A stretch of DNA of 64,000 nucleotides from an uncultured Gammaproteobacteria bacterium (lineage in GTDB: Bacteria; Patescibacteriota; Microgenomatia; UBA8517), in contig CAZTVZ010000004.1 in assembly GCA_964617045.1 (NCBI GenBank), positions 15,799 to 79,798 on the forward strand, written 5' to 3'. The translations under genes were made by a program, and so were the position numbers. Numbering within the stretch: the first letter of the stretch is position 1; the number at the start of each line of letters is the position of its first letter. The notes beneath the pieces were generated by a model. It made no database searches and had not been told where the DNA came from. It worked only from the letters and a program-made list of their open reading frames with translations. Shown one piece after another: positions 1 to 64,000 of this stretch.

Positions 1-10
1 AATAACTTCG

Positions 11-1315
11 TTGTCGGCTTCCATGATATATCTTCTTGCTCCATATAGAATGGTCGACATATTGGTAAGGGGAGCGGTTGGGGAAGCTTTGGCATTTGTT
101 TTTGTTCCAATGATCCTTTTGGGATTATACAGAAAGTCGTTTTATTGGATTCTTTTTGGTTGGATAGGGCTTATTCTTACGCATCCTTTGGCAAGTGCAA
201 TATTCGCAATTTTTTATCCTCTGTATATTCTTTTCCTTTATAAAAAAAGAGAAAGGAAAATAATATTTATTAAGTATTTAACGGCTTTTATTTTTTCAAT
301 TCTTTTGTCGTCTTTCAATTTGGTTCCAACATTATTATTAACCGGTTTTACACATTATTCTCCCGCACTATCAAATCCAACAGAACATTTTCCGACTTTC
401 TTTCAACTGATAAGTTCAAAATGGGGATGGGGAGCCTCGATGCCCGGAAATGGGGATTACATGTCTTTTTCGCTGGGTCTAATACAAATAATTACTGTTG
501 TTGCATTTATTGTTTATTTTTTCGACAAGTGGCAGATGGGTATCAAACCAGGCAGAGAAAAAATCTTTTTGGGAGGATCGCTTTTACTGGGAATTTTATT
601 AATGCTTCCGATATCAAGCGGTGTTTATTCGATACTGTTTCTTTCTAACTTTATCGATTACCCCTGGAGATTATTGTTTCTGTTTGTTTTTCTGATTAGC
701 GTTATTAGCGCTCTTTTAATGCACAAACTAAAGAGTAAGTACCAATACTTGGTGGGAGTGTCCGTAATTATTATTTTGACAATTCAAACACTTCCGATAA
801 GCATTAAGCATCCTGATTACTGGACTCAGGATTTGAGTTTCTTTGAATATGACACGGGAGACGATAAAGGGGAATATGTGCCGATTTACAGGAATACAAG
901 GTTTAAGTTTGATTTCGAAGAAACGATAAATGTAATTGACGGAAAAGCCGAGGTGGAAAAAATTCAGGAACTATCTCACTTGAGGGAATACAAAATAAAT
1001 GCAATAAAAGACAGTGTTATAAGGATAAACAGTACATACTTTCCCGGTTGGAAAATATTTATCGATGGAGAAGAAACAAATATTCAAATGCCTCAGGCTT
1101 TGCGCCCAAGTGAAGGATGCTATATCACCAAAAAAAGCGAGATAGAAACCGATGATTCAGGATTTATTGCCTGCAACCTGGTAAAAGGCGAGTATGGAAT
1201 AAAGTATCAATACAAAATGACCAATCAACAGAAAGCAGGAAATCTGATCACTCTATTCGGAATATTGTTGTTACTTGTTTACGGAATAATATGGAACAGA
1301 AAAAAAGATGATTAA
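11..1315 (+). CDS. Polytopic membrane protein, YfhO/GT-C-like; its 5' end is cut off by the window edge.
   Basis: The ORF runs to the window edge. It has many predicted TM helices, then a soluble domain of about 150 aa and a final TM helix, the architecture of YfhO-type envelope glycosyltransferases. It is directly followed by a GT39-like gene. Confidence 0.5.
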   Translation: MSASMIYLLAPYRMVDILVRGAVGEALAFVFVPMILLGLYRKSFYWILFGWIGLILTHPLASAIFAIFYPLYILFLYKKRERKIIFIKYLTAFIFSILLSSFNLVPTLLLTGFTHYSPALSNPTEHFPTFFQLISSKWGWGASMPGNGDYMSFSLGLIQIITVVAFIVYFFDKWQMGIKPGREKIFLGGSLLLGILLMLPISSGVYSILFLSNFIDYPWRLLFLFVFLISVISALLMHKLKSKYQYLVGVSVIIILTIQTLPISIKHPDYWTQDLSFFEYDTGDDKGEYVPIYRNTRFKFDFEETINVIDGKAEVEKIQELSHLREYKINAIKDSVIRINSTYFPGWKIFIDGEETNIQMPQALRPSEGCYITKKSEIETDDSGFIACNLVKGEYGIKYQYKMTNQQKAGNLITLFGILLLLVYGIIWNRKKDD

Positions 1316-2621
1316 GTTGTTAACAGAAAGTTTCTGGGCAGACGAAGCATTCACGGCACTTGTCATGAAGATGCCCGTGGGGGATATTTGGAACGTTCTT
1401 CTGGGAGATGTGCACCCTCCTTTCTACTATTATTTCGGAGCCTTGTGGGGTAGGTTATTTGGTTTTTCGGAGATCTCTTTGAGACTTGCATCATTTATTT
1501 TTCTTCTTGGTGCGTGCTTTTTTGTTTACAAAATTGTAAGAAGGTTCACCAAAGAAATATTTCCCAAAATAGTAGCTCCGTTAATGGTTCTTTCTTCTCC
1601 TTTTATTATCTATTATGGATTTGAGGCAAGAATGTACAGCTTAACTTTATTGCTGTCTCTTGTTTCAATCTACTATTTTCTTGAGAAAAAAGACCGGATT
1701 CTCACTCTCGTAAACGCGATTCTTCTTTATACACATTATTTTGGTCTATTTATCGTTTTGGGAGAAATGGTATTGGTTTTATGGGAACAATTTAAGACAA
1801 AAAGGATACGTGGACTATTCAAAAAGGTTTCTCCATTTATACTCTCCTTTGCGCTTTTCATTCCTTGGATGATCCATCTTGTTGGTCAATCAAAGCAGGT
1901 GGAAGAATCTTTTTGGATTGTTAGACCAGACTTGAATGAAGTGTTTAGGGTTTTTGGATACCTTTTGTCGGGTGGAATTCCATCCGAATATCAATTTGCG
2001 GGAGCCATAATCGTTTTGATAATTATTATTTCAGCTGATTGGAAGAAATTTTCCGGGGAAATGTGGAAGCTAATGTTTATCTTTTTCTTTTCTCCTTTTA
2101 CGGCTTTATTGATATCACTATTTTCGACACCGATTTTCTTTGAAAGATACTTAATTGTTTTTTCAGCAGGAATTATTATTCTTGCAAGTTTGATGGCCGG
2201 TAAAATTACCCGGCCATTACTACTGGTTGTTTTTGGAGCTTTTATTTACTTCAGTTTCCCAAAAGTTACACAAGGAGTGCGCTTGGATACAAGGGGCGCA
2301 ATTATGTTTGCCAAAGAAAATGCAACCGAAAATGATTTTGTTGTAACCTACGGCGACATTTCCAATCATTTGTTTGAAAGCAAATATTACGGATATAAAA
2401 CACCGATTTATACTACAAATATACTACCTTCGTATATGGGGGTGAGCTTGATGGAGGAGGGGGATGTCGTGGGTTCCATTCCCGAAATTAAAGGAAGGTT
2501 AGGAGTAATAACAAACTATCATCCCAGTGAGTATTTGCTTCCCGGATTTAGACTGAGTAGCCTACAAAGTTTTTATGGTGTAAACATGATTTGGTACACA
2601 CCTGTTGGAAAGAATCGTTAA
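1308..2621 (+). CDS. GT-C family membrane glycosyltransferase (family 39/83, ArnT/PMT-like).
   Basis: N-terminal motif DEAFTALVMKMPVGD...DVHPPFYYYFG is typical of the PMT/ArnT first extracytoplasmic loop (DE motif). The rest of the protein has many TM helices. Its start overlaps the upstream gene by 8 nt. Confidence 0.65.
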   Translation: MIKLLTESFWADEAFTALVMKMPVGDIWNVLLGDVHPPFYYYFGALWGRLFGFSEISLRLASFIFLLGACFFVYKIVRRFTKEIFPKIVAPLMVLSSPFIIYYGFEARMYSLTLLLSLVSIYYFLEKKDRILTLVNAILLYTHYFGLFIVLGEMVLVLWEQFKTKRIRGLFKKVSPFILSFALFIPWMIHLVGQSKQVEESFWIVRPDLNEVFRVFGYLLSGGIPSEYQFAGAIIVLIIIISADWKKFSGEMWKLMFIFFFSPFTALLISLFSTPIFFERYLIVFSAGIIILASLMAGKITRPLLLVVFGAFIYFSFPKVTQGVRLDTRGAIMFAKENATENDFVVTYGDISNHLFESKYYGYKTPIYTTNILPSYMGVSLMEEGDVVGSIPEIKGRLGVITNYHPSEYLLPGFRLSSLQSFYGVNMIWYTPVGKNR

Positions 2622-2640
2622 CTGAGTTATTATTTCGAAA

Positions 2641-3309
2641 ATGGATGGGCTTAAAAATATTTACGCAAATTCCTTTTACGAAAATCAAAGCGAAGGTTCA
2701 TTAAGATCGGCAAAGGAAATTATCTCAATCCTTCTAACGTATATTTCACCCAAATCGGCGGTAGATGTTGGTTGCGGTGTCGGGACGTGGTTAAAAGTCC
2801 TCAAGGAAAGCGGAGTAGACACCCTTACCGGTATCGATGGAGAGTGGGTAAAAGACAGCTCGTTATATTTATCCGAAGATCATTTTGTGTTTCAGGATTT
2901 AACCAAAAAGATAAAAATCGGGAAGAAATACGATCTTGCTTTGTGCATGGAAGTACTGGAGCACTTACCCGACATTTATGGAAAAAAAATAATTGATTTT
3001 TTGACCAACGCATCTCCCTACGTACTATTTTCTGCTGCTGTTCCGGGACAAACTGGAGCAATACATATAAACGAAAGGTGGCAAAGCTATTGGGCAAAAG
3101 AATTCGATAAAAGAGGTTTTGTACCGATTGACCTTGTACGGCCCTTGGTGTGGGACAATCCCAAAGTTGATTTTTGGTACAAACAAAACACACTATTTTA
3201 TGTTCGAAAGAGTGTTCTTGCGAAAAACAAGAAATTGAAAAGTTTTAATAAACCACAAATATTGAATGTTGTTCATCCAATTATGTTCAATATTGCTTCA
3301 GAAATATAA
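2641..3309 (+). CDS. Class I SAM-dependent methyltransferase.
   Basis: Motif I VDVGCGVGTWL (glycine-rich SAM-binding loop), with a post-I acidic residue and the motif ALCMEVLEHL. Length 222 aa. Confidence 0.75.
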   Translation: MDGLKNIYANSFYENQSEGSLRSAKEIISILLTYISPKSAVDVGCGVGTWLKVLKESGVDTLTGIDGEWVKDSSLYLSEDHFVFQDLTKKIKIGKKYDLALCMEVLEHLPDIYGKKIIDFLTNASPYVLFSAAVPGQTGAIHINERWQSYWAKEFDKRGFVPIDLVRPLVWDNPKVDFWYKQNTLFYVRKSVLAKNKKLKSFNKPQILNVVHPIMFNIASEI

Positions 3310-3358
3310 TTAACCACTTGATATTAATTCGTGTATAGTTTAAAAATTATTCTTAGTA

Positions 3359-3739
3359 ATGAAATCATACGTAATTGTTAAATCGACAAAAGGAAAGGGC
3401 CGGGGAGTGTACGCTCTAAAAAACTTCAAAGAAGGAGATGTTATCGAAAGATGTCCGGTACTAAACCTCTCTCCCAAAGAAAGGCAACACTGCAGCAAAA
3501 CGATGCTTAACTTCTATATGTATCCATGGAGAAGCACAAGAAGTGCCTCCATTGTTCTTGGATATGGTTCCCTTTATAACCATTCATATGAACCAAATGC
3601 AGATTGGAAACAAAACTTTCATACCAATAAAATGATTTATACGGCCATTAAACCAATTAAAAAAGGTGAAGAGATTTTAATCAACTACAACGGAGAGCCT
3701 GATGACAAAACCGAAATAGATTGGTTCGAAGTTAAATAA
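3359..3739 (+). CDS. SET-domain protein (putative protein-lysine methyltransferase).
   Basis: GYGSLYNHSYEPNA matches the SET NHSCxPN signature. The C-terminus (EEILINYNGEPDDK) matches the SET ELxxDY-like region. It is a small standalone SET protein of 126 aa. Confidence 0.65.
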   Translation: MKSYVIVKSTKGKGRGVYALKNFKEGDVIERCPVLNLSPKERQHCSKTMLNFYMYPWRSTRSASIVLGYGSLYNHSYEPNADWKQNFHTNKMIYTAIKPIKKGEEILINYNGEPDDKTEIDWFEVK

Positions 3740-3745
3740 TCTTCT

Positions 3746-4672
3746 TTATACACAGCTTCCGTAATTTTCTTTTTTAGCACCACAATGTGGACACGTGGTT
3801 ATCCCAAAACCGGAGGGTATTTTCCCACCGCATTTTGGACAGGAAAAGAATCTTTCCTGACTCCAATTTCCCTTAAAGAAATTGTCAAAAGGAGAATTAT
3901 CTATAGCACTTACCATTCCCAAGGCTGCGACGTTGGATATTCCGCAGCTTCCGCTTGGTGATATGTAATAACCATATTTTTTTGCTTCTTCTTCAATTAG
4001 TGCTCCGAGCATAAGTTGATAATGAAAATTATTCATTATTAGACTGAGTTCTCTGGAGTATTTTTCGACAATATCCGAAGCAATCTTTGTTGTTACGACT
4101 TTTTCTTTCAGGTCATCCTTCTTCCTTATTCTGTTCCATACTTCAGATTTTCCGAAGATTTTCTCTAAATGGTTTATCCAATCTCCACCTTTTCCCTCGA
4201 ACGGAAATATATTACTTCTTACCTCTTCAACATTATTTTGTTTGGTGTTACCCATTAAACTAGCTATTTGCAGACATTCTTCTGCCGATTCTTTGCCGCA
4301 TATTGCCCTGCAAGCAATTTGTTTTCCTTTCTTTTCGAATATTACAAATCTGGATTCAGAATAGTCTTTTGATGGGGGAGAAATCCATATTGCCTGTCCA
4401 TTTTTTGTTTCGTTTGCCCATTTTTCAAGTTTCTCCGAAGCTTCGTATTCTTTTTTATCCTGTTCGGTACGGACTTCTATCACATCAAGTATCCTTCCGA
4501 ATTCATTTGAAACAAGTTTTCCTTCCCGATCAACGAATAATTCGTAATAAGTTATTTTTTCTTCCAGGGGAGCCTTTTTGTTTTCGATAAGGTATGAAGC
4601 AAAATCACTCTCAATTTGAGATTGATCTTTATCTTTCCAATTGCCGATGTTTAAAGCTAATCTTTCTGCCAT
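3746..4672 (-). CDS. Hypothetical protein with a C-terminal zinc ribbon.
   Basis: The 308-aa ORF ends CPKCGG...CPHCGAKK (4-Cys ribbon). I recognise no other domain. Confidence 0.45.
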   Translation of the reverse strand: MAERLALNIGNWKDKDQSQIESDFASYLIENKKAPLEEKITYYELFVDREGKLVSNEFGRILDVIEVRTEQDKKEYEASEKLEKWANETKNGQAIWISPPSKDYSESRFVIFEKKGKQIACRAICGKESAEECLQIASLMGNTKQNNVEEVRSNIFPFEGKGGDWINHLEKIFGKSEVWNRIRKKDDLKEKVVTTKIASDIVEKYSRELSLIMNNFHYQLMLGALIEEEAKKYGYYISPSGSCGISNVAALGMVSAIDNSPFDNFFKGNWSQERFFSCPKCGGKIPSGFGITTCPHCGAKKENYGSCV

Positions 4673-4836
4673 TTCTGCTCGGAATACTCGATCGTTAGTT
4701 TTCCGGCTTTAACGGTTGCGGCACAGCTTCGGATTTACACCGAATTCCTTGAAACACAATCGGTATGTTCATTATGCATTTAACATAATCGAAGTCAATA
4801 GGTTAATATTAATTAGATTAAAAGGGGGTGAGAATT

Positions 4837-5010
4837 ATGGTAAAGATTAAATCCGGAAACTGGTCGATTATTTTAATTTATCTAGCTATTGTAGCTATTA
4901 TTCTTGCTGCCATTGGATATGCATATCAGGATGTTTGGCTTGCATCTACTCAATGGATGCTTGTGGCCGCAGTTCTTTCGGTTTTTGGCCTCTATTTCAA
5001 AGGGAAGTGA
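4837..5010 (+). CDS. Small two-TM membrane protein.
   Basis: Strong SD AAGGGGGTGA sits 5 nt upstream of the ATG at 4837. The two hydrophobic helices total about 57 aa. Confidence 0.4.
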   Translation: MVKIKSGNWSIILIYLAIVAIILAAIGYAYQDVWLASTQWMLVAAVLSVFGLYFKGK

Positions 5011-5050
5011 TCGTTCGGAAATAGTGCGTTAAATGTGCGGTAAATAATCT

Positions 5051-5077
5051 TTGACTTTTTGCTTTTAAGCATATAAT
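5051..5077 (+). promoter_or_regulatory. Sigma70-like promoter (TTGACT-15-TATAAT) upstream of the ZIP transporter gene.
   Basis: TTGACT at 5051-5056 and TATAAT at 5072-5077, with the ATG at 5088. Confidence 0.4.
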
Positions 5078-5087
5078 CTATCGAATT

Positions 5088-5834
5088 ATGCCTGGAAACT
5101 TAACACAAATATTGGGATTGTCTTTTTTAGGTAGTATTGCCGGACTTATCGGAGGGTTACTGCTACTTTGGAAAGCGAATTTTGCCAAAAAATTCTCCCT
5201 TCCCTTAATTTCTTTTGCGGCAGGAGTGATTTTATCGGTTACCTTCTTGGACATGCTTCCAGAGGCTGTTGAAGCAGGTGGGGAAGGAACATTTCTTCTT
5301 GTAATGATTGGCCTTGTACTCTTTTTTATTGTTGAAGATCTTTTCCTCCATTATCATCACCATGAACAACATTCAGAAAAGGTTAAACCGCTTGTCCCGT
5401 TTTTAATTGTCAGCGATACGATTCACAATTTTATTGACGGTATTGTGATTGCGGCAGCCGTATTGATAGATGTTAATTTGGGATTGGTTGTTGCCTTTGC
5501 AACGTTCTTGCATGAAGTGCCTCAGGAGATAGGGGATTTTGCCGTTATGCTTTCAACCGGGCTTTCCAAAACAAAGACGCTCTTGGCGCATCTTTTTTCA
5601 GCTTGTGCAACTTTTGCAGGAGCACTTTTGACCTACTTTTTTTACAACAATTCGGAGGGGTTAATCGCACCTCTTCTGGCGATAGCTTCGGGAATGTTCC
5701 TTTATATTGCAACTGCCGATATTTTGCCTGAACTTACAAAAACCAAACATGCCCATGGAAGATGGATCGTCGTTGTTCCTTTTGTTCTCGGTTTGGGTAT
5801 TATTTTTATCTTGCACAAATTCATTTCCCATTAG
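5088..5834 (+). CDS. zupT: ZIP-family metal (Zn/Fe) transporter.
   Basis: Conserved ZIP signature HNFxDGxxIA (HNFIDGIVIAAA) and HEVPQEIGDFAV, a His-rich loop HYHHHEQHSE, and 8 TM helices. Length 248 aa. Confidence 0.85.
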   Translation: MPGNLTQILGLSFLGSIAGLIGGLLLLWKANFAKKFSLPLISFAAGVILSVTFLDMLPEAVEAGGEGTFLLVMIGLVLFFIVEDLFLHYHHHEQHSEKVKPLVPFLIVSDTIHNFIDGIVIAAAVLIDVNLGLVVAFATFLHEVPQEIGDFAVMLSTGLSKTKTLLAHLFSACATFAGALLTYFFYNNSEGLIAPLLAIASGMFLYIATADILPELTKTKHAHGRWIVVVPFVLGLGIIFILHKFISH

Positions 5835-5848
5835 GGTAAAATAGAATA

Positions 5849-6274
5849 ATGCAAAAGCTTCTCTATCTATTTATTGGAATAGCCATTGCTTTACTGTTTG
5901 TCGGTATGGCTTTAACTTCGATCAAGCCAATCAAACAAAACGAAAGCACAAATGGAGACACAGGAAAAGAAGAAATCGTTGAGAGTACGACAGGAGAAAC
6001 AGTTGAAGTTCAAATTGTTGGTAACGAATATTCTTTTACCCCTTCAAATATCGAAATTAACAAAGGAGATAAAATAATTCTAACTTTCAGAAACACAGGG
6101 AAAATCCCGCACAACTTGGTAATAGACGAATTGGGAATATCCACAAAAAGTGTATGGAGAGGCCAATCGGATACTGTTGAATTTGTTGCTACGGAATCGG
6201 GAACGTTAAGATATTATTGTTCTATAGGGAATCATGCCGCACTCGGTATGACAGGATCTTTGGAGGTGAAATAG
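5849..6274 (+). CDS. Membrane-anchored cupredoxin (plastocyanin/halocyanin-like blue copper protein).
   Basis: N-terminal TM anchor. C-terminal copper ligands are in the classic arrangement H...C-x-x-x-x-H-x-x-x-x-M (PHNLVID ... YYCSIGNHAALGM). Confidence 0.7.
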   Translation: MQKLLYLFIGIAIALLFVGMALTSIKPIKQNESTNGDTGKEEIVESTTGETVEVQIVGNEYSFTPSNIEINKGDKIILTFRNTGKIPHNLVIDELGISTKSVWRGQSDTVEFVATESGTLRYYCSIGNHAALGMTGSLEVK

Positions 6275-6529
6275 ATGCAGATAATTATATATTCGACAAC
6301 AACATGCCCATACTGCCAAATGCTAAAGGAATATTTGTCTTCAAAACAAATTCAATTTGTTGAAAAGATGGTTGATCAAAACGAAACCGACAGGGAAGAA
6401 ATGTCTAAAGTATCGGGAGGATTTTTGGGTGTTCCTTTTATATACATTAAAAAAGATGATGGAACTGTTGAAACCATCATCGGTTTTGATAAAGGAAAAT
6501 TAAATCTAACGCTAGGAGTGCAGGGATGA
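6275..6529 (+). CDS. Glutaredoxin / NrdH-like redoxin.
   Basis: CPYC active site near the N-terminus (TTCPYCQMLKEYL). Length 84 aa, thioredoxin fold. Confidence 0.75.
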   Translation: MQIIIYSTTTCPYCQMLKEYLSSKQIQFVEKMVDQNETDREEMSKVSGGFLGVPFIYIKKDDGTVETIIGFDKGKLNLTLGVQG

Positions 6530-7182
6530 TATTTATCAATTACAAAGCTTACGCTCAGGGTGCAGGTCAAGAAGGGGTAAAATTAACCAAAGTTCTCGAA
6601 GAAGTGTCTCACGAAACCCATATTAAAGTAGTACCCGTTGTTCAGATACTCAATGCAGAACTAATTGCCGGTTCGACCAGTTTGGACGTATGGATTCAGC
6701 ATATAGATCCGGTTTCTTACGGTCCATATACGGGTTGGACATTACCTGAAGAAGCAGTGAGAGTGGGAATAAAAGGAGTTTTTTTGAATCATTCGGAGCA
6801 TAAATTCGATAATTGGGAAGATTTAACAAAGGCGGTTCTCAGATGTAGAGAAGTTGATCTTAAAACTTTGGTTTTTGCATCCGATACAGAGGAACTAAAA
6901 AGAGTGGTTCAGTTAAAACCTACTTATGTTGCGTATGAACCTGAAGAGCTTGTTGGATCAACGGAAACATCGGTTTCCAGAGCTAAGCCGGAAGTTGTTA
7001 AAGAAGCTTCCGAAATTGCCCAAGAAGCGGGGATACCGTTGATTGTGGGCGCAGGAGTTAATTGCAAAGACGATGTGAAAATTGCTATTGAATTGGGTGC
7101 TTCCGGAGTAGCGGTTGCTACGGACGTAGTGAAAGCCGAAAATCCGAGAGCAGAGCTTATTGACCTGGCGGAGGGTTTTTAA
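6526..7182 (+). CDS. tpiA: Triosephosphate isomerase, short archaeal-type.
   Basis: Length 218 aa against about 250 aa for bacterial TIM. It starts INYKAY, has the catalytic region AYEPEE (catalytic Glu), and a phosphate loop GAGVN...GVAVATD. Confidence 0.75.
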   Translation: MIFINYKAYAQGAGQEGVKLTKVLEEVSHETHIKVVPVVQILNAELIAGSTSLDVWIQHIDPVSYGPYTGWTLPEEAVRVGIKGVFLNHSEHKFDNWEDLTKAVLRCREVDLKTLVFASDTEELKRVVQLKPTYVAYEPEELVGSTETSVSRAKPEVVKEASEIAQEAGIPLIVGAGVNCKDDVKIAIELGASGVAVATDVVKAENPRAELIDLAEGF

Positions 7183-7626
7183 ATGATTTATATCGGCGCC
7201 GACCATAGAGGATTTGAACTTAAAGAAAAAATAATTCTTTGGCTTAAAAATAGTGAATCAAAGGTTGAGGATGAGGGTGCTCACATGTATGATCCTTCGG
7301 ATGATTATCCTGAATATGCACAGAAAGTGGCCTCTTTGGTCAAAAAGGGAGGTAACAAAGGAATATTGCTGTGTGGTTCTGGAGTTGGTGTCCAAGTTGT
7401 TGCCAATAAGTTCGACGGAATAAGAGCGGCAATTGGGCTATCCGAGGAACAGGTAAAAAAGGGGAGGGAAGATGATGATATGAATATCTTGGTAATTGCT
7501 TCTGATTTTACGAATTTTGAAGAAGCAAAAAAAATGATAACAGCATTTTTAAATACTAAATATAAAAAAGAAATTAAACACGAAAGAAGGTTAAGTGAGA
7601 TTGAAAAAATTGAAGCGAATAATTAG
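7183..7626 (+). CDS. rpiB: Ribose-5-phosphate isomerase B.
   Basis: MIYIGADHRGFELK ... LLCGSGVGVQVVANK are hallmark RpiB/LacAB motifs. Confidence 0.85.
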   Translation: MIYIGADHRGFELKEKIILWLKNSESKVEDEGAHMYDPSDDYPEYAQKVASLVKKGGNKGILLCGSGVGVQVVANKFDGIRAAIGLSEEQVKKGREDDDMNILVIASDFTNFEEAKKMITAFLNTKYKKEIKHERRLSEIEKIEANN

Positions 7627-8628
7627 ATGGATAATCTGCCCACAATTACAAAAGAAATTGCAGCCGGAAAAAAAGTAATTCTTCGAGCGGATCTTGATGT
7701 TGACCCGGAAGAATCTGATTTTCGCTTAAAATCACTTCTTCCTACGCTTCGGCTATTGTCCGAAAGCAAGGCCTTAACTACAATAATTGGACACAAAGGT
7801 AGACCTAGTGGGCAAGAAGATCATTCAATGAGTCTGGAACCGGTCTGCGCTAAATTATCCGAACTGCTGGGTGAGAAAATCATATTTAATCAGCAGTTTT
7901 CTGAATGTTCGTTCTCAATGATGGAAAACTTGAGGTTTGAAAAGGGAGAAGAAGAAAATTCCGAAGAACTTATTTCAAAAATCTGTTCGTATGGAGACAT
8001 ATACGTAAACGAAGCATTTTCGGTTTCTCACAGAAAACACGCATCAATCGTAGGTGTCCCTCAAAAATTGAATCATTATGCCGGATTGAGATTCCAAGAA
8101 GAGGTTCGCAATCTTTCAAAACTTGTCGAAAATCCCGATAGGCCCTTTGTAGTGGTATTGGGAGGATTCAAAAACGACAAACTCGATTACCTGGAAGGAC
8201 TTAAAGAAATTTCGGACAAGGTACTTGTGGGTGGAAGGCTTCCGGATTATATGGGTGATTTGGGTAGTGTTCGATCCGTACCGTTTTCGGAAAAGGTTGT
8301 TCCCGGAAACTTGATAATGGATAAAGAGGATATTTCGATTCACACAATTGAGAGATTTGAAGAAGAGATCGGAAAAGCCAAAACCATTTTACTTGCCGGT
8401 CCGATGGGTAAATTTGAAGAAGAAGGTCATAGACAGGGGACAAGTAGAGTGGTCAATGCAATTATCGATTCGAATGCTTTCAAAATTGCAGGTGGCGGAG
8501 ATACTATTCAGGCAATCGAAACATTTAAATTGGAGGAAAGATTTGATTACCTTTCTGTTGCAGGAGGTGCGATGCTTGAATTCTTGGTAAAGAAAACTTT
8601 ACCGGGGATAGAGGCGTTGATAAACTAA
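7627..8628 (+). CDS. pgk: Phosphoglycerate kinase (compact, 333 aa).
   Basis: PGK motifs are in order: RADLDV, IGHKGRP, ENLRFEKGEE, NEAFSVSHRKHAS, LGGFKNDKL, AGPMGKFE, GGGDT, SVAGGAMLE. Confidence 0.85.
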   Translation: MDNLPTITKEIAAGKKVILRADLDVDPEESDFRLKSLLPTLRLLSESKALTTIIGHKGRPSGQEDHSMSLEPVCAKLSELLGEKIIFNQQFSECSFSMMENLRFEKGEEENSEELISKICSYGDIYVNEAFSVSHRKHASIVGVPQKLNHYAGLRFQEEVRNLSKLVENPDRPFVVVLGGFKNDKLDYLEGLKEISDKVLVGGRLPDYMGDLGSVRSVPFSEKVVPGNLIMDKEDISIHTIERFEEEIGKAKTILLAGPMGKFEEEGHRQGTSRVVNAIIDSNAFKIAGGGDTIQAIETFKLEERFDYLSVAGGAMLEFLVKKTLPGIEALIN

Positions 8629-8632
8629 TAAG

Positions 8633-9739
8633 ATGGTAAAAGTAGGGATAAACGGTTTTGGAAGGATAGGGAGATTGGCAACCCGAATTGCTCTTTTAAA
8701 ACATTCGGGAGATATGGATATTGTGGCTATTAATACTTCCGGTTCAATGAACGTATCCGGTTGGGCACATCTTCTCTCTTACGATACAACGTATCGCAAG
8801 TTCGAAAAAGAAGTTCGTTTTGAAGAAGTAAAAAAACCAGAAGAAGCAACAGATGAAGATCCATTAATCGGATATCTTTTAATCGATGGAAGAAAAATTG
8901 CAATTCTTGCCCAGAAAGATCCGGAGAAAATTCCTTGGGGAAAATACGGAGCGGATGTAATAATTGAGTCGACTGGAAAGTTTACTTCTCAAGAAGAAGC
9001 CGGAAAACATTCGGTTGGAGGAGCTAAGGTTGTTATTATTTCTGCTCCTTCCAAAGGGGGAAATGTGGGCACTTACGTAATATCCGTAAATGAATACAAA
9101 GGGGGAGGTCAAGTTATATCAAACTCATCATGTACCACCAACTGTGTTGCACCTGTTGCTGCAATAATGCATTCCAAGTTCGGAATAGAAAAAGCTGCAA
9201 TGACAACGATACATTCGTATACCGATGATCAAAATCTTCAGGATGGATCACACAAGGATTTGAGACGAGCAAGAGCAGCTGCTCAAAATATTGTTCCTAC
9301 GTCCACCGGTGCGGCAATTTCCACAACAGAAACCATTCCGGAGCTGGAGGGGCTTTTTGATGGAATGGCACTAAGGGTACCGGTAGGAACAGGATCTTTA
9401 ACTGACTTTGCCATTGTTACAAAAAGGTCGGTAACAATTGATGAAGTGAACAACGCATTTAAAGAAGCCGCAGATTCTCCCTTGTACAAAGGTATCCTGG
9501 GCGTGACCGAAGATCCTGTTGTTTCCTCGGATATCGTGGGAAGAAGTGAATCCGCGATTGTTGATTTGGGCCTTACTCAGGTAATTGCGGGCACTTTGGT
9601 AAAAATATTCGCCTGGTACGACAACGAATGGGGCTATTCGAACAGGCTTGTGGAACAAGTAATCAGAGTGGGAAATTCACTCGGATCAAAACTGGCTCCC
9701 AGCGATCCGATAACCTTATCATGGAGGGGGAATCAATAA
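8633..9739 (+). CDS. gap: Glyceraldehyde-3-phosphate dehydrogenase, type I.
   Basis: VGINGFGRIGR NAD-binding start, the catalytic motif SNSSCTTNCVAP, and WYDNEWGYSNR at the C-terminus. Confidence 0.95.
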   Translation: MVKVGINGFGRIGRLATRIALLKHSGDMDIVAINTSGSMNVSGWAHLLSYDTTYRKFEKEVRFEEVKKPEEATDEDPLIGYLLIDGRKIAILAQKDPEKIPWGKYGADVIIESTGKFTSQEEAGKHSVGGAKVVIISAPSKGGNVGTYVISVNEYKGGGQVISNSSCTTNCVAPVAAIMHSKFGIEKAAMTTIHSYTDDQNLQDGSHKDLRRARAAAQNIVPTSTGAAISTTETIPELEGLFDGMALRVPVGTGSLTDFAIVTKRSVTIDEVNNAFKEAADSPLYKGILGVTEDPVVSSDIVGRSESAIVDLGLTQVIAGTLVKIFAWYDNEWGYSNRLVEQVIRVGNSLGSKLAPSDPITLSWRGNQ

Positions 9740-10359
9740 TGGTTGACGGATTTACAGAAAGAAAAATAAAACAAATAGCATATTTCGGATTTGCGGATAC
9801 CGACCCCAACGATCCTTTATATAAAGAAGCATACGAAGTGTCAAAGTATTTAACCGAAAAAGGTTTCACCGCAATTAATGGTGGTGGCCCCGGTACAATG
9901 CGTGCGGTATCGGAAGGTGCAAAAAAGGCTAACGGAACAGCTATAGGGGTTACTTTTTATCCCAAAGATATTACCAATTTTGAAGGAAGGGACAAGGGCA
10001 ATCCGATAGATATCGAAATTAAAACCAAAAATTATTTGGAAAGAACCCTAAAACTTTTGGAACTTGGAGATGCGTACATTGTTTTCAAAGGAGGTACGGG
10101 AACGATTTCCGAATTCGCAATGGCTTGGGGATTGGGAAGATTATATTTTGGGCATCACAAACCACTGATTTTATACGGAGACTTCTGGAACAATATAATT
10201 AATTCTTTTATGGAAAATATGAAGATTAGATCTGAAGAATTGAAGGTGTATAGAATAGTCAAAACACCCGAAGAAGCGTTTGAAGCCCTCAATTATTTCG
10301 AAGAAATACTTCACAAGAGAGAAGAAGTGAGTGAAGACGAAAAGGCTTTTCAACTTTAA
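9739..10359 (+). CDS. LOG-family protein (cytokinin riboside 5'-monophosphate phosphoribohydrolase / SLOG-type).
   Basis: INGGGPGTMRAVSEGA and YIVFKGGTGTISE match the LOG/TIGR00730 PGGxGTxxE motifs. The ATG at 9739 overlaps the gap stop. Confidence 0.65.
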   Translation: MVDGFTERKIKQIAYFGFADTDPNDPLYKEAYEVSKYLTEKGFTAINGGGPGTMRAVSEGAKKANGTAIGVTFYPKDITNFEGRDKGNPIDIEIKTKNYLERTLKLLELGDAYIVFKGGTGTISEFAMAWGLGRLYFGHHKPLILYGDFWNNIINSFMENMKIRSEELKVYRIVKTPEEAFEALNYFEEILHKREEVSEDEKAFQL

Positions 10360-10363
10360 AAAT

Positions 10364-11167
10364 ATGGAAAATCTGCCCGATAAAGCCAGACAAGTTAGGA
10401 AACTGGTGTTACAAATGATCTACGAATCCGGTGTTGGACATCCTGCCGGAAGCTTAAGTTCTGCCGATATCCTCACTTATTTATATTCGGTTGAGCTGAA
10501 GAAAAGATCCGATGATCCGTATTGGGAAGATAGAGACAGATTTGTTCTTTCGGCAGGTCATCTTTGTCCGGCTCTTTATTCAATTTTAAGTATTGAAGGA
10601 TATTTTCCCAAGGAAGAATTAAATACTCATGCGAAACTCGGAACGAGACTTCAAGGACATCCGGAAAGAGAAAAAATACCCGGAATAGAAACTTCCTCTG
10701 GATCTTTAGGTATGGGTTTGGGGCAAGCGTCGGGAATTGCATTGGCCGGAAAAATGGACGGAAAGGACTACCGTGTATATTGTCTTTCTTCAGATGGAGA
10801 ACATAATGAAGGATCACATTGGGAAGCAGTAATGTTTGCTGCCAAAAAACATCTTTCCAACTTGGTTTTAATTATCGATAGGAACAAAATTCAAATTGAC
10901 GGGACAACGGAAGAGGTAAATCCTTTGGGAGAACTTGCTCTTAAGTATAAGGAATTTGGATGGAACACTTTAGAAATTGATGGGCATAATTTTGAAGAAA
11001 TGGAAAAAGCTTTCGTTGAAGCAAAGGAAGAAAAACAAAAACCGACAGCAATTATTGCGACCACAATTGCCGGTAAAGGTGTATCTTTTATGAACAGCCC
11101 ATTATGGCATGCAAAGGTGCCAACAAAAGAGGAATACGATAATGCAATGGAGGAATTAAATGCTTAA
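10364..11167 (+). CDS. tktN: Transketolase, N-terminal (TPP-binding) subunit.
   Basis: SGVGHPAGSLSSADIL, GHL(C)PALY, and the TPP-binding motif GSLGMGLGQASGIA. It is split from the next ORF in the archaeal-style two-gene arrangement. Confidence 0.9.
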   Translation: MENLPDKARQVRKLVLQMIYESGVGHPAGSLSSADILTYLYSVELKKRSDDPYWEDRDRFVLSAGHLCPALYSILSIEGYFPKEELNTHAKLGTRLQGHPEREKIPGIETSSGSLGMGLGQASGIALAGKMDGKDYRVYCLSSDGEHNEGSHWEAVMFAAKKHLSNLVLIIDRNKIQIDGTTEEVNPLGELALKYKEFGWNTLEIDGHNFEEMEKAFVEAKEEKQKPTAIIATTIAGKGVSFMNSPLWHAKVPTKEEYDNAMEELNA

Positions 11168-12149
11168 AGATTATTTAAATTTGGAACTATTTGAAACAAA
11201 TGTCGAAAAGAAAGCACCCAGAGATGGTTTCGGGGAGGGGATGCTTATCGCAGGAGAAAAACACGAGAATGTTGTCGCTCTTGTTGCAGACCTGAAAGAT
11301 TCGATGAGATTATCCAAATTCGCTGAAAGATACCCCGAAAGATTTATTGAGATGGGAGTATCCGAGCAAAATATGATTTCCGTTGCATCGGGTCTTGCCG
11401 TATCTGGGAAGATTCCATTTGCTGCCTCATATGCGGTTTTTTCTCCGGGGAGGACATGGGAACACTTGAAAGTATCCGTTGCAATAAATAATGTACCGGT
11501 CCAGATTGTCGGAGGACACGCCGGATTTTCTGCCGGACCATACGGTTCTACGCACCAATCCTTGGAAGATGTTGGTTTGACCAGAATCCTTCCCAACATG
11601 AGAGTATTATCTCCTTGTGATTACGAAGAAACCAAAAAAGCCGTAATTGCCATGGCGGAAGATCCAAAACCCACATATATAAGATTCGAAAAATTTGAGA
11701 CACCGATGATAACGACCAAAGAGACGCCTTTCGAGATAGGGAAGGGACAAATCGTGTGGGAATCGAAAGATCCCCAAGTTGGAATAATTGCCACTGGATC
11801 ATCACTTTACGAAGCAATAATGGCCGCTAAAGACCTTGACGAAAGAGGAATTGAATCGATTGTCGTGAATATCCACACCATTAAACCTTTAGACATCGAT
11901 CTTATTAATCGTGTATCAAGAATGACCGGTTGTTTGGTTACGGTAGAAAATCACCAAATTGCCGGTGGATTGGGATCTCTGATTAGTGAGACTCTTGCTC
12001 AAAATGGTCCGATTCCCATGGAAATTGTTGCGGTTGAAGATTCTTTCGGAGAATCCGGAGAACCGGATGAACTAAAAAAGAAACACGGACTAAAAAGAGA
12101 AAACATTGTTGAAAGAGCTAAAAAAGCAATTCTACGAAAAACTTCTTAA
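11160..12149 (+). CDS. tktC: Transketolase, C-terminal (pyrimidine-binding) subunit.
   Basis: Transketolase Pyr and C-terminal domains, with FAERYPERFIEMGVSEQNM. It overlaps the tktN stop. Confidence 0.9.
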   Translation: MLKDYLNLELFETNVEKKAPRDGFGEGMLIAGEKHENVVALVADLKDSMRLSKFAERYPERFIEMGVSEQNMISVASGLAVSGKIPFAASYAVFSPGRTWEHLKVSVAINNVPVQIVGGHAGFSAGPYGSTHQSLEDVGLTRILPNMRVLSPCDYEETKKAVIAMAEDPKPTYIRFEKFETPMITTKETPFEIGKGQIVWESKDPQVGIIATGSSLYEAIMAAKDLDERGIESIVVNIHTIKPLDIDLINRVSRMTGCLVTVENHQIAGGLGSLISETLAQNGPIPMEIVAVEDSFGESGEPDELKKKHGLKRENIVERAKKAILRKTS

Positions 12150-12184
12150 TTGACCTTATTTATGTTAAATTTATATGACCTGCC

Positions 12185-12961
12185 ATGGCTGATATCAACA
12201 TAGACAAATTTCTTCGAAATGATAAAGCGATTTTCCTTGCTTACGATCATGGATTTGAACATGGCCCAACCGATTTCAACGAAGAAACTATTGATCCGGG
12301 AAAGGTTCTCGAAATCGCCTTAAAAAGCGATGTTTTTACAGCAGTAATATTTCAGGAGGGAATTGCTCAATCATATTATCCGATAGGCGGAATCGATTCT
12401 AATAAATATCCTCCCCTCATTGTTAAGTTAAACGGTAAAACATCTTTCCATACCGGCGAGGAACCATATAGCCCTCTTCTTTGTACCGTTGACGAAGCAA
12501 TAAGAATCGGTGCATCCGGTGTTGGCTACACAATTTATGTTGGTAGTGAACACGAAGCAACAATGATGCAGGAATTTTCAACAATTGAAGACGAAGCACA
12601 TGCCAAGGGCTTAACAGTAACGGCGTGGATGTATCCAAGGGGTAAACGTGTCGAGGGAAAGGAAAACAGTAAAGATGTTGTTGCCTATGCTGCAAGGCTT
12701 GGAGAAGAATTGGGAGCCGATTTTATTAAAATACCTTACACTGGTGATCCCGAAAGCTTTTCCTGGGTAGTAAAATCTGCCGGTAAAGCACGTGTTCTTG
12801 TTTCGGGTGGAGTGAAGAAAGATAAAACAGAGTTTTTGAAAGATGTAAAAGATTTTATGTCCGTTGGGACGACAGGGATCGCTGTTGGAAGAAACGTTTG
12901 GCAATCTGACGATCCGATAGGTATGAGTAAAGAATTGGCGAATATTATCTATGGAAAATAA
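12185..12961 (+). CDS. fbaB: Class I fructose-bisphosphate aldolase, DhnA/archaeal type.
   Basis: LAYDHGFEHGP, the Schiff-base lysine region IKI(P)YTG, and VSGG are typical of DhnA-family aldolases. Confidence 0.7.
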   Translation: MADINIDKFLRNDKAIFLAYDHGFEHGPTDFNEETIDPGKVLEIALKSDVFTAVIFQEGIAQSYYPIGGIDSNKYPPLIVKLNGKTSFHTGEEPYSPLLCTVDEAIRIGASGVGYTIYVGSEHEATMMQEFSTIEDEAHAKGLTVTAWMYPRGKRVEGKENSKDVVAYAARLGEELGADFIKIPYTGDPESFSWVVKSAGKARVLVSGGVKKDKTEFLKDVKDFMSVGTTGIAVGRNVWQSDDPIGMSKELANIIYGK

Positions 12962-13946
12962 AATCGATCTTCTTTCCATTGGTGACGCATCGATGGATGT
13001 GTTTTTGGCTCCTTCAGAGGTAGAAACATTTTGCTCGATTAATAAAAAGGATTGTGTTGTGAGCTTCGCATACGGAGACAAGATACCTGTCAAGCACATG
13101 CAATGGTCAGTAGGAGGAAATGCTGCAAATAACGCTGTTGGAAGTCGAAGACTTGGGGTAAATGTGGGACTTCTTCTTACTCTTGGCGATGATATTGTCG
13201 GCAACGAAATAATCCAAAGCCTAAAAGTTGAGAATATTGATCTTTCGATGGTAATACAACAACCATCGACAACCAGCAATTTTTCTACAGCAATAACATA
13301 CGGGGGAGAAAGAACGATATTTACATATCATGCCCCAAGGAGTTATGAGTTTCCTGTTCAACTACCATCCATTCCTTGGATATATTTAACATCAATGGGT
13401 GAATCATTCAGACCGTTTTACAACCACCTTGCGGACTATATGGCAAAACATCCTGAAGTAAAACTTGCATACAACCCGGGATCAAGACAATTACGGGCAG
13501 GTATGGAGGGAATAGGGGATATTTTAAAACTCACATATTTGATTTTTGTGAACAGAGAAGAAGCAGAAAAACTTACTTCGATGGGTGATTCTCATGGTAA
13601 GGAAAGAGACCTTATTACCAACCTTTCAAAAATTGGCCCTAAGGTGTGTGTGATTACCGATGGACAAAATGGAGCTTATGTTTTCGACGGAGCTAATTAT
13701 TTGCATTGCAACGTGTTTCCGATGGATGCGTACGAAAGAACAGGAGCAGGTGATGCTTTTGGCAGCGGTTTTTTGTCAGCCGTAATTGAGGGAAAAACCA
13801 TAAATGACGCATTAATATGGGGAACGGTCAATAGTGCCTCTGTTATTGCATATGTGGGTGCACAGAAGGGTTTACTGCATAGTAACGAAATGCAAGAATG
13901 GGTTGATAGAGCAAAAAGTTCTGGTGTAGTCGTTACAACTTTTTAA
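12951..13946 (+). CDS. PfkB-family carbohydrate kinase (ribokinase / possible PFK-B).
   Basis: GGNAANNAVG (PfkB motif 1) and TGAGDAFGSGF (motif 2, the DTxGAGD anion hole). Confidence 0.8.
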   Translation: MENKIDLLSIGDASMDVFLAPSEVETFCSINKKDCVVSFAYGDKIPVKHMQWSVGGNAANNAVGSRRLGVNVGLLLTLGDDIVGNEIIQSLKVENIDLSMVIQQPSTTSNFSTAITYGGERTIFTYHAPRSYEFPVQLPSIPWIYLTSMGESFRPFYNHLADYMAKHPEVKLAYNPGSRQLRAGMEGIGDILKLTYLIFVNREEAEKLTSMGDSHGKERDLITNLSKIGPKVCVITDGQNGAYVFDGANYLHCNVFPMDAYERTGAGDAFGSGFLSAVIEGKTINDALIWGTVNSASVIAYVGAQKGLLHSNEMQEWVDRAKSSGVVVTTF

Positions 13947-13947
13947 A

Positions 13948-14934
13948 ATGTCAAAAATATTTGTTACAAGAAAATTTCCAGGGGATAGTCTTGACAGGCT
14001 TAAGGAGGGGAATGAAACAGAAATCTCCGAATTCGACAGAGATTTGTCCCAGGAAGAATTAATCGAAAAAGTAAAAGGCACCGATGCTATTTTGTCTCTC
14101 TTGAAAGATCGAATTGATGGCGATTTAATGGATATCGCTGGGCCTCAGTTGAAAGTAATATCCAATTATGCAGTTGGTTATGACAACATTGACGTTAAAG
14201 CCGCAACTGACAGGGGAATCGTTGTTACCAATACTCCTTGTGACGAAGTCAACGAAGCGGTAGCGGAACACACTTGGGCATTGATGCTTACTTTAACAAG
14301 AAGAATTGTGGAGGCAGATGAAGCTACAAGAAGAGGGGCTTTTAAAGGATGGGAACCCGATATTTTTCTGGGAACCAACCTTATCGGTAAGACTTTGGGA
14401 ATAATCGGTATGGGAAGAATCGGATCTATGGTTGCAAGAAGAGCAAGGGGATACAACATGACGGTTCTTTACAATAAACACACACCGGATTTGGAAGCAG
14501 AAAAAGAATTGGGTGTTCAGTTTGCGACTTTGGACGAGCTTCTTTCCAAATCGGATATAGTGTCTTTGCATGTTCCTCTCTGCGATGAAACAAGGTATCT
14601 AATGAACAAAGAAAGCCTGGCAAAAATGAAGAAAGGGGCATACTTAATAAATACAGCTAGAGGCCCGGTAGTTAGAGAAGACGATTTGGTTGAAGATCTA
14701 AGATCCGGCCATTTGGGGGGAGCCGCTCTTGATGTCTTTGAAAATGAACCGAATATTAATCCTGAACTGATTGGAATGGAAAATGTTATCCTCACGCCCC
14801 ACATTGCAAGTGCAACAAAAGAGGCAAGATATAAAATGGCTGAATTGGCGGTTGAAGGAATATTGTCGACCTTAAAAGGTAATATGCCGACCAACATAGT
14901 CAATGAAGAAGTGTGGAATAATAGGCGAAAATAG
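13948..14934 (+). CDS. D-isomer-specific 2-hydroxyacid dehydrogenase (glyoxylate/hydroxypyruvate reductase or PGDH-like).
   Basis: NAD-binding motif GIIGMGRIGSMVARRA, and catalytic residues R...E...H in LINTARG...E...HIAS. Confidence 0.85.
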   Translation: MSKIFVTRKFPGDSLDRLKEGNETEISEFDRDLSQEELIEKVKGTDAILSLLKDRIDGDLMDIAGPQLKVISNYAVGYDNIDVKAATDRGIVVTNTPCDEVNEAVAEHTWALMLTLTRRIVEADEATRRGAFKGWEPDIFLGTNLIGKTLGIIGMGRIGSMVARRARGYNMTVLYNKHTPDLEAEKELGVQFATLDELLSKSDIVSLHVPLCDETRYLMNKESLAKMKKGAYLINTARGPVVREDDLVEDLRSGHLGGAALDVFENEPNINPELIGMENVILTPHIASATKEARYKMAELAVEGILSTLKGNMPTNIVNEEVWNNRRK

Positions 14935-15025
14935 ATAATAATGAACAATAATATATACGCTAACTTCAAAAAGTTATTAACGTTTTCACAAACCGAAATT
15001 AATACGAAAGGATATTGAATACAAA

Positions 15026-16081
15026 ATGGGACTTTTCGGCAGAAGAAAAAGTGAAGAAGAACTGGAAGAAGAGTTGTTCGAAGAAGAAGAAGAGCTTCGA
15101 AAAACAAAAAGAAAACTAAAAGACTTAAACCCTCAGAATAAAAGGTCAAGAAAAGAGCCGGTAAAACCATGGACAAAAGCAGACAGAATTCTCGTTGGAG
15201 GTGTCTTTTTTGGAACGGTAATTGCTGCACTTATTCTTTTTGCTTTTTCCGTTGACTGGAAATTACCCGGACTTCCAAGAATAGGGTTTCCGACTTTTAA
15301 ACCTGACGAAGATGTCTTGACTGTTAACAAAGAAGACCGAGAGACGGCACAAAAAATTAAAGACGAAGTAAATATCGAGTCAAAGAAACTATCAGGAACA
15401 TATGCGTTTAGCTACATCAGATTAGACGACGGATTTTCTTTTGGCTTAAATGATTCTGTAAAAATGAATGCGGCATCTTTAATGAAGATGCCTGTTTTGA
15501 TTGCATATTTCAAATCATACGAAAAAGGAGAGGTAAATTTGGAAGAACAACATGTACTAGCAAATACCGATAAAGAGACAGGATCCGGATCTTTGTCGGG
15601 TAAACCTGCGGGAACAAAAATTACCTATAAAGAATTGGTCTATTTAATGGGAAAAGAATCTGACAACACGGCAATGAAAATAGTGTCTTCAAAAATCGGA
15701 GAGGAAAAGATTAAAGCCGTGATAAAAGAAGTCGGAATGATCAACACAGATTATTCCAAATGGGAAACAACCGCTTCCGATATGGCCGAACTATTTTACA
15801 AATTGTACAAAGGGGATTTGGTAAGTCAAAAATCAAGAGATATGATCCTCGATTCAATTACAAGCACCATATACGAGAGTGTTATCCCGGCCGGAATTAA
15901 TGACAATATAAGAATTGCACATAAATACGGAAGAGAACTTCATATTATTCATGACGCCGGAATAATCTTCGGGAAAGAGCCGTATGTTTTGGCGGTAATG
16001 TCAAAAAGTATACTTGATAAAGAGGGAGAGGTGTTTATTCCTCAAATTGTCTCATCAATCCACTCGGGAATTGGGAATTAA
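15026..16081 (+). CDS. Serine hydrolase, class A beta-lactamase-like, membrane-anchored.
   Basis: N-terminal charged tail plus a TM helix, and an SxxK motif (AASLMKMP), in the fold-size range of class A beta-lactamases. It converges on the PBP gene, with 47 nt of 3' overlap. Confidence 0.55.
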   Translation: MGLFGRRKSEEELEEELFEEEEELRKTKRKLKDLNPQNKRSRKEPVKPWTKADRILVGGVFFGTVIAALILFAFSVDWKLPGLPRIGFPTFKPDEDVLTVNKEDRETAQKIKDEVNIESKKLSGTYAFSYIRLDDGFSFGLNDSVKMNAASLMKMPVLIAYFKSYEKGEVNLEEQHVLANTDKETGSGSLSGKPAGTKITYKELVYLMGKESDNTAMKIVSSKIGEEKIKAVIKEVGMINTDYSKWETTASDMAELFYKLYKGDLVSQKSRDMILDSITSTIYESVIPAGINDNIRIAHKYGRELHIIHDAGIIFGKEPYVLAVMSKSILDKEGEVFIPQIVSSIHSGIGN

Positions 16082-18434
16082 TATCGGTTGATGCACCTTC
16101 CAATATTTTGTTGTTCTCCTCAATAATTTGTTGAACGGACTCTTTTGAACAATGTTTTGTGGGAACTTCAGATTCTTTAAACCACTCTTCTTTTGAAGGA
16201 CAGCCTTCGCAAGGAAGTGTTCCTGTGTAGGAACAGATTTTAACTTTTACCATCTTTTCGGGAACATCCCAGTTGTAGGTTTGTTTGTTTTCCAGTAAAT
16301 AAGACATAATTTTATTCCATATCGGAGCAGCTCCGGTAACACCGGAGGCAATTCTGCTCATTGGGGTGTTGTCGTTATTTCCTACCCATACTGCAACGAG
16401 ATAGTCTTTGGTAAAACCAACAGTAAGGTTATCTTTCAAGTCATTACTTGTCCCGGTTTTTACGGCAACTTCAGGATGGTTTTTAATAACAAGCTGAGAA
16501 TTCAATCCGAATGCCGGAGCTCTTGCGGAGTTGTCTTTAAGAATATCAATTAATTGATATGCAACGGTTTCTTCGAGTATCTGTTCTCCTTTGTTTTCGC
16601 ATGTTTTCTCAAATGGATTGACCGTAAACGAAGGAGTGGGGGACTTGAGTGGGAAGTTATCTTGTATGCAGGTGTTGGCATATAGTACTTTTCCTTGATA
16701 ATTGGAAACGCTGATGATGTCGTTAAGTTCCGGTTTAACTCCCATGTTGGCAATTGTTGCATAAACCATTGCAAGTTCAGTTAATCTTACTTCACCACCA
16801 CCGAGGGTCAGGGAAAGACCAAATCTGCCGGGGTCGTTCCATGAAGTTATTCCCATTTTGGTGCCAAGATTTATCATATTTTTTACTCCATAACTGGCAA
16901 GAATTTTTACTGCAGGAATGTTTCTTGATTCGGCAAGGGCCGACCTTAATGAGATTTTCCCTCTGAATTTGCCGTCATAGTTTTTTGGTGAGTATGTTTC
17001 GCTACCCGGAGTAACAAAAGATACCGGTGAATCATCGATGATACTTGCGGGAGTGTACCCGTTTCCTAAAGCATAGGCGTAGTTAACAACCTTTATGGAA
17101 GAACCCGGTTGTCTTAGGGAAGTTGTAATATTGAATTGTCCGTCCACTGTGGAATCGAAATAGTCTTTTGATCCGACCATGGCAAGTATTTCTCCCGTTT
17201 CAGGGTCAAGAACTATAACGGCTCCGTTTCCTACACGATACGCTTTAAGAGAATTAATTTCTTTGTTTACTATTTCCTCTGCTTTCTTTTGGATGTTGTA
17301 ATCCAAAGTTGTTACAACTTCCAGCCCTCCAGTTTCGATTACTTCCTCGCCATATCTCTGTGCAAGAATTTGTTTTACATACATTACAAAATGAGGTGCT
17401 TTAATTTCGATCTTGTTGGGAATAATTTTAATTTCCTCGTATTTTGCAAAGTTTGCTTCGTTTTGGGATACATATCCGTTAACAGCCATAAGGTTTAACA
17501 CTGTTTGCTGCCTTTCTTTAGCAGAAACAGGATCACTGTAAGGTGAATATTTTGAGGGAGATTTGGGTAGTCCTGCCAAATATGCAGCTTCGGGAAGGGT
17601 AAGATTAACCGCACTTTTACCGAAATACATCTGGGATGCTTCTTCTATCCCATATGCCGTTCCTCCGTACGGAACCTCATTTAAATACATTTCCAAAATT
17701 TGATCTTTAGAATACACAACTTCTGTCTCAATCGAGAGAACTAATTCTTTTACTTTTCTGATCAATGTTTTTTCCGGAGTAAGAAGAGTGTTCTTTATCA
17801 GTTGTTGGGTAATGGTTGATCCTCCCGCCATGGTTCCCGATTTTAGATTCCTCACGATTGCCCTTGAAATTCCTTTTATGGAAAAGCCAAAGTGTTGATA
17901 AAATTCAGCGTCTTCGGCAGCCAGAGTTGCTTTTATTACGTGATCGGGGAGAGAGCTAAGCTTAATTGGAGTTCTGTTTTTGTCTTTATATATTTTATAT
18001 AGTAGAGTTCCGTTGCGATCGTAAATTTTGGTCGATACTTCTTGGTTCCTGACAGACAACTCTTTGGGAGAGGGTAGATCTCTGAAAATCATAAACCAGA
18101 TGGCAAGCATAATTGATCCGGCAACAAGGACGGGAATTATTATCTTCGAATAGTTTAATTTTCCGACCCTCCTCTTTTTTGCTTTTACAAATTTAATTTT
18201 GATTTTTTTCTTTTTAATTCTTTTTGTGGGAACGAATTTAATCGAATATAACTTGCCTAGAAATTTTGATATTCCTTTCCAGACAACGAAAAAGACAAAC
18301 AAAACTCCTGTTACAAGATAATAAAAAACAAAGAAGAAAGGACGACCGACGCAAGAGAGTACCCGTGCCATTATTGGCCGGGTCTTTGCTTTTAATTTAC
18401 GGGCAGTTTTAACATGATGGGTGACCTTCGCCAC
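16035..18434 (-). CDS. Class A penicillin-binding protein (bifunctional transglycosylase/transpeptidase, PBP1A-type).
   Basis: GT51 motifs EDAEFYQHFG and GGSTITQQL, and transpeptidase motifs SxxK (QPGSSIKV), SRN and KTG(T). The true start may lie inside the ORF: the first about 100 aa are an unusual Lys-rich extension. Confidence 0.9.
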   Translation of the reverse strand: MAKVTHHVKTARKLKAKTRPIMARVLSCVGRPFFFVFYYLVTGVLFVFFVVWKGISKFLGKLYSIKFVPTKRIKKKKIKIKFVKAKKRRVGKLNYSKIIIPVLVAGSIMLAIWFMIFRDLPSPKELSVRNQEVSTKIYDRNGTLLYKIYKDKNRTPIKLSSLPDHVIKATLAAEDAEFYQHFGFSIKGISRAIVRNLKSGTMAGGSTITQQLIKNTLLTPEKTLIRKVKELVLSIETEVVYSKDQILEMYLNEVPYGGTAYGIEEASQMYFGKSAVNLTLPEAAYLAGLPKSPSKYSPYSDPVSAKERQQTVLNLMAVNGYVSQNEANFAKYEEIKIIPNKIEIKAPHFVMYVKQILAQRYGEEVIETGGLEVVTTLDYNIQKKAEEIVNKEINSLKAYRVGNGAVIVLDPETGEILAMVGSKDYFDSTVDGQFNITTSLRQPGSSIKVVNYAYALGNGYTPASIIDDSPVSFVTPGSETYSPKNYDGKFRGKISLRSALAESRNIPAVKILASYGVKNMINLGTKMGITSWNDPGRFGLSLTLGGGEVRLTELAMVYATIANMGVKPELNDIISVSNYQGKVLYANTCIQDNFPLKSPTPSFTVNPFEKTCENKGEQILEETVAYQLIDILKDNSARAPAFGLNSQLVIKNHPEVAVKTGTSNDLKDNLTVGFTKDYLVAVWVGNNDNTPMSRIASGVTGAAPIWNKIMSYLLENKQTYNWDVPEKMVKVKICSYTGTLPCEGCPSKEEWFKESEVPTKHCSKESVQQIIEENNKILEGASTDINSQFPSGLMRQFEE

Positions 18435-18464
18435 TAAAGGTATTTTAGCAAGAAATGAGGCTAT

Positions 18465-20708
18465 TTAAAGCGGGTAATTTACAACGATTGGATCAGTGGG
18501 TAATTGGCAGTCAACGCAATATATTGTTTTCAAAGGATCGTAATATATTTGATGATTTTGCATTTCAATTTGATCCGGAGGAGTATCTGGTCTTGCTATC
18601 TGTCCGTTCGTTTTATTTACAGGCAAATCAACCCGTTCTCCGTCTGTTTTTGTTGGCACCGTGTCTTTTAGAAAATATTCAAATCTTGTTGCACAACCCG
18701 TACCGTCAGGGCCCGGTGGTAGCAAACCTGTTACATTACAAATATTAGTTCCGATCACCCCCGATGGTTGTTGCATCCAAGCGTGGCCTTTGTCTTCTTC
18801 GTTGTATTCTCCCTTTTCGGCTTTGTTTAATGCAAATCGCATTACACGATTCCAAATGGGTGATGCTCCGGATACACCCGATACTGCACCTCCCATTGGG
18901 GTATTGTTGTTATTACCCACCCATACAACCGTGACTATGTGGGGAGTGTATCCGATGGTCCAATTATCCCTTCTATCGTTAGTTGTACCGGTTTTTACCG
19001 CGACTTCGGAATGACCAGCAACATTTAAGTATGAACCTTCTCCGAAGGCAGCCGATCGCGCGTTGTTATCAAGAAGCATGTGGGTAATAATAAACGGAAC
19101 TTCCGGATCCATTATTTTTTCGTCAACTATTTCATCAATTTTGGTTTCTTCATAAACTTTACCTTTCCAATCTTCAACTTTAAGGATCGATATCATTGGG
19201 GATTTTACTCCGGAATTGGCAAGGACTCCGAATGCTTGTGCCATATCGATTGGTCTAACTTCTCCTCCTCCCAGGGTTAGCGAAAGACCGTAATTTTTCG
19301 GATCTTCAAAAGTGGTAAGTCCAAGTTGTCTTGCAAAATCGATGAAGTTTTCAAGTCCGTTTAGAGCCAAAGTACGGACAGCAGGAATATTGTATGAATT
19401 ACCTAAAGCAAATCTCGTTTGAGTAAGTCCATGGAACGTGCCGTCGTAGTTAACCGGACAATATTTTGGTTGTCCCAGTACCGAAAAACAAGTTGGTACA
19501 TCGGCAAAAGCGGTTGCTGCGGTAATTTTCTTGTCCTTTACGGCCAAAGCGTAATTCAAAGGTTTAATTGAAGAACCGGGTTGTCTTTTTGCAAAAATAA
19601 TATTCACTTTTCCGTCTTCGTCTGTTGCGAAATAGTCTTTTGATCCTACCATCGCAAGTATCTCACCCGACTTGGGTCTTGTAACAAGCGCAGCACCGTT
19701 TCCGACCTTGGATTTTTTTAATCTGGCAACTTCTGTGGCAACAGTGTCTTGCGCATATTCCTGAAGTTCCAAATCCAATGTCGTTGTTACTCTGAGTCCG
19801 CCTTTTTCCACAAGTTGTTCTCCGTATTTTTCGGCTAGTTGTTCTTTTACCCAAAGTGCAAAATGGGGCGCTTTCGGCGCGGATATCACATTATATTTCA
19901 GCTCTTCAGCTGCCGCTTCATCAGCTTGTTCTTGCGAGATATATCCATCTTCGACCATTCTTTTAAGAACAGTTGCTTGTCTCTCTTTTGCATATTGAGG
20001 GTTTGCACCAAATGGTGAATATCTTGTAGGCGATTGAGGAAGGCCAGCTAATAAGGCAGCTTCGGCCAAAGATAAATCCTTTGATGATTTACCGAAATAT
20101 AATTCCGATGCAGATTCAATTCCGTAGGCAGTTGAACCATAAGGTATTTGATTCAAATACATTTCCAGTATTTTTTCTTTTGTATAAATTGATTCGACAA
20201 TCATTGTCAAAGTAAATTCTCTTATTTTTCTCCTAACCGTTCTTTCTTGTGTTAGTAGTGAGTTTTTAACCAACTGCTGAGATAAAGTTGATCCTCCTTG
20301 GAGTTTTCCTTTAAAGATAGTATTGTATGCGGCCCTAGCCATTCCGGTTATCGATATGCCGTGATGCTTGTAAAAGTCCTTGTCTTCGATAGCGATAGTG
20401 GCGTCTTTCAGATATTTGGGGAGTTCGTTAACATCAACGGGGGTTCTTCTTTGGTCGGTGTATATTTCATAAATTAGTTTTCCGTTTCTGTCGAATATTT
20501 TAGAAGAAACAGGAATTTCATCTGAAGTAAGCTTTGTTGGTAGGGGAATATCCCAATAGATATATACAAGAAGAGATACGACTATGATTAAAGCCCCCAA
20601 CCTAATCCATTTAAGATTTTTTTTGATAATTCTTTTTATCTTGGCAAACATGCCTTTTCTCTTTTTTGTGTTTTCCGAATTTTTATCCATGTAGCCACAA
20701 TTATACAA
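18465..20708 (-). CDS. Class A penicillin-binding protein, a paralog of the previous gene.
   Basis: GT51 motifs EDKDFYKHHG and GGSTLSQQL, and transpeptidase motifs QPGSSIKP, SYN and KTGT. It is in tandem with the other PBP. Confidence 0.9.
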   Translation of the reverse strand: MYNCGYMDKNSENTKKRKGMFAKIKRIIKKNLKWIRLGALIIVVSLLVYIYWDIPLPTKLTSDEIPVSSKIFDRNGKLIYEIYTDQRRTPVDVNELPKYLKDATIAIEDKDFYKHHGISITGMARAAYNTIFKGKLQGGSTLSQQLVKNSLLTQERTVRRKIREFTLTMIVESIYTKEKILEMYLNQIPYGSTAYGIESASELYFGKSSKDLSLAEAALLAGLPQSPTRYSPFGANPQYAKERQATVLKRMVEDGYISQEQADEAAAEELKYNVISAPKAPHFALWVKEQLAEKYGEQLVEKGGLRVTTTLDLELQEYAQDTVATEVARLKKSKVGNGAALVTRPKSGEILAMVGSKDYFATDEDGKVNIIFAKRQPGSSIKPLNYALAVKDKKITAATAFADVPTCFSVLGQPKYCPVNYDGTFHGLTQTRFALGNSYNIPAVRTLALNGLENFIDFARQLGLTTFEDPKNYGLSLTLGGGEVRPIDMAQAFGVLANSGVKSPMISILKVEDWKGKVYEETKIDEIVDEKIMDPEVPFIITHMLLDNNARSAAFGEGSYLNVAGHSEVAVKTGTTNDRRDNWTIGYTPHIVTVVWVGNNNNTPMGGAVSGVSGASPIWNRVMRFALNKAEKGEYNEEDKGHAWMQQPSGVIGTNICNVTGLLPPGPDGTGCATRFEYFLKDTVPTKTDGERVDLPVNKTNGQIARPDTPPDQIEMQNHQIYYDPLKTIYCVDCQLPTDPIVVNYPL

Positions 20709-20716
20709 GGGTTAAG

Positions 20717-20743
20717 TTGACTTTAAAACTTACTTCCTATTAT
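20717..20743 (+). promoter_or_regulatory. Sigma70-like promoter TTGACT-15-TATTAT for the downstream operon.
   Basis: TTGACT at 20717-20722 and TATTAT at 20738-20743, followed by the SD GGGAGGTGA at 20756-20764. Confidence 0.4.
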
Positions 20744-20770
20744 GCTTAAGTTCGACGGGAGGTGATTATT

Positions 20771-21349
20771 TTGGCAAACAAAGAAGAAACAACAAAAAAA
20801 TCAGGAAAAAATAAGACAATAATGATCATCGTAATAGCCGTTGTCGTGCTCGTAGGATTGGGAATTGTAGGGAGAATTGCTTCCCAATATATGGCTCGAA
20901 AAGCTGCTGGCGGATTTCTCTCGGCATTAACTGGTGGAAAAGCAAACGTTAATTTGACCGGTGATGAAGTAACCGTTAAAGACAAAGACGGAAATGAAAT
21001 AACGATTGGTGGTGAAGGAGCAAAACTTCCTAAAGAATATCCAAGCTCAATTCCTGAACCCAAGAACGGCAAAGTAATAACAAGTTGGTCAAGTACAACC
21101 GATGGAAGAGTCGGAATTTCCGTTATCTGGGAAGTGTCCGATTCAGTAGACAGTATTTACGAAAGCTATAAACAAGCGATCGAGAATGCCGGATTTAAAA
21201 TTACTGCAACTTTCTCTGCGGATGACACAATGACCTTTACCTTTGAAAAAGAAAGTGAAGGAGAAATGGAGGAAGGAGGTACGATCGGAGTAGGAAAGGG
21301 TGACGGAGGAAAGACAAACGTTACCTTGATGTACGGTGCAAATAAATGA
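20771..21349 (+). CDS. Hypothetical membrane-anchored extracytoplasmic protein.
   Basis: TTG start 7 nt after the SD GGGAGGTGA. Lys-rich N-terminus, one TM helix, then a Gly/Asp-rich soluble domain. Confidence 0.5.
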   Translation: MANKEETTKKSGKNKTIMIIVIAVVVLVGLGIVGRIASQYMARKAAGGFLSALTGGKANVNLTGDEVTVKDKDGNEITIGGEGAKLPKEYPSSIPEPKNGKVITSWSSTTDGRVGISVIWEVSDSVDSIYESYKQAIENAGFKITATFSADDTMTFTFEKESEGEMEEGGTIGVGKGDGGKTNVTLMYGANK

Positions 21350-21849
21350 AGCGGGACGAGTATCAAAACGAGGCCTGGTTTGAGTTCTTGGAGGAAGACC
21401 TTCAAAGCTTGTTGATAACGAGCAGTATTTTGATGGAAAAAGCTTCTTCGTGGGATGAAAAACTAATTGACTATTCTTTCGTCGTTTTTCCGGCTGCAAA
21501 AGCATACGAAGGTTATTTGAAAAAAATATTTTACGAAAGAGGGTTTATTTCGAAGGATGATTATTATGGAAAAAGATTCAGGATTGGTAAAGCCCTTAAT
21601 CCAAGTCTTGATCCAAGATTCAAAAACGAAAGTGTATATAGAAAGATAGCCATTTCTCCGGAGAAGAAAGAACTTGCCGACAAACTTTGGGAAACATGGA
21701 AACTTTGTAGAAACATATTGTTTCATTGGTTTCCAGACGAAAAAAATACGGTGACCTTAAATGAAGCAGGGGAGAGAGTTGCCAGAATAATCGATACGAT
21801 GAGCAACTGCTTTGCAGGGTGTAATATAAAGTATGACCAAAGCAAATAA
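21346..21849 (+). CDS. Hypothetical protein, possible HEPN-like domain (RNxxxH).
   Basis: No signal peptide. Near the C-terminus, RNILFH matches the HEPN Rx4-6H / HepT RNxxxH motif. ATGA overlap with the upstream gene. Confidence 0.4.
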   Translation: MKRDEYQNEAWFEFLEEDLQSLLITSSILMEKASSWDEKLIDYSFVVFPAAKAYEGYLKKIFYERGFISKDDYYGKRFRIGKALNPSLDPRFKNESVYRKIAISPEKKELADKLWETWKLCRNILFHWFPDEKNTVTLNEAGERVARIIDTMSNCFAGCNIKYDQSK

Positions 21850-22486
21850 TCAGCTTAAAGTTAAAAACGTATTTATTTTCTTCTCTTATCTTCTTATTGT
21901 TTGGGGTCTTTACAGATATTTGATTCAACTTCCTGAAGAAATCGAAGAATTGGTTATAAAACCCCTAATTTGGTTGCTTCCTCTTTTAATACTTTTAAAA
22001 AGAGAAAAAGAAGCACTGTCCAGTTTGGGGTTGACTGTAAAAAAACTGTTTCCTTCTTTGTATTTTGTAATTGGACTTGGAGCGGTTTTTGCGATAGAGG
22101 CTCTTTTGATAAATTTTCTCAAATATGGAAGTTTGAACCTGGGTAGCAATATCGGAGATAAAACAATATTAATTGCAGTGTTTATATCTCTTGTTACGGC
22201 TTTTTCGGAAGAGATCGCTTTTAGAGGATACATCTTCGGAAGATTGCGAGATGCACTCAATAATGAATGGAAAGCAAGCTTGATCTCAACTGCAATGTGG
22301 ATCGTTATTCACATTCCTATCGTGATTTTTGTAAGAGATTGGACTGTTGGATCTGCTCTTGTTTATTTACTTATAACCGGATTATTTGGAATGGGAAGTA
22401 ATTTTGTGTATGCCCGTACGGGAAATGTATTTGCTTCAATCCTCCTACATGTGGTCTGGGAATGGCCACTAATTCTTTTTCGATAA
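21833..22486 (+). CDS. CPBP-family intramembrane metalloprotease (CAAX protease / Abi-like).
   Basis: Signature motifs EExxFRG (EEIAFRGYIFGRL) and a downstream HxxxN/W region (ILLHVVWE). 6-7 TM helices. Confidence 0.8.
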   Translation: MTKANNQLKVKNVFIFFSYLLIVWGLYRYLIQLPEEIEELVIKPLIWLLPLLILLKREKEALSSLGLTVKKLFPSLYFVIGLGAVFAIEALLINFLKYGSLNLGSNIGDKTILIAVFISLVTAFSEEIAFRGYIFGRLRDALNNEWKASLISTAMWIVIHIPIVIFVRDWTVGSALVYLLITGLFGMGSNFVYARTGNVFASILLHVVWEWPLILFR

Positions 22487-22541
22487 TGCGAGGCTAAGTT
22501 GACATATTTAGCACCAAAGAAGTACTATTTAAGCTACATAA

Positions 22542-23156
22542 ATGAAACGGTATATCGGAATTGGTGTTCTTGTTCTTCTGGCGGTAACAATCCTTGGAGT
22601 ATCCCTTCTTCGTTCGGCAAGAATTGACTGTGCATTCACGGGGGAAGTGTCAAAAGTGAATCCTAATGGAGATGAAAGCATTTCTATTCCGTACAACTTT
22701 CCATATCCAGGTATGTTGCCCGATAGCCCGCTTTGGCCTTTGAAGGCTTTTAGAGACAGAGCTTGGTTGACTGTTACCCTATCGGGAGATAAAAAAGCCG
22801 AAGTACTGTTATTTTTGGCGGATAAAAGAATGGCGGCTGCAAAAAGTCTATTTGAAAAAGGAAAAGCTGAAATTGGTTTTACCACCCTTACCAAAGCAGA
22901 AAAATATTTAGAGGAAGCAAGTAGGCAAGTAGGTGATTGTTGGAACGGCAAGGAGGACCAAAAAGGGATTTCATATAAAGTTGCACTTTCGGCACTTAAG
23001 CACAGAGAGTATATGAATTATTTGATAACGATTGCTCCGGAGGATGCAAGACCGGGGATAATCAGTTCCTTTAATTATTCCAACGATGTCTTCAATAGAT
23101 GTAGGGTTTCTCTTTTGGAACGAGGAAAGCAAGCTCCTGAAAACCCCTTTAATTAG
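22542..23156 (+). CDS. Hypothetical secreted or membrane-anchored protein (DUF5667-like).
   Basis: N-terminal TM/signal, then PGMLPDSPLWPLKAF, which resembles the LPGSPLYxLK motif of a Patescibacteria-enriched DUF. Confidence 0.4.
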   Translation: MKRYIGIGVLVLLAVTILGVSLLRSARIDCAFTGEVSKVNPNGDESISIPYNFPYPGMLPDSPLWPLKAFRDRAWLTVTLSGDKKAEVLLFLADKRMAAAKSLFEKGKAEIGFTTLTKAEKYLEEASRQVGDCWNGKEDQKGISYKVALSALKHREYMNYLITIAPEDARPGIISSFNYSNDVFNRCRVSLLERGKQAPENPFN

Positions 23157-23309
23157 GACTAAAAGATAATATTGTATAAAAAATATACCCTGGACTGTGA
23201 TTGTCTTATTGCAGTATTTTCCGTAATATTTCCGCGAGCAATTTAGAACTCACTATTTATAGCCTTAACTCATGCGTGTGTTGATATATTTGGACATAAA
23301 ACTTAATAG

Positions 23310-23338
23310 TTGACCATCTAACTGTAGTGTTAGATTAT
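23310..23338 (+). promoter_or_regulatory. Promoter TTGACC-17-GATTAT upstream of nrdR, overlapping a 5-6-5 inverted repeat that is a candidate NrdR box.
   Basis: TTGACC at 23310-23315, GATTAT at 23333-23338. The inverted repeat CTAAC-TGTAGT-GTTAG (23318-23334) has a right half TAGTGT like the NrdR-box consensus. A second near-palindrome GTTTCCATATGTGAAAC sits at 23365-23381. Confidence 0.35.
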
Positions 23339-23397
23339 GTTTCTCGAACCTACCCATAGCGCTTTTTGTTTCCATATGTGAAACAAGAAAGGTCAAA

Positions 23398-23841
23398 ATG
23401 AAATGTCCGTTTTGTGCACACCTAAATACGAAGGTTTTAGAATCCAGAATTGTGGAGGAAGGCGAAGCTTTGCGCAGGCGAAGAGAGTGTATCAAATGTG
23501 GCAGAAGGTTTACAACTTTTGAGAAAGTTAGAGACACGGTTTTGTGGGTAATCAAGAAATCGGGGAAAAGAGATCCTTTCGACAGAGAAAAGGTAAAAAG
23601 AGGAATTTTAAGAGCGATAGAAAAAAGACCGGTTTCTCTGGAATTGGTTGAAGATATTGTAAACGACATAGAGAGAGAATTATTGAGAAACGGAAAAGAA
23701 GAGATACCGAGCAAATTAATAGGAAATGCAGTCTTGAAAAGATTAAAAAGAGTGGATAAAGTAGCTTGGTTGCGATTTGCAAGTGTCTATCTTGAATTTG
23801 AGGATGTTGGAGATTTTGAGAAAGCGATAGATAAAGTATGA
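23398..23841 (+). CDS. nrdR: Transcriptional repressor NrdR.
   Basis: N-terminal zinc ribbon MKCPFC...C(I)KCG followed by an ATP-cone. Length 147 aa. It sits directly upstream of the RNR genes. Confidence 0.9.
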   Translation: MKCPFCAHLNTKVLESRIVEEGEALRRRRECIKCGRRFTTFEKVRDTVLWVIKKSGKRDPFDREKVKRGILRAIEKRPVSLELVEDIVNDIERELLRNGKEEIPSKLIGNAVLKRLKRVDKVAWLRFASVYLEFEDVGDFEKAIDKV

Positions 23842-26423
23842 CAAAGAAAAACAAAATAACATTAGATTCTTTTTCATTTCCTTCATATGAGGAAATTAAA
23901 AAAGATATTATCAATAAGATCGGAGATAAACCTGCAATGCCCACCGATCTTACCGAAGGCAATTGGACCGAACAGTCTCTGAAAGTTTTAAACGAGAGAT
24001 ATCTTCTGAGAGATAAAGAAGGAAACATAATAGAAACTCCTTCGCAAATGTGTTGGAGAGTCGCATGGGAAATTGCTTCAACTGGGGTAAGGTGGGGACA
24101 AACAAAAGAGGAAGTAATAAATACTGCACGAGAATACTACCGGCTTCTTTCCTCTCACGAGTTTTTGCCAAATTCTCCAACATTAATGAATGCCGGTGCC
24201 AATAATCATATGCAACTTTCCGGATGCTATGTGTTACCAGTAGAAGATTCTTTGGTGGGAATATTTGATGCAATTAAATACCAGGCACTTATTCATCAAA
24301 CTGGTGGTGGAACAGGTTTTTCTTTCTCAAGATTAAGGCCAAAAGGATCAGTCGTTGGTTCTAGTAAAGGGACTGCATCAGGCCCAGTTTCTTTTATGAG
24401 AATATTCGATTCTGCCACAAATGAAATAAAACAAGGAGGTAAAAGAAGAGGTGCCAATATGGGTATTTTGAGGGTCGACCACCCCGATGTTCTTGAATTT
24501 ATCCATTGCAAAGAAGATGGGGGAATCACCAACTTCAATATTTCCGTGGGGATAACGGATGCGTTTATGAAGGCATATGATCGTGATGAAGAATACGATC
24601 TTGTTAATCCCAAAACAAAAGAAAAGACAGGAAGTTTGTCTGCAAGAAAAGTATTCCAAGAAATTGCGGAAAGTGCTTGGAAATCGGGTGATCCTGGTTT
24701 GGTTTTCATCGACAGGTTAAATAGGGGAACGGCAAATCCGGTTCCAGTAATGGGCCCGGTTGAATCGACCAATCCTTGTGGCGAGCAACCTCTTTATCCT
24801 TGGGATTCCTGTAATTTGGGATCGATATTCTTAACCTATTTTGTAAAAGAAAAAGACGGGAAGAAATCTGTTAACTGGGAACGATTATCCGAAGTAACAA
24901 GACTTGCGGTTAGATTCTTGGATGGAGTTATCGAAGTAAATCCATACACCCTTCCACAAATCAGACAGACAACGTTCGGGATAAGAAGAATCGGATTGGG
25001 TGTTGGAGGTTGGTCCGACATGCTAATAGAGTTGGGTATTCCGTATGATTCCGAAGAGGCTTTGGAATTGGCTGCAAAAGTAATGAAATTTGTTAATAAG
25101 GAAGCGATAGCTGAATCTGAAGAATTGGCAAAAACAAGAGGGCCTTTTCCGATGTATCCGGTATCAATATATAAACATTTGAAACCAAGAAGAAATGCAA
25201 CTCTTACAACTATTGCTCCAACGGGAACAATTTCAATTATTGCAGGAGCCTCTTCGGGAATTGAGCCGATGTTCGCTATCGCATACCAACATATTGTTAA
25301 AGACAAACACTTGGATAGAAGAATGTCTTTCGTTAATCCTAAGTTTGAAGAGTTGGCAAAGAAAAGAGAAATATGGACAGATGAAATAAGAAAAATGGTT
25401 GAGGAAAAAGGAGTAGTGAGAGCAATTGAAGAAATCCCCCAAGATATCAGAAAATTATTTGGCACTGCTCATGAAATATCTCCATCATGGCATGTAAAAA
25501 TGCAGGCAGCATTCCAAAAATATACGGACAATGCAGTCAGTAAAACAATTAATTTGGATCATAATGCAACAATTAATGATGTTAAAAAAGCATATCTTTT
25601 GGCATGGGACACCGGATGCAAGGGGATAACCGTATTCAGGGACGGTTGTAAAGATATGCAGGTATTAAATTTGGGTTTGGGTGAAGTAAAGGATAAAACA
25701 AATATCGATAATACCGGGGTTCCACTCCGTGATAGGCCGGCTAAAGTATTCGGTGCTACTTATAAAATGAACACTCCCGTTGGAAGCGCATTTATCACTA
25801 TTAATCAGGACGAAAACGAAGATCCGTTGGAAGTATTTATCAATGTAGGTAAAGCAGGAAGTGATGTTGCGGCAATGGCGGAAGCTTTGGGAAGGACAAT
25901 ATCAACTGCACTAAGATTCCGAGGGTCTTTGGGGCCGAAAGAAAAAGCCAAAGAAATTGCCGGTCAATTATCCGGAATAGGTGGAAGAAGATCTGTGGGG
26001 TTTGGACCCAACAAAGTAAGATCTTTACCGGATGCTATCAGCTCGGCATTATCAATGCACTACGGTTTTAAAATTAACGGAAACGGCCACGCTGAAGCGC
26101 CACTAAAAGCGGCCGGTGCTGTTATGGAGGCGGTGGGTTCTGCCCAGGTAGAACAAACCCCAACGGGTTATCCCGGCCCCACAATGGCTTCGACCGCCTC
26201 TAATGGCGCTTCAAACGGCAACGGACATTATACGAATGGACATTCGGCTCAAACTCTCGAAAGCATTCAAGAAATTGTTTTACCAACGGAAGATGAAGTA
26301 AAAGATTATTCTTTCGAAACAATGGAAAAACCAGGTGATATCTGCCCCGCATGTGGTGCTTCCGCTCTTGTTTATGAGGAGGGATGTTCCAAATGTCACG
26401 CCTGTGGCCATTCGGAGTGCTAA
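23838..26423 (+). CDS. nrdJ: Ribonucleotide reductase, class II (adenosylcobalamin-dependent), with a C-terminal zinc ribbon.
   Basis: RNR catalytic fold motifs LPNSPTLMNAG, SGCYV, and TNPCGEQPLYPWDSCNLGS (thiyl-radical Cys loop). No ATP cone. A low-complexity Ser/Asn/Gly linker precedes the CPACG...CSKCHACG tail. Confidence 0.9.
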   Translation: MTKKNKITLDSFSFPSYEEIKKDIINKIGDKPAMPTDLTEGNWTEQSLKVLNERYLLRDKEGNIIETPSQMCWRVAWEIASTGVRWGQTKEEVINTAREYYRLLSSHEFLPNSPTLMNAGANNHMQLSGCYVLPVEDSLVGIFDAIKYQALIHQTGGGTGFSFSRLRPKGSVVGSSKGTASGPVSFMRIFDSATNEIKQGGKRRGANMGILRVDHPDVLEFIHCKEDGGITNFNISVGITDAFMKAYDRDEEYDLVNPKTKEKTGSLSARKVFQEIAESAWKSGDPGLVFIDRLNRGTANPVPVMGPVESTNPCGEQPLYPWDSCNLGSIFLTYFVKEKDGKKSVNWERLSEVTRLAVRFLDGVIEVNPYTLPQIRQTTFGIRRIGLGVGGWSDMLIELGIPYDSEEALELAAKVMKFVNKEAIAESEELAKTRGPFPMYPVSIYKHLKPRRNATLTTIAPTGTISIIAGASSGIEPMFAIAYQHIVKDKHLDRRMSFVNPKFEELAKKREIWTDEIRKMVEEKGVVRAIEEIPQDIRKLFGTAHEISPSWHVKMQAAFQKYTDNAVSKTINLDHNATINDVKKAYLLAWDTGCKGITVFRDGCKDMQVLNLGLGEVKDKTNIDNTGVPLRDRPAKVFGATYKMNTPVGSAFITINQDENEDPLEVFINVGKAGSDVAAMAEALGRTISTALRFRGSLGPKEKAKEIAGQLSGIGGRRSVGFGPNKVRSLPDAISSALSMHYGFKINGNGHAEAPLKAAGAVMEAVGSAQVEQTPTGYPGPTMASTASNGASNGNGHYTNGHSAQTLESIQEIVLPTEDEVKDYSFETMEKPGDICPACGASALVYEEGCSKCHACGHSEC

Positions 26424-26426
26424 TAG

Positions 26427-28586
26427 ATGGAAGAAAAAATACTCTTAAATAAAAAAGTAGTAAAAGCCGGAGGTGCGGAAGAAAATTTTAACCTCGAAAA
26501 AATAAAAAACAGTATTTGGTATGCTGCACAAAACGTTGGAGGAAAAGATAAGAAACTCTCAGAAGGATTATCCAAAGAAGTTCAAAAGTATTTGTTGGAA
26601 CATTTAAACGGAGAAGAAAAAATTAAATCGAGTTTGATTGGAGAGGCTGTCGAAAAAGTATTAATCGAAAAAGGACATGCAAAAACAGCCAAAGCATATA
26701 TCTTATTCAGGGAAAACAAAAAACACTTGAGACAGGACAAAGAAACGCTTGGGGTTAACGACGATATAGGTCTTTCGTATAACACTTTGTATATTCTGAA
26801 ATCCAGATATTTAAAAAAGGATGAAAAAGGAGATGTTATTGAATCACCCCGTGAATTAATCGAGAGAGTTGCCAATTGTTTGTCTTCTGTGGAGAAAAAC
26901 GATCAGGAAAAGAAAAAATGGTTCGAAAGATTTATGAATATCATGATTTCTTTTGAGTTTTTGCCGGGAACCCGAACATTGGCTAACGCGGGACTTCGTA
27001 ATCCTCAACTGGCAAACTGTTTTGTTTTCGACCTGGAAGATGATATAGACGGAATTTTTGAAACACTTCACAAATCAACTTTGATAAAAAAACACGGAGG
27101 GGGATGCGGATATAACTTTACCAGGATTAGACCCGAAAGCGATCTTGTTAGTGGAATTCCAGGTTTGGCAGCGGGACCTGTGAGAATGATAGAAATGTTC
27201 GATTTAATGACATCACTTTTTAAACAACAGGGGAAATATGAAAGTGGGAATATGGCAATTTTAAACGCAAATCACCCTGATATTTTTAATTTTATTTCGG
27301 CCAAACAAAATGAAAATTATTTGACAAAAACCAATCTGTCCGTAGGAATAACCGACGAATTTATGAATGCTGCCGTAAAAGATAAAACATGGCAACTAAA
27401 AAGTCCGAGAACCGGGGAAATTGTCAGCGAAGTTGAGGCAAATTCAATACTTGAGTTGATGGCACAGATGGCTTGGGCAACAGGTGATCCGGGTATAATC
27501 AACCTTTCTGCAATCAATAGGGGAACCAAACTGGCAAACCCGTTATACAAAAAGAAGGGTCCAATAATGGCTACCAATGTTTGTGGTGAAATACCTTTAT
27601 ACCCTTACGAATCGTGCAATCTTGGATATCTAAACCTTACGAAATTTGTTATTGGAAAAAAGTTTGATTACAAAAGATTTAAAGAAGTAATGAAGATTGC
27701 TGTTAGGTTAATGGACAACGTAATTGACGCTTCTTGGTTCCCGGTAAGAGAAGTGGAAAAGGCGGTTCGTGATCACAGAAGACTGGGTATTGGGGTTGTT
27801 GGTTGGGCGGAAACCCTTATTATGCTTGGCATACCTTACAACAGTAGCGAAGCTTACAAATTCGCGGAAGAATTAACAAAAACGATGTATCAGACTGCTT
27901 TCAATACATCTTGCGAGCTAGCAAAAGAAAAAGGACCTTTTCCTCTTGTTCAAGATTCAATATGGGCAAATGCAAAAAGGAAACCAAGGAACGTTGCTTT
28001 AATAACTTTTCCTCCATCAAGCGGAAACGCGGTGCTTTGTGAGACCTCATATGGTATTGAACCCTTATTCGCAATTGCCTACGAACAAAACGTTTTGGGA
28101 GGAGAAAGGTTTACCAATATTAATCCTCTTTTTGTCCGAGAGTTGAGAGAAAGAGGTTTGTATTCAGAGAAGATAATCGAGAAAGTAATAAAAAATCACG
28201 GATCTGTTCAGGGAATTAAAGAAATCCCACAGGATATGCAAAAAATATACAAAGTTGCACACGATATTAACTGGAGAGATCACATCAAGATGCAAGCTGC
28301 ATTTCAAAAATGGACAGATAACGCAATTACAAAAACAATAAATATGCCTTCATCAACAACGCCGGGAGATATTAAAGAAGCTTACATTTTGGCATGGAAG
28401 CTGGGATGCAAAGGCTTAACCGTTTACAGGGATAAGACTAAACAAAACCAAGTATTTGAATTTGGAAAAAGTTCGTCTTCTGTTGGAAAGATCAGTAAAA
28501 CTTGTCCTACTTGTTCCACCAAGCTTTTTAAAGACGGTAAATGTCTGAAGTGCAAGAACTGTGGTTTTTCCACTTGTGAGTTATAA
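26427..28586 (+). CDS. nrdJ: Ribonucleotide reductase, class II paralog, with an N-terminal ATP-cone and a C-terminal zinc ribbon.
   Basis: N-terminal ATP-cone (VVKAGGAEENFNLEKIKNSI), catalytic motifs FLPGTRTLANAG, ANCFV, ATNVCGEIPLYPYESCNLG, and a C-terminal CPTCS...CLKCKNCG. Confidence 0.85.
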   Translation: MEEKILLNKKVVKAGGAEENFNLEKIKNSIWYAAQNVGGKDKKLSEGLSKEVQKYLLEHLNGEEKIKSSLIGEAVEKVLIEKGHAKTAKAYILFRENKKHLRQDKETLGVNDDIGLSYNTLYILKSRYLKKDEKGDVIESPRELIERVANCLSSVEKNDQEKKKWFERFMNIMISFEFLPGTRTLANAGLRNPQLANCFVFDLEDDIDGIFETLHKSTLIKKHGGGCGYNFTRIRPESDLVSGIPGLAAGPVRMIEMFDLMTSLFKQQGKYESGNMAILNANHPDIFNFISAKQNENYLTKTNLSVGITDEFMNAAVKDKTWQLKSPRTGEIVSEVEANSILELMAQMAWATGDPGIINLSAINRGTKLANPLYKKKGPIMATNVCGEIPLYPYESCNLGYLNLTKFVIGKKFDYKRFKEVMKIAVRLMDNVIDASWFPVREVEKAVRDHRRLGIGVVGWAETLIMLGIPYNSSEAYKFAEELTKTMYQTAFNTSCELAKEKGPFPLVQDSIWANAKRKPRNVALITFPPSSGNAVLCETSYGIEPLFAIAYEQNVLGGERFTNINPLFVRELRERGLYSEKIIEKVIKNHGSVQGIKEIPQDMQKIYKVAHDINWRDHIKMQAAFQKWTDNAITKTINMPSSTTPGDIKEAYILAWKLGCKGLTVYRDKTKQNQVFEFGKSSSSVGKISKTCPTCSTKLFKDGKCLKCKNCGFSTCEL

Positions 28587-28594
28587 TCTTCAAA

Positions 28595-29131
28595 ATGTCT
28601 ATCTACACAAAAAAGGGTGACGGAGGAGAAACAGGCTTATATTCCAGAACCAAAGACAAGGTTGTCCGTATTTTCAAAGATTCACCAATAATCGAGGCGA
28701 TAGGATCTGTCGATGAGGCAAATTCATTTTTGGGTATATGTGCGGACTGTCCCAACAACAATCTTCACAAGAAGATCGTGATTATCCAAAGGGCTTTGTT
28801 TACCGTTGGAGGAATTCTTGCAGGTGCAAAATTATCTATTTCAAATAAACAAATCGAGTATTTGGAAAACGAAATAGACTCCATGGATAAAGAACTTCAA
28901 AAATTATCAGGGTTTATTCTACCTGGAGGTGGATTTACGGGAAGCCATCTTTTTATGGCAAGAACGTTAATAAGGAAAGCTGAACGAAAATTGGTTCGTT
29001 TATCTAAAGAAGAAAAGGTTCCTGCAAGTGTTCTCGTATATGTAAACAGGCTCTCGGATTATGTTTATACCCTCGCAAGATACAGCAATTTGAAAGAAGG
29101 AATTAAAGAGGAGTCTTGGAAGCGTAAATAA
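28595..29131 (+). CDS. pduO: ATP:cob(I)alamin adenosyltransferase, PduO-type.
   Basis: N-terminal TKKGDGGETGL (the PduO T(R/K)xGDxGxT motif) and EANSxxG. Length 178 aa. Confidence 0.8.
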   Translation: MSIYTKKGDGGETGLYSRTKDKVVRIFKDSPIIEAIGSVDEANSFLGICADCPNNNLHKKIVIIQRALFTVGGILAGAKLSISNKQIEYLENEIDSMDKELQKLSGFILPGGGFTGSHLFMARTLIRKAERKLVRLSKEEKVPASVLVYVNRLSDYVYTLARYSNLKEGIKEESWKRK

Positions 29132-29148
29132 TAATGTTAAAATGATTT

Positions 29149-29490
29149 ATGACCATGACTCCGGAACGGGGGAGTTTTCCTGTACAGGAAAGACCGGAAG
29201 AGTTTCCCGAAATTCCGTTAGAAATTGAAAATAAGACTGCCTTAACTCCTACACCTGTCCAATTTAAAGCACAGGTTAAAGACGATAGAGGTAAACCGCT
29301 AATTTCAACCTCCGAAAGGGAAGAAAATAAAATTGTAATTCCCAAACCTAAGGAGCAATTGGAAATTGGAGCAAAGGGTTCAGCCGGCGATGCTTTAACC
29401 TGGTTCAGTCAATTTTGGTTGAGGGCAATTAAAAAAGCGGTATTGGTTGGGAAACAAATATTTTTAAGGAGGGAAAATGCCAATAATTGA
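29149..29490 (+). CDS. Hypothetical protein.
   Basis: 113-aa ORF whose end overlaps the start of the downstream ATPase. No recognisable domain. Confidence 0.35.
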   Translation: MTMTPERGSFPVQERPEEFPEIPLEIENKTALTPTPVQFKAQVKDDRGKPLISTSEREENKIVIPKPKEQLEIGAKGSAGDALTWFSQFWLRAIKKAVLVGKQIFLRRENANN

Positions 29491-31804
29491 TATTAACGCA
29501 ATCGTTTTAGCACTTCTTTTGTTGGGACTTCTTGTTTTGGGATTGTTTGTAATTGGATATGTAGCGTTCATCTTTATTAGGCACAGGAATCGTGAGGAGA
29601 AATCTTTGGAATCAGTACTCATGCAAATAGCAGTTCCAAGAGGAAATGAAACAAAAATTGATGCAATGGAACAAATGTTCTCGTCTCTTTCTTCCTTGAA
29701 AAAAGGAGGCTTTTGGCAAAAGTTTTCATTCCAACCTACGATATCTTTCGAAATTGTGGCCAGAAAGGAAGATATTCGTTTCTATATCTGGACACCGGTA
29801 AAATATAAAGATCTTTTAGAAAAACAAATACACGGAGCTTTTCCTGATGCGGAAGTTTTGGAGGTATCCGAATACAACATATTTAACGAATCGGGCAAAG
29901 TTGCTTATAAATCGCTGCAACTTTCCAAAGAAAATTACTACCCGATCAAGACTTTTAAGGATTTGGCCACCGATCCTTTGGCTGCGATTACCTCTTCGAT
30001 GGCAAAGATGGGGGACGGTGAGGCAGCAGCAGTCCAAATAGTTGTTTCTCCCGCCGATATCCCTTGGCAAAAAGAAGGGGGTAGTTATATCTCCGATACA
30101 AAAAAACAGGAATCTAATCCGGAAAAAGCCAGTTTTTCTACTTCGGGAAAAACTCTTGAATCAATTGAGAGCAAGACTTCCAAACCCGGTTTTGAAGTAT
30201 CGATAAGAATCGTTGCGGTTGCTCCTTCCGAAGAAATTGCAAAAATGCACCTGACCAACATTGAAGCAGGTTTTGAACAATTTAGTTCGGATACCAACAA
30301 ATTCCGATCAAGAAAAATTCGCAACAAAGGAGCTTTTATTGAAGATTTTCTTTATCGGTATCAACCAATGTTTCATTTATTTGGGAATCGCTCTTCGATC
30401 TTAAATTCTGAGGAATTGGCAACACTATTCCATTTTCCGAACAAACAAATTACAACACCCCACATTTATTGGATATATTCAAAAACCGCTCCTGCACCAT
30501 CCGATATTCCAAATGAAGGAATGTTTTTGGGAATTAGTGCCTACAGAGGGGTAAAAAGATCGGTATACATTTCCGACGAAGACAGAAGAAGACACACATA
30601 CATAATCGGAAAAACAGGAACAGGAAAGACAGAACTTTTAAAAGATATGATTTTGCAGGACATTAAAGCGGGTCGTGGAATATGTTTTATGGATCCTCAT
30701 GGAGACGCGATCGAAGATATTTTAAAACAGATTCCTCCGGAGAGAGCGGAAGACGTGATTTATTTTAATCCCGGTGACACCGAAAGGCCGATGGGATTAA
30801 ATCTTCTTGAAGCAAGAACGGAAGATGAAAAACATTTTGTTGCAACATCCGTTATTAATATGATGTACAAGCTTTTCGATCCTTATAAGACAGGTATCGT
30901 GGGTCCTCGATTCGAGCATGCCGTAAGAAACGCAATGCTAACCGTAATGGCAGAACCGGGTAATACTTTCGTTGAGGTCATGAGAGCATTAACCGATGCC
31001 AATTTTGTTCAAGAACTTCTTCCCAAAGTAACCGACCCGATTATCAGAAGGTATTGGACAGATCAAATAGCTCAAACCGCCGATTTTCATAAGTCGGAAG
31101 TTTTGGACTACATTGTTTCCAAATTTGGAAGATTTGTTACCAATAAAATGATTAGAAACATAATTGGACAATCTCAATCTTCATTCTCTTTCAGAAATAT
31201 TATGGATGAAGGGAAAATTCTTTTAATTAATTTGGCTAAAGGTGAAATAGGGGAGGAAAACTCTAATTTCTTGGGACTTGTTTTGGTCCCCAGAATTTTA
31301 ATGGCTGCTATGAGTAGACAAGATGTTCCTGAAGACCAGAGGCGTGACTTCTTCCTTTATGTTGACGAGTTCCAAAATTTTGCCACCCCCGATTTTGCGC
31401 AGATTCTTTCCGAAGCAAGAAAATACAAATTAAACCTTTGTGTTGCCAACCAGTTTATCGGACAGGTTGAGGAAGAGGTGAAAAATGCGGTATTTGGAAA
31501 TGTGGGAACAATTATTGCCTTTAGGGTTGGTGTTACGGACGCTTCTTACCTTGCTCACGAATTTACTCCAACTTTCGGTGAAGATGACCTTTTGAACATA
31601 GAAAGATACCACGCTTATATTAAAACGATAGTTCACAATGAACCCGTGCCCCCGTTCTCAATGGATTTGACCAAAGATATTGCTGCCCAAAAAGCAGCAG
31701 AAAATCATAGAGTAGCAGAAATCGTAAAAGAAATGAGCAGGCTAAAATTTGGAAGAGACGAGCGTCTAGTTGAAGCAGAAATGACCAGAAGGGCTAAGCT
31801 TTAG
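29477..31804 (+). CDS. T4SS-type P-loop ATPase (FtsK/HerA superfamily, VirB4/VirD4-TraD-like) with an N-terminal TM helix and a family-specific N-domain.
   Basis: N-terminal TM helix. Walker A HTYIIGKTGTGKTELL then DPHGD (the T4CP DPxGD-like motif), Walker B FFLYVDEFQNF, and the C-terminal motifs ARKYKLNLCVANQFIGQ. It is a paralog of the ATPase at 61450..63648. Confidence 0.7.
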   Translation: MPIIDINAIVLALLLLGLLVLGLFVIGYVAFIFIRHRNREEKSLESVLMQIAVPRGNETKIDAMEQMFSSLSSLKKGGFWQKFSFQPTISFEIVARKEDIRFYIWTPVKYKDLLEKQIHGAFPDAEVLEVSEYNIFNESGKVAYKSLQLSKENYYPIKTFKDLATDPLAAITSSMAKMGDGEAAAVQIVVSPADIPWQKEGGSYISDTKKQESNPEKASFSTSGKTLESIESKTSKPGFEVSIRIVAVAPSEEIAKMHLTNIEAGFEQFSSDTNKFRSRKIRNKGAFIEDFLYRYQPMFHLFGNRSSILNSEELATLFHFPNKQITTPHIYWIYSKTAPAPSDIPNEGMFLGISAYRGVKRSVYISDEDRRRHTYIIGKTGTGKTELLKDMILQDIKAGRGICFMDPHGDAIEDILKQIPPERAEDVIYFNPGDTERPMGLNLLEARTEDEKHFVATSVINMMYKLFDPYKTGIVGPRFEHAVRNAMLTVMAEPGNTFVEVMRALTDANFVQELLPKVTDPIIRRYWTDQIAQTADFHKSEVLDYIVSKFGRFVTNKMIRNIIGQSQSSFSFRNIMDEGKILLINLAKGEIGEENSNFLGLVLVPRILMAAMSRQDVPEDQRRDFFLYVDEFQNFATPDFAQILSEARKYKLNLCVANQFIGQVEEEVKNAVFGNVGTIIAFRVGVTDASYLAHEFTPTFGEDDLLNIERYHAYIKTIVHNEPVPPFSMDLTKDIAAQKAAENHRVAEIVKEMSRLKFGRDERLVEAEMTRRAKL

Positions 31805-31839
31805 AAAATTGGTTTGTGGTGATATAATTTAGCCTCAAC

Positions 31840-31910
31840 GGGTCCTTCGTTCAATGGCAGGACACGACTCTTATAAAGTCGACACAGGGGTTCGATTCCC
31901 TTAGGACCCA
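31840..31910 (+). tRNA. tRNA-Ile with anticodon UAU.
   Basis: Manual fold: a 7-bp acceptor stem GGGTCCT/AGGACCC, a D-arm GTTC/GGAC, an anticodon stem CGACT/AGTCG with loop CTTATAA (U33, anticodon TAT, A37), a T-arm AGGGG-TTCGATT-CCCTT, and discriminator A. CCA is not encoded. Confidence 0.7.
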
Positions 31911-31923
31911 CACTTTTAGGTTT

Positions 31924-32790
31924 TCAGAGTTCAATAAGAAGTTGTTTTTTGCCGGGTTCTTTAACCTGTGCAAGCTCCAAATATCTTTCGGTTGTGGAAA
32001 GTCTTTTGTGTCCGGAAACCTGAGAAAGGAGAACGATGTCCACTCCGGCTTTAATGTTTTCAACAATGAAAGTAGTCCTCAAATCATTTACGGAATAGTT
32101 TGGCATTTCTGCTCTTTGCATGTATCTGTCGATTGCTGCCCTAATATTTCTTACAGCCAATGGTTTACCGTTTTTTGATACAAAAAGGTATTCGGAGGCA
32201 ATTTTATTGGGCCTTGTTGCTGAATAACTGGAAATTGCTTCTTTTGCGGCTCTGTTTAAGGGAATGGTTCTTTCAGGCTGCGTTGCGTAAGCCTCTATCT
32301 TCATGTGGTCTCCTTTTAGGTTTGATAGTTTAAGGCTTGCTACTTCGGAAATTCTAATTCCTGTTTGGAGAATTATTTCAACAATTGCAGCAATTCTAAT
32401 GTCGCTCCTGACAACGTCGCGCAAAGCTCTGTATTCGAGAGGAGAGAGAAACTTGGGAAGTGAACTTTCGATCTTGGGATGTGCAACGGAAAGTGATGGA
32501 TCCGAAGCTAAATGGTTTTCGGATATTAGCCATCTGAAGAATGTTTTTACAGCATTTAATTTTCTGGAAACTGTTTTTGGAGTATATTTTTCGGCCAAAA
32601 GTTGATCTCTAAAAGATTCAAGATCGGACGCAATTATTTGCTCCGGGAGGCCTTTGTTTTTACGCGTCAAATATTGAACAAGCTGTTCAAGATCGGCTCT
32701 GTAGGCAAGTATTGTTGCCGGAGAACGACCTTTCTCTTTAAGGCTCTCGATAAACTTCGGAAGCAGGTTCTTAAGTGTTTCTTGTGTCAT
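31924..32790 (-). CDS. xerC: Tyrosine site-specific recombinase, XerC/XerD family.
   Basis: The 288-aa length, the N-terminal SAM-like domain (ILAYRADLEQLVQYL), and the C-terminal catalytic R...HxxR...Y (GHKRLSTTERYLEL) are Xer-like. Confidence 0.8.
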   Translation of the reverse strand: MTQETLKNLLPKFIESLKEKGRSPATILAYRADLEQLVQYLTRKNKGLPEQIIASDLESFRDQLLAEKYTPKTVSRKLNAVKTFFRWLISENHLASDPSLSVAHPKIESSLPKFLSPLEYRALRDVVRSDIRIAAIVEIILQTGIRISEVASLKLSNLKGDHMKIEAYATQPERTIPLNRAAKEAISSYSATRPNKIASEYLFVSKNGKPLAVRNIRAAIDRYMQRAEMPNYSVNDLRTTFIVENIKAGVDIVLLSQVSGHKRLSTTERYLELAQVKEPGKKQLLIEL

Positions 32791-32850
32791 AATATGAGGG
32801 TCAGACTTACAATGATACCAGGATTATAAGATAAGTCAACATTATAAGGT

Positions 32851-33240
32851 ATGAAGGAGGCTAAAAAACACAAATTATCCGATGTGTTCGGCAAATTCAC
32901 AAAATACATCGTTATTTTGTTTGCCGTTTTATTCTTAATTTCTTTAATCAGGAGCCTGGTTAAGATTACCGGTTCAAAAAAACAAATCGATGAAGCAAGG
33001 GGAAGGGTTGAAAAATTACAATCGGAAAACGAGTCTCTGAAAAACAAACTGGCTCTTTCACAGAGTGAAGCGTTTATTGAACAGCAGTTGAGGGACAAAT
33101 TGGGATTGGCAAAAGAGGGGGAAATGGTGGTGGTTCTGCCTGAACCGAGCATATTAAAACAATATTCACCTAAAATTGTATACGAAGAAGAGATTCTCCC
33201 CGATCCTACCTGGAAAATGTGGTTTAGGTTCTTTTATTGA
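32851..33240 (+). CDS. ftsB: Septum formation initiator FtsB/DivIC-family protein.
   Basis: An N-terminal TM helix followed by a coiled coil (RVEKLQSENESLKNKL), and LRDKLGLAKEGEMVVVLPEP, the conserved FtsB C-terminal motif. Confidence 0.75.
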   Translation: MKEAKKHKLSDVFGKFTKYIVILFAVLFLISLIRSLVKITGSKKQIDEARGRVEKLQSENESLKNKLALSQSEAFIEQQLRDKLGLAKEGEMVVVLPEPSILKQYSPKIVYEEEILPDPTWKMWFRFFY

Positions 33241-33365
33241 GTTTCTGAGCTCAAACTGGTAACATATACCTCTGGAGATACTACATGCGGGGTAGTGTAC
33301 GGCTGCACGCAAGGCTCATAATCTTGCAGACTAGGTCCAACTCCTAGCCCCGCAACACGATACCT

Positions 33366-33437
33366 GCCAACGTAGCTCAGCGGCAGAGCGGTCGTTTCAT
33401 AAGCGACATGTCACAGGTTCGAATCCTGTCGTTGGCA
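33366..33437 (+). tRNA. tRNA-Met (anticodon CAU; elongator-type by stem features).
   Basis: Manual fold: acceptor stem GCCAACG/CGTTGGC, D-arm GCTC/GAGC, anticodon stem GTCGT/GCGAC with loop TTCATAA, and T-loop TTCGAAT. It lacks the initiator features (no C1xA72, no 3 GC pairs at the base of the anticodon stem). CCA is not encoded. Confidence 0.75.
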
Positions 33438-33485
33438 CACCTTTTACGCTTCAATACTAGCCTCAAAAGTGATACAATCCAGGGT

Positions 33486-34487
33486 ATGTCAGCTAAACGA
33501 GTATTATCAGGAATTCGTGCTTCGGGCCGCCTACATTTGGGAAACTATTTAGGTGCGGTCAAAGGAATGCTGGCTTTACAAGACGATCCTGCCTACGAAA
33601 CGTTCTATATGGTTGCCGATTTGCACACTTTAACAACCCCATATGAGAAAGAAAAACTGGAAGAGCAGGTTAAAGAAGTAATTCTGGATTATTTGGCTGC
33701 AGGTTTGGATCCTGAAAAATCGGTTATTTTTATTCAATCTCAAACCGGTGAACACAGAAAACTTGCTTATCTTCTGGCAACAGAAGTTTCGGTGGCAAGA
33801 ATGTTACACCTACCAACTTACAAAGATAAGCTAAAAGAAAATCCTGACGATGCGAGTCTTTCCCTTTTGTATTATCCGGTTCTAATGGCGGCGGACATTC
33901 TGGCTTACAAAGCAAATCTTGTTCCGGTTGGAGTAGACCAAGAGCCACATTTGGAAATATCCAGGCAAATTGCCAGGAAAATGAATTCCAAATACGGTAC
34001 AAATTTTCCAGAACCAATAAGATTCGAGACAGAAGGCGGATATGTCCCGTCTCTAACGGGAGAGGGAAAAATGAGCAAAAGTATCGAAGGAAGTGCGATT
34101 TATTTAACTGACAGTTTGGATGAGATTAAAAGTAAAATTGCCAAGATTCCGACAGATTCGGGAAGTGGAGAGACCGTTCCTAAAGAAGGCGGAGTTGCCT
34201 CTCTTTTTACAATTACGGAACTGGTAATGGGAAAAAAGGAAAGAGAAAATTTGGAACAGAAATATCTGTCTGAAGGAATAAGATATGGTGAGCACAAAGA
34301 AAAACTGTCACAAGCGATTTTTGAAATGCTAAAACCGATTCAAGAAAAAAGAGAGTATTTCGAGAATAATCCCGAAAAGGTAAGGGAAATAATTAAAGCA
34401 GGGGATAATAAGGCCACCGAGGTGTCCCACGGTATTGTTGAAGAGGTATCTTCAAAAATGGGTCTTTGTTACGACTTTTTAAAATAA
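33486..34487 (+). CDS. trpS: Tryptophanyl-tRNA synthetase.
   Basis: SGIRASGRLHLGNYLGA (HIGH-type motif) and KMSKS (GEGKMSKS). The ORF track starts upstream and overlaps the tRNA. The ATG at 33486 gives a protein of the canonical size. Confidence 0.9.
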   Translation: MSAKRVLSGIRASGRLHLGNYLGAVKGMLALQDDPAYETFYMVADLHTLTTPYEKEKLEEQVKEVILDYLAAGLDPEKSVIFIQSQTGEHRKLAYLLATEVSVARMLHLPTYKDKLKENPDDASLSLLYYPVLMAADILAYKANLVPVGVDQEPHLEISRQIARKMNSKYGTNFPEPIRFETEGGYVPSLTGEGKMSKSIEGSAIYLTDSLDEIKSKIAKIPTDSGSGETVPKEGGVASLFTITELVMGKKERENLEQKYLSEGIRYGEHKEKLSQAIFEMLKPIQEKREYFENNPEKVREIIKAGDNKATEVSHGIVEEVSSKMGLCYDFLK

Positions 34488-34489
34488 AA

Positions 34490-34822
34490 ATGGACATTAT
34501 TACATATAACGATTTTGCAAAGATTGAATTCAGAGCTGGGAAAATATTGAGTGCAGAGGATGTTGAAGCTTCGGAAAAACTGATCAAATTTGAAGTAGAT
34601 TTTGGAGAATTGGGTACGAAAGTCGTTTTTTCCGGAATCAAAAAATGGTACAAACCGGAAGAATTGACAGGAAAAACATACATTTTTGTAGTAAACTTGG
34701 AACCCAAGAAAATCATGGGGGAAGAATCTCAGGGGATGATTGTTGCTGCTGAAGAAGAAGACGGAAACTGTGTATTAGTTGCCCCCGAAAAAGAAATTGC
34801 CCCAGGGACAAAAGTATATTAA
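34490..34822 (+). CDS. tRNA-binding-domain protein (CsaA / Trbp111 / MetRS C-terminal-like).
   Basis: FAKIEFRAGKILSAE...KLIKFEVDFGE is the OB-fold tRNA-binding (EMAP-like) signature. Length about 110 aa. Confidence 0.7.
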   Translation: MDIITYNDFAKIEFRAGKILSAEDVEASEKLIKFEVDFGELGTKVVFSGIKKWYKPEELTGKTYIFVVNLEPKKIMGEESQGMIVAAEEEDGNCVLVAPEKEIAPGTKVY

Positions 34823-36648
34823 TGAAGAAAAAGGTAAAGAAGATACAAATTAAGATTACTCCATTAAAAGTAATCGCTGTATTGGCGATTCTCTTTTTTG
34901 TTATTCCGCTTGTGACCTCGGCTTTTTCATACTTTACGGATTCAACCAGACTTGAGCTAACTCAGGCAATGAGCGATATTAAGGAAGACAAAATAGAGAA
35001 AATAGTTGTTGAAAACGACAGTTTACTTCTTACCTACAAAGACGGATCGGTTAAAGTATCAAACAAGGAATCGAATGATTCGTTTTTGGATGTTCTCGAG
35101 AAATATCAAATCGATCCCAAAAAGGTTAACTACACAATTTCTGACCAGACGGTTGCCAAAGCAGTGGGAAGTGTTCTATCAATAGTGCTTCCGATTATAC
35201 TAATGGCTGCTTTTTTCTTCTGGCTTTTGAAATCACAAAGCAGAGGTGCCCAGGATATTTTCTCCTTCGGAAGAAGTCGGGCAAAACTTTTTGCAAAAGG
35301 AAAACAATCGGTTACTTTTAAAGATGTCGCCGGTGTCGATGATGCAAAAAAGGAGCTCGAAGAAATTGTTGATTTTCTGAAAAATCCTTTCAAATACAGA
35401 AAAATTGGAGCAAGAACACCAAAGGGAGTTCTTCTTTTCGGACCAGCCGGTGTTGGAAAAACGTTACTTGCACGGGCAGTCGCCGGAGAAGCAGATGTTG
35501 CGTTTTTCTCGATGGCCGGAAGTGAATTTATGGAAATGCTGGTGGGGGTTGGAGCATCCCGCGTCAGAGATTTATTCGCACAAGCAAAAACTTCTGCACC
35601 TTCAATTATTTTCATTGACGAAATCGATGCAATTGGAAGACAGCGAGGCAGGGGAATGATTGGAGGTCACGATGAAAGAGAACAAACCCTTAATCAAATC
35701 CTTGTAGAAATGGACGGGTTTACCCAAAACGATAATGTTATTGTTGTTGCTGCAACTAACAGAGGGGATTTATTGGATCCTGCACTTTTGAGACCGGGAC
35801 GATTTGACAGAAGAGTAACTTTGGACATGCCGGATAAAGAAGGAAGACAGGCAATACTAAAAATTCACGCAAGAGGAAAGAAGTTTGTTAAAGGAATAAA
35901 GTGGGAGAAAGTTGCCGACAGAACGGTAGGATTTTCTGGTGCGGATTTGGAAAACATGCTCAATGAAGCAGCAATCTTGGCGGCCAGAGAAAACAAAGAT
36001 TCAATTGAAATGAAAGATATTGAAGAAGCAGCTACAAAAGTGAAACTTGGCCCTGCCAAGAAAAAGCTTCAATCGGAAGAAGACAGGAAAATAACTGCAT
36101 ATCATGAAGCGGGACATGCAATAGTAACTCACAAATTACACGATACCGATCCCGTTGAAAGAATTTCAATCGTTGCTAGGGGTATGAGTTTGGGTCACAC
36201 ATTGATCCCCCCGGCAGCCGACAGGTCACACGAAACGAAATCTAGACTTCTTGATAACATTGCTGCAATGCTTGGTGGTCGTGCAGCTGAACAAATTGTG
36301 TTTAAAGAAATGACTTCAGGCGCTTCAAACGATATTCAAAAAGCAACCCAGCTTGCCAGAGCAATGGTCGTGGATTTCGGAATGAGTTCCTTGGGGCCAA
36401 TAAATTTCGGACCACAATATGATATGGGAGAATTCGGTCAAACCGAATGGTACGAGCCTCCGCAAGTATCTCAAGCCATGCAGGAAAAAGTTGATACTGA
36501 AGTTAAAAAGATAATCGATGAGGCATATCAAAAGGCAGCAAAATTGGTTGCCGGAAACAGAAAGACAATGGATAAAATTGTTGCCGAGCTTTTGAAAAAA
36601 GAAACACTGGATCGTGACGATTTTGAAAAAATTGTCGGGAAAAAGTAA
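34822..36648 (+). CDS. ftsH: ATP-dependent zinc metalloprotease FtsH.
   Basis: An N-terminal TM helix, a periplasmic domain, a second TM helix, an AAA domain (GPAGVGKTLLARAVAGEA; SRH region) and the HEAGHAIV zinc site. Confidence 0.95.
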   Translation: MKKKVKKIQIKITPLKVIAVLAILFFVIPLVTSAFSYFTDSTRLELTQAMSDIKEDKIEKIVVENDSLLLTYKDGSVKVSNKESNDSFLDVLEKYQIDPKKVNYTISDQTVAKAVGSVLSIVLPIILMAAFFFWLLKSQSRGAQDIFSFGRSRAKLFAKGKQSVTFKDVAGVDDAKKELEEIVDFLKNPFKYRKIGARTPKGVLLFGPAGVGKTLLARAVAGEADVAFFSMAGSEFMEMLVGVGASRVRDLFAQAKTSAPSIIFIDEIDAIGRQRGRGMIGGHDEREQTLNQILVEMDGFTQNDNVIVVAATNRGDLLDPALLRPGRFDRRVTLDMPDKEGRQAILKIHARGKKFVKGIKWEKVADRTVGFSGADLENMLNEAAILAARENKDSIEMKDIEEAATKVKLGPAKKKLQSEEDRKITAYHEAGHAIVTHKLHDTDPVERISIVARGMSLGHTLIPPAADRSHETKSRLLDNIAAMLGGRAAEQIVFKEMTSGASNDIQKATQLARAMVVDFGMSSLGPINFGPQYDMGEFGQTEWYEPPQVSQAMQEKVDTEVKKIIDEAYQKAAKLVAGNRKTMDKIVAELLKKETLDRDDFEKIVGKK

Positions 36649-37544
36649 TGGATAAATTTGTAATAATTGACGGTTTTGCCATACTGCACAGGGCATATCA
36701 CGCTCTTCCAATATTAACCACCAAAAGAGGTTCGCCTATTAATGCTGTCTACGGGCTGGTATCAATGATATTGCGAGTAATTACCGACCTAAAACCTACT
36801 CATATTGCAGTTTGCTACGACAGGCCAGAAGAAACATTCAGAAAAAAAGCATTCAAGTTATATCATGCGAATCGCCCGAAGGCAGACAAAGGTTTTGTTT
36901 CTCAAATTGAAAAAGCACAGAAAGCTTTGGAGGCTATGAACATTCCTGTTTATTCTTGTGCCGGATATGAAGGAGACGACGTTATCGGTACAATTGCCAA
37001 AAAAGTTGAAAACAAAATGAAAGTAATCATCGTTACGGGGGATAGGGACATATTCCAGCTGGTAGGTCCGAATACTCAGGTATTTATGCCGATTTCGGGA
37101 ATGTCTCAGGGAAAAATATTTGGAGAAAAAGAAGTAATTGAAAAAATGGGTGTAAAACCAGAACAGATTAACGATTACAAAGCTCTTGTTGGAGACCCCT
37201 CCGACAATTATCCTGGTGTTAGCGGTATTGGTCCAAAAACGGCAATAGACTTGATTCACAGATACGGAGATGTAAAGAATATTTACAACAATCTAGATAA
37301 ATTAAATCCCAAATTGAAAGAAAAATTGGAAAAAGGGAAGAAAGATGCGATGCTTTCCTACAAATTGGCTACAATTGTAACCAAGGTTCCCTGTAAACTT
37401 AAAATTAACGAATCATCCAAATGGGATATCGATAACGAAAAAGTGCTATCTTTATTTAAGGAATTTGGGTTTAAAACCCTTACGGAGAGAGTAAAAAAGA
37501 TGGGTACGAAATTGGATGAAGAAAAACAAATGAAACTCATATGA
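36648..37544 (+). CDS. 5'-3' exonuclease (Pol I N-terminal-domain-like FEN, standalone).
   Basis: VIIDGFAILHRAYHA, GYEGDDVIGT, TGDRDIFQL, and an H3TH motif GVSGIGPKTA. Length 298 aa with no polymerase domain. Confidence 0.85.
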   Translation: MDKFVIIDGFAILHRAYHALPILTTKRGSPINAVYGLVSMILRVITDLKPTHIAVCYDRPEETFRKKAFKLYHANRPKADKGFVSQIEKAQKALEAMNIPVYSCAGYEGDDVIGTIAKKVENKMKVIIVTGDRDIFQLVGPNTQVFMPISGMSQGKIFGEKEVIEKMGVKPEQINDYKALVGDPSDNYPGVSGIGPKTAIDLIHRYGDVKNIYNNLDKLNPKLKEKLEKGKKDAMLSYKLATIVTKVPCKLKINESSKWDIDNEKVLSLFKEFGFKTLTERVKKMGTKLDEEKQMKLI

Positions 37545-38662
37545 AAGTAGCATTAGTTCACGATTACATCAAAGAATACGGAGGAGCAGAAAAAGTATTG
37601 GAAGTCTTGCATGATATTTTTCCCAAAGCTCCGATCTATACATCGGTATTTCTACCAAAGTATTTGGGACCAAACAAAGAAAAATTCATGAAGATGAAAA
37701 TAATTCCAACCTGGTTTCAAAATATTCCATTCAATGCAAAATTAATTAGCCCTTTTAGGTTAATTGCCGGAAAAGTATTTAAACAAATAAAGTTTGATAA
37801 ATACGATTTGGTGATTGTTTCCTCAACGGGAGCATATATTCCCAACGAGATAACTAAAGGAAAAGCAAAACAGATTTGTTACTGTCATACACCGCCCAGA
37901 TATTTGTATGGATATATGACCGCAAGGGATCTGACCAAAAATAAGATAATCAAATTTTTTGCCGATATAGCAAATCATTTTCTGAGAATAGAAGATTTTT
38001 ATGCCTCCCAAAATGTTGATTTATATATAGCAAATTCAAATGAAGTTAAATCAAGAATTCAGAAATTTTACAGAAAAAACTCAATAGTAATCAATCCTCC
38101 GATAGAAACGCCGAAATTGAAAGAAACACCAGTCTCCATTAAAAATAGGGGATATTATATTGCCGGGGGAAGACTGGCAAGGGCAAAAAGAATTGATGTT
38201 GCCGTAAAAGCGGCCACCAAAATGGGAATACCCTTAAAAATATTCGGAAGAGAATTTGCCGGATATGGAAAAGAATTAAAGGAGATGGCGGGGCCAACAA
38301 TAGAATTCCTTGGTGAAATAAGAGAAGAGGAAAAAGAGAAATTATTTTCCGGAGCAAGAGCGTACCTATCTCCTTCAATAGATGAGGATTTCGGAATGCT
38401 AAATGTTGAGATGATGGCTTACGGAACACCTGTAATCGCTCACAGATCCGGAGGGGCCTTAGAAACGGTGGTGGAAGGTAAGACGGGACTGTTTTTTGAT
38501 GAACCGACACCCAATTCTCTCGAGAAAGTTATAAGAAAATTTGAAAAAACATACTTTGATCCAAAAGAAATAATTAAGCATGCAAATAAGTTTTCCAAGG
38601 ATAGGTTTATCAAGGAAATAAAAAGGACTGTTCAAAAATATGCCGGAACTTCCAGAAGTTGA
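37541..38662 (+). CDS. Glycosyltransferase, family 4 (GT-B fold).
   Basis: C-terminal EDFGMLNVEMMAYGTPVIAHRSGGALETVVEGKTGLFFD is the canonical GT4 E-x7-E region. Confidence 0.8.
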   Translation: MKVALVHDYIKEYGGAEKVLEVLHDIFPKAPIYTSVFLPKYLGPNKEKFMKMKIIPTWFQNIPFNAKLISPFRLIAGKVFKQIKFDKYDLVIVSSTGAYIPNEITKGKAKQICYCHTPPRYLYGYMTARDLTKNKIIKFFADIANHFLRIEDFYASQNVDLYIANSNEVKSRIQKFYRKNSIVINPPIETPKLKETPVSIKNRGYYIAGGRLARAKRIDVAVKAATKMGIPLKIFGREFAGYGKELKEMAGPTIEFLGEIREEEKEKLFSGARAYLSPSIDEDFGMLNVEMMAYGTPVIAHRSGGALETVVEGKTGLFFDEPTPNSLEKVIRKFEKTYFDPKEIIKHANKFSKDRFIKEIKRTVQKYAGTSRS

Positions 38663-39488
38663 AACAATAAAAAGAGGCCTCCAAGAATACTTAAAAGGAC
38701 ATTCAATTAAATACATTGATATTAATTATCCCAAGTGTTTTGTTGGTGATAAAAGTCTTCTTAAAGGGAAAATTCATTCAGTTCGAAGATACGGAAAAAT
38801 CATATCTATTGATTTGGATAATGGATATTCACTTTATGTTCAAATCAAATTAACGGGCCAATTAATATACAGGGGACCTAATTTGAAAAAACGTATTTTA
38901 AGTAAAAAAGTTTCGGGAGGTATTCCCGGAAAACATACACATGCAATATTGCATTTGGATAAAGGAGGGGTGTTGTATTACAACGATGTTCGCAAATTTG
39001 GTCGATTGAAGGTTGTCGAAAGCAAGGAGATAGAAAAACACGATTTGATTGGAAAAATGGGACCCGAACCTCTTAACGGATTAAGCTTTTCTGTTTTTAA
39101 AGAGGTTGTCGGAAAAAGTAAAACTGCAATCAAAGTTCTGTTGATGGATCAATCCAAGATAGCGGGAATAGGGAATATCTACGCAAACGATGCATGTTAT
39201 CTTGCCAAAATTCACCCTAAAAAACAGGCAAACAAGCTGACAAGCATCGAAATCAAAAATTTGTATAATGCGATAAATACTGTAATTACGAAAGGAATTG
39301 AAGTTGGGGGAGCAAGCGAACTATCATATGTAAAAGTCGACGGTACGGAAGGAAAATATCAAAATCATTTTTTGATATACGACAGAAAAGGGGATCTTTG
39401 TCCCCGGTGTAAAAAAGAAAAGTTTGTTAAAATGTCGCTTGGAGGAAGGGGAACATATTATTGCCCGCACTGCCAAATAGACAAATGA
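38640..39488 (+). CDS. mutM: Formamidopyrimidine-DNA glycosylase (Fpg/MutM).
   Basis: MPELPEVET N-terminus with catalytic P2/E3, an H2TH domain, and a C-terminal zinc finger CPRC...CPHC. Confidence 0.9.
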   Translation: MPELPEVETIKRGLQEYLKGHSIKYIDINYPKCFVGDKSLLKGKIHSVRRYGKIISIDLDNGYSLYVQIKLTGQLIYRGPNLKKRILSKKVSGGIPGKHTHAILHLDKGGVLYYNDVRKFGRLKVVESKEIEKHDLIGKMGPEPLNGLSFSVFKEVVGKSKTAIKVLLMDQSKIAGIGNIYANDACYLAKIHPKKQANKLTSIEIKNLYNAINTVITKGIEVGGASELSYVKVDGTEGKYQNHFLIYDRKGDLCPRCKKEKFVKMSLGGRGTYYCPHCQIDK

Positions 39489-40549
39489 TACTTCAAAAAA
39501 TTAAGCTAACCGATTTTCGAAACTTTGAAGAAAAGATTTTGGAAATATCTCCACAAGTTACCGTAATTGTGGGACCTAACGCTTCGGGAAAAACAAACAT
39601 CCTGGAAAGTATTTATCTTTTATCGACTGGAAAAAGTTTTAAAGCAAAAGTTGAAGAAGAAATGATTAATTTGGAAAAAGATATCGCAAGGGTAAAGGGA
39701 AGGGTTTTTGATGAAGAAGAGTCAATCGACCTGGAAATTGTGTTAACTCGCGGTTTTATTGATATCGGGAAAAGTGCTCCTGAAAAAGTGGCGAGGAAAA
39801 GACTCCTTGTTAATGGGATGGGCAAAAGACTATTGGATTTTTCGGGCAAGTTGAAAACAACTTTGTTTGGCCCATGGGATATGGATTTGATTACAGAATC
39901 ACCAAGTATAAGAAGAAGATTCCTGGACAATGTTCTTATCTTAACCGACAGAGAATATCACAGATCACTAATTTCATACGAAAAAGGGTTAAAACAAAGA
40001 AACAGACTCTTGTTCAGGATAAGAGAAGAGGGTTTGAACAGGTCTCAATTGTTGTTTTGGGATAGGCTTCTTATTAAAAATGGAGATTACATAATGAACA
40101 AAAGAGAAGAACTGATTACATTTATGAATAATTCTCCTGAATTGGATTCCCAAATATTTAATATCGAGTACGACAGATCAACAATTTCGGAAAGCAGACT
40201 GGAAGAATATAAGGAAGAGGAAATCCAAGCGGCCACCACTTTGGTTGGCCCTCACCGAGACGACATAATATTTTATATTGGAGAAAAAAGAGATCTGGCA
40301 AAATATGGAAGCCGTGGGGAGCAAAGAATGGGAGTGTTGTGGGCAAAATTAAATGAATTAAATTATATTGAAACAACAACAGGAGAAAGACCGGTTCTTC
40401 TGTTGGATGATATATTTTCCGAGCTTGACCACAAACACAGGAAAATTGTTATGGAATATGCAAGAAAACAACAGACTATTATTACGACAGCGGATGAACA
40501 TTTTATCGAAGATTTTAAAAAAGTGGAAAAAATAAAACTGGGTAAGTAG
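39485..40549 (+). CDS. recF: DNA replication and repair protein RecF.
   Basis: Walker A VGPNASGKTNILESI, and the ABC/SMC signature and Walker B region LLLDDIFSELD. ATGA overlap with fpg. Confidence 0.9.
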   Translation: MILQKIKLTDFRNFEEKILEISPQVTVIVGPNASGKTNILESIYLLSTGKSFKAKVEEEMINLEKDIARVKGRVFDEEESIDLEIVLTRGFIDIGKSAPEKVARKRLLVNGMGKRLLDFSGKLKTTLFGPWDMDLITESPSIRRRFLDNVLILTDREYHRSLISYEKGLKQRNRLLFRIREEGLNRSQLLFWDRLLIKNGDYIMNKREELITFMNNSPELDSQIFNIEYDRSTISESRLEEYKEEEIQAATTLVGPHRDDIIFYIGEKRDLAKYGSRGEQRMGVLWAKLNELNYIETTTGERPVLLLDDIFSELDHKHRKIVMEYARKQQTIITTADEHFIEDFKKVEKIKLGK

Positions 40550-40558
40550 AATAGCAAT

Positions 40559-40903
40559 ATGGGAGAAACAGGAGAAAAACCACAGGGCCCAATAATTGAG
40601 TACAGCCCTTATAAACCACCAAAGAAAAAACATGGAGAAGGACATTGGTCTGTTGAAAGCAGACATGTGGATAAAAACTATCCACTTACCTGGAAATGGA
40701 ATCCTAAGCATAATCTCGAAGAAGTACCGGATTCACATTCCTTTGAAAACATTTCCGAAGAAAAGGTAAAACCAAGCTATATAGATCCTGTGCCAAGGCT
40801 TCCCGGGGAAAGTGTTTTTGATTGGGATAGAAGACGAGGAGAATACGCCGCAAAAAAATTTGAAGAAGCAGGGAGACCAATGGGTGGAGCAAAAGACGAT
40901 TAA
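40559..40903 (+). CDS. Hypothetical protein.
   Basis: 114 aa, charged and Pro-rich, with no recognisable motif. Confidence 0.35.
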   Translation: MGETGEKPQGPIIEYSPYKPPKKKHGEGHWSVESRHVDKNYPLTWKWNPKHNLEEVPDSHSFENISEEKVKPSYIDPVPRLPGESVFDWDRRRGEYAAKKFEEAGRPMGGAKDD

Positions 40904-41146
40904 TTATTCTTTTACCAATTTACTTAGATTGTATGTAACAATCACCGCAAGTGTTGTAACAACGACGGCGTAAATAAGGAGAGAAATTATTCCGGAAGAA
41001 CCTCCGACTAAAGGTTGAATGTATTTACTGACGAGTTCTGTGATAACAGAATTCCAGGCAAGGGCAGCTACAACCCCAAAGGCGGAAATTGATAGCCCCA
41101 ACATTTGTTTTAAAATCTCTTTCTTTAAAGATGATTTATTTGCCAT
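40904..41146 (-). CDS. Small membrane protein (about 80 aa).
   Basis: Only the C-terminal 80 aa of the 180-aa ORF is hydrophobic and plausible (start MANKSS at 41146). The longer reading would overlap the + strand gene by about 280 nt. Confidence 0.4.
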   Translation of the reverse strand: MANKSSLKKEILKQMLGLSISAFGVVAALAWNSVITELVSKYIQPLVGGSSGIISLLIYAVVVTTLAVIVTYNLSKLVKE

Positions 41147-41162
41147 ATAATTATTATACCAA

Positions 41163-42005
41163 ATGGCTGTGTTCAATACTTCCGAATTAAAAAAATTGTA
41201 TTCGCCTGACCACAATTCGTCGGGTGAAGACAATGGACAAGTCGTAATTGTCGGAGGGTCTGAATTATTCCATGGTGCACCGCTTTTGGCGATGAAAGTT
41301 GCTTCCAGAATTGTAGACATGGTTTTCTTTGCTAGCCCTGATAAATCTGTTGGTATGATTGCCGAGAATTTGAAATCAAAATTGTTATCTTTTGTCTGGA
41401 TTCCCTGGGATGACGTTAACGAATATCTTGAAAAAGCAGATGCCATCTTGGTTGGACCCGGATTTATGAGATTTCGAAGCGAAAAAACTTCAAGTGAAGA
41501 AAGAACTCATCTTTGTGACGATGCGTGTAGGCTTACAAAAGAAGTAACAAAAGGAATGCTTCTAAATTATCCCGAGAAAAAATGGGTGATTGATGCTGGA
41601 AGTTTGCAAGTTATGGATCCCGAATGGATTCCTGAGGGTTCAATTATTACACCCAACAAAAAAGAATTCGCAATGCTTTATGGTGACAAAGATGCTTTGA
41701 CAATATCTAAAGAAAAAAACATAACGATTATCGTTAAAGGGCCTGTTACACATGTCTATCATGGAGGAGAGGATATAGAAATTACCAATGGGAACCCCGG
41801 TTTGACCAAGGGAGGAACGGGAGATACTTTAGCCGGATTGGCGGTGGCATTATTTGCGAAAAACGATGCTCGACTGTCGGCTTGTGCTGCAAGCTACCTG
41901 ACCAAAGCTGCGGCGGATAAACTTTATGAAAAAGTAGGAATCAATTACAATTCCGATGACCTTGCCAATATTCTTCCGGAAGTAACAAGAGAACTTACAA
42001 AATAG
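41163..42005 (+). CDS. nnrD: ADP/ATP-dependent NAD(P)H-hydrate dehydratase (YjeF C-terminal domain, standalone).
   Basis: VIVGGSELFHGAPLLAMKVA ... KGGTGDTLAGL are the carbohydrate-kinase-like YjeF-C motifs. Confidence 0.75.
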   Translation: MAVFNTSELKKLYSPDHNSSGEDNGQVVIVGGSELFHGAPLLAMKVASRIVDMVFFASPDKSVGMIAENLKSKLLSFVWIPWDDVNEYLEKADAILVGPGFMRFRSEKTSSEERTHLCDDACRLTKEVTKGMLLNYPEKKWVIDAGSLQVMDPEWIPEGSIITPNKKEFAMLYGDKDALTISKEKNITIIVKGPVTHVYHGGEDIEITNGNPGLTKGGTGDTLAGLAVALFAKNDARLSACAASYLTKAAADKLYEKVGINYNSDDLANILPEVTRELTK

Positions 42006-42045
42006 CCTTTGCAATTTCCGCAGTATTTGCGATAATCGGGTTAGA

Positions 42046-43107
42046 ATGTATTCGCCCAAGTTTCTTATTTCTCATAAAATACTGCGTAATATTGGACAAA
42101 TTGAAGCTGCCAAAGAGGTAATCGAAAACGCTCCTTTGGTACCCTCCTTTGAAAAACAATTTCAATCTGATGCAATTGTCAGAACTGTTTATCACGGCAC
42201 CCATATTGAAGGAAACGATCTTACTCTTATTCAAACAAAAAAGGTTCTTGAGGGAGAAGAAGTGTATGGAAGAGCGAGAGATATTCAGGAAGTAATTAAC
42301 TATAGAAATGTTGTTTCGCTCCTTGACCAGCTTGCCGCAAAAAGGGGAGGATACGACCAGGAAATGCTTAAGGATATTCATCGATCCACGGTAACAAAAT
42401 TGATACCCGATGAAAAAGTCGGAGTATTCAGGGTAAGCCAGGTTGTTATAAAAGAAGCCGGAACCGGAGAGATTATATTTCAACCGCCTCCTTTCGTGGA
42501 AGTTCCGTATTTGATTACCGATTTTTTTGACTGGTTAAACAGTTCCGAATCAACGGATATTCATCCAATTTTAAGAGCCGGAATAACGCATTACATTCTT
42601 GTTGCAATTCATCCTTTTGTCGAAGGTAACGGAAGGAGCTCTCGTGCATTTACCAATTTGGTCTTAATGAAAGAAGGGTATGATATTAAAAAGTTTTTTT
42701 CTTTAGAAGAACATTTTGACAATGACCCTGCCGCGTACTATGCGGCTTTTTCCTGCGTAGATAAACAGTCGACCAATATTGCTGCCAGAGATTTAACTCC
42801 TTGGTTGGAATATTTTACCGAAACCGTTGCCGTTGAACTCAATAAAATAAAAGAAAAGGTTAGAAAATTGTCCATTGATACCAAATTGAAGGTAAAAATC
42901 GGACAACAAATATCGCTTTCGGAAAGACAAATGAGATTAATAGAATATATTTCCGATCAAGGTTCCGCATTAATGATGGAATTAAAAAGAGTTTTACCAA
43001 TGGTTTCCGAAGATACGATACTTAGGGACTTAAAAGACATGCTCGATAAGGGTATTATTAAAAAGGAGGGAAGTACCAAGGCCTCCAGATATATCATTGC
43101 AAAATGA
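42046..43107 (+). CDS. Fic-family protein (AMPylator-type) with a C-terminal winged-helix domain.
   Basis: Fic core motif HPFVEGNGRSSRAFTN (HxFx(D/E)GNGRxxR). N-terminal YHGTHIEGNDLT resembles the intramolecular inhibitory helix motif (S/T)xxxE(G/N). Confidence 0.85.
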   Translation: MYSPKFLISHKILRNIGQIEAAKEVIENAPLVPSFEKQFQSDAIVRTVYHGTHIEGNDLTLIQTKKVLEGEEVYGRARDIQEVINYRNVVSLLDQLAAKRGGYDQEMLKDIHRSTVTKLIPDEKVGVFRVSQVVIKEAGTGEIIFQPPPFVEVPYLITDFFDWLNSSESTDIHPILRAGITHYILVAIHPFVEGNGRSSRAFTNLVLMKEGYDIKKFFSLEEHFDNDPAAYYAAFSCVDKQSTNIAARDLTPWLEYFTETVAVELNKIKEKVRKLSIDTKLKVKIGQQISLSERQMRLIEYISDQGSALMMELKRVLPMVSEDTILRDLKDMLDKGIIKKEGSTKASRYIIAK

Positions 43108-43307
43108 GTGCATCCGACCCGCAGTTTATATATATGATGATGATTCTGCCATCTTTGTTTGGCCTTACTTTGGTCGGGGAAGGAATTAACAAATTGGTAC
43201 ACGAAGAACAATCAGGTTTAATAAGTTTAATTTTTGGTCTTGTGTTTATTACCGGAGTAATTATTGCCTATTTGTTCTTCCAAGTATATCTTGAACCTAC
43301 CGTATGA
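43104..43307 (+). CDS. Small two-TM membrane protein.
   Basis: 67 aa, hydrophobic, translationally coupled on both sides. Confidence 0.35.
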   Translation: MSASDPQFIYMMMILPSLFGLTLVGEGINKLVHEEQSGLISLIFGLVFITGVIIAYLFFQVYLEPTV

Positions 43308-45010
43308 AATTTAAATCTCTCGCAATATATTTAGAACAACTAGAAAAGACTTCTTCGCGCAACGAAATAACTTCTATTTTGGCAGATCTTTTTGCAAAGT
43401 CCGATAAAGAAGAAATCGAAAAAATTGTCTATCTAGTTCTTGGACAACTAGCCCCGAATTATAAAGGGATTGTTCTAAACATTGCAGAAAGAATGATGTG
43501 GAAAATACTTGCTCAAGCATATGACACGGAAGAAATAAAAATCAAAGAAATGTATAAAAAAGAAGGTGATTTGGGTAATGTCGCTTACTTCCTTTCCCAA
43601 AACAGCGAATCCTCTTTGTCCGTAGTCGATGTATTTAATAAATTAATTGAGATTGCAGAAGATGGAGGGTCCGGATCGCAAGAAAGAAAAGTAAGTATGA
43701 TGGCAAAACTATTGGGTAACTTGGACAAATTAAGCGCCCGATATGTTGCACGAATACCTGTTGGAAAGTTGCGACTAGGTTTTTCCGATATGACAATACT
43801 CGATGCATTATCTGTAATGACAAAAGGAGACAAGTCCGACAGAAAAAGAATCGAAGAAGCCTTTAATGTATCTGTCGACATCGGAAAAATAGCGCGTATG
43901 GTAAAAAGCGGAAAAGAACTTCATGCCGAACCTGTTCCCGGTACTCCAGTAAGGCCTTCACTTGCAGAAAGATTGCCCTCGGCCGAAAAGATTATGGAGA
44001 AAGTTGGAACCAATGTATATGTAGAACCGAAATATGACGGTTTCAGATCCCAGGTTCATATTTGGAAAGAAAATGGAGAAAGGAAAGTGGCCATCTTTTC
44101 CAGGAACATGGAGGCAACAACACAAATGTTTCCGGATGTTGTTGAATATGCAAAAGAAATTAAAGTTGAAAGTGCAATTTTTGATGCCGAAGCAATCGGA
44201 TATGATGCAAAAAATGACAAATTCCTTCCATTCCAGGAAACAATACAAAGAAAAAGAAAGCATGGAATTGAAGAAGCGGCAAAAACGTTTCCGTTAAAAT
44301 TGTTTATTTTCGATATCTTATCTAAAAACGGCAAGAATCTAATGGAGAAACCGTTTAACGAGAGAAGAAAAATACTTGAAAGCACTGTAAAAGAAAATGG
44401 AAACATATTTGTAACCAGACAGGACACAATAAACAAACCCGATTTAATTAGAGATCTTGTTAAAAAATATTTATCTGAGGGTTTGGAGGGAGCTATGATT
44501 AAAAAAATCGATGCACCCTACAAAGCAGGGGGGAGAGGTTACCATTGGGTTAAGTACAAAAAAACAACTGAAAAAGGTTTGGCCGATACGATTGATTGTT
44601 TGGTTTTGGGTGTTAACAAAGGAAAAGGAAAACGCTCAGGTTTTGGTGCCGGAGCTTTTCTTGTTGGAGTAAGGGATGGAGAAAAAGTTCTCTCTGTTTC
44701 AAAAATCGGAACCGGTTTAACAGATGAACAATGGAGGGAATTATATTTAAGATCGGAAAAGGTCAAAACAAAAAATAAACCCATCGAATATGTTGTAGAC
44801 AAAAATTTGGAACCGGACACTTGGATTAAACCTTCGATTATCGTTGAGATACTTGCAGACGAAATTACCGTAAGCCCAATCCACACAGCAAAGTATGCTT
44901 TAAGATTCCCAAGGTTAATTAGGTTTAGAGATGAAAAAAGTGTTAAAGATGTTACTTCATTAGACGAACTTAATAAATTGTTTGATATGCAAAAAGTTTT
45001 ATCCAAATGA
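43304..45010 (+). CDS. lig: ATP-dependent DNA ligase (archaeal/eukaryotic LigI-like).
   Basis: Adenylation motif I EPKYDGFRSQVH (KxDG), motifs III-V (FIFDIL..., EGAMIK), an OB domain, and an N-terminal DNA-binding domain. Length 568 aa. Confidence 0.85.
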   Translation: MKFKSLAIYLEQLEKTSSRNEITSILADLFAKSDKEEIEKIVYLVLGQLAPNYKGIVLNIAERMMWKILAQAYDTEEIKIKEMYKKEGDLGNVAYFLSQNSESSLSVVDVFNKLIEIAEDGGSGSQERKVSMMAKLLGNLDKLSARYVARIPVGKLRLGFSDMTILDALSVMTKGDKSDRKRIEEAFNVSVDIGKIARMVKSGKELHAEPVPGTPVRPSLAERLPSAEKIMEKVGTNVYVEPKYDGFRSQVHIWKENGERKVAIFSRNMEATTQMFPDVVEYAKEIKVESAIFDAEAIGYDAKNDKFLPFQETIQRKRKHGIEEAAKTFPLKLFIFDILSKNGKNLMEKPFNERRKILESTVKENGNIFVTRQDTINKPDLIRDLVKKYLSEGLEGAMIKKIDAPYKAGGRGYHWVKYKKTTEKGLADTIDCLVLGVNKGKGKRSGFGAGAFLVGVRDGEKVLSVSKIGTGLTDEQWRELYLRSEKVKTKNKPIEYVVDKNLEPDTWIKPSIIVEILADEITVSPIHTAKYALRFPRLIRFRDEKSVKDVTSLDELNKLFDMQKVLSK

Positions 45011-45996
45011 TCATTTTTTACGCCTTAATTTTATTGGCGCTCATTTATCTCCTGATAAAATCAGCGGATTTGGTTGTGGATTCACTTAGAAAATTTACAA
45101 CGCTTACTCATGCAAAAACGGTAGTTGTTAGTTCGATTCTTTTGGCAATGGCTACCAGCTTTCCCGAACTTGTAATTGGAGTAACCTCAGCAATTGATAA
45201 TTCCCCGGACCTTACATTGGGAAATGTAATTGGAGCAAACATCGCTAATATTTCATTGGTTGCCGGACTGTCTGCCCTTATTGCTGGGGGAGTAATAATT
45301 CATAGCAACTACATTAAAAGAGAGGTACTTACTGCGGCGGTGGCTGCACTGATTCCATTACTTCTTGTATCAGACGGCTCATTGTCTCGAATTGATGGAA
45401 TACTTCTCATTTTATTTTACATTGTTTATACGGCGAGCTTTTTTAAAGACAGATTTTTACAAATTGCACAGTCGGTAAAATCGGATCAGTTTGCCCATAG
45501 ATTCATATCGGGGATATCTCCGAAGAAAATTAATATTGATTTTGTTGTTTGGAAAGAACTTTTAAAAATGTTTATTAGTATCGGTTTTATGATACTTGTT
45601 GCGAGTGTTTCCGTAGATGTCGCGCTCAATCTGGCTGTTTTAGCCAAAATACCGATATTTATTGTAGGACTAATACTTCTTTCAATGGGAACAACTTTGC
45701 CTGAGTTGGCTTTCTCAATACGATCTCTAAAAAAGAATCAGCCCATGATGTACTTTGGTAATATTCTCGGATCCATAATAACAAATTCAACTTTGGTTTT
45801 AGGTCTAACATCATTAATATATCCAATCAGGCTTAGTAGTCCTATTGAGTCGGTTGTGGCAGCAGTTTCTTTCCTTCTTATATTTGGACTCTTTTGGTAT
45901 TTTATTAAATCCAAGATGAGAATCGAACGCAAAGAGGCGGCGGTGTTGCTTGTTTTGTATTTTTTCTTCGTTGCGGCTACTTTTTTCCTCAGTTGA
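45007..45996 (+). CDS. Ca2+/cation antiporter family (CaCA, YrbG-like) membrane protein.
   Basis: Two alpha-repeat regions (GNVIGANIANISLVAG and GNILGSIITNSTLVLG) and about 10 TM helices. Confidence 0.8.
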   Translation: MIIFYALILLALIYLLIKSADLVVDSLRKFTTLTHAKTVVVSSILLAMATSFPELVIGVTSAIDNSPDLTLGNVIGANIANISLVAGLSALIAGGVIIHSNYIKREVLTAAVAALIPLLLVSDGSLSRIDGILLILFYIVYTASFFKDRFLQIAQSVKSDQFAHRFISGISPKKINIDFVVWKELLKMFISIGFMILVASVSVDVALNLAVLAKIPIFIVGLILLSMGTTLPELAFSIRSLKKNQPMMYFGNILGSIITNSTLVLGLTSLIYPIRLSSPIESVVAAVSFLLIFGLFWYFIKSKMRIERKEAAVLLVLYFFFVAATFFLS

Positions 45997-46065
45997 GATA
46001 AAGTAGGATATTGACCTTGGGTTAGACTATGTGAAAAAATTGTAAATGTAGGTAGGGGGTGATTA

Positions 46066-46386
46066 TTGATGTCAACAGGTTTAAAGAAAAATACTGCAGG
46101 TGCATTAGCATATTTGTTGGGTCCAATTACCGGAGTCATTCTTTTGGTTATTGAAAAAGATCCTTTTGTTAGATTCCATGCGATGCAATCCATCGTTGCT
46201 TTAGGTGGTCTTTGGGTTTTGTCTTGGATTTTACCTTTTACAGTGGTACTGTTATTCCTTTCTCCCATAATTGCAATCTTGTCTTTTGTTATATGGTTGG
46301 TTTGTATATATAAAGCTTGGCAAGGAGAACAGTGGGAAGTACCGGTCTTGGGCAAGATAGCCAAAAATTTGGCCAAGAAAGCATAA
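46066..46386 (+). CDS. DUF4870-family small membrane protein.
   Basis: TAGALAYLLGPITGVILLVIEKDPFVRFHAMQS is the DUF4870 signature. Good SD GGGGGTGA. Confidence 0.6.
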   Translation: MMSTGLKKNTAGALAYLLGPITGVILLVIEKDPFVRFHAMQSIVALGGLWVLSWILPFTVVLLFLSPIIAILSFVIWLVCIYKAWQGEQWEVPVLGKIAKNLAKKA

Positions 46387-46406
46387 GTAGGTGTTACAAT
46401 TAGTCG

Positions 46407-46886
46407 ATGAAACTGATTGTAGGTTTGGGTAATCCCGGAAAAGAGTACGAAAGAACTCGTCACAATGTTGGTGCAATATTCGTGGATTACTTAAAGAAAA
46501 AGGAAATTCCCCAAGGGATAATTGCGGCAAAGACAGACACTTTTATGAATGATTCCGGTTTGTCTGTTCGCAAAATGGTGGATTATTATAAATTGGAATT
46601 GGATAAATTATGTGTAGTACATGATGATCTGGATATTCCTTTGGGGTCCTATAAAATTCAAAAAGGAAAAGGTCCCAAACTTCACAACGGAATCCTTTCA
46701 ATAGAAAACGAACTTTCAAGTACGGATTTTTGGAGAATAAGAGTTGGTGTTGATGCAAGAGATAATGACAATAGAATTCCGGGAGAGAAATATGTTCTGG
46801 AAAAATTTTCGGAAGAAGAACTGAAAATACTTCAGGGATTATTCCCGCAAATAGAAGGCGAGATAATAAACAACCTTAATGACTAA
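46407..46886 (+). CDS. pth: Peptidyl-tRNA hydrolase.
   Basis: MKLIVGLGNPGKEYERTRHNVG (the catalytic His region), with D and NG motifs downstream. Confidence 0.9.
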   Translation: MKLIVGLGNPGKEYERTRHNVGAIFVDYLKKKEIPQGIIAAKTDTFMNDSGLSVRKMVDYYKLELDKLCVVHDDLDIPLGSYKIQKGKGPKLHNGILSIENELSSTDFWRIRVGVDARDNDNRIPGEKYVLEKFSEEELKILQGLFPQIEGEIINNLND

Positions 46887-47178
46887 AGGATTTTCCAGAC
46901 CATCGGATATTTTAAATAGATTCGAAAAAGATAAAGATAAGTCAATATCTTATGAATTTCAAAAATATGGATACGATTTGGCCGATGAACTGGGAGATCT
47001 GAAAAATAAATCACTATATATTAAATTTGCCAAAGAGGTGCCGAGGGGTTTAATGGAGACTGCCAGAAATTTTGTCAAAGATGCGAATAATGCAAAAAGC
47101 AAACCAAGACTTTTTATGTGGAAATTAGGTAAACTAAAAGAAGAGTTAAAAAACAAAAATGCCCAGCCTAAGCCTTAA
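46879..47178 (+). CDS. Hypothetical protein.
   Basis: 99 aa, Lys-rich, no motif. Confidence 0.35.
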   Translation: MTKGFSRPSDILNRFEKDKDKSISYEFQKYGYDLADELGDLKNKSLYIKFAKEVPRGLMETARNFVKDANNAKSKPRLFMWKLGKLKEELKNKNAQPKP

Positions 47179-48136
47179 CGGAAATTACATTGACCTTATT
47201 ATTCTTCTTATTTTAGGGTATTTTATTATCGAATCCATTAAGCATGGCCTTCTGGTTTTTGTTTCGGATTTGTTATCTTTCGGTATTGCACTGGGGGCTT
47301 CGGTTCTTTTGTTTAAATATCCTGCCGAACTTCTAAAAGCCAATTTTTCTTTACCTGATTCATTTGCCAATGTAATTGGTTTTATTATTCTTGCAGCAAT
47401 AATCGAGATGTCTTTGGGATATATATTTGCCCACATTATTGCCAAGTTGCCCGAGAGGTATTGGAAAAGTTGGGTCAACAGGTTTTTGGGAATAATTCCG
47501 GGATTATTGGAAGGAATGCTTATTGTATTGTTTTTTGCAACTGTTGCTTTAGCGGTTCCTCTTAAGCCCCAGATCCAAAACGACATTGAAGAATCGAAAA
47601 TCGGAGGAATATTTCTAAGGTACGGAGGTTTTATGAACTCTGCCGTTAATAGGGTGTTTGGGGGGGTAATTGAAGATTCGATTACTTATCTCACCGTTAA
47701 GCCTGACAGTGACGAAAGAATTGATATTGAAGTTACAAAATTAAACCTAAAAGAAGATGAAGAATCGGGAAAAATGATGCTAGAGATGATAAATGAAGAA
47801 AGAGCAAAAGAAGGGATTGGTGAGTTGGAATGGTCTGAGGGTTTGGTTGAAGTCGGAGAAGAGCATGCTAAAGATATGTGGGAAAGAAAATATTTTGGAC
47901 ATATTTCACCTGAAGGAAAAAGTGTAAAAGATCGAGTAACCGAAGCAAGAATTGGGTTCTTTTATGTTGGAGAAAATTTGGCACTTGCTCCAACAGTCAA
48001 GATTGCCCATAAAGGCCTAATGGAATCGGAAGGACACAGGGAGAATATTCTGGAAAAAAGATTCAAAAAAGTCGGCATAGGAGTTGTTGATAATGGTAGA
48101 GACGGAAAGATCTTCGTTCAGATATTTACCAATTAA
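47159..48136 (+). CDS. CvpA-like membrane domain fused to a C-terminal CAP (SCP/PR-1-like) domain.
   Basis: N-terminal 4-TM CvpA-like region. C-terminal HAKDMWERKYFGHISPEG ... GENLA ... HRENIL matches the CAP-domain conserved His/Glu motifs. Confidence 0.6.
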   Translation: MPSLSLNGNYIDLIILLILGYFIIESIKHGLLVFVSDLLSFGIALGASVLLFKYPAELLKANFSLPDSFANVIGFIILAAIIEMSLGYIFAHIIAKLPERYWKSWVNRFLGIIPGLLEGMLIVLFFATVALAVPLKPQIQNDIEESKIGGIFLRYGGFMNSAVNRVFGGVIEDSITYLTVKPDSDERIDIEVTKLNLKEDEESGKMMLEMINEERAKEGIGELEWSEGLVEVGEEHAKDMWERKYFGHISPEGKSVKDRVTEARIGFFYVGENLALAPTVKIAHKGLMESEGHRENILEKRFKKVGIGVVDNGRDGKIFVQIFTN

Positions 48137-48152
48137 ATTGCTGTATCATTAA

Positions 48153-48686
48153 TTGATGAGAAAAGAATTTATCTATCATTTTGGTTTTCTTATTGGTTTT
48201 TTGATCCTTACTTCGCTTGTAAAAGGATATGTGAACCTTTCATATTGGCCATATTGGGTCGGTGGTTTGATAGGTACTATTTTGCCTGACTTGGATCATC
48301 TGATATACATTCTATTCTTAAGACCCCATGAATTAACATCGCAAAGAGCAAGCCACTTGATTAACCAGAAGGATTATTTGAACACTCTTCGACTACTTGC
48401 TGTAACAAGATACGAAAGAACCAAAGTTATTTTTCATTCCGCAATGTTTCAAATTATTTTTACTCTTCTTGCAGTCTTAGTAATTACATCATCGGGAAGT
48501 GTGTTGGGAAGGGGAATAGTACTTGGGCTGCTGCTGCACTTATTGATCGATCAGATAGTCGATTTTATTGAAACAAAATCAATTTCAAATTGGTTTAAGG
48601 ATTTTCCAATAAAATTAAATATTAGTGAAAAAGCATATTTAATTATCAATATCGGTATATTTTTATTGTTCTCTTTCGTGTTTTAG
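48153..48686 (+). CDS. Hypothetical polytopic membrane protein.
   Basis: Five hydrophobic segments, with an LPDLDH motif. Confidence 0.4.
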   Translation: MMRKEFIYHFGFLIGFLILTSLVKGYVNLSYWPYWVGGLIGTILPDLDHLIYILFLRPHELTSQRASHLINQKDYLNTLRLLAVTRYERTKVIFHSAMFQIIFTLLAVLVITSSGSVLGRGIVLGLLLHLLIDQIVDFIETKSISNWFKDFPIKLNISEKAYLIINIGIFLLFSFVF

Positions 48687-48728
48687 ATATTGACGAGCTT
48701 TAGCTTTGACAGGTATATTGTAGGTCAT

Positions 48729-49046
48729 ATGGCAACGATAAATGTATCCGACAGTGATTTCTCCGAAAAGGTTTCAAATTCTTCTCTTCCCGTACTTGTT
48801 GATTTTTGGGCACCCTGGTGTGGTCCTTGTAGAATGGCAGAACCGGTTCTCGAAGAACTTTCGGAAACGTATGCGGATAAATTGATTATTGCCAAAGTAA
48901 ATGTCGATGAAAATCAAATACCAGCAAATTATGGTGTAATGTCTATTCCCACAGCAATACTTTTCAAACAAGGAAAAGAAGTTGGAAGGACGGTAGGTTT
49001 TTCAGGCAAACAAGGATTTGAAGATTTAATAAAAGCTAATATTTAA
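48729..49046 (+). CDS. trxA: Thioredoxin.
   Basis: WAPWCGPC active site. 105 aa when read from the ATG at 48729. Confidence 0.9.
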   Translation: MATINVSDSDFSEKVSNSSLPVLVDFWAPWCGPCRMAEPVLEELSETYADKLIIAKVNVDENQIPANYGVMSIPTAILFKQGKEVGRTVGFSGKQGFEDLIKANI

Positions 49047-49067
49047 CAAGAAGGAGGTGAGATTATT

Positions 49068-49343
49068 TTGGATCCAAATCAACAACAAAACCCAATGACA
49101 CCAGTTGACCCAACCCAAGCTCCTGCTATGCCAGTAGCTCCGGTTGAACCAGTTCAACCTGTCGCGGAAATGCCGACACCAGAACCGGCCCAACCAGTAC
49201 AGGAACCAGTTCCACAACCAGCACCAGAGCCACAAGCTCCTGCTATGCCGGAACCGGCACCTGTCGCGGAAATGCCGACACCAGAACCGGCACCAGAGGT
49301 TACACCTGGAGGAGAAACACCTCCACCTGCACCAATAGCATAA
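49068..49343 (+). CDS. Proline-rich repeat protein.
   Basis: Strong SD GAAGGAGGTGA. The protein is PxP-rich, with the repeated unit PVAEMPTPEPA encoded by a 32-nt direct DNA repeat at about 49159 and about 49258. Confidence 0.5.
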   Translation: MDPNQQQNPMTPVDPTQAPAMPVAPVEPVQPVAEMPTPEPAQPVQEPVPQPAPEPQAPAMPEPAPVAEMPTPEPAPEVTPGGETPPPAPIA

Positions 49344-49348
49344 AAGAT

Positions 49349-50317
49349 ATGACAAACACCGAAGTTTTTGCAAAAAAACCTGAGGAAGGCGGAATTTGGG
49401 ACGTGATAATAATAGGATCAGGTCCCGCCGCTTTTTCTGCAGGGGTTTATACCACAAGAGGAGCAGCTTCAACACTAATTCTTGGAGGAGAAAAGTGGGG
49501 AGGTCAATTGATGCTGACTTCAATGGTGGATAATTACATAGGTTTCCCAGAAGGAGTAATGGGGCCAGAACTTATGATTAGGATGAGAAGTCAGGTTGAA
49601 AGATTTGGTGCTGAGTTTGTTGAAAAAAATGTTGTTAAAGTGGATTTTTCTTCAAAGCCGCTTAAGGTGTACACGGACGATAAAGAATATTTGGCAAAAT
49701 CCATAATTGTTGCCACAGGAGCACTGACAAAATGGTTGGGTGTACCTGGAGAAAAAGAATTGGTTGGAAAAGGTGTGTCGACTTGTGCGCCTTGCGATGC
49801 TCCTTTTTTCAAGGAAAAAGTTGTTGCGGTTGTAGGGGGAGGAGATTCTGCCATGGAAGAAGCACACTATTTAACAAAATATGCATCCAAGATATATCTC
49901 ATTCATCGGAGAGACGAATTTAGAGCCGCTCCTGTCATGCAGGCAAAAGTTATCGGCAATCCAAAAGTGGAAATAATGTGGAATACGGAAGTAAAAGAAA
50001 TAATCGGAAAAGACAAGGTTGAAGCTATAAAGGTATTTAATAATAAAGACAATTCCGAAAAAGAAATAACACTAGACGGAGTGTTTGTCGCTGTCGGCCA
50101 CAAACCGGACAGTGATTTATTCTCCGGTATTTTGGAAAGAGATGAGAATGGATACATAGTAAATAAAGATTTTCATCTTAAAACATCGGTTCCTGGTGTT
50201 TTTGTTGCCGGTGATGTTTTTGACAAAGAGTTTAAACAGGCGATTGTGTCGGCTGGTTTGGGTTGCGTTGCTGCGATGCAGGATCTTAAATATCTCGAAG
50301 AAGAATCTAGTAGTTGA
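49349..50317 (+). CDS. trxB: Thioredoxin-disulfide reductase.
   Basis: FAD motif IIIGSGPAAFSAG, the redox-active CAPCD (in place of CATCD), and NADPH motif VVGGGDSAMEEA. Confidence 0.9.
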   Translation: MTNTEVFAKKPEEGGIWDVIIIGSGPAAFSAGVYTTRGAASTLILGGEKWGGQLMLTSMVDNYIGFPEGVMGPELMIRMRSQVERFGAEFVEKNVVKVDFSSKPLKVYTDDKEYLAKSIIVATGALTKWLGVPGEKELVGKGVSTCAPCDAPFFKEKVVAVVGGGDSAMEEAHYLTKYASKIYLIHRRDEFRAAPVMQAKVIGNPKVEIMWNTEVKEIIGKDKVEAIKVFNNKDNSEKEITLDGVFVAVGHKPDSDLFSGILERDENGYIVNKDFHLKTSVPGVFVAGDVFDKEFKQAIVSAGLGCVAAMQDLKYLEEESSS

Positions 50318-50349
50318 CATTAATATCTTTTTTTAAGAAAATTACCTCC

Positions 50350-51120
50350 ATGTCAGAAGGATTAAAGACTTCTACGCTTCAAAGACTAACATCTGTCTTG
50401 TTTCTTCTTGTTGCTCTTCTTGGTATCGCAGTAGGACTTCTCTGGAAGAAAGTAACAACAATGGAAGACGGGGGAGTAAATGTAACAGCACAAACAGCAG
50501 AACTTCTTTCTGTAGATAGTCTTAAAAAATATGCCAAGGAATTGAAATTGAATACAAAACAATTCAATGCATGTCTCGATAGTGGTGACTTTGCTCAAAG
50601 AGTGGGGGACGAGTTTGCAGAAGGCTCGGCTTTCGGAGTAACCGGCACTCCGGGATTTTTCGTCGGCAATGCATATATAGCAGGTGCATATCCATACGAA
50701 TGGTTCCAAAAAGTAATAGATTTCCAACTTAACGGGGGAGATTGGAAAAGACCTACCGAAGATGTAAAAATTTTGGTTGATAAAGATGAAACCAATGGGG
50801 AAATAATTCTTTTGGACAAAGTACCAGAAGTAGGATCGGCTCCAATTATTGGATCAGGTGATGCAAAACTTACAATAATTGAATACTCTGATTTTGAATG
50901 CCCTTTTTGTGCCAGATTCCACCAAGATACATGGCCTTTACTAAAACAAAATTACATTGATTCTGGAAAAGTAAAATTTGCATATAAACAGTATCCTTTG
51001 AATTTCCATCCAGCTGCACAAAAACTTGCAGAGGCATCTCTTTGTGCCAACGAACAAGGCAAATTCTGGGAAATGTATGACAAAATTTTTGAGGCTTCCT
51101 CGAAGGTTTCAGCTCAATAG
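50350..51120 (+). CDS. Membrane-anchored DsbA-like thiol:disulfide oxidoreductase.
   Basis: N-terminal TM helix, then the thioredoxin-fold CxxC FECPFCARFH. An alternative TTG start at 50314 is possible. Confidence 0.75.
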   Translation: MSEGLKTSTLQRLTSVLFLLVALLGIAVGLLWKKVTTMEDGGVNVTAQTAELLSVDSLKKYAKELKLNTKQFNACLDSGDFAQRVGDEFAEGSAFGVTGTPGFFVGNAYIAGAYPYEWFQKVIDFQLNGGDWKRPTEDVKILVDKDETNGEIILLDKVPEVGSAPIIGSGDAKLTIIEYSDFECPFCARFHQDTWPLLKQNYIDSGKVKFAYKQYPLNFHPAAQKLAEASLCANEQGKFWEMYDKIFEASSKVSAQ

Positions 51121-51121
51121 G

Positions 51122-51649
51122 TTATTTCAAAAACTCCAATATTTTATAGGTAATAACTGCGATTGACCCCCACACATTAAAAGATTTATTTACTCCGTAC
51201 ATGGGAAGTTCAACGATGACATCGCATTGATCGAGTACTTCTTCGGGCATGCCTCCTGTTTCGCATCCTGCAACAACTGCACAGGGAAAATCCGGTTTAA
51301 AATCTTTCCATGAAATTGATTTAGGGGATTGTTCAACTGCAACTATTTGAATACCCTTTGCTTTCAATTCCCTTATCGTTTCTAGGGTTGAATCCTTTTT
51401 CTCCCATGGTACCCATTCTTCAGTTCCTACCGCAGCCTTGTGAATACGAGATGAAGGAGGATACTCCATTTCTCCGCAAAGATATATCTTTTCAACACCT
51501 GTTGCATCGGCGAGCCTAAAAAGAGAGCCGATATTGTAGGTATCAATTATTCTATCCAACACAAAATACACCGGATTTCTTTTAATACTTTTTAATTCTT
51601 CCGGTGTTGGTTTGGTAGTTCTTAAGTCGTGTGATCCTAATTTAATCAT
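51122..51649 (-). CDS. SpoU-family RNA 2'-O-methyltransferase (TrmH/RlmB-like).
   Basis: SpoU motifs IGSLFRLADATGVEKIYL and the C-terminal SFNVWGSIAVITY. Start placed at the ATG at 51649 so it does not overlap the tRNA. Confidence 0.8.
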   Translation of the reverse strand: MIKLGSHDLRTTKPTPEELKSIKRNPVYFVLDRIIDTYNIGSLFRLADATGVEKIYLCGEMEYPPSSRIHKAAVGTEEWVPWEKKDSTLETIRELKAKGIQIVAVEQSPKSISWKDFKPDFPCAVVAGCETGGMPEEVLDQCDVIVELPMYGVNKSFNVWGSIAVITYKILEFLK

Positions 51650-51723
51650 TGGCTGCGGGACCTGGATTCGAACCAGAATACCAGCCTCCAAAGGGCCGTG
51701 TCCTACCGTTAGACGATCCCGCA
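51650..51723 (-). tRNA. tRNA-Gln (anticodon UUG), with encoded CCA.
   Basis: Minus-strand manual fold: U1-A72 acceptor stem TGCGGGA/TCCCGCA, anticodon stem CGGCC/GGCTG with loop CTTTGGA, T-loop TTCGAAT, and a 3' GCCA. Confidence 0.7.
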
Positions 51724-51822
51724 ATATATCGGAAGCGTGCTTATTTTATCAAATTTAATTACTTTTTTACACAACAGGGGAAACAAGGGGCGTAGGAGTA
51801 CTCTCTCAAGGGGAGGAATATA

Positions 51823-52035
51823 TTAAGGCGTTCTCCTTCTCTCCCTTTTTACCGGTTTAACCATTGATAAATCTGTTGCCTTAGGCTCAAACTTGCTTAC
51901 CGAACTGTGTCCGTAAACATCCGTCAATCTAGACATAATTTTTTCGGTTGGTTCGGCTGTAGGTTCAACATATTTTGCTCCGGTATTTTCCATAATTTGT
52001 CTTACCATTCCTTGAATTTCTCTTTCTGGAAGCAT
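51823..52035 (-). CDS. Small hypothetical protein (70 aa).
   Basis: Perfect SD AAAGGAGGTGA 6 nt upstream of the ATG. Charged composition, no motif. Confidence 0.5.
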   Translation of the reverse strand: MLPEREIQGMVRQIMENTGAKYVEPTAEPTEKIMSRLTDVYGHSSVSKFEPKATDLSMVKPVKRERRRTP

Positions 52036-52058
52036 TACAAGTCACCTCCTTTCTGCAT

Positions 52059-52083
52059 AAAAAAAGAGACCCATCGGGGTCTC
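52059..52083 (-). terminator. Rho-independent terminator downstream of the tRNA-Lys/Glu cluster.
   Basis: Minus-strand hairpin GAGACCC-CGAT-GGGTCTC followed by a U7 run. Confidence 0.55.
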
Positions 52084-52174
52084 CCTAGAAAAAGGCAGGC
52101 TAGCCTTGTTAGTGATGTAATCAGTACATCCTATATTATCAGACTTAGGGATATAACGTCAAGAGGAATCTTTG

Positions 52175-52246
52175 TGAGCCCAGAAGGATTCGAACCTTCA
52201 ACTTACTCCTTAAAAGGGAGTCACTCTGCCGTTGAGTTATGGGCCC
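52175..52246 (-). tRNA. tRNA-Lys (anticodon UUU).
   Basis: Minus-strand manual fold: acceptor stem GGGCCCA/TGGGCTC, anticodon stem ACTCC/GGAGT with loop CTTTTAA, and T-arm GAAGG-TTCGAAT-CCTTC. Confidence 0.75.
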
Positions 52247-52258
52247 TTATCGACCGTG

Positions 52259-52331
52259 TGACCCCACTGGGATTCGAACCCAGGTTACAAGGCTGAAAAC
52301 CTCGTGTCCTAGGCCACTAGACGATGGGGCC
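52259..52331 (-). tRNA. tRNA-Glu (anticodon UUC).
   Basis: Minus-strand manual fold: acceptor stem GGCCCCA/TGGGGTC, D-arm TCTAGTGGCCTAGGA typical of tRNA-Glu, anticodon stem CGAGG/CCTTG with loop TTTTCAG. Confidence 0.75.
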
Positions 52332-52421
52332 ACGAAAAATTAAAGACCTAGGTAACGCAAGTAGCTATTTTACCATTTTCGATTCCCAAAAAACAACCAA
52401 AGTGGGGTATTATTGGAATAG

Positions 52422-54290
52422 ATGAAAAAAACCGTGGCTATTTTTGCTTCAATATTGTCATTTTTGTTTGTCTTTGTACCGGTTTCGCATGCCGAGAAGG
52501 ACTATAACATCGACTCTGCGTATCTGGAGTATTCAATCAATCGGGACGGTTCGGCAAGCGTTTTGGAGAGAAGAGTCTATGATTTTGACGGCAGTTTCTC
52601 TTGGGCTGAGCAATACATTGAGCTTTCTCCATCCTGTGATCGGGGAGAACCATGCGAACCATACAAATTATCCAATATTTCGATTGCCGAAGGAGAGAAA
52701 ACATACACATTATCCGATTCCGGATTACCGTACACCTATGAGCTGGAAGAATCTTCGGATAGGGTGTACCTTAAGTGGCATTACAAAGCTTTAAACGAAG
52801 TAAAGACTTTCGATTTAAGATATACCATCGATAACGCGGTTACCAACCATCAAGATGTCTCGGAATTCTACTGGAAAATGATTGGTTCGGATTGGGATAA
52901 AGGAATTTCCGATGTTTTTGCAACAATAACACTTCCTTATCCCGTAACCGACGGAAATATTTGGGCTTACGGACATGGGCCTTTAAATGGGGAAGTCAGT
53001 ATTCTTTCTGAAACGGACATCTCTTATTCTGTAAAGAATCTCCCTTCAGGAAAAATGGCCGAGGCTAGGATTGTATTTCCAAAAAATGAATCTTTTGTTA
53101 CAGGAAGATCGGGAACCAAAACTTTGGATGAAATCCTGCAACAAGAAAAAGGTTATGGAGACAGAACAAGGGCAGCCCAACTTGCCGTACCGATTATTAT
53201 TTTTCTTCTTTGTTTGTTCCCCATATGGAGAGCGGTCAGGGTGTTTATGAAATGGCTTAAGTACGGCAAAGACAACAAGGTTCCGGAGATAAACTTGTCA
53301 GGAACATTACATGAACCGCCGTCCGATTTGGAACCGGCGTTGGTTGAATCTTTGCTTTCCGGTATTCCGACGGGAAAATCTATTGTGGCAACAATATTGG
53401 AACTTGCCCGTAGAAAAATATTAGCAATCGAATATGAGAAGCAAGGCAAAAAGACTCTTTTTGGTGCCAAAGAAGAATATTTCCTGATTCTCAAAAAGAC
53501 CGATTCAAAAGGTCTTTCTTCCAGGGAGAAGCAATTAATTGACTTTCTCTTTTCCTCTTCAGAAAAAATCAGTTTTAGCGAGGTAAAAGAACTACCCAGG
53601 CAAAAACCCACAAAAGCAAATACTTTTTGGAAAGAATGGAGGGATGATACCTCCAAAGAATTTGTTGATTTGGGCTTTTTCGATAAAGAATCTTACGATA
53701 TGTCCAACAAGTCCAAATTGGATTTGTTTTTGGTGCTAACCTTCGGTTTTATCTATATTTTTGTTCTTCCCGGAACAAGTTTGATTGGTGGAACAACGGG
53801 GTTGGCAGTATGGGCGATTATGCTTCCTATTGTGATTGTTTCAGCTATTTCGATTATTGTTTTCAGTTCGCTTATGAACAAAAAAACTGAAAAAGGGAAT
53901 AGAGAATATGCCGGGTGGTTGGCTTTCAAAAAATGGTTAAAAGATTATTCCGTAACCAAGAACTACTCAATCGACTCGGTTATCCTTTGGGAAAAATACT
54001 TGGTCTACGGTGCGGCGCTGGGCATTTCTTTAAAAGCCCTATCCCAACTTCCAATAAAATTTGGAGAGGCATATAAACATTCCGGTCTTTATGTAATCGG
54101 ATACCCTACAGGAAGTTTTGACGGAGGTTCTTTGGGAAATCTCGGAAGTTCTTTTGCAGGTTTAGAATCAAGTCTTTCGGGATTGTCGTCGAGTTTTGGA
54201 TCATATGGAGCACATGGGGTAGGATCTTCCGGAGGATTTTCCGGAGGAGGTGGCGGAGGAGGTGGAGGTGGCGGAGGAGGTGCCGGATAG
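52422..54290 (+). CDS. DUF2207-family membrane protein with a C-terminal poly-glycine tail.
   Basis: A signal peptide, a large extracytoplasmic N-domain, internal TM helices, and a C-terminus ending in about 20 consecutive Gly (GGFSGGGGGGGGGGGGGAG), which is characteristic of DUF2207 proteins. Confidence 0.6.
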   Translation: MKKTVAIFASILSFLFVFVPVSHAEKDYNIDSAYLEYSINRDGSASVLERRVYDFDGSFSWAEQYIELSPSCDRGEPCEPYKLSNISIAEGEKTYTLSDSGLPYTYELEESSDRVYLKWHYKALNEVKTFDLRYTIDNAVTNHQDVSEFYWKMIGSDWDKGISDVFATITLPYPVTDGNIWAYGHGPLNGEVSILSETDISYSVKNLPSGKMAEARIVFPKNESFVTGRSGTKTLDEILQQEKGYGDRTRAAQLAVPIIIFLLCLFPIWRAVRVFMKWLKYGKDNKVPEINLSGTLHEPPSDLEPALVESLLSGIPTGKSIVATILELARRKILAIEYEKQGKKTLFGAKEEYFLILKKTDSKGLSSREKQLIDFLFSSSEKISFSEVKELPRQKPTKANTFWKEWRDDTSKEFVDLGFFDKESYDMSNKSKLDLFLVLTFGFIYIFVLPGTSLIGGTTGLAVWAIMLPIVIVSAISIIVFSSLMNKKTEKGNREYAGWLAFKKWLKDYSVTKNYSIDSVILWEKYLVYGAALGISLKALSQLPIKFGEAYKHSGLYVIGYPTGSFDGGSLGNLGSSFAGLESSLSGLSSSFGSYGAHGVGSSGGFSGGGGGGGGGGGGGAG

Positions 54291-54294
54291 TCTA

Positions 54295-54663
54295 TAATTT
54301 CCGTGCACCTTAAAAGGGGCATTCGCGGAAAGCAATTTATGGTTGTTTCCCGGGGTTGCTTCAAAAATACCACCGGATGTTACAAGCTCGGGAGAATCCT
54401 CAATGCGTCGAAGAGTCCCGCCGGCCTCTCAGTAAAGGATAGTCAATGGCGACTATCGCCTCCAATGAGTTGTATACAGCCCAAGAAAGGAACGATCAAG
54501 GTTGTTGCCGCAAGACCCTTTAGGGGTTTACTTGGTACTGTATAGCCTGTGCATCAAGAAAACATCGGAACAAGTTTATCCGGTAGCAAAGTTATTAGGT
54601 GATCCCACCCAAAAGACCCGCAGGTTATATGCGAAATTCGTGTATATCTGCGGGTATTTTATT
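54295..54663 (+). ncRNA. Candidate structured non-coding RNA (unidentified): GC-rich, free of credible ORFs, ending at an intrinsic terminator.
   Basis: An intergenic stretch of about 370 nt with local GC around 50% against a background around 38%, and many short GC hairpins. The ORFs in it (80 and 61 aa) have no SD and an Arg/Gly/Cys-rich composition. It ends at the hairpin CCCGCAG...CTGCGGG plus a U-run at 54617-54663. Confidence 0.35.
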
Positions 54664-54696
54664 GACATATCTGTGCCTGTTAACTAATATTAATAT

Positions 54697-54933
54697 ATGT
54701 TTGGTTGGGGATATCCGAGATTTGAAGGTTTTTTGGGTGTAATGTTTATGCCTTTTGTCATAATCATTGCTCTTTGGGATCTGTTTTGGAAGGCAAAAGG
54801 GATGTGGAAAGCGGCCAAGCACGATTCTCTGGGATGGTTTATAGCCTTGATGATTTTTAACACGGCCGGAATTTTACCGATTCTTTATCTCTATGTTTTC
54901 TCCAAAGACTCAAAGGCCAAAAAGAAGAAATAA
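54697..54933 (+). CDS. PLDc_N-domain small membrane protein.
   Basis: 78 aa, two TM helices with ALWDLFWK...W......GILPILYLY, matching the PLD-nuclease N-terminal (PF13396-like) pattern. Confidence 0.55.
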   Translation: MFGWGYPRFEGFLGVMFMPFVIIIALWDLFWKAKGMWKAAKHDSLGWFIALMIFNTAGILPILYLYVFSKDSKAKKKK

Positions 54934-54948
54934 GCACTTTTGGCTTGG

Positions 54949-54976
54949 TTGACAAATACTCCCGTTTTGATATAAT
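54949..54976 (+). promoter_or_regulatory. Near-consensus sigma70 promoter TTGACA-16-TATAAT (candidate rRNA promoter).
   Basis: TTGACA at 54949-54954 and TATAAT at 54971-54976, about 210 nt upstream of the mature 16S 5' end. Confidence 0.6.
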
Positions 54977-55030
54977 TTCTTTCGCACGATGAGAACCTAA
55001 TTTACAGGTGGCCGAATAGGCAGTTTACAA

Positions 55031-55050
55031 CCGCCTCCTGGCGGTTTTTT
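55031..55050 (+). terminator. Terminator-like hairpin in the 16S leader (possible attenuator, or the 3' end of a short RNA).
   Basis: CCGCC-TCCT-GGCGG followed by TTTTTT, about 50 nt downstream of the predicted transcription start. Confidence 0.4.
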
Positions 55051-55185
55051 CTTTCTCAGGGGTGCGAGGTTAACTTCCCTTCAGGGTAACAACTTCATAA
55101 TTTGAACCTTAACAATCGAGATGTGACTGGGAATGTATAAAGACGTGCATAGACAATCGTCAAATGTCTATCACCGTCACTTTTT

Positions 55186-56644
<1,459 letters not shown>

Positions 56645-56787
56645 AAGGAGTATCAACACGGGTTTTGCATATTCGTATTTCGGATATGTAAAAAAAGTTT
56701 GTACACCCCCTTTTTAAGACCGTAGTTTTGAGGGTTTCAAAACAGGCGCCGTTCACAGTCACATCTCGAAGGTTAAGGTAAAAAAAT

Positions 56788-56812
56788 ACCCGCACTAAAA
56801 TGCGGGTTTTTT
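56788..56812 (+). terminator. Rho-independent terminator after the 16S rRNA.
   Basis: ACCCGCA-CTAAAA-TGCGGGT followed by TTTTTT. Confidence 0.7.
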
Positions 56813-56886
56813 GATGGGAAAATAACGAGGGAATAAATTGAAGAAAGAAAGAAGAATTTATTACAACGAGAGAAAAGATTTAAGTA

Positions 56887-56932
56887 GGGGACGCTAGTCA
56901 CCAATGATTAGATGAAAGCGTCCCCACTTTTT
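56887..56932. terminator. Second hairpin terminator between the 16S and the convergent minus-strand gene (possibly bidirectional).
   Basis: GGGGACGCT-(21 nt)-AGCGTCCCC followed by ACTTTTT on the + strand. It lies 18 nt beyond the stop of the minus-strand gene that ends at 56950. Confidence 0.5.
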
Positions 56933-56949
56933 AATTGTTTACAACCTGA

Positions 56950-59592
56950 TTACTTTTTGGGCGGCAGAAGCATTATTCCGGAATCAATCTTCCAGTATTC
57001 CGCTACCCATTTTTGGGCTTCTTCGTATGACATGTATTTGTTTTCAACCAAATACATTACGTAGTCATATCCGTTAGGCCCTTGGAATTGGCGGGTAAAT
57101 TCACCTGCTTTGGTGATGTCCCAGCCACCGACAGTACGAGAGCATGATACATACCAACTTCTCCAGCTGGAACTGTAACCCCATACTTTTTCGTATAACT
57201 CACCGGATGCATCGAATGCTACCCAATTGTCGTGAGTGTATTTTTTCTCAAGGTCGATGATGTAGTAAGTGCCGTCAAATCCTTCGAAAGGTTTGGCGTC
57301 AATATAGACCTGTTTGATTTTGTGTTTACCAACTTCAACCAGTCGATATTCGACACCTGCTTCATCCAAAACCTTGGGGTCAACCGAAACAAGAATATAG
57401 AACGGATGGATAGAGCGCATATAAAGGCTTGTGCCTTCCGTCTTTATTCCCCAGTATCCGTCGAGACATACCATACACTCACCTCTGGCGTATTCAACCG
57501 TGACTAAATCGTCAGGTTCTTTTGCCAGTTCTTCTTGGCGAGGTCCGCATGTCGGACACTGAGGTTTCGGTCGTTTAACGTAGCAGCTTCCGACTTCAAA
57601 GGAAATTTCACCATCACCCAAGAACCCTTCAATGGCTTTATATGTACCGGAGTATTTGCCGGCCTTAAAGTCAACTTCGTATGTTCCAGGACCGTAGGTT
57701 TCACCTTCGAGTTCGAGGATTGCTCCTTTTACTTCGATTGTGACCAACGAATGGGAAATTCTTTCCTTCATGTTGAAAGCACATGCTTGGACCGTAATTT
57801 TTACCAGAGGGTGGTCTTTAAGGCAGACTTCATCTTCTTTTATGTTGAAGGTAAAGTCTTTTTCAAAGCCGTCTGGCCAAATTACATGGAAAGATGCTTC
57901 TGCACCTTCCGTTACAAATGGGTCAATCCAATTTCCGCTTGTGGGTGTAGTTGCCGTAACAATTCCACCTTCTGAAGCTTCAAGTCCGATTGACCATCCA
58001 TTGCAGTCTTTATCGACAAGAGGGTTAATCTGATGCTCGAGAACAACAAGACAAGATTTTTCTTCCTTCACTGTGAAGGCGTCGATTTTTGTCTTATCGT
58101 ATATTTCTCCGGGAACTGTGGGGATTAATACTTCAGCGACACTTGCTTCTTCAAGCTTATAAATGTCACCCCATGTACCCGATGCATACTGTTTAACTTC
58201 TCCATCAACTGCAAACCAAGCGTACCATCCCTTACAATCTTGTTCGACACCCGACGTTACCTTGTGGGCAACTTGGCATTTTTCTGGTTCATTAACACTT
58301 TGAGCGGGTACGATTTTGTTGTCGTAAAGCTCCCCATCATTTAATGGAATGTTGATGCTTGCCGCTGTTGCTTCTTCAAGGACGAATGGTTTTGTCCAAA
58401 TACCTTTATCGTAAGCGGTTTCAACACCGTCGATAGAGTAGTAGGCAACCCATCTTTCACAATCGGATTCAATTCTCCAAGTAACCTTGTGGATTAATTG
58501 GCATTTTTCACTTTCTTTTAATCCCTGTGAAGGAATCTCAGAAAGGTTGTATAGCTCACCCGGATTTTTGGGGAAGCTATATGCAGGAACGGTTACGTCC
58601 TCAAGTTTGAACGGTAAAGTCCAATTGCCCGAGGAATAAACGACCTTGTTACCCTTATCGATGGAATACCATGCTTCCCATTTATCGCAATCACCGCCGA
58701 TACCATATTCAACCGAATGGGTTGCCTGGCATCGACCTGCTTCTGTGATTTCTGGGAAATTAAGGGTTTTTGTTGTTTGGTCCGGAAGTGTAATCGTATA
58801 GCTTTTTGCCGGTGTAGATTCAAGAATCCAAATATTGGACCAAGGACCGCTGTCAACGGTAATCCACATTGTGACGGGACTTCCATTATCGAAAATTCGA
58901 TAATATCTTTCCCATCCGGAACAATTTTCTTTGATGTCCTTGATTTCCACTGTATAGGAATGCGGTGGTGGTGGAATAACACATCCTGCTGCCAATACTT
59001 CCGCACCGGTCGCACCCCAACCATATAACGTGGTCAGGTTTTGTCCGGGGTAGGTATGTTGGCCATTTTTATCCCAATACGTGAAGCTCGGGATAATATC
59101 CCCATTGTTCTGATGCTGATCGTGACCCTGCTTAAAAACAGCGTCGTCATCGACGGTGATTAGGTTGAAGGGGTTGGTCTGGCTTGCGGTTGCATGACAA
59201 AGAGTGACAGGAACATGTTGGGCGCAGAAAAGCGAACCTTTTATGCTATGGGAATCCTTGACAGACCCCATAGTCGATCGCAATTCGACATACGCTTCAA
59301 CATCTCCAACGGTATTCGCCGGTGGGATCCACTCAACAGTAAAGCTACTGTCTTCCCATACTGGCCCTGACGAATTTTTACTGGCAACAACAATTCCGTT
59401 CAACTTGATCCAACCAGAGGCCATTCGTGCGTAGCCGGTCTTATTCACAATGGAAATAATGACCTTGGAGCAATCTATTTGGCCGGTTTTATTAGATGTT
59501 TGAAGGGATTCCGCTGCCGCCGGTTGTGCTGCAACTAAAAGCATTGTAAGCACAATAAAAATTGAGCTCAAAAACAACATTGAACGCTTCAT
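56950..59592 (-). CDS. Large secreted protein with 4-5 tandem two-cysteine repeats of about 85 aa and a conserved C-terminal domain shared with the next gene.
   Basis: Signal peptide MKRSMLFLSSIFIVLTMLLVAAQPAAA. Repeats follow the pattern C-Q-x-x-H-x-V-...-D-C-x-x-W-x-A-(W/Y)-(Y/F)-(S/A)-(I/V)-D-G-...-G-(I/N)-W-...-F-x-LEE. The C-terminal roughly 210 aa, beginning CPTCGPRQEE, are homologous to the C-terminus of the 59884..61119 protein. SD AAAGGAGGTAAT. Confidence 0.7.
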   Translation of the reverse strand: MKRSMLFLSSIFIVLTMLLVAAQPAAAESLQTSNKTGQIDCSKVIISIVNKTGYARMASGWIKLNGIVVASKNSSGPVWEDSSFTVEWIPPANTVGDVEAYVELRSTMGSVKDSHSIKGSLFCAQHVPVTLCHATASQTNPFNLITVDDDAVFKQGHDQHQNNGDIIPSFTYWDKNGQHTYPGQNLTTLYGWGATGAEVLAAGCVIPPPPHSYTVEIKDIKENCSGWERYYRIFDNGSPVTMWITVDSGPWSNIWILESTPAKSYTITLPDQTTKTLNFPEITEAGRCQATHSVEYGIGGDCDKWEAWYSIDKGNKVVYSSGNWTLPFKLEDVTVPAYSFPKNPGELYNLSEIPSQGLKESEKCQLIHKVTWRIESDCERWVAYYSIDGVETAYDKGIWTKPFVLEEATAASINIPLNDGELYDNKIVPAQSVNEPEKCQVAHKVTSGVEQDCKGWYAWFAVDGEVKQYASGTWGDIYKLEEASVAEVLIPTVPGEIYDKTKIDAFTVKEEKSCLVVLEHQINPLVDKDCNGWSIGLEASEGGIVTATTPTSGNWIDPFVTEGAEASFHVIWPDGFEKDFTFNIKEDEVCLKDHPLVKITVQACAFNMKERISHSLVTIEVKGAILELEGETYGPGTYEVDFKAGKYSGTYKAIEGFLGDGEISFEVGSCYVKRPKPQCPTCGPRQEELAKEPDDLVTVEYARGECMVCLDGYWGIKTEGTSLYMRSIHPFYILVSVDPKVLDEAGVEYRLVEVGKHKIKQVYIDAKPFEGFDGTYYIIDLEKKYTHDNWVAFDASGELYEKVWGYSSSWRSWYVSCSRTVGGWDITKAGEFTRQFQGPNGYDYVMYLVENKYMSYEEAQKWVAEYWKIDSGIMLLPPKK

Positions 59593-59883
59593 ATTACCTC
59601 CTTTAGGGTTTTAGATTAGAAGCTTTTTCCAGACTACATACAGCCTTGCGAGAAATGTTATTTATTTCACCTCCTTTTCTTTTCTCTCGTTGTTAAAGGG
59701 CTAATTTATTAATTATCTACAAAGCAAATGTTTTGTAGAAGGGAATTGTCAATTGAAATTAACACAACGGGAGAATATTTAAATCAGGGAACACTGATAA
59801 AGCTGATTCCAAATGGAATCATTCAGTGTTCCCATAATCACTTATAGTGGGTCAGCAGGTTTACCCACTATCGTCCGAGAAAA

Positions 59884-61119
59884 TTACTTGGTTGGCAGGG
59901 GGCCGATCACACCGGTTGATTTTGCATCTTTCCAGAGTGCATCGATCCATTCGTCGGCTTTATCGAAGTCGTCGAAGTATCCATCAGCCATTAACCAGGC
60001 AATTACGTCCGAGGAACTGATATTCATCAGTTGCGGAAGTGTCATTGTTCCGTCTTTTTGAACGAACCACGGACCATATGATGCGGAACAAGCAACAAAA
60101 TCATTGACCTTGTCATTGCCGTATCCATCAAGTCGATTTCCGTCCATATCAAAGACGACCCAATTATCCCGGGTTATCGATTTCGGTTGGATGATCTGGT
60201 AATAGGTCTTGTCGAGTCCCTCAAAAGCTTGAGCAACAATAAAGACCTGTTTGATTTTGGCTTCACCGACTTCTTTTACTTCGTACGGTACGCCGGCATC
60301 GATCATCGTTTGTTCCGGAACGGAGACAAGGATCTTGAACGGACTGTCACCACGGAGGTATAGATATGCACCGGTTGTAATGAAGCCATAGTTGCTTCCA
60401 AAGAAACAATCGACACAATCCATTGCACCTTCGATTTGAACAATATTGCCTTCAGCAGCCGCTACTTCATCCTGATGCGGTCCGCATTCGGGGCATGTTC
60501 GGCGAGTTCCATGAACCCAGCATTTTTCCAGTTGTTCCAAAACACCTTTGTACTTGGTACTGCCGTCGGCGAATTTATATCCGCGGTCTGCATACACCTT
60601 GTATTCAAAGGGGGCTTCCTGGTTATTGAGGGTTAACTTCTCAGATCCTTCAATTACAATATCACCCATAATGAATTTGGCATGATGAGTGGTTATGTAA
60701 ACAACCATCCATGATCCCTTGATTTCTTCACTGCAAAGAACTTCAATGTCGACAGAAGCAAATTCTCTCAAGCATTTGTCCTTCTCGGTTACAGAATAGG
60801 GGATCTTGGTTTCGTGCCAAACTTTTACCCAGTCCCAATACTTTGGCCAACCAACATACTTCCATTCCCAGGTGTACCACTTGAGCAATATTTTGCCGTT
60901 TGCGGTTTCCGTTAAGTATGGATCAGTCCAGTAGCCTTTGGCATTTGACCAGGTTGAGTGTTCCGGGGCGTTCTTGATCGTAACTTCATAACCTTTGCAG
61001 TCGTTTTTGATGACTTCTGCATACGGCTTGGGTGGATTATATGTTGCTCCCACCGGGGTCACCACGGCAAAGAGCATTGCAACAACAATAAGAACTGCGA
61101 AAACCTTAAACTTAGACAT
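59884..61119 (-). CDS. Secreted protein, a paralog of the previous gene through a shared C-terminal domain.
   Basis: Signal peptide MSKFKVFAVLIVVAMLFAVVTPVGA. The C-terminal domain aligns with the previous protein: CPECGPHQDE ~ CPTCGPRQEE, PFKILVSVPEQTMIDAGVPYEVKEVGEAKIKQVFI ~ PFYILVSVDPKVLDEAGVEYRLVEVGKHKIKQVYI, and RDNWVVFD ~ HDNWVAFD. Both proteins end in an LPxK-type tail. Confidence 0.7.
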   Translation of the reverse strand: MSKFKVFAVLIVVAMLFAVVTPVGATYNPPKPYAEVIKNDCKGYEVTIKNAPEHSTWSNAKGYWTDPYLTETANGKILLKWYTWEWKYVGWPKYWDWVKVWHETKIPYSVTEKDKCLREFASVDIEVLCSEEIKGSWMVVYITTHHAKFIMGDIVIEGSEKLTLNNQEAPFEYKVYADRGYKFADGSTKYKGVLEQLEKCWVHGTRRTCPECGPHQDEVAAAEGNIVQIEGAMDCVDCFFGSNYGFITTGAYLYLRGDSPFKILVSVPEQTMIDAGVPYEVKEVGEAKIKQVFIVAQAFEGLDKTYYQIIQPKSITRDNWVVFDMDGNRLDGYGNDKVNDFVACSASYGPWFVQKDGTMTLPQLMNISSSDVIAWLMADGYFDDFDKADEWIDALWKDAKSTGVIGPLPTK

Positions 61120-61418
61120 TACGTCCTCCTTTTAAAATTCCGCCCTCTCTGGCGTTACTGACCAAATGTGCAACAAAGTTTGGATGCACATGTGTAGAGC
61201 CTTACTGTTGAACTTTTTTAAGAACACCTCCTCTCGGATTAGATTTATTATTCTCCCGTTGTTAAAGAGCTTTCATCGGGATTTGGTTGTCGCCCAGAAG
61301 AGCTATACCCACCCCCAAAATGAAGTACTTTGGGTGGGTTCGCTATTAGACTCCGCATAGCCCATAAGCGACCAATTATTAAGGCTATACATCCACGTCT
61401 CTCAGAAGTACGGTGTAG

Positions 61419-61446
61419 ATTATAGCACTAATAAGGGCAAAATCAA
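61419..61446 (-). promoter_or_regulatory. Promoter TTGATT-16-TATAAT (minus strand), about 300 nt upstream of the 411-aa secreted-protein gene.
   Basis: Read on the minus strand: TTGATT at 61446-61441 and TATAAT at 61424-61419. It is followed by a long hairpin-rich leader. Confidence 0.4.
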
Positions 61447-61449
61447 TCC

Positions 61450-63648
61450 CTAGTCTCCGTTGCGGTGGTAATGTGACTGATGGCCCATAGGTTGGGGTTT
61501 GTTGGTGAATTTATTCAGAATGTTTTGATGAAATCTTCTTGCCCACCTTTGTCTGGAAGAGGCAATTACCTTCTCCCTGTGTTGGTTGGAAGATATGGGG
61601 AGGGGAAGAGTATAGGCAAGGAAAGGTCGGGTAGTAAGGCCGTTAATAGTCATCTTGATTGCAACCTGATAATTGGACAAATTGACCATGTCGTTCTGCG
61701 TGAAAACCTCAGCAAACTCCTTGTAGAGGATTTCGGCATCCGATGCTCCTACCGCAAAAGTGATAATAGTTCCGGCATTTCCGAGTATGGCTTTTTGAAC
61801 CTCTTCCGGGATTTGGGCCATATATTGATTGGCGAGTGTGATATTGAGTCTATACTTTCTGGCCTCCGACATTATTTTAATAAACGAGCCTGTAGCGAAA
61901 TTCTGAAATTCGTCGACGTAAAGGTAGAAATCCCTTCTTAATTTTTCATCCATATCCACCCTGTGCATGGCTGAGAGTTGGAGTTTTGTAATAAGCATGG
62001 CTCCCAATAGTGCTGCGTTGTCTTCACCCAATCTTCCCTGAGATAAGTTACAAAGAACAATTTTCCCTTCGTTCATTGCATCGTCTAATTTTACCGATGA
62101 CTTTGGAGAACCAATTACAGATCTGATAAGAGGGGAAGTAACAAATTGTCCAACTTTATTAAGAATTGGTGAAATAGCCTCTTTCTGAAGTTGGGGAGTC
62201 ATCTTCTCGAATTCGTCCATCCAAAATGATTTAAGGGTTGGATCTTTTACGTTTTCAACCACTTTTTTACGATATGCTTGATTGGTAAGAATCATCGGAA
62301 CATCTTTTAGGGTTGCGTTTGGCACTTCCGCCAAAGTCAGAAGAGTAGTTCTAAGAATATATTCGAGTCTTGGACCCCAGGAAAAACCGAATATTTTATT
62401 GAATATAGAAACGATTCCCGAAACCACGAGTTCCGCCTCTTCTTTGTTGGTCACCTCCAAAGGATTAATTGTGATGGGGAAATCCTTGTCGGACGGATTG
62501 AAGTAAATCACATCATTAATTCTGTTTTTAGGCACATAATTTAATAGTATTTCGCAGGCGTCTCCGTGTGGATCGATATAGCAAATACCTCTTCCTTTTT
62601 TCATATCATCAATTGCCATGTTTACCAAGAGCGTGGATTTTCCAGTTCCGGTTTTTCCGATTGTCCAGAGATGTCTCCTGCGATCAATATCTTTTATTCC
62701 GAATATTGTGTCCCTATTTTTGAATTGGGTTTTAGCAAAAAAGTTGATTGTCTTCTTTTCTTCATCGGTTGCATTCAAGGCTGTTGGAAGAGTTTCTGGT
62801 GGTTCGGAAAGGACACTTTGACCCCAGGCAATTGTCGGGGTTTTAATCTTATCGGAAGGAAGATGCCATATAGTAGCCAGCTCCAGGATATTCATTATTT
62901 GATTATCCGACACTTCTCTGGAAAGAAGCTTTTCGAGAGATTTATCTTTCATAAGTATGGATTTTTTCTTGTTGGAAAAACTGTTTCCGTCGGCTCGAGT
63001 GAATACACCGAATGACGAGATTATTTCTTTTCTTGTTTTATCGGAATTTCCGGCCACTCTTAGAGAAACCTTAAAACCCGGATAACTAATTTTCTCTTTT
63101 ATTATTGCCTGATCGTTTCTGGGCGAATATGTGCCGTCTTCTTTCTTTTCTCCTTTTTCGGCATATGCTGCACCGTTTGCCTGCCAAGATGATCCTGCTC
63201 CTTCAAGGGCAATTTGAATAATTGCAAATTCGTCCGGACTTGCCTTGGCGAGTACAGAGAGTATTGAAGACAAAGGGTCAATCTCCGTAAATTTCGAATA
63301 ATCGGCAATTGGATAATACGAACCTTTTTTTAGCACTAACGTATTTACCCCCAGATTTTGGCCGGTTAAAGGATCGTTTATTTTTTCAATTATTGCCAAA
63401 GGATAATTGCTCTGAATCTGAGTCGTAATAAAAGGTATTAAATCCGTATCACAAGTTATTTGAAATTGGATCTGTTGATTTGAAAGACAAATCTCGAGAG
63501 CTAATGGTTGAACTTTTGTTCCTGTAAGTTTTTGGAAAAAACTCACTCCGTTTATTTGGGTCAAAGCAGAAAGGAATGTTTTCGCTGCTTCAGGAGTTAT
63601 CTCCGTATTCCTAGGCAGCTTAATAAGAAGGGTGGTCAGGTCTTGCAT
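61450..63648 (-). CDS. T4SS-type P-loop ATPase (FtsK/HerA superfamily, VirB4/VirD4-TraD-like), a paralog of the 29477..31804 protein; no N-terminal TM helix.
   Basis: Walker A HLWTIGKTGTGKSTLL then DPHGD, Walker B FYLYVDEFQNF, and ARKYRLNITLANQYMAQ. The N-domain aligns with the paralog (ELATIWHLPSDKIKTPTIAW ~ ELATLFHFPNKQITTPHIYW; YPGFKVSLRV ~ KPGFEVSIRI). Confidence 0.7.
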   Translation of the reverse strand: MQDLTTLLIKLPRNTEITPEAAKTFLSALTQINGVSFFQKLTGTKVQPLALEICLSNQQIQFQITCDTDLIPFITTQIQSNYPLAIIEKINDPLTGQNLGVNTLVLKKGSYYPIADYSKFTEIDPLSSILSVLAKASPDEFAIIQIALEGAGSSWQANGAAYAEKGEKKEDGTYSPRNDQAIIKEKISYPGFKVSLRVAGNSDKTRKEIISSFGVFTRADGNSFSNKKKSILMKDKSLEKLLSREVSDNQIMNILELATIWHLPSDKIKTPTIAWGQSVLSEPPETLPTALNATDEEKKTINFFAKTQFKNRDTIFGIKDIDRRRHLWTIGKTGTGKSTLLVNMAIDDMKKGRGICYIDPHGDACEILLNYVPKNRINDVIYFNPSDKDFPITINPLEVTNKEEAELVVSGIVSIFNKIFGFSWGPRLEYILRTTLLTLAEVPNATLKDVPMILTNQAYRKKVVENVKDPTLKSFWMDEFEKMTPQLQKEAISPILNKVGQFVTSPLIRSVIGSPKSSVKLDDAMNEGKIVLCNLSQGRLGEDNAALLGAMLITKLQLSAMHRVDMDEKLRRDFYLYVDEFQNFATGSFIKIMSEARKYRLNITLANQYMAQIPEEVQKAILGNAGTIITFAVGASDAEILYKEFAEVFTQNDMVNLSNYQVAIKMTINGLTTRPFLAYTLPLPISSNQHREKVIASSRQRWARRFHQNILNKFTNKPQPMGHQSHYHRNGD

Positions 63649-63728
63649 ATATTTATTATAGCGTGGCTGCAGTTTTTTAACATAATAAAACCCCCTTCAG
63701 GTAATAAAACCACAAAGGGGGTTAATTC

Positions 63729-63953
63729 TTACTGCGTATATATACGACAGCGTTTAAGCGCAAAGATGATCGTTCTCAGATCTTGGGAGAGAATATCTTT
63801 TCCGGGATCGTCGGGATCAAATGTAATCTTTTCAAGTTCTTCCAGGATTTCTTTAACTCGAAAAAAGGGGGCTTGTCTGAAAGAGATTAATATTTCTCTT
63901 CTGATATCAAGTTTTTCTTTTTTATCGTTAATTACATTGATATATTCCTCCAC
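63729..63953 (-). CDS. Small hypothetical protein upstream of the ATPase.
   Basis: 74 aa. It is followed on the minus strand by a hairpin AACCCCCTT...AAGGGGGTT plus a U-rich run (63680-63715), then a TATAAT box 7 nt before the ATPase ATG. Confidence 0.35.
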   Translation of the reverse strand: MEEYINVINDKKEKLDIRREILISFRQAPFFRVKEILEELEKITFDPDDPGKDILSQDLRTIIFALKRCRIYTQ

Positions 63954-64000
63954 GTATGACTCGGAGAAACAACCGCCGCCATTTTCGATTGAGGCCCATT

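Follow-up and report, generated by a model that had tools for sequence, protein, structure and literature searches.

Bacterial sRNAs such as CpxQ and SroC are derived from the 3' UTRs of mRNAs and share the terminator of the transcript from which they come. Of the housekeeping RNAs, 6S RNA is a rod of about 180-200 nt with a large central bubble, and RNase P RNA carries the P4 pseudoknot, in which the CR-I strand (GAGGAAAGUCC...) pairs with a downstream CR-V strand (...ACAGAA..GGCUUA). Long spacers with a GC content well above that of other spacers have been collected as the GC-IGR/DIMPL orphan candidates of the Breaker lab (PMC8723152, PMC6429828, PMC11109978), and the accepted motifs of this kind show covariation over many representatives. 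In 10 of 35 circular CPR genomes, sub-threshold cmsearch scores were needed to recover diverged RNase P RNAs (Lui et al., 2021, PMC8172020). Patescibacteria often carry group I introns, not all of which are recognised by RF00028 (PMC13011429).

In the window, by which we mean the whole 64-kb stretch of DNA that was analysed, we found an element that resembles the CpxQ/SroC type of 3'-UTR sRNA in lying directly after a stop codon with no convincing promoter of its own, in apparently using the terminator of the upstream mRNA, and in being conserved well beyond the needs of a terminator. Unlike typical 3'-UTR sRNAs, it is about 370 nt long, several times their length, and is constrained over its whole length rather than in a short seed. 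It comes from a CPR lineage, in which our literature search found no such RNA described. It shares with the GC-IGR/DIMPL candidates a long spacer and a GC content well above that of other spacers, but in contrast to the accepted motifs it occurs in two shallow clades and shows no covariation. The stretch was inserted and has since been kept almost unchanged, so that it is probably a new lineage-specific RNA; with moderate confidence, we read it as a non-coding RNA element of the + strand that is restricted to its lineage and under functional constraint. The locus is laid out as follows:

52422-54290, + strand: gene for a 622-aa DUF2207 membrane protein that ends in a GGN-encoded poly-Gly tail (PF09972/PF20990, precomputed on homologues)
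54291-54661, + strand: the element, a 371-nt non-coding insertion with low divergence, empty sites in the outgroups, no Rfam match and a single copy
54293-54298, + strand: TATAAT hexamer just 3' of the stop codon, a possible -10 box
54662-54696, + strand: DUF5652 promoter, TTGACA (54662-54667), 17-nt spacer and TAATAT (54685-54690), from the promoter scan and conservation
54697-54933, + strand: DUF5652 gene, 78 aa, a small membrane protein

The downstream gene had been taken for PLDc_N in a first-pass annotation; Pfam instead gives DUF5652 (PF18893, E 5.7e-24) and does not list PLDc_N at E<=1, and the annotation of this neighbour is corrected here. The gap that runs from the stop codon of DUF2207 (54288-54290) to the ATG of the next real gene (54697) is 406 nt long, compared with less than 60 nt for most spacers between adjacent ORFs in this window. 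CPR genomes are roughly 1 Mb and tightly packed, and a recent, near-invariant 371-nt non-coding block stands out in such a setting. The description of the gap as GC-rich and non-coding was confirmed: the element has 45.9% GC (54291-54665) against 39.5% window-wide, which places it at the 93rd percentile among 375-nt windows, the other intergenic spacers of the window typically have 20-38% GC, and the ORFs in the gap are all mechanical, the longest being an 80-aa frame with a GTG start (54303-54545). A GC content of about 50%, as originally given, applies to roughly the first 200 nt and not to the rest. In the windows covering 54100-54399, part of the high value comes from the GGN codons that encode the DUF2207 poly-Gly tail (GGN repeat family D1, 54231-54287, at the 3' end of the gene). 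The interval first assigned to the candidate RNA, 54291-54696, is sound up to 54661, and its final 35 nt (54662-54696) are the DUF5652 promoter. That the ORFs of the gap lack ribosome-binding sites is weak evidence here, as only 11 of the 51 starts of mechanical ORFs across the window have an SD-like motif.

Two outgroup lineages lack the element at this junction. In the first, L008/L009, the junction reads ...GGGGTAA-aacttg-TTGACA-17-TAATAT-6-ATG, and in the second, L006, the DUF5652 ORF begins 19 nt after the DUF2207 stop. Because the DUF2207 stop of the outgroups runs directly into DUF5652, the element is a derived, single-locus insertion, which these junctions place between the DUF2207 stop and the DUF5652 -35 box, in the common ancestor of two closely related Microgenomates-like species groups. 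A further contig (P0042/L134) belongs to the L008 lineage, which is represented in JGI samples 3300063138, 3300065077 and 3300063078, and covers the downstream side only. No homologous block was found in L002 and L003, where DUF2207 lies upstream of 16S rRNA, or in L006, where it lies beside DUF5652, and two other DUF5652 contexts (L031, L032) were likewise without the element. A search of genome contigs via DUF2207 returned a single 29%-identical locus, again lacking it; the protein-database homologues of DUF2207, among them those at L002, L003 and L006, were at most 48% identical, and repeating the protein search with the poly-Gly tail removed gave no more. If the element is indeed an RNA, this clean presence/absence junction would allow its birth to be dated to a single insertion event.

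Conservation was assessed on 22 closely related metagenome contigs (carrier samples include ERZ724080-84, SRR24756002-04, SRR26350596/97 and ERR13731078), which fall into two clades that share ~99% and ~92% identity with it, respectively, when compared to the window; with the window this makes 23 sequences, and the ~406-nt gap is kept in all of them. In pairwise comparison of the window with L020 or L007, the element differed at 12 of 371 positions (3.2%), whereas four-fold sites differed by 32-33% in DUF2207 and by 38% in DUF5652 (Fisher p 1e-21 to 3e-22 for the element versus four-fold sites); codon positions 1+2 of the flanking genes differed by 0.6-3.3%. Variable columns numbered 19/375 in the element, compared with 101/333 at DUF2207 third positions, 22/79 at DUF5652 third positions and 7/31 in the promoter stretch beside the element, and divergence rose again within about 30 nt on either side. 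Evolution was slow evenly along the element: sliding counts indicated that the ~320 nt outside the terminator are equally constrained, and none of its positions from 54598 on varies. Judged by these alignments, the element evolves about ten times more slowly than synonymous sites and is under strong constraint. Conservation among relatives, on which the case for a structured RNA had been made to depend, is thus strong within one genus-level group, with the element absent at this locus from the next lineages. Within the group, 11-12 fixed differences in the element track the split between the clades. One contig, L026, is an apparent mosaic of both clades, indicating that recombination does occur.

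The first-pass annotation had the region ending at an intrinsic terminator, and here it was right:

54611-54664, + strand: intrinsic terminator whose hairpin of 22 pairs (core ACCCGCAGGU.../...AUCUGCGGGU) precedes UAUUUUAUU, identified by folding and invariance

The hairpin (54611-54660) is GC-rich and makes a very strong terminator, with a folding energy of -25.2 kcal/mol (z = -6.3 vs shuffles), and the terminator is invariant in 23/23 sequences, with the U-tract 3' of the hairpin on the + strand. All of the short stems quoted at first pass are present, namely GATAGTC/GACTATC (54438-54444/54451-54457), GGCGA/TCGCC (54448-54460) and CCCGCAG/CTGCGGG (54617-54623/54648-54654), the last of which is followed by TATTTTATT and is part of the 22-pair terminator hairpin. 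A simple terminator scan missed this + strand hairpin. We attribute this to the limits of the scan, which counts up to 20 pairs and accepts loops of 3-8 nt, against a stem of 22 pairs that has internal bulges.

No terminator was found between the DUF2207 stop and 54611, so that transcription probably enters the element from DUF2207. The TATAAT hexamer at 54293-54298 is conserved apart from the singleton L016; it lacks both an acceptable -35 box and a TG extension, and was absent from the promoter-scan output. With neither a credible promoter nor a terminator ahead of it, the element would most likely be transcribed by read-through from DUF2207, as a 3' UTR of roughly 370 nt from which processing may release a stable RNA of about 330-370 nt. 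We infer this transcription, the processing and the 5' end from sequence features. Downstream, only 6 nt separate the TAATAT from the DUF5652 ATG, so that the DUF5652 mRNA is probably leaderless. The hexamers of this promoter are invariant in the alignment and its spacer is variable, and the outgroup L008 has identical hexamers and spacing. We ruled out a riboswitch or 5' leader of DUF5652, because the conserved promoter intervenes between the terminator and the ATG and is also found in the outgroup that lacks the element; DUF5652 is not regulated through the element. An anti-terminator, suggested by a stretch (54364-54378) that is 80% complementary to the 3' arm of the terminator (I2), was dropped because DUF5652 has its own promoter. 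The 16S promoter lies 290 nt beyond the DUF5652 promoter region, and the terminator would also shield both of these promoters, including that of the leaderless DUF5652 mRNA, from upstream transcription.

Upstream of the terminator, the fold is probably part of a chain that would comprise about 6-7 hairpins in all, with the following predicted parts:

54317-54361, + strand: predicted 18-pair hairpin (alignment columns 27-71)
54428-54469, + strand: predicted hairpin domain CUCA...UGAG enclosing GAUAGUC-AAUGGC-GACUAUC
54473-54544, + strand: predicted branched domain that has UAUACAG/CUGUAUA as its closing helix and contains two hairpins
54564-54609, + strand: two small predicted hairpins (54564-54584 and 54598-54609, the latter GGUG-AUCC-CACC), 5' of the terminator

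Between-clade changes in the first hairpin fall in the loop and bulge; this best-supported hairpin has a U-U mismatch at 54322/54356 in the window's own sequence. The closing pair of the 54428-54469 domain (148/167) is GC in 4 sequences of one clade and GU in 4 of the other, and an unpaired GCCUCCAAUGAG stretch with an anti-SD-like CCUCC lies 3' of this domain. In the branched domain, one-sided changes at 54477, 54496 and 54518 keep their pairs. None of the 112 pairs of the RNAalifold consensus shows a compensatory change; 5 pairs have one-sided pair-keeping changes, and the covariation term is -0.51, in an alignment that is 98% identical and therefore has covariation power near zero. The structure is thus compatible with the data and no more than that. 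The sequences that yielded the consensus fold are also those on which it was tested, and the fold differs from the window-only MFE in its long-range pairings. Without the terminator, the element folds at z -1.5 on the + strand and -2.1 on the - strand vs shuffles, compared with -0.05 +/- 1.26 for the coding background and -1.5 to -2.5 for pieces of 16S rRNA, placing its folding energy ~1-1.5 sd above the coding background in stability. An indirect signal favours the + strand: of 10 shared substitutions that fall on paired positions of the window-only MFE, 6 keep a standard pair there (P = 0.004 vs random positions of the same base), against 0-1 on the - strand. Also in favour of the + strand, a promoter-like hexamer on the - strand (54678-54683) varies between the clades.

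More tentatively, the element may represent an undescribed class, a mid-size (about 330-370 nt) multi-hairpin RNA gained recently in one Microgenomates (CPR) lineage and placed at once under selection no weaker than at amino-acid-changing sites; we consider this possible and put it forward with low confidence. Such a class could comprise, for example, a regulator that sequesters a protein, or a new scaffold for ribonucleoproteins, in a minimal-genome organism. Within the main reading, our guess is that a protein-binding or scaffold-type regulatory RNA is likelier than a simple base-pairing sRNA, because constraint is seen along the entire body and not just in a short seed. An RNA of this kind, if trans-acting, would be among very few lineage-specific regulatory RNAs from this uncultivated radiation.

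A purely cis-acting 3' UTR of DUF2207 is one alternative: the block would serve to stabilise the DUF2207 mRNA or to regulate it, the terminator would act as an insulator for the DUF5652 and rRNA promoters, and no trans RNA would be involved. The lack of both a credible own promoter and a terminator ahead of 54611 fits such a UTR as well, and, since DUF2207 of the outgroups runs into the DUF5652 promoter without a terminator, the insertion did add an insulator. However, an insulating terminator needs about 50 nt and the remaining ~320 nt are no less constrained, and the outgroups manage without the element. The one candidate for pairing within the mRNA, a 15-nt complementarity between the 3' coding end of DUF2207 and the element (I1), was rejected: a substitution breaks it in the sister clade, which argues against a conserved mRNA-UTR pairing. 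We regard a cis role without any trans-acting RNA as rather unlikely.

Insertion relative to two outgroups, sharp boundaries, a GC content above that of the host and the evidence of recombination from the L026 mosaic are also what a young selfish or horizontally acquired element might leave, be it mobile, MITE-like or an intron-like remnant, in which case the 3% divergence would reflect age and not selection. The element also resembles the group I introns of Patescibacteria, an intron-rich phylum in which some escape RF00028, in being an insertion of a few hundred nt that is GC-richer than its host (PMC13011429). Against this, it occupies the same site in both clades and its fixed differences follow the clade split. 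No second copy was found in the 64-kb window or in ~190 kb of compared loci, and a covariance model of the element (R1) run over 189 kb matched only the element itself and, on the - strand, the palindromic terminator. A MITE or dispersed repeat was rejected on this single copy in the sequence covered and on the junctions, where there is no target-site duplication and the repeat search gave no convincing terminal inverted repeats; the metagenome contigs assemble straight through the element, their breaks falling in the GGN repeat and not at its edges. A blastn search against phages and plasmids gave no match. In IMG/VR, two 15-mers gave 40 and 61 matches, which we attribute to chance because none had extended similarity by nhmmer, and in the JGI metagenomes a 21-mer gave 0 matches and an 18-mer 9 matches with only 18-21 nt of identity, the choice of motifs being arbitrary. 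These searches gave no homologue beyond one genus-level group, which leaves the element without support at the level of a family. As for an intron, there was no RF00028 (Intron_gpI) match at E<=10, no intron-split tRNA by ARAGORN and no nearby transposase or homing endonuclease; the element is intergenic and thus, unlike group I introns, has no exons to ligate, and strong constraint over the whole length would be unexpected in a dispensable intron. A selfish origin seems improbable.

A housekeeping RNA (RNase P RNA, tmRNA or a long 6S-like RNA) that has diverged extremely and been relocated is very improbable. The element does fall in the size class of RNase P RNA (RF00010/RF00011) or tmRNA, at about 330-370 nt, shares the GC enrichment of RNase P RNA and contains a GAAGAGUCC string (54410-54418); a relocated RNA gene would also resemble an insertion, and sub-threshold scores can be required for the diverged CPR forms of RNase P RNA (PMC8172020). 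The RNase P, tmRNA, 6S, SRP and riboswitch families proposed at first pass nevertheless gave no Rfam match at the gathering score or at E<=10 (381-651 nt searched), RNaseP_bact_a/b, tmRNA, 6S and SRP being without a match at E<=10 on 381 nt. That 381-nt search used permissive filters and listed matches of about 10-14 bits, those below roughly 10 bits going unlisted. Over the two ranges searched, everything returned was noise: the terminator hairpin drew mir-2002 and further miRNA models, a 7-bp hairpin drew a narK fragment, and a SNORD47 match fell within DUF5652. The supposed P4 motif has a weak likeness as a string, GAAGAGUCCCG (54410-54420) having one base more than the CR-I consensus, and no complementary P4 3' strand follows downstream; reading for an ACAGAA...GGCUUA-like CR-V found none, and the sole downstream CGGG is the 3' arm of the terminator. 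The absence of the element from the same locus in neighbouring lineages also differs from RNase P RNA, although this alone is not decisive. We conclude that the element is not the 'missing' RNase P RNA, which removes a false lead.

The remaining families fared no better. ARAGORN in default, relaxed, tmRNA, permuted and intron-allowing modes returned nothing credible, and at 50-70% thresholds it made a 'permuted' call that runs past the supplied sequence, with a tag reading through the DUF5652 gene; tmRNA was rejected for want of a tRNA-like domain, a tag frame and an Rfam match. For 6S RNA, the lack of a match at E<=10 is joined by a weak argument from shape, the predicted consensus fold being multi-branched over ~330 nt and not a rod. 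A CsrB-like sponge was set aside because the 6 GGA motifs counted by eye are about the chance expectation, and an oriC because the block is GC-rich and a single poor DnaA box was seen by eye. Of the identities proposed at first pass, 'something lineage-specific' is the one that survives.

Constraint on the DNA itself or on one or more small proteins, rather than on an RNA, is in our view highly unlikely, a 370-nt, evenly constrained, GC-rich DNA site having no obvious precedent and no repeated boxes having been found. The case for a small protein is a 25-codon ORF (54446-54523) with AAAGGA 6 nt upstream of its ATG, in which, on our own reading, 3 of 6 variable sites are synonymous third positions. 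The longest ORF is interrupted in the alignment by a 1-nt indel at 54318, and a search of its 80 aa against 1.84 billion protein representatives returned only repeat-protein artefacts. Shared substitutions are spread 3/4/3 over the three phases (manual count), and the equivalents of third positions are as conserved as the rest in every frame, with ~3% overall for the element against 23-27% at the third positions of the flanking genes. On these comparisons the element cannot be protein-coding, and its original description as non-coding is upheld by the frameshifting indel and the absence of codon periodicity. A decayed remnant of a protein gene, named at first pass as the reading that would displace an RNA, is also unlikely: tblastx of the element found nothing, and a remnant would not be 10x more conserved than synonymous sites.

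The 371-nt non-coding block at 54291-54661 (+) sits in a 406-nt gap between the stop codon of a DUF2207 gene and position 54697, and the gap holds nothing but mechanical ORFs, as the first-pass annotation had described. The gene downstream, formerly called PLDc_N, encodes instead a DUF5652 protein (PF18893, E 5.7e-24). Since its promoter begins directly after a terminator hairpin, the RNA candidate spans 54291 to about 54661; the interval originally proposed (54291-54696) takes in 35 nt of that promoter at its end. The features of the locus are as follows.

52422-54290 (+): DUF2207 gene, 622 aa, with a C-terminal poly-Gly tail from GGN repeats
54298-54308 with 54549-54561 (+): closing helix predicted by RNAalifold
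54317-54361, 54373-54424, 54425-54472, 54473-54544, 54564-54584 and 54598-54609 (+): hairpins predicted by RNAalifold, with the terminator also in the fold
54662-54667 TTGACA, 17-nt spacer, 54685-54690 TAATAT, 6 nt to ATG (+): DUF5652 promoter, from the promoter scan
54697 (+): start of the DUF5652 gene

GC content is 45.9% over 54291-54665 versus 39.5% for the whole window, placing the element at the 93rd percentile among 375-nt windows; the remaining spacers, in a window where genes are tightly packed, mostly lie at 20-38%. DUF5652 appears to be leaderless, with its ATG 6 nt past the -10 box and no SD motif at 54662-54699. An SD-like motif lies within 20 nt upstream of just 11 of the 51 mechanically called ORF starts in the whole window (crude start calls), and a missing ribosome-binding site, previously cited against coding, is a poor argument in this genome.

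Relatives were reached through the 90%-identity cluster of the DUF5652 protein (entries P0023 and P0068-70), which led to 22 Logan/ENA contigs (L007, L010-L030). All 22 retain the gap of about 406 nt. They split into two clades; over 1.9 kb, one shares about 99% identity with the window and the other about 92%. Protein searches with DUF2207 returned homologues at most 48% identical, under the source names Woesebacteria and Shapirobacteria, which puts the organism within Microgenomates/CPR, and a scan of genome contigs with DUF2207 gave a single locus at 29% identity. The DUF2207 proteins of L007 (2410-4278) and L010-L014, which are 92-99% identical, were absent from both protein-database result sets (best match 48%); these contigs carry no Pfam entry for DUF2207, a gap in the database index rather than in the biology. 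Many of the contigs start within the GGN repeat (54231-54287; imperfect 9/12-nt repeats with synonymous differences between clades), probably an assembly break point. One contig, L026 (2-379), mixes sister-clade and window-clade alleles at diagnostic sites such as 54337, 54349, 54477 and 54500, a pattern that points to either recombination between these clades or chimeric assembly.

Variable positions among the 23 sequences (window and 22 related contigs), and divergence of the window from L020 or L007.
Element: 19 of 375 columns variable; divergence 3.2%
DUF2207 third codon positions: 101 of 333 variable
DUF5652 third codon positions: 22 of 79 variable
DUF5652 promoter stretch: 7 of 31 columns variable
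16S leader (54934-55179): 1 of 246 columns variable
Four-fold sites, DUF2207: divergence 32-33%
Four-fold sites, DUF5652: divergence 38%
Codon positions 1 and 2, both genes: divergence 0.6-3.3%

The element differs strongly from four-fold sites (Fisher p 1e-21 to 3e-22), and its constraint is even along the block, with neutral-level divergence regained within about 30 nt on either side. A 1-nt indel at 54318 falls within its sole long ORF, shared substitutions are spread 3/4/3 over the three codon phases (hand count), and a search for that ORF among 1.84 billion representatives found no homologues beyond repeat proteins. Together, these sequence comparisons indicate that the block is real, functional and non-coding. 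The strong constraint also rejects a decayed gene remnant.

In the next-nearest lineage (L008, L009 and L134), identity is 66% for the DUF5652 protein and 87% for the DNA running from DUF5652 into the 16S gene; the junction there consists of poly-Gly codons, TAA, 6 nt, TTGACA, 17 nt, TAATAT, 6 nt and ATG. The nearest DUF2207 homologue outside the group (L006) has its DUF5652 ORF 19 nt past the DUF2207 stop. These junctions point to directly adjoining genes as the ancestral state, with the 371-nt block inserted exactly between the DUF2207 stop codon and the -35 box. Hexamers and spacings of the DUF5652 promoter are identical in L008 and L009; L006 has TATAAT 5 nt before the ATG. Among the close relatives the hexamers are invariant and the spacer variable, and the promoter is older than the insertion. 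The block therefore does not control DUF5652, which rejects the idea of a riboswitch or leader. At two further DUF2207 loci (L002 and L003), DUF2207 stays upstream of the 16S gene and no sequence homologous to the block was found.

The main alternative account of the low divergence is a young mobile or horizontally acquired element. However, the site is identical in both clades, fixed differences track the clades, and the block is single-copy, with no convincing inverted repeats and no database match. No second copy occurs in the window, and there were no matches in phages or plasmids, nor in other DUF5652 neighbourhoods. Two 15-mers gave only chance matches in IMG/VR; in JGI metagenomes there was no match to a 21-mer, and the nine matches to an 18-mer covered 18-21 nt and did not extend further. 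A covariance model of the block recovered only the block in 189 kb (window plus fetched loci). Metagenome contigs span the block, and where they break it tends to be in the GGN repeat instead of at the block's edges; with the single copy and the missing matches, this argues against a dispersed repeat.

All hairpins quoted in the first-pass annotation are present, and the last belongs to the intrinsic terminator, whose stem-loop at 54611-54660 has 22 pairs (-25.2 kcal/mol, z = -6.3); UAUUUUAUU follows it. Against shuffled sequences the element folds with z = -3.1 (+) and -3.8 (-), dropping to -1.5 and -2.1 once the terminator is removed; with coding background at -0.05 +/- 1.26 and 16S pieces at -1.5 to -2.5, the energy argument is weak. 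In an alignment that is 98% identical, two-sided changes occur at 0 of 112 predicted pairs and one-sided, pair-keeping changes at five. The predicted multi-hairpin fold is plausible. In a non-circular test, folding the window sequence alone and re-placing substitutions randomly on same-base positions, 10 shared substitutions fell on paired positions of the + strand and 6 of them kept a standard pair (P = 0.004); on the - strand the count was 0-1. In addition, it is on the + strand that the U-tract comes after the hairpin, and the hexamer of a promoter-like site on the - strand is not conserved; taken together, these observations favour a + strand RNA.

A TATAAT at 54293-54298 lacks an acceptable -35 or TG extension and was not reported by the promoter scan, and there is no terminator ahead of the block. 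Most simply, it would be transcribed by read-through from DUF2207 as a 3' UTR of roughly 370 nt that ends at the strong terminator and may be processed further into a stable RNA. With this terminator in place, transcription of DUF2207 would for the first time be kept apart from two promoters downstream, the leaderless one of DUF5652 and the perfect one of the 16S gene (54949-54976). The block could instead act purely in cis, as a UTR or insulator, but the constraint on some 320 nt outside the terminator would then go unexplained. Because the constraint covers the whole length, the RNA may bind a protein or serve as a scaffold, which would fit better than a seed-type sRNA.

Patescibacteria often carry group I introns, which RF00028 sometimes fails to detect (PMC13011429), but an intron here would lack an exon context, and nothing would explain its conservation at an intergenic site. 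A diverged housekeeping RNA is unlikely. In the window, Rfam 15 found the 16S rRNA (55180-56642), six tRNAs and a borderline AdoCbl-II aptamer, and nothing in the 406-nt gap; E-value-mode searches of 651 nt and 381 nt gave only chance matches, for example miRNA models that hit the terminator hairpin and a narK fragment placed on a 7-bp hairpin. ARAGORN found no tmRNA or tRNA at default or relaxed thresholds or with introns allowed. As CPR RNase P RNAs sometimes fall below Rfam thresholds (Lui et al., PMC8172020), the sequence was also read by eye for the P4 pseudoknot. No downstream strand can pair with GAAGAGUCCCG (54410-54420), because the sole downstream CGGG is the terminator arm. This stretch has one extra base relative to the RNase P P4 consensus. 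RNase P RNA and a 6S-like RNA, both suggested earlier, are therefore unsupported, as are tmRNA and SRP; the element belongs neither to RNase P nor to another catalogued family, and the remaining suggestion, something lineage-specific, has held up. Action through a small protein or at the DNA level does not fit, since third positions show no relaxation. The element is thus a candidate orphan, genus-restricted RNA with a visible insertion event. Orphan bacterial RNAs are common; even so, this one stands out as a 371-nt non-coding block that a minimal CPR genome gained recently and that is under strong constraint.

The AdoCbl-II aptamer (4689-4762, -) scores 37.3 against a gathering score of 36.5 bits and sits in a 415-nt gap upstream of a minus-strand ORF (3746-4672). 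Within the 16S leader, the promoter is TTGACA-16-TATAAT with a TG extension, followed by a terminator-like hairpin and T-run at 55029-55056 (kept in L008 with a changed loop) and a TTCAGGGTAACAA stretch reminiscent of boxB/boxA antitermination signals. The 16S gene is not trailed by tRNAs or 23S, the next ORF being an 880-aa one on the minus strand (56950-59592), which fits the unlinked rRNA genes reported in many CPR genomes (PMC8172020). In L003 (CP129472.1, a complete-genome relative), the 16S gene downstream of DUF2207 is interrupted (8594-11896, Rfam matches split), with LAGLIDADG ORFs at 9455-10303 and 12382-12816. Gene orientation in the window switches at about 55000-57000, from almost all + (5-55 kb) to - (57-64 kb), and GC skew falls from about +0.1-0.19 to about 0 past 56 kb, which could mark the region of a replication terminus or simply be an effect of strand.

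Follow-up and report, generated by a model that had tools for sequence, protein, structure and literature searches.

Do an ATPase gene and the two secreted-protein genes that follow it in the same orientation belong to one system, or do they only share a location? The question is raised by three co-oriented minus-strand ORFs at 61450-63648, 59884-61119 and 56950-59592 (732, 411 and 880 aa) in a 64,000-nt stretch of CPR bacterial DNA, here called the window. The gaps between them are 330 nt (ATPase/411-aa) and 291 nt (411-aa/880-aa), agreeing with the long leaders of 330 and about 290 nt in the initial annotation. That annotation correctly identified the parts, an ATPase and two secreted paralogs, and proposed that they form one secretion or display system; it missed both the location of the block within an rRNA operon and the presence, in the leader of each secreted-protein gene, of a boxA and an arm able to pair with the 3' flank. 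All three genes exist, but together they probably do not make up a secretion machine. With modest confidence, and reading from sequence, we favor the possibility that the two kinds of unit share a location but not a mechanism, the secreted-protein genes being organized in the style of rRNA genes, with boxA and pairing arms. Unexpected was the presence, at secreted-protein genes, of a leader boxA and an end-pairing helix, features that usually accompany rRNA genes.

Three genes in a split rRNA operon

All three genes lie inside a split rRNA operon. The ATPase runs antisense in the stretch that separates 16S from tRNA-Ile/tRNA-Ala/23S/5S, and the tRNAs beside it, tRNA-Ile(GAT) and tRNA-Ala(TGC), are the canonical spacer pair. 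A boxA-like sequence, CCTTAACAATCGAGA, lies within the 5' arm of the 16S leader-trailer repeat. The main features are:

54949-54976: consensus promoter, the 16S gene's own
55101-55133 with 56752-56784: 16S leader-trailer inverted repeat, 33 nt
55180..56642, plus strand: 16S rRNA gene, convergent with the three-gene block
56788..56807, both strands: bidirectional intrinsic terminator, common to the convergent 880-aa gene and 16S unit
56950..59592, minus strand: 880-aa secreted paralog, with signal peptide, variable N-terminal module, five Ig-like repeats and C-domain
59884..61119, minus strand: 411-aa secreted protein, with signal peptide, a single Ig-like two-Cys module followed by another beta-sandwich, and a CPxCGP...LPTK C-terminal domain
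61450..63648, minus strand: orphan VirD4/TrwB-type coupling-protein-like ATPase (paralog A), soluble, 732 aa
63655..63660, minus strand: TATAAT box, 6 nt upstream of the ATPase ATG
about 63682-63722: hairpin CCCCCTT...AAGGGGG followed by a T-run, ending the 102-aa gene upstream of the ATPase
29477..31804, plus strand: second coupling-protein-like ATPase (paralog B), 35% identical to paralog A

The 411-aa and 880-aa sequences both begin with classical signal peptides and, as first annotated, are paralogs (BLASTP E=4e-42, 30% identity); the C-terminal region they have in common, originally put at about 210 aa, is really about 370 aa long, nearly the whole of the 411-aa protein. The tandem two-Cys repeats of the 880-aa protein are present as five units starting near residues 210, 288, 364, 439 and 514, with a period of about 75 aa, not the 85 or so first given; each Ig-like module has a conserved Cys pair, and the last unit is the one common to the 411-aa protein. 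The absence of a named domain was borne out: Pfam/NCBIfam profile searches, including the curated Ig-like models (PKD, Big, FN3, Cna-B), gave no match for either protein. In the structure prediction that had been suggested as a check, the beta-sandwiches were modelled confidently, with structural neighbors exclusively of Ig/FN3/PKD type; the conserved C-terminal domain of the family had no Pfam or PDB relative.

The LP-x-K-type end noticed earlier is present on both proteins (LLPPKK in the 880-aa, GPLPTK in the 411-aa) and recurs in the family. The sortase-substrate pattern of LPXTG, hydrophobic segment and basic tail was not found in either: both stop 2-3 residues after the LP and lack a C-terminal hydrophobic segment. 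The family is rare and modular, with about 86 representatives among 1.84 billion proteins; some homologs carry a C-terminal TM anchor in place of the C-domain, the N-terminal module of the 880-aa protein is swapped between strains, and in locus L009 a 7-repeat homolog holds the same position as the 880-aa gene. Like modular adhesins and S-layer proteins (PKD/Big/FN3-type), its members have a signal peptide, tandem beta-sandwich modules, a variable distal module and repeat number, and in some cases a C-terminal TM anchor; unlike them, they have no Pfam/NCBIfam match and have a conserved Cys pair in each module. The 411-aa and 880-aa products are read as modular cell-surface proteins, exported by Sec and probably disulfide-bonded, whose Ig-like two-Cys modules would project from the conserved C-terminal domain, the putative envelope-attachment end. 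The window also contains a DsbA-like oxidoreductase gene.

rRNA-type elements around the secreted-protein genes

Each secreted-protein gene has a match to the boxA consensus in its leader, with a predicted promoter upstream, and is flanked by complementary arms:

61419..61446, minus strand: 411-aa promoter, TTGATT, 16 nt, TG-n-TATAAT (10/12 matches, with TG)
61307..61339, minus strand: 411-aa leader hairpin, ACCCACCCAAAG...TTTTGGGGGTGGGT, in the promoter-boxA interval (the boxB position)
61260..61270, minus strand: boxA of the 411-aa gene, GCTCTTTAACA, exact match to GYTCTTTAANA
61244..61262, minus strand: 411-aa 5' arm, ACAACGGGAGAATAATAAA, starting inside or just after boxA; 19 nt, 89%
59764..59782, minus strand: 411-aa 3' arm, TTAAATATTCTCCCGTTGT, 102 nt past the stop codon
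59717..59738, minus strand: 880-aa leader hairpin, CTACAAA...TTTGTAG, upstream of the 880-aa boxA
59691..59701, minus strand: boxA of the 880-aa gene, GCCCTTTAACA, one mismatch to consensus; exact (GCTCTTTAACA) in strain L001
59678..59693, minus strand: 880-aa 5' arm, ACAACGAGAGAAAAGA, 16/16 paired
56863..56878, minus strand: 880-aa 3' arm, TCTTTTCTCTCGTTGT, 72 nt past the stop codon

The 411-aa promoter begins 4 nt past the ATPase stop codon, and its TGnTATAAT also occurs in the aligned leaders of L010; the 880-aa promoter is uncertain, candidates being TGTGTTAAT near 59758-59766 or TCTACA-16-GATAAT at 59712-59739. The 411-aa hairpin stem is predicted by MFE and centroid folding alike, and other leaders have analogous hairpins. 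Taken whole, the leaders earlier described as structured are weakly so (z=-1.9 for the 411-aa and -0.2 for the 880-aa leader, against shuffles). Strong Shine-Dalgarno sequences, initially ascribed to every gene, do precede the 411-aa and 880-aa genes (AAAGGAGGACGTAATG and AAAGGAGGTAATATG); the ATPase has none.

The functional boxA consensus GYTCTTTAANA (PMC5725501), as used here, is a gamma-proteobacterial one, and the host belongs to a CPR lineage. Exact or one-mismatch copies are found in both leaders of the window and in leaders of L008, L009, L010, L035, L038, L039 and L040, and the same boxA precedes genuine 16S or 23S genes in L007, L012, L020, L022, L023, L028 and L029. The window species' own rRNA copies are degenerate (GAACCTTAACA before 16S, GTACATTTACA before 23S), the mRNA copies being closer to consensus. 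In DNA retrieved independently of the motif there are 12 exact matches, every one of them intergenic and in sense orientation; 10 lie 47-151 nt upstream of a signal-peptide-like ORF start, a class that makes up 22% of background ORFs. Three propeller genes in L008, away from the spacer, are also preceded by boxA.

Among 16 boxA-led units, 11 are bracketed by paired arms (7/11, 2/3, and then 2 by reading flanks), as is the 16S gene, whose 5' arm likewise holds a boxA-like element; the 3' arm is missing from the other five (the L010 246-aa unit, L030 and the three L008 propeller genes). In the 12-bp core, aligned over 9 units, 95.4% of cells pair, compared with 81.5% in shuffles (0/500 reach the observed value), a percentage that is partly circular because the arms were picked by best complementarity; sliding the partner by 1-3 columns lowers core pairing to about 50%. 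Independent evidence is limited to covariation, the constant distance of the arm from boxA and the sharpness with which the helix begins and ends. Compensatory changes occur at six pairs of the core (0/500 shuffles) and indicate selection for pairing. The two marks of a leader-trailer helix, flanking complementarity (by which the arms were selected) and covariation, are both present. The core changes are all Watson-Crick to Watson-Crick, with no G-U intermediates; one unit, the L009 895-aa, uses G-U pairing outside the core. The boxA part is absent from the 3' arms. These helices are short (a 12-bp core, 14-24 bp per unit, versus 33 nt around 16S), which makes RNase III cleavage uncertain.

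How do these units compare with known boxA-containing transcripts? Like rrn elements (boxB-boxA-boxC; PMC10250234), they have promoter, hairpin, boxA and then a 3'-pairing strand, with a boxA matching GYTCTTTAANA and the same layout in the neighboring 16S unit; unlike them, they carry a protein-coding gene preceded by a strong SD, and their helices, known here from sequence, are shorter (12-24 bp). Regulation by boxA and Nus factors outside rRNA is established for suhB and other genes, the suhB boxA lying near the start codon and repressing translation (PMC5725501); CRISPR arrays are another case, described in connection with termination and antitermination of long array transcripts (PMC7665894). 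The secreted-protein genes share with suhB and the arrays a consensus boxA located in the 5' untranslated region of a transcript other than rRNA, but differ from both in coding for secreted surface proteins of a CPR lineage; compared with suhB, their boxA also lies farther out, 130-170 nt upstream, and goes with a partner arm on the 3' side.

Each secreted-protein gene looks like an rRNA unit, in the order sigma-70 promoter, hairpin, boxA, 5' arm, long leader with strong SD, coding sequence and 3' arm, the last placed some 70-110 nt past the stop codon. NusB/NusE-type factors may load at boxA and make RNA polymerase termination-resistant across the long untranslated leaders, possibly across both secreted-protein genes as far as the terminator at 56788-56807. 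The arms could pair as in pre-16S and pre-23S, providing either mRNA-end stabilization or a double-strand processing site.

Another possibility, which we consider unlikely, is that these boxA-like sequences and arms are relics that no longer function in expression, left by duplication of rRNA leader and trailer pieces as genes entered the spacer. The genes are, after all, inside an rRNA operon beside authentic leaders and trailers, the purine-rich arm is similar to the 23S leader (...CTGAAGAGAAAGG), and some boxA-led units lack the 3' arm. But the noncoding elements of the two window units are conserved even though their proteins are only 30% identical, and the same element turns up again in genomes with ATPases of 71-79% identity, as well as before unrelated genes; selection for pairing, and mRNA boxA copies nearer to consensus than the rRNA ones, are likewise not what relics would be expected to show.

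The ATPase and its neighbors

What is the ATPase? GKTGTGKS, DPHGD, VDEFQNF and ANQ, the motifs on which it was initially recognized, are all in the translation, and the protein has an FtsK-HerA superfamily P-loop NBD with Walker A and Walker B. Residues 1-300 are a DUF8128 N-domain, with no structural match; the remainder is a P-loop motor carrying a candidate for the all-alpha domain inserted in coupling-protein NBDs, a helical block modelled at residues 402-526. The profile check proposed in the initial annotation placed Pfam TraG-D_C above its cut-off; TrwB_AAD_bind reached 16.9 bits, below its cut-off of 20.5, and is listed for most homologs. The motor signature and C-terminal gamma (KOPS-binding) domain of a housekeeping FtsK/SpoIIIE translocase, the identity that the initial annotation had set against its own, were not found, and neither was the CagE_TrbE_VirB N-/C-terminal architecture of VirB4 (CagE/TrbE). 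There is no N-terminal TM anchor (maximum 19-aa hydropathy 1.39). Judged by its modelled fold, the protein is most likely a ring-forming, NTP-driven translocase.

It is one of the orphan VirD4-type coupling-protein homologs already known from Patescibacteria, of which there are about two per genome. Of 5,713 T4CP homologs in 2,918 patescibacterial genomes, only 148 are near virB4, and these homologs are non-essential in S. epibionticum; that the orphans are mostly unlinked to T4SS genes is already known (PMC12102498). Like them, and like TrwB (1E9R) and DotL, the window ATPase has an FtsK-HerA-type P-loop motor, with a putative helical insert; with the orphans it also shares a TraG-D_C score above cut-off, about two copies per genome, and a location away from virB4. 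It is set apart in that it lacks an N-terminal membrane anchor (paralog B has one), carries the extra DUF8128 domain of about 300 aa, has no relaxase or T4SS neighbors among the ORFs scanned, and keeps an antisense place within the rRNA operon that is conserved and that goes unmentioned in the literature searched. Paralog B, with its N-terminal TM helix (hydropathy 3.23), sits among housekeeping genes, outside the three-gene module. Since the upstream sequence of the window ATPase has no SD and its TATAAT box is only 6 nt before the ATG, its start is probably leaderless; the gene would be a resident of the split operon, antisense and transcribed from its own promoter.

The reading in which this ATPase is the energizing or coupling part of a dedicated secretion or surface-display system, with the LPxK paralogs as its substrates, seems to us very improbable and is largely refuted by distribution. 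The genes are adjacent and co-oriented, the ATPase has a coupling-protein fold, and the conserved LP-x-K end might serve as a signal. Throughout the close clade (ATPase identity of 69% or more; the window, L007-L011 and L035), moreover, 1-3 signal-peptide genes come after the ATPase, so that there may be a clade-specific functional tie between them. The identity of those genes, however, is not constant: unrelated families follow in L008, L010 and L011, and a true secreted homolog follows the ATPase, repeating the pairing, only in L009. In L040 an ATPase has a family member nearby, but the ATPase is alone in the 23S-16S interval in L023 and L029, and the secreted family occurs without it in the same spacer in L039 and in an unrelated RuvC/L19 context in P0003. 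The ATPase family, at more than 6,000 clusters, also outnumbers the secreted one.

The proteins themselves speak against a common machine as well. Sec signal peptides and many Cys fit proteins that are exported and become oxidized outside the cytoplasm; the ATPase is soluble; the ATPase and the 411-aa gene, at least, each have their own predicted promoter; and T4CP homologs are unlinked to T4SS genes and dispensable (PMC12102498). No T4SS, pilus or sortase genes, and no linkage of the ATPase to VirB4, VirB6, VirB8 or a relaxase, turned up in the 20 or so larger window ORFs scanned and in the 7 kb beyond the edge, where the initial annotation had suggested looking for VirB6/VirB8/pilin-like genes. 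Under the reading that we favor, the interval between ATPase and 16S is a variable "surface-protein slot."

Inversion or mobility of the block

Could the arms instead act on DNA, as sites at which an invertase turns each gene around with respect to its promoter (phase variation) or as terminal inverted repeats of a mobile cassette? This we regard as most improbable. A perfect or near-perfect inverted repeat does surround each gene, the Watson-Crick core changes are what DNA identity would also give, and surface proteins, here with an N-terminal module that varies by strain, are typical phase-variation targets. Yet 6/6 same-species contigs from different samples have the same orientation, and no recombinase or transposase is among the genes examined in or beside the module. 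The arms are asymmetric, with boxA only on the 5' copy; the neighboring 16S has the same layout, a textbook RNA leader-trailer helix (PMC10250234); and the L009 895-aa unit pairs through G-U outside the core.

Equally little weight is given to an integrated mobile element or prophage remnant in the rRNA spacer or tRNA, with the ATPase as transfer or packaging motor and the secreted proteins as accessory: matches of the ATPase to phrog_5156 (5e-77) and the defence-system model mad8 (2e-16), a GC content of 43-45% across the secreted-protein genes (36-41% in most of the window), a tRNA gene at the upstream edge and species-specific small ORFs upstream would fit it, but the genes scanned include no integrase, relaxase or structural gene, and the tRNAs are the spacer pair, not an attachment-site duplicate. 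An antisense ATPase gene occupies the 23S-16S interval in L001, L007, L009, L010, L020, L023 and L029, with rRNA on one side in L008, L011, L012, L015, L022 and L028; its position is kept in orthologs down to about 50% identity, and this, together with 70-85% identity across CPR classes, points to vertical inheritance of a resident gene.

The ATPase and its secreted neighbours

The three minus-strand genes lie where the initial annotation had placed them, beside a 16S rRNA gene that is convergent with the last of them:

61450-63648, minus strand: ATPase, 732 aa
59884-61119, minus strand: first secreted protein, 411 aa
56950-59592, minus strand: second secreted protein, 880 aa
55180-56642, plus strand: 16S rRNA gene

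All the motifs ascribed to the ATPase (GKTGTGKS, DPHGD, VDEFQNF, ANQ) are found in its translation, and the proposed HMM check places it with the coupling proteins: the Pfam models TraG-D_C (1.8e-6) and DUF87 (1.9e-5) match above cut-off and TrwB_AAD_bind below it. NCBIfam matches to VirD4, TraD and CedD are all sub-threshold, DUF8128 covers the N-terminal 300 aa in the precomputed annotation, and the nearest solved structures by sequence are TrwB and DotL (E ~4e-3). The ATPase belongs to a huge, strongly conserved family, with over 6,127 clusters at E<1e-10 and best matches 70-85% identical across Woesebacteria, Microgenomates and Parcubacteria; the protein also matches phrog_5156 (5e-77; function unknown) and the defence-system model mad8 (2e-16). 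A 2025 survey counted 5,713 VirD4-type T4CP homologs across 2,918 Patescibacteria genomes, just 148 of them near virB4, and reported the T4CP gene as non-essential in S. epibionticum, with a possible exaptation to other functions (PMC12102498). The two ATPase paralogs of the window agree with some two such homologs per genome; both the family and its orphan status are already known, the ATPase being one of the noted Patescibacteria orphan coupling-protein homologs.

The initial annotation proposed that this ATPase and the two secreted proteins look like a secretion or surface-display system, coupling ATPase plus cargo or adhesin-like proteins, and suggested looking for a recurrence of the pairing across CPR genomes. 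Read forward from the ATPase, a true family member lies downstream at one non-self locus, L009, where the gene encodes 895 aa with seven repeats and the same C-domain; in L008 a protein after the ATPase has a weak N-domain match to the family. The position is otherwise held by unrelated signal-peptide proteins (L008, L010, L011), some with sortase-like or TM ends, and in more distant genomes by a 16S gene or opposite-strand genes. Read in reverse from the family, the homolog P0003 stands between ruvC and DUF2207/L19 without an ATPase, P0128 (locus L039) in a 23S-16S spacer, covered whole by its contig, again without one, and P0132 (L040) near an ATPase with an opposite-strand gene between; the L038 member adjoins a 16S gene. 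No T4SS, pilus or sortase genes were found among the ~20 larger window ORFs scanned; as far as the scan covered it, the rest of the window encodes proteins of a housekeeping kind, namely PBPs, FtsH, RNRs, a class I aaRS, an ATP-dependent ligase, Fic, thioredoxin reductase and a DsbA-like protein. Taken with the separate promoters, the Sec signals and the soluble ATPase, these searches in both directions and the absence of channel genes from the ORFs scanned leave the coupling-plus-cargo idea, with the neighbours of the ATPase as its cargo, unsupported. What does recur, in the clade with ATPases at least 69% identical, is a slot beside 16S holding changing secreted-protein genes.

The strong Shine-Dalgarno (SD) sequence claimed for each gene is there for both secreted genes and absent from the ATPase, whose TATAAT box ends 6 nt ahead of the ATG; the 102-aa gene upstream is closed by a terminator-like hairpin ahead of the ATPase.

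Position of the ATPase within split rRNA operons

Same-species contigs run beyond the window edge, and the order on the rRNA side is readable there: 16S; then, antisense to the rRNA, the 880- or 783-aa gene, the 411-aa gene, the ATPase, five small ORFs and tRNA-Ile; then tRNA-Ala, 23S (with a group I intron and LAGLIDADG gene) and 5S. The spacer tRNAs are the canonical tRNA-Ile(GAT) and tRNA-Ala(TGC), which, with the gene order, identifies a classical 16S-Ile-Ala-23S-5S operon that has been split. Within the clade of the window, the tRNA-Ile gene has changed strand and now lies on that of the ATPase.

This arrangement is widespread. In the window (55180-64000) and L001 (1-15082; a same-species contig carrying a 783-aa allele), and in L007, L009, L010, L020, L023 and L029, antisense genes that always include the ATPase take up 2-10 kb between 16S and the block of tRNA-Ile(GAT), tRNA-Ala(TGC), 23S and 5S; in L023 and L029 the ATPase is the sole gene between the 23S/tRNAs and 16S. 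In L008, L011, L012, L015, L022 and L028, rRNA flanks it on one side. Altogether rRNA lies within the flank in 13 of the 23 distinct ATPase loci, and all 13 ATPases are orthologs of the module's protein, to ~50% identity. The loci lacking rRNA were considered as orthologs of the second paralog and rejected, all being closer to the first. Also set aside were the small ORFs upstream of the ATPase (two with TM helices) as conserved partners: they have no homolog in the other loci and no Pfam match.

Lui et al. described most CPR rRNA genes as “unlinked by distance”, with opposite-strand genes between them that were left unnamed (PMC8172020); the literature searched gave no description of CPR rRNA operons in which this ATPase keeps a conserved place on the antisense strand. 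Its position identifies one gene behind the “unlinked rRNA genes” of many CPR, and gives the soluble paralog, a protein of open function, a fixed genomic landmark, antisense between 16S and tRNA-Ile/tRNA-Ala/23S.

Several minor features accompany the rRNA genes. Rfam places a group I intron at 807-1033 in the L001 23S gene (471-4490), which also has a LAGLIDADG homing endonuclease ORF at 1773-2228; in L009 and L010 the 23S genes have one or two such introns, and the L009 16S region spans 2.3 kb, suggesting an insertion. Past the window edge, at L001 4941-5380, a 100-aa ORF co-oriented with the rRNA lies ahead of tRNA-Ala/23S, with a TTGACT-17-TATTAT promoter, its own terminator and a one-mismatch boxA (GTTCCTTAAAA) 17 nt before its SD; a separate promoter, TTGACG-17-TATAAT, follows it ahead of tRNA-Ala/23S.

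The second paralog (29477-31804, plus strand) is 35% identical, matches TrwB_AAD_bind at 1.6e-10 and has an N-terminal TM helix. Its neighbours are ribonucleotide reductase and cobalamin genes: upstream, at 23838-29131 (plus strand), are two large reductase genes (TSCPD domain; ATP-cone) and a cobalamin adenosyltransferase. Directly after it comes tRNA-Ile(TAT) at 31840-31911, so that both ATPase paralogs neighbour a tRNA-Ile gene.

A modular family of secreted proteins

Classical signal peptides start both proteins (...VVTPVGA|TYNPP and ...AAQPAAA|ESLQ), bearing out their description as secreted. They are indeed paralogs (BLASTP E=4e-42, 30% identity), with a similarity that extends well past the last 210 aa to which it had been limited, over ~370 residues, nearly the whole of the 411-aa protein. 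The tandem two-Cys repeats of the 880-aa protein are likewise real, numbering five, with a period nearer 75 than the proposed 85 aa; the pattern is C-x4-H-x-V ... DC-x2-W ... IDG ... W-x2-PF-x-LE, with starts near residues 210, 288, 364, 439 and 514, the fifth unit being common to the 411-aa protein.

Neither protein has a match in Pfam, NCBIfam, PHROGs or PADLOC; a PDB sequence search gave none for the family, and a BFVD structure search gave no significant one. Word-indexed homolog searches returned just 3-5 proteins, whether started from the 411-aa protein (three clusters) or from a 19-sequence profile, so that an exhaustive profile search was needed to reveal the family: 86 representatives among 1.84 billion proteins. 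Its members join the same two-Cys repeats to differing ends, which include the CPxCGP...LP-x-K C-domain, other Cys-rich ends, and a C-terminal hydrophobic anchor with basic residues. The 880-aa allele and the 783-aa allele of L001 (11557-13908) are ~100% identical over the last ~670 residues and have unrelated signal peptides and N-terminal ~200 residues; the alignment shows an N-terminal module swap and not a change in repeat number. Such a swap between strains is the pattern of a presumably exposed, exchangeable distal module.

The signal peptides, the paired cysteines, a DsbA-like gene in the window, the anchors found instead of the C-domain in homologs and a variable N-terminus together suggest that the 411- and 880-aa proteins are Sec-exported, disulfide-bonded and located at the cell surface, with the conserved C-domain as the probable attachment end. 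To judge from sequence, they belong to an unnamed, rare, modular family of putative surface proteins.

At 49349-51120 (plus strand), a thioredoxin reductase is followed by a DsbA/thioredoxin-like protein, a pair that fits extracytoplasmic disulfide formation in Cys-rich secreted proteins. A Cys/His-rich segment (880-aa protein, residues ~125-175, CHATASQTNPFNLITVDDDAVFKQGHDQHQNNGDIIP; P0003, residues ~120-170, CHVAGRADDPANYIEQTVSINAALGHFYENG) recurs in the N-terminal modules of several members and matches no Pfam model. GC content is 43-45% over the secreted-protein genes (56000-62000) versus 36-41% across most of the window, which could reflect amino-acid composition, high expression or foreign origin.

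rRNA-type elements at the secreted genes

The intergenic gaps are 330 and 291 nt. Of the structured leaders proposed there, the first folds somewhat better than shuffled sequence (z=-1.9) and the other does not (z=-0.2), and Rfam detected no known cis-regulatory RNAs in 56.9-64 kb. In the intergenic DNA, the two secreted genes are each flanked by an inverted repeat of their own, and the 16S unit next door has the same design (promoter, boxA-like element, bracketing inverted repeat):

61244-61262 with 59764-59782: inverted repeat of the 411-aa gene, 17/19
59678-59693 with 56863-56878: inverted repeat of the 880-aa gene, 16/16
54949-54976: perfect promoter of the 16S unit
55101-55133 with 56752-56784: 33-nt inverted repeat of the 16S unit, boxA-like CCTTAACAATCGAGA in its 5' arm
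56788-56807: bidirectional terminator after the 16S inverted repeat

The core, ACAACGRGAGAA, has four copies at the module and one, with a mismatch, in the other 57 kb (0.7 expected). Its sense copy extends upstream to AGCTCTTTAACAACGRGAGAA, in which GCTCTTTAACA fits the functional boxA consensus GYTCTTTAANA (Baniulyte et al., PMC5725501) at every position; the 880-aa gene's boxA has one mismatch in the window and is exact in L001. Upstream of boxA, the 411-aa gene has a promoter (TTGATT-16-TGcTATAAT) and a hairpin, and the 880-aa gene a hairpin with an uncertain promoter; the aligned leaders of L010 have the same element order. This promoter-boxB-boxA-boxC order is that of rRNA leaders, in which boxC is the 5' strand of the leader-trailer helix (PMC10250234). 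A boxA of this kind also stands in genuine 16S/23S leaders of L007, L012, L020, L022, L023, L028 and L029, the window species' own rRNA copies being degenerate.

Such units recur. In L008, L009 (both genes) and L010, the secreted genes that follow the ATPase are led by a boxA with at most one mismatch, and so are family members in L039 and L040. A metagenome scan with a 20-nt motif gave nine matches, of which L030, L035 and L038 alone are clear cassettes, with boxA ahead of signal-peptide genes; L033 is on a short contig where no gene could be called, and the other five look like chance or unrelated matches. The 483 kb of compared DNA holds 20 exact boxA matches, 12 of them in DNA not selected through the motif. 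All 12 are intergenic and sense-oriented, and in 10 cases the ORF that begins 47-151 nt further on has a signal-peptide-like start, versus 22% of background ORFs by the same crude test; tandem paralogs keep these counts from being fully independent.

Of the 16 boxA-led units, 11 have a 3' partner arm (7/11, 2/3, and L039 and L040, these two by reading their flanks). The 5' arm always starts 7-12 nt after the boxA start, and the 3' arm, which lacks the boxA part, lies 11-170 nt past the stop codon. When nine units were aligned on their GAGAA core, 95.4% of the cells of a 12-bp helix were paired versus 81.5% in shuffles (0/500 reach this), a percentage inflated by the choice of arms for complementarity and drawn from a small, partly related sample. 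Sliding the partner by 1-3 columns lowers pairing to ~50%, flanking columns are at chance level, and six pairs have changed on both sides (0/500 shuffles).

Could the repeats be recombination sites or transposon ends? The confinement of the boxA part to the 5' copy favours an RNA leader-trailer helix, and gene orientation is identical in 6/6 same-species contigs. Integron attC sites, DGR repeats and MITE ends were set aside by reasoning, on the arm asymmetry, the fixed boxA offset and the 16S parallel.

Nus-factor binding, antitermination and processing may be predicted at the secreted genes. At least one strong promoter would drive their transcription, beginning with long untranslated leaders, where boxA would recruit NusB/NusE-type factors and render RNA polymerase termination-resistant through the leader. 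Terminator prediction detected no intrinsic terminator between the 411- and 880-aa genes, so that transcription may run through both to the terminator at 56788-56807, which they share with the 16S unit. As in pre-rRNA, the boxA-adjacent arm and the one past the stop codon would pair, and could either protect the mRNA ends or form a double-strand processing site freeing each mRNA; the products would be exported by Sec, and the ATPase transcribed separately. A bolder reading, possible though on balance not probable, is that the block mimics an rRNA operon with protein-coding genes: between the promoter at 61446 and the terminator at 56788, a single antiterminated precursor would carry two “products”, the 411- and 880-aa mRNAs, each with its own boxA and leader-trailer helix, like 16S and 23S, and surface-protein output would be tied to the control of rRNA synthesis. 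Were the mimic reading true, Nus complexes and double-strand processing would link major surface proteins to the rRNA machinery and growth-rate control in Woesebacteria-like CPR, and boxA combined with an end-pairing helix would, in this lineage at large, serve as a dedicated cassette for secreted-protein expression.

Apart from a few regulatory exceptions, boxA and leader-trailer helices count as hallmarks of rRNA transcription. Outside rRNA, boxA has been described at suhB and some other genes (PMC5725501) and at CRISPR arrays (PMC7665894). The literature searched yielded nothing on boxA, antitermination and Patescibacteria in combination, nor any description of boxA coupled to a gene-bracketing helix around protein-coding genes. 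Both the rRNA-style cassettes and the rRNA-embedded ATPase are unexpected. The cassettes suggest, at the level of sequence, that a CPR lineage may have put its rRNA expression tools to a second use for envelope proteins, the likeliest mediators of host attachment; boxA with a 3' partner arm offers a signature by which uncultivated genomes could be searched for candidate surface proteins with high expression.

Other features were seen in the leaders and elsewhere. L008 752-4629, away from the ATPase, holds three tandem paralogous signal-peptide beta-propeller genes (PD40/Tricorn-like) with an exact boxA (GTTCTTTAAAA) 64-65 nt before each start and no detectable 3' partner arm. The 411-aa gene leader has a second, one-mismatch boxA-like GTTCTTAAAAA (61215-61225, minus strand), 45 nt downstream of the first and just preceded by an SD-like GAGAGGAGGTG with no start codon behind it; in the 880-aa gene leader an orphan SD-like AAAGGAGGTGA directly follows the arm. 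Terminator-like hairpins occur in the 16S leader between promoter and boxA (55029-55046, with a T-run) and upstream of tRNA-Ala/23S (L001 ~4700-4725), and could be boxB-type hairpins or attenuators overridden by antitermination. An AdoCbl-II riboswitch just above threshold (4689-4762, minus strand) lies upstream of ORF 3746-4672. The DUF2207 membrane protein at 52422-54290 (plus strand) ends in a run of 13 glycines, so that the opposite strand reads as a poly-proline ORF, an artefact.
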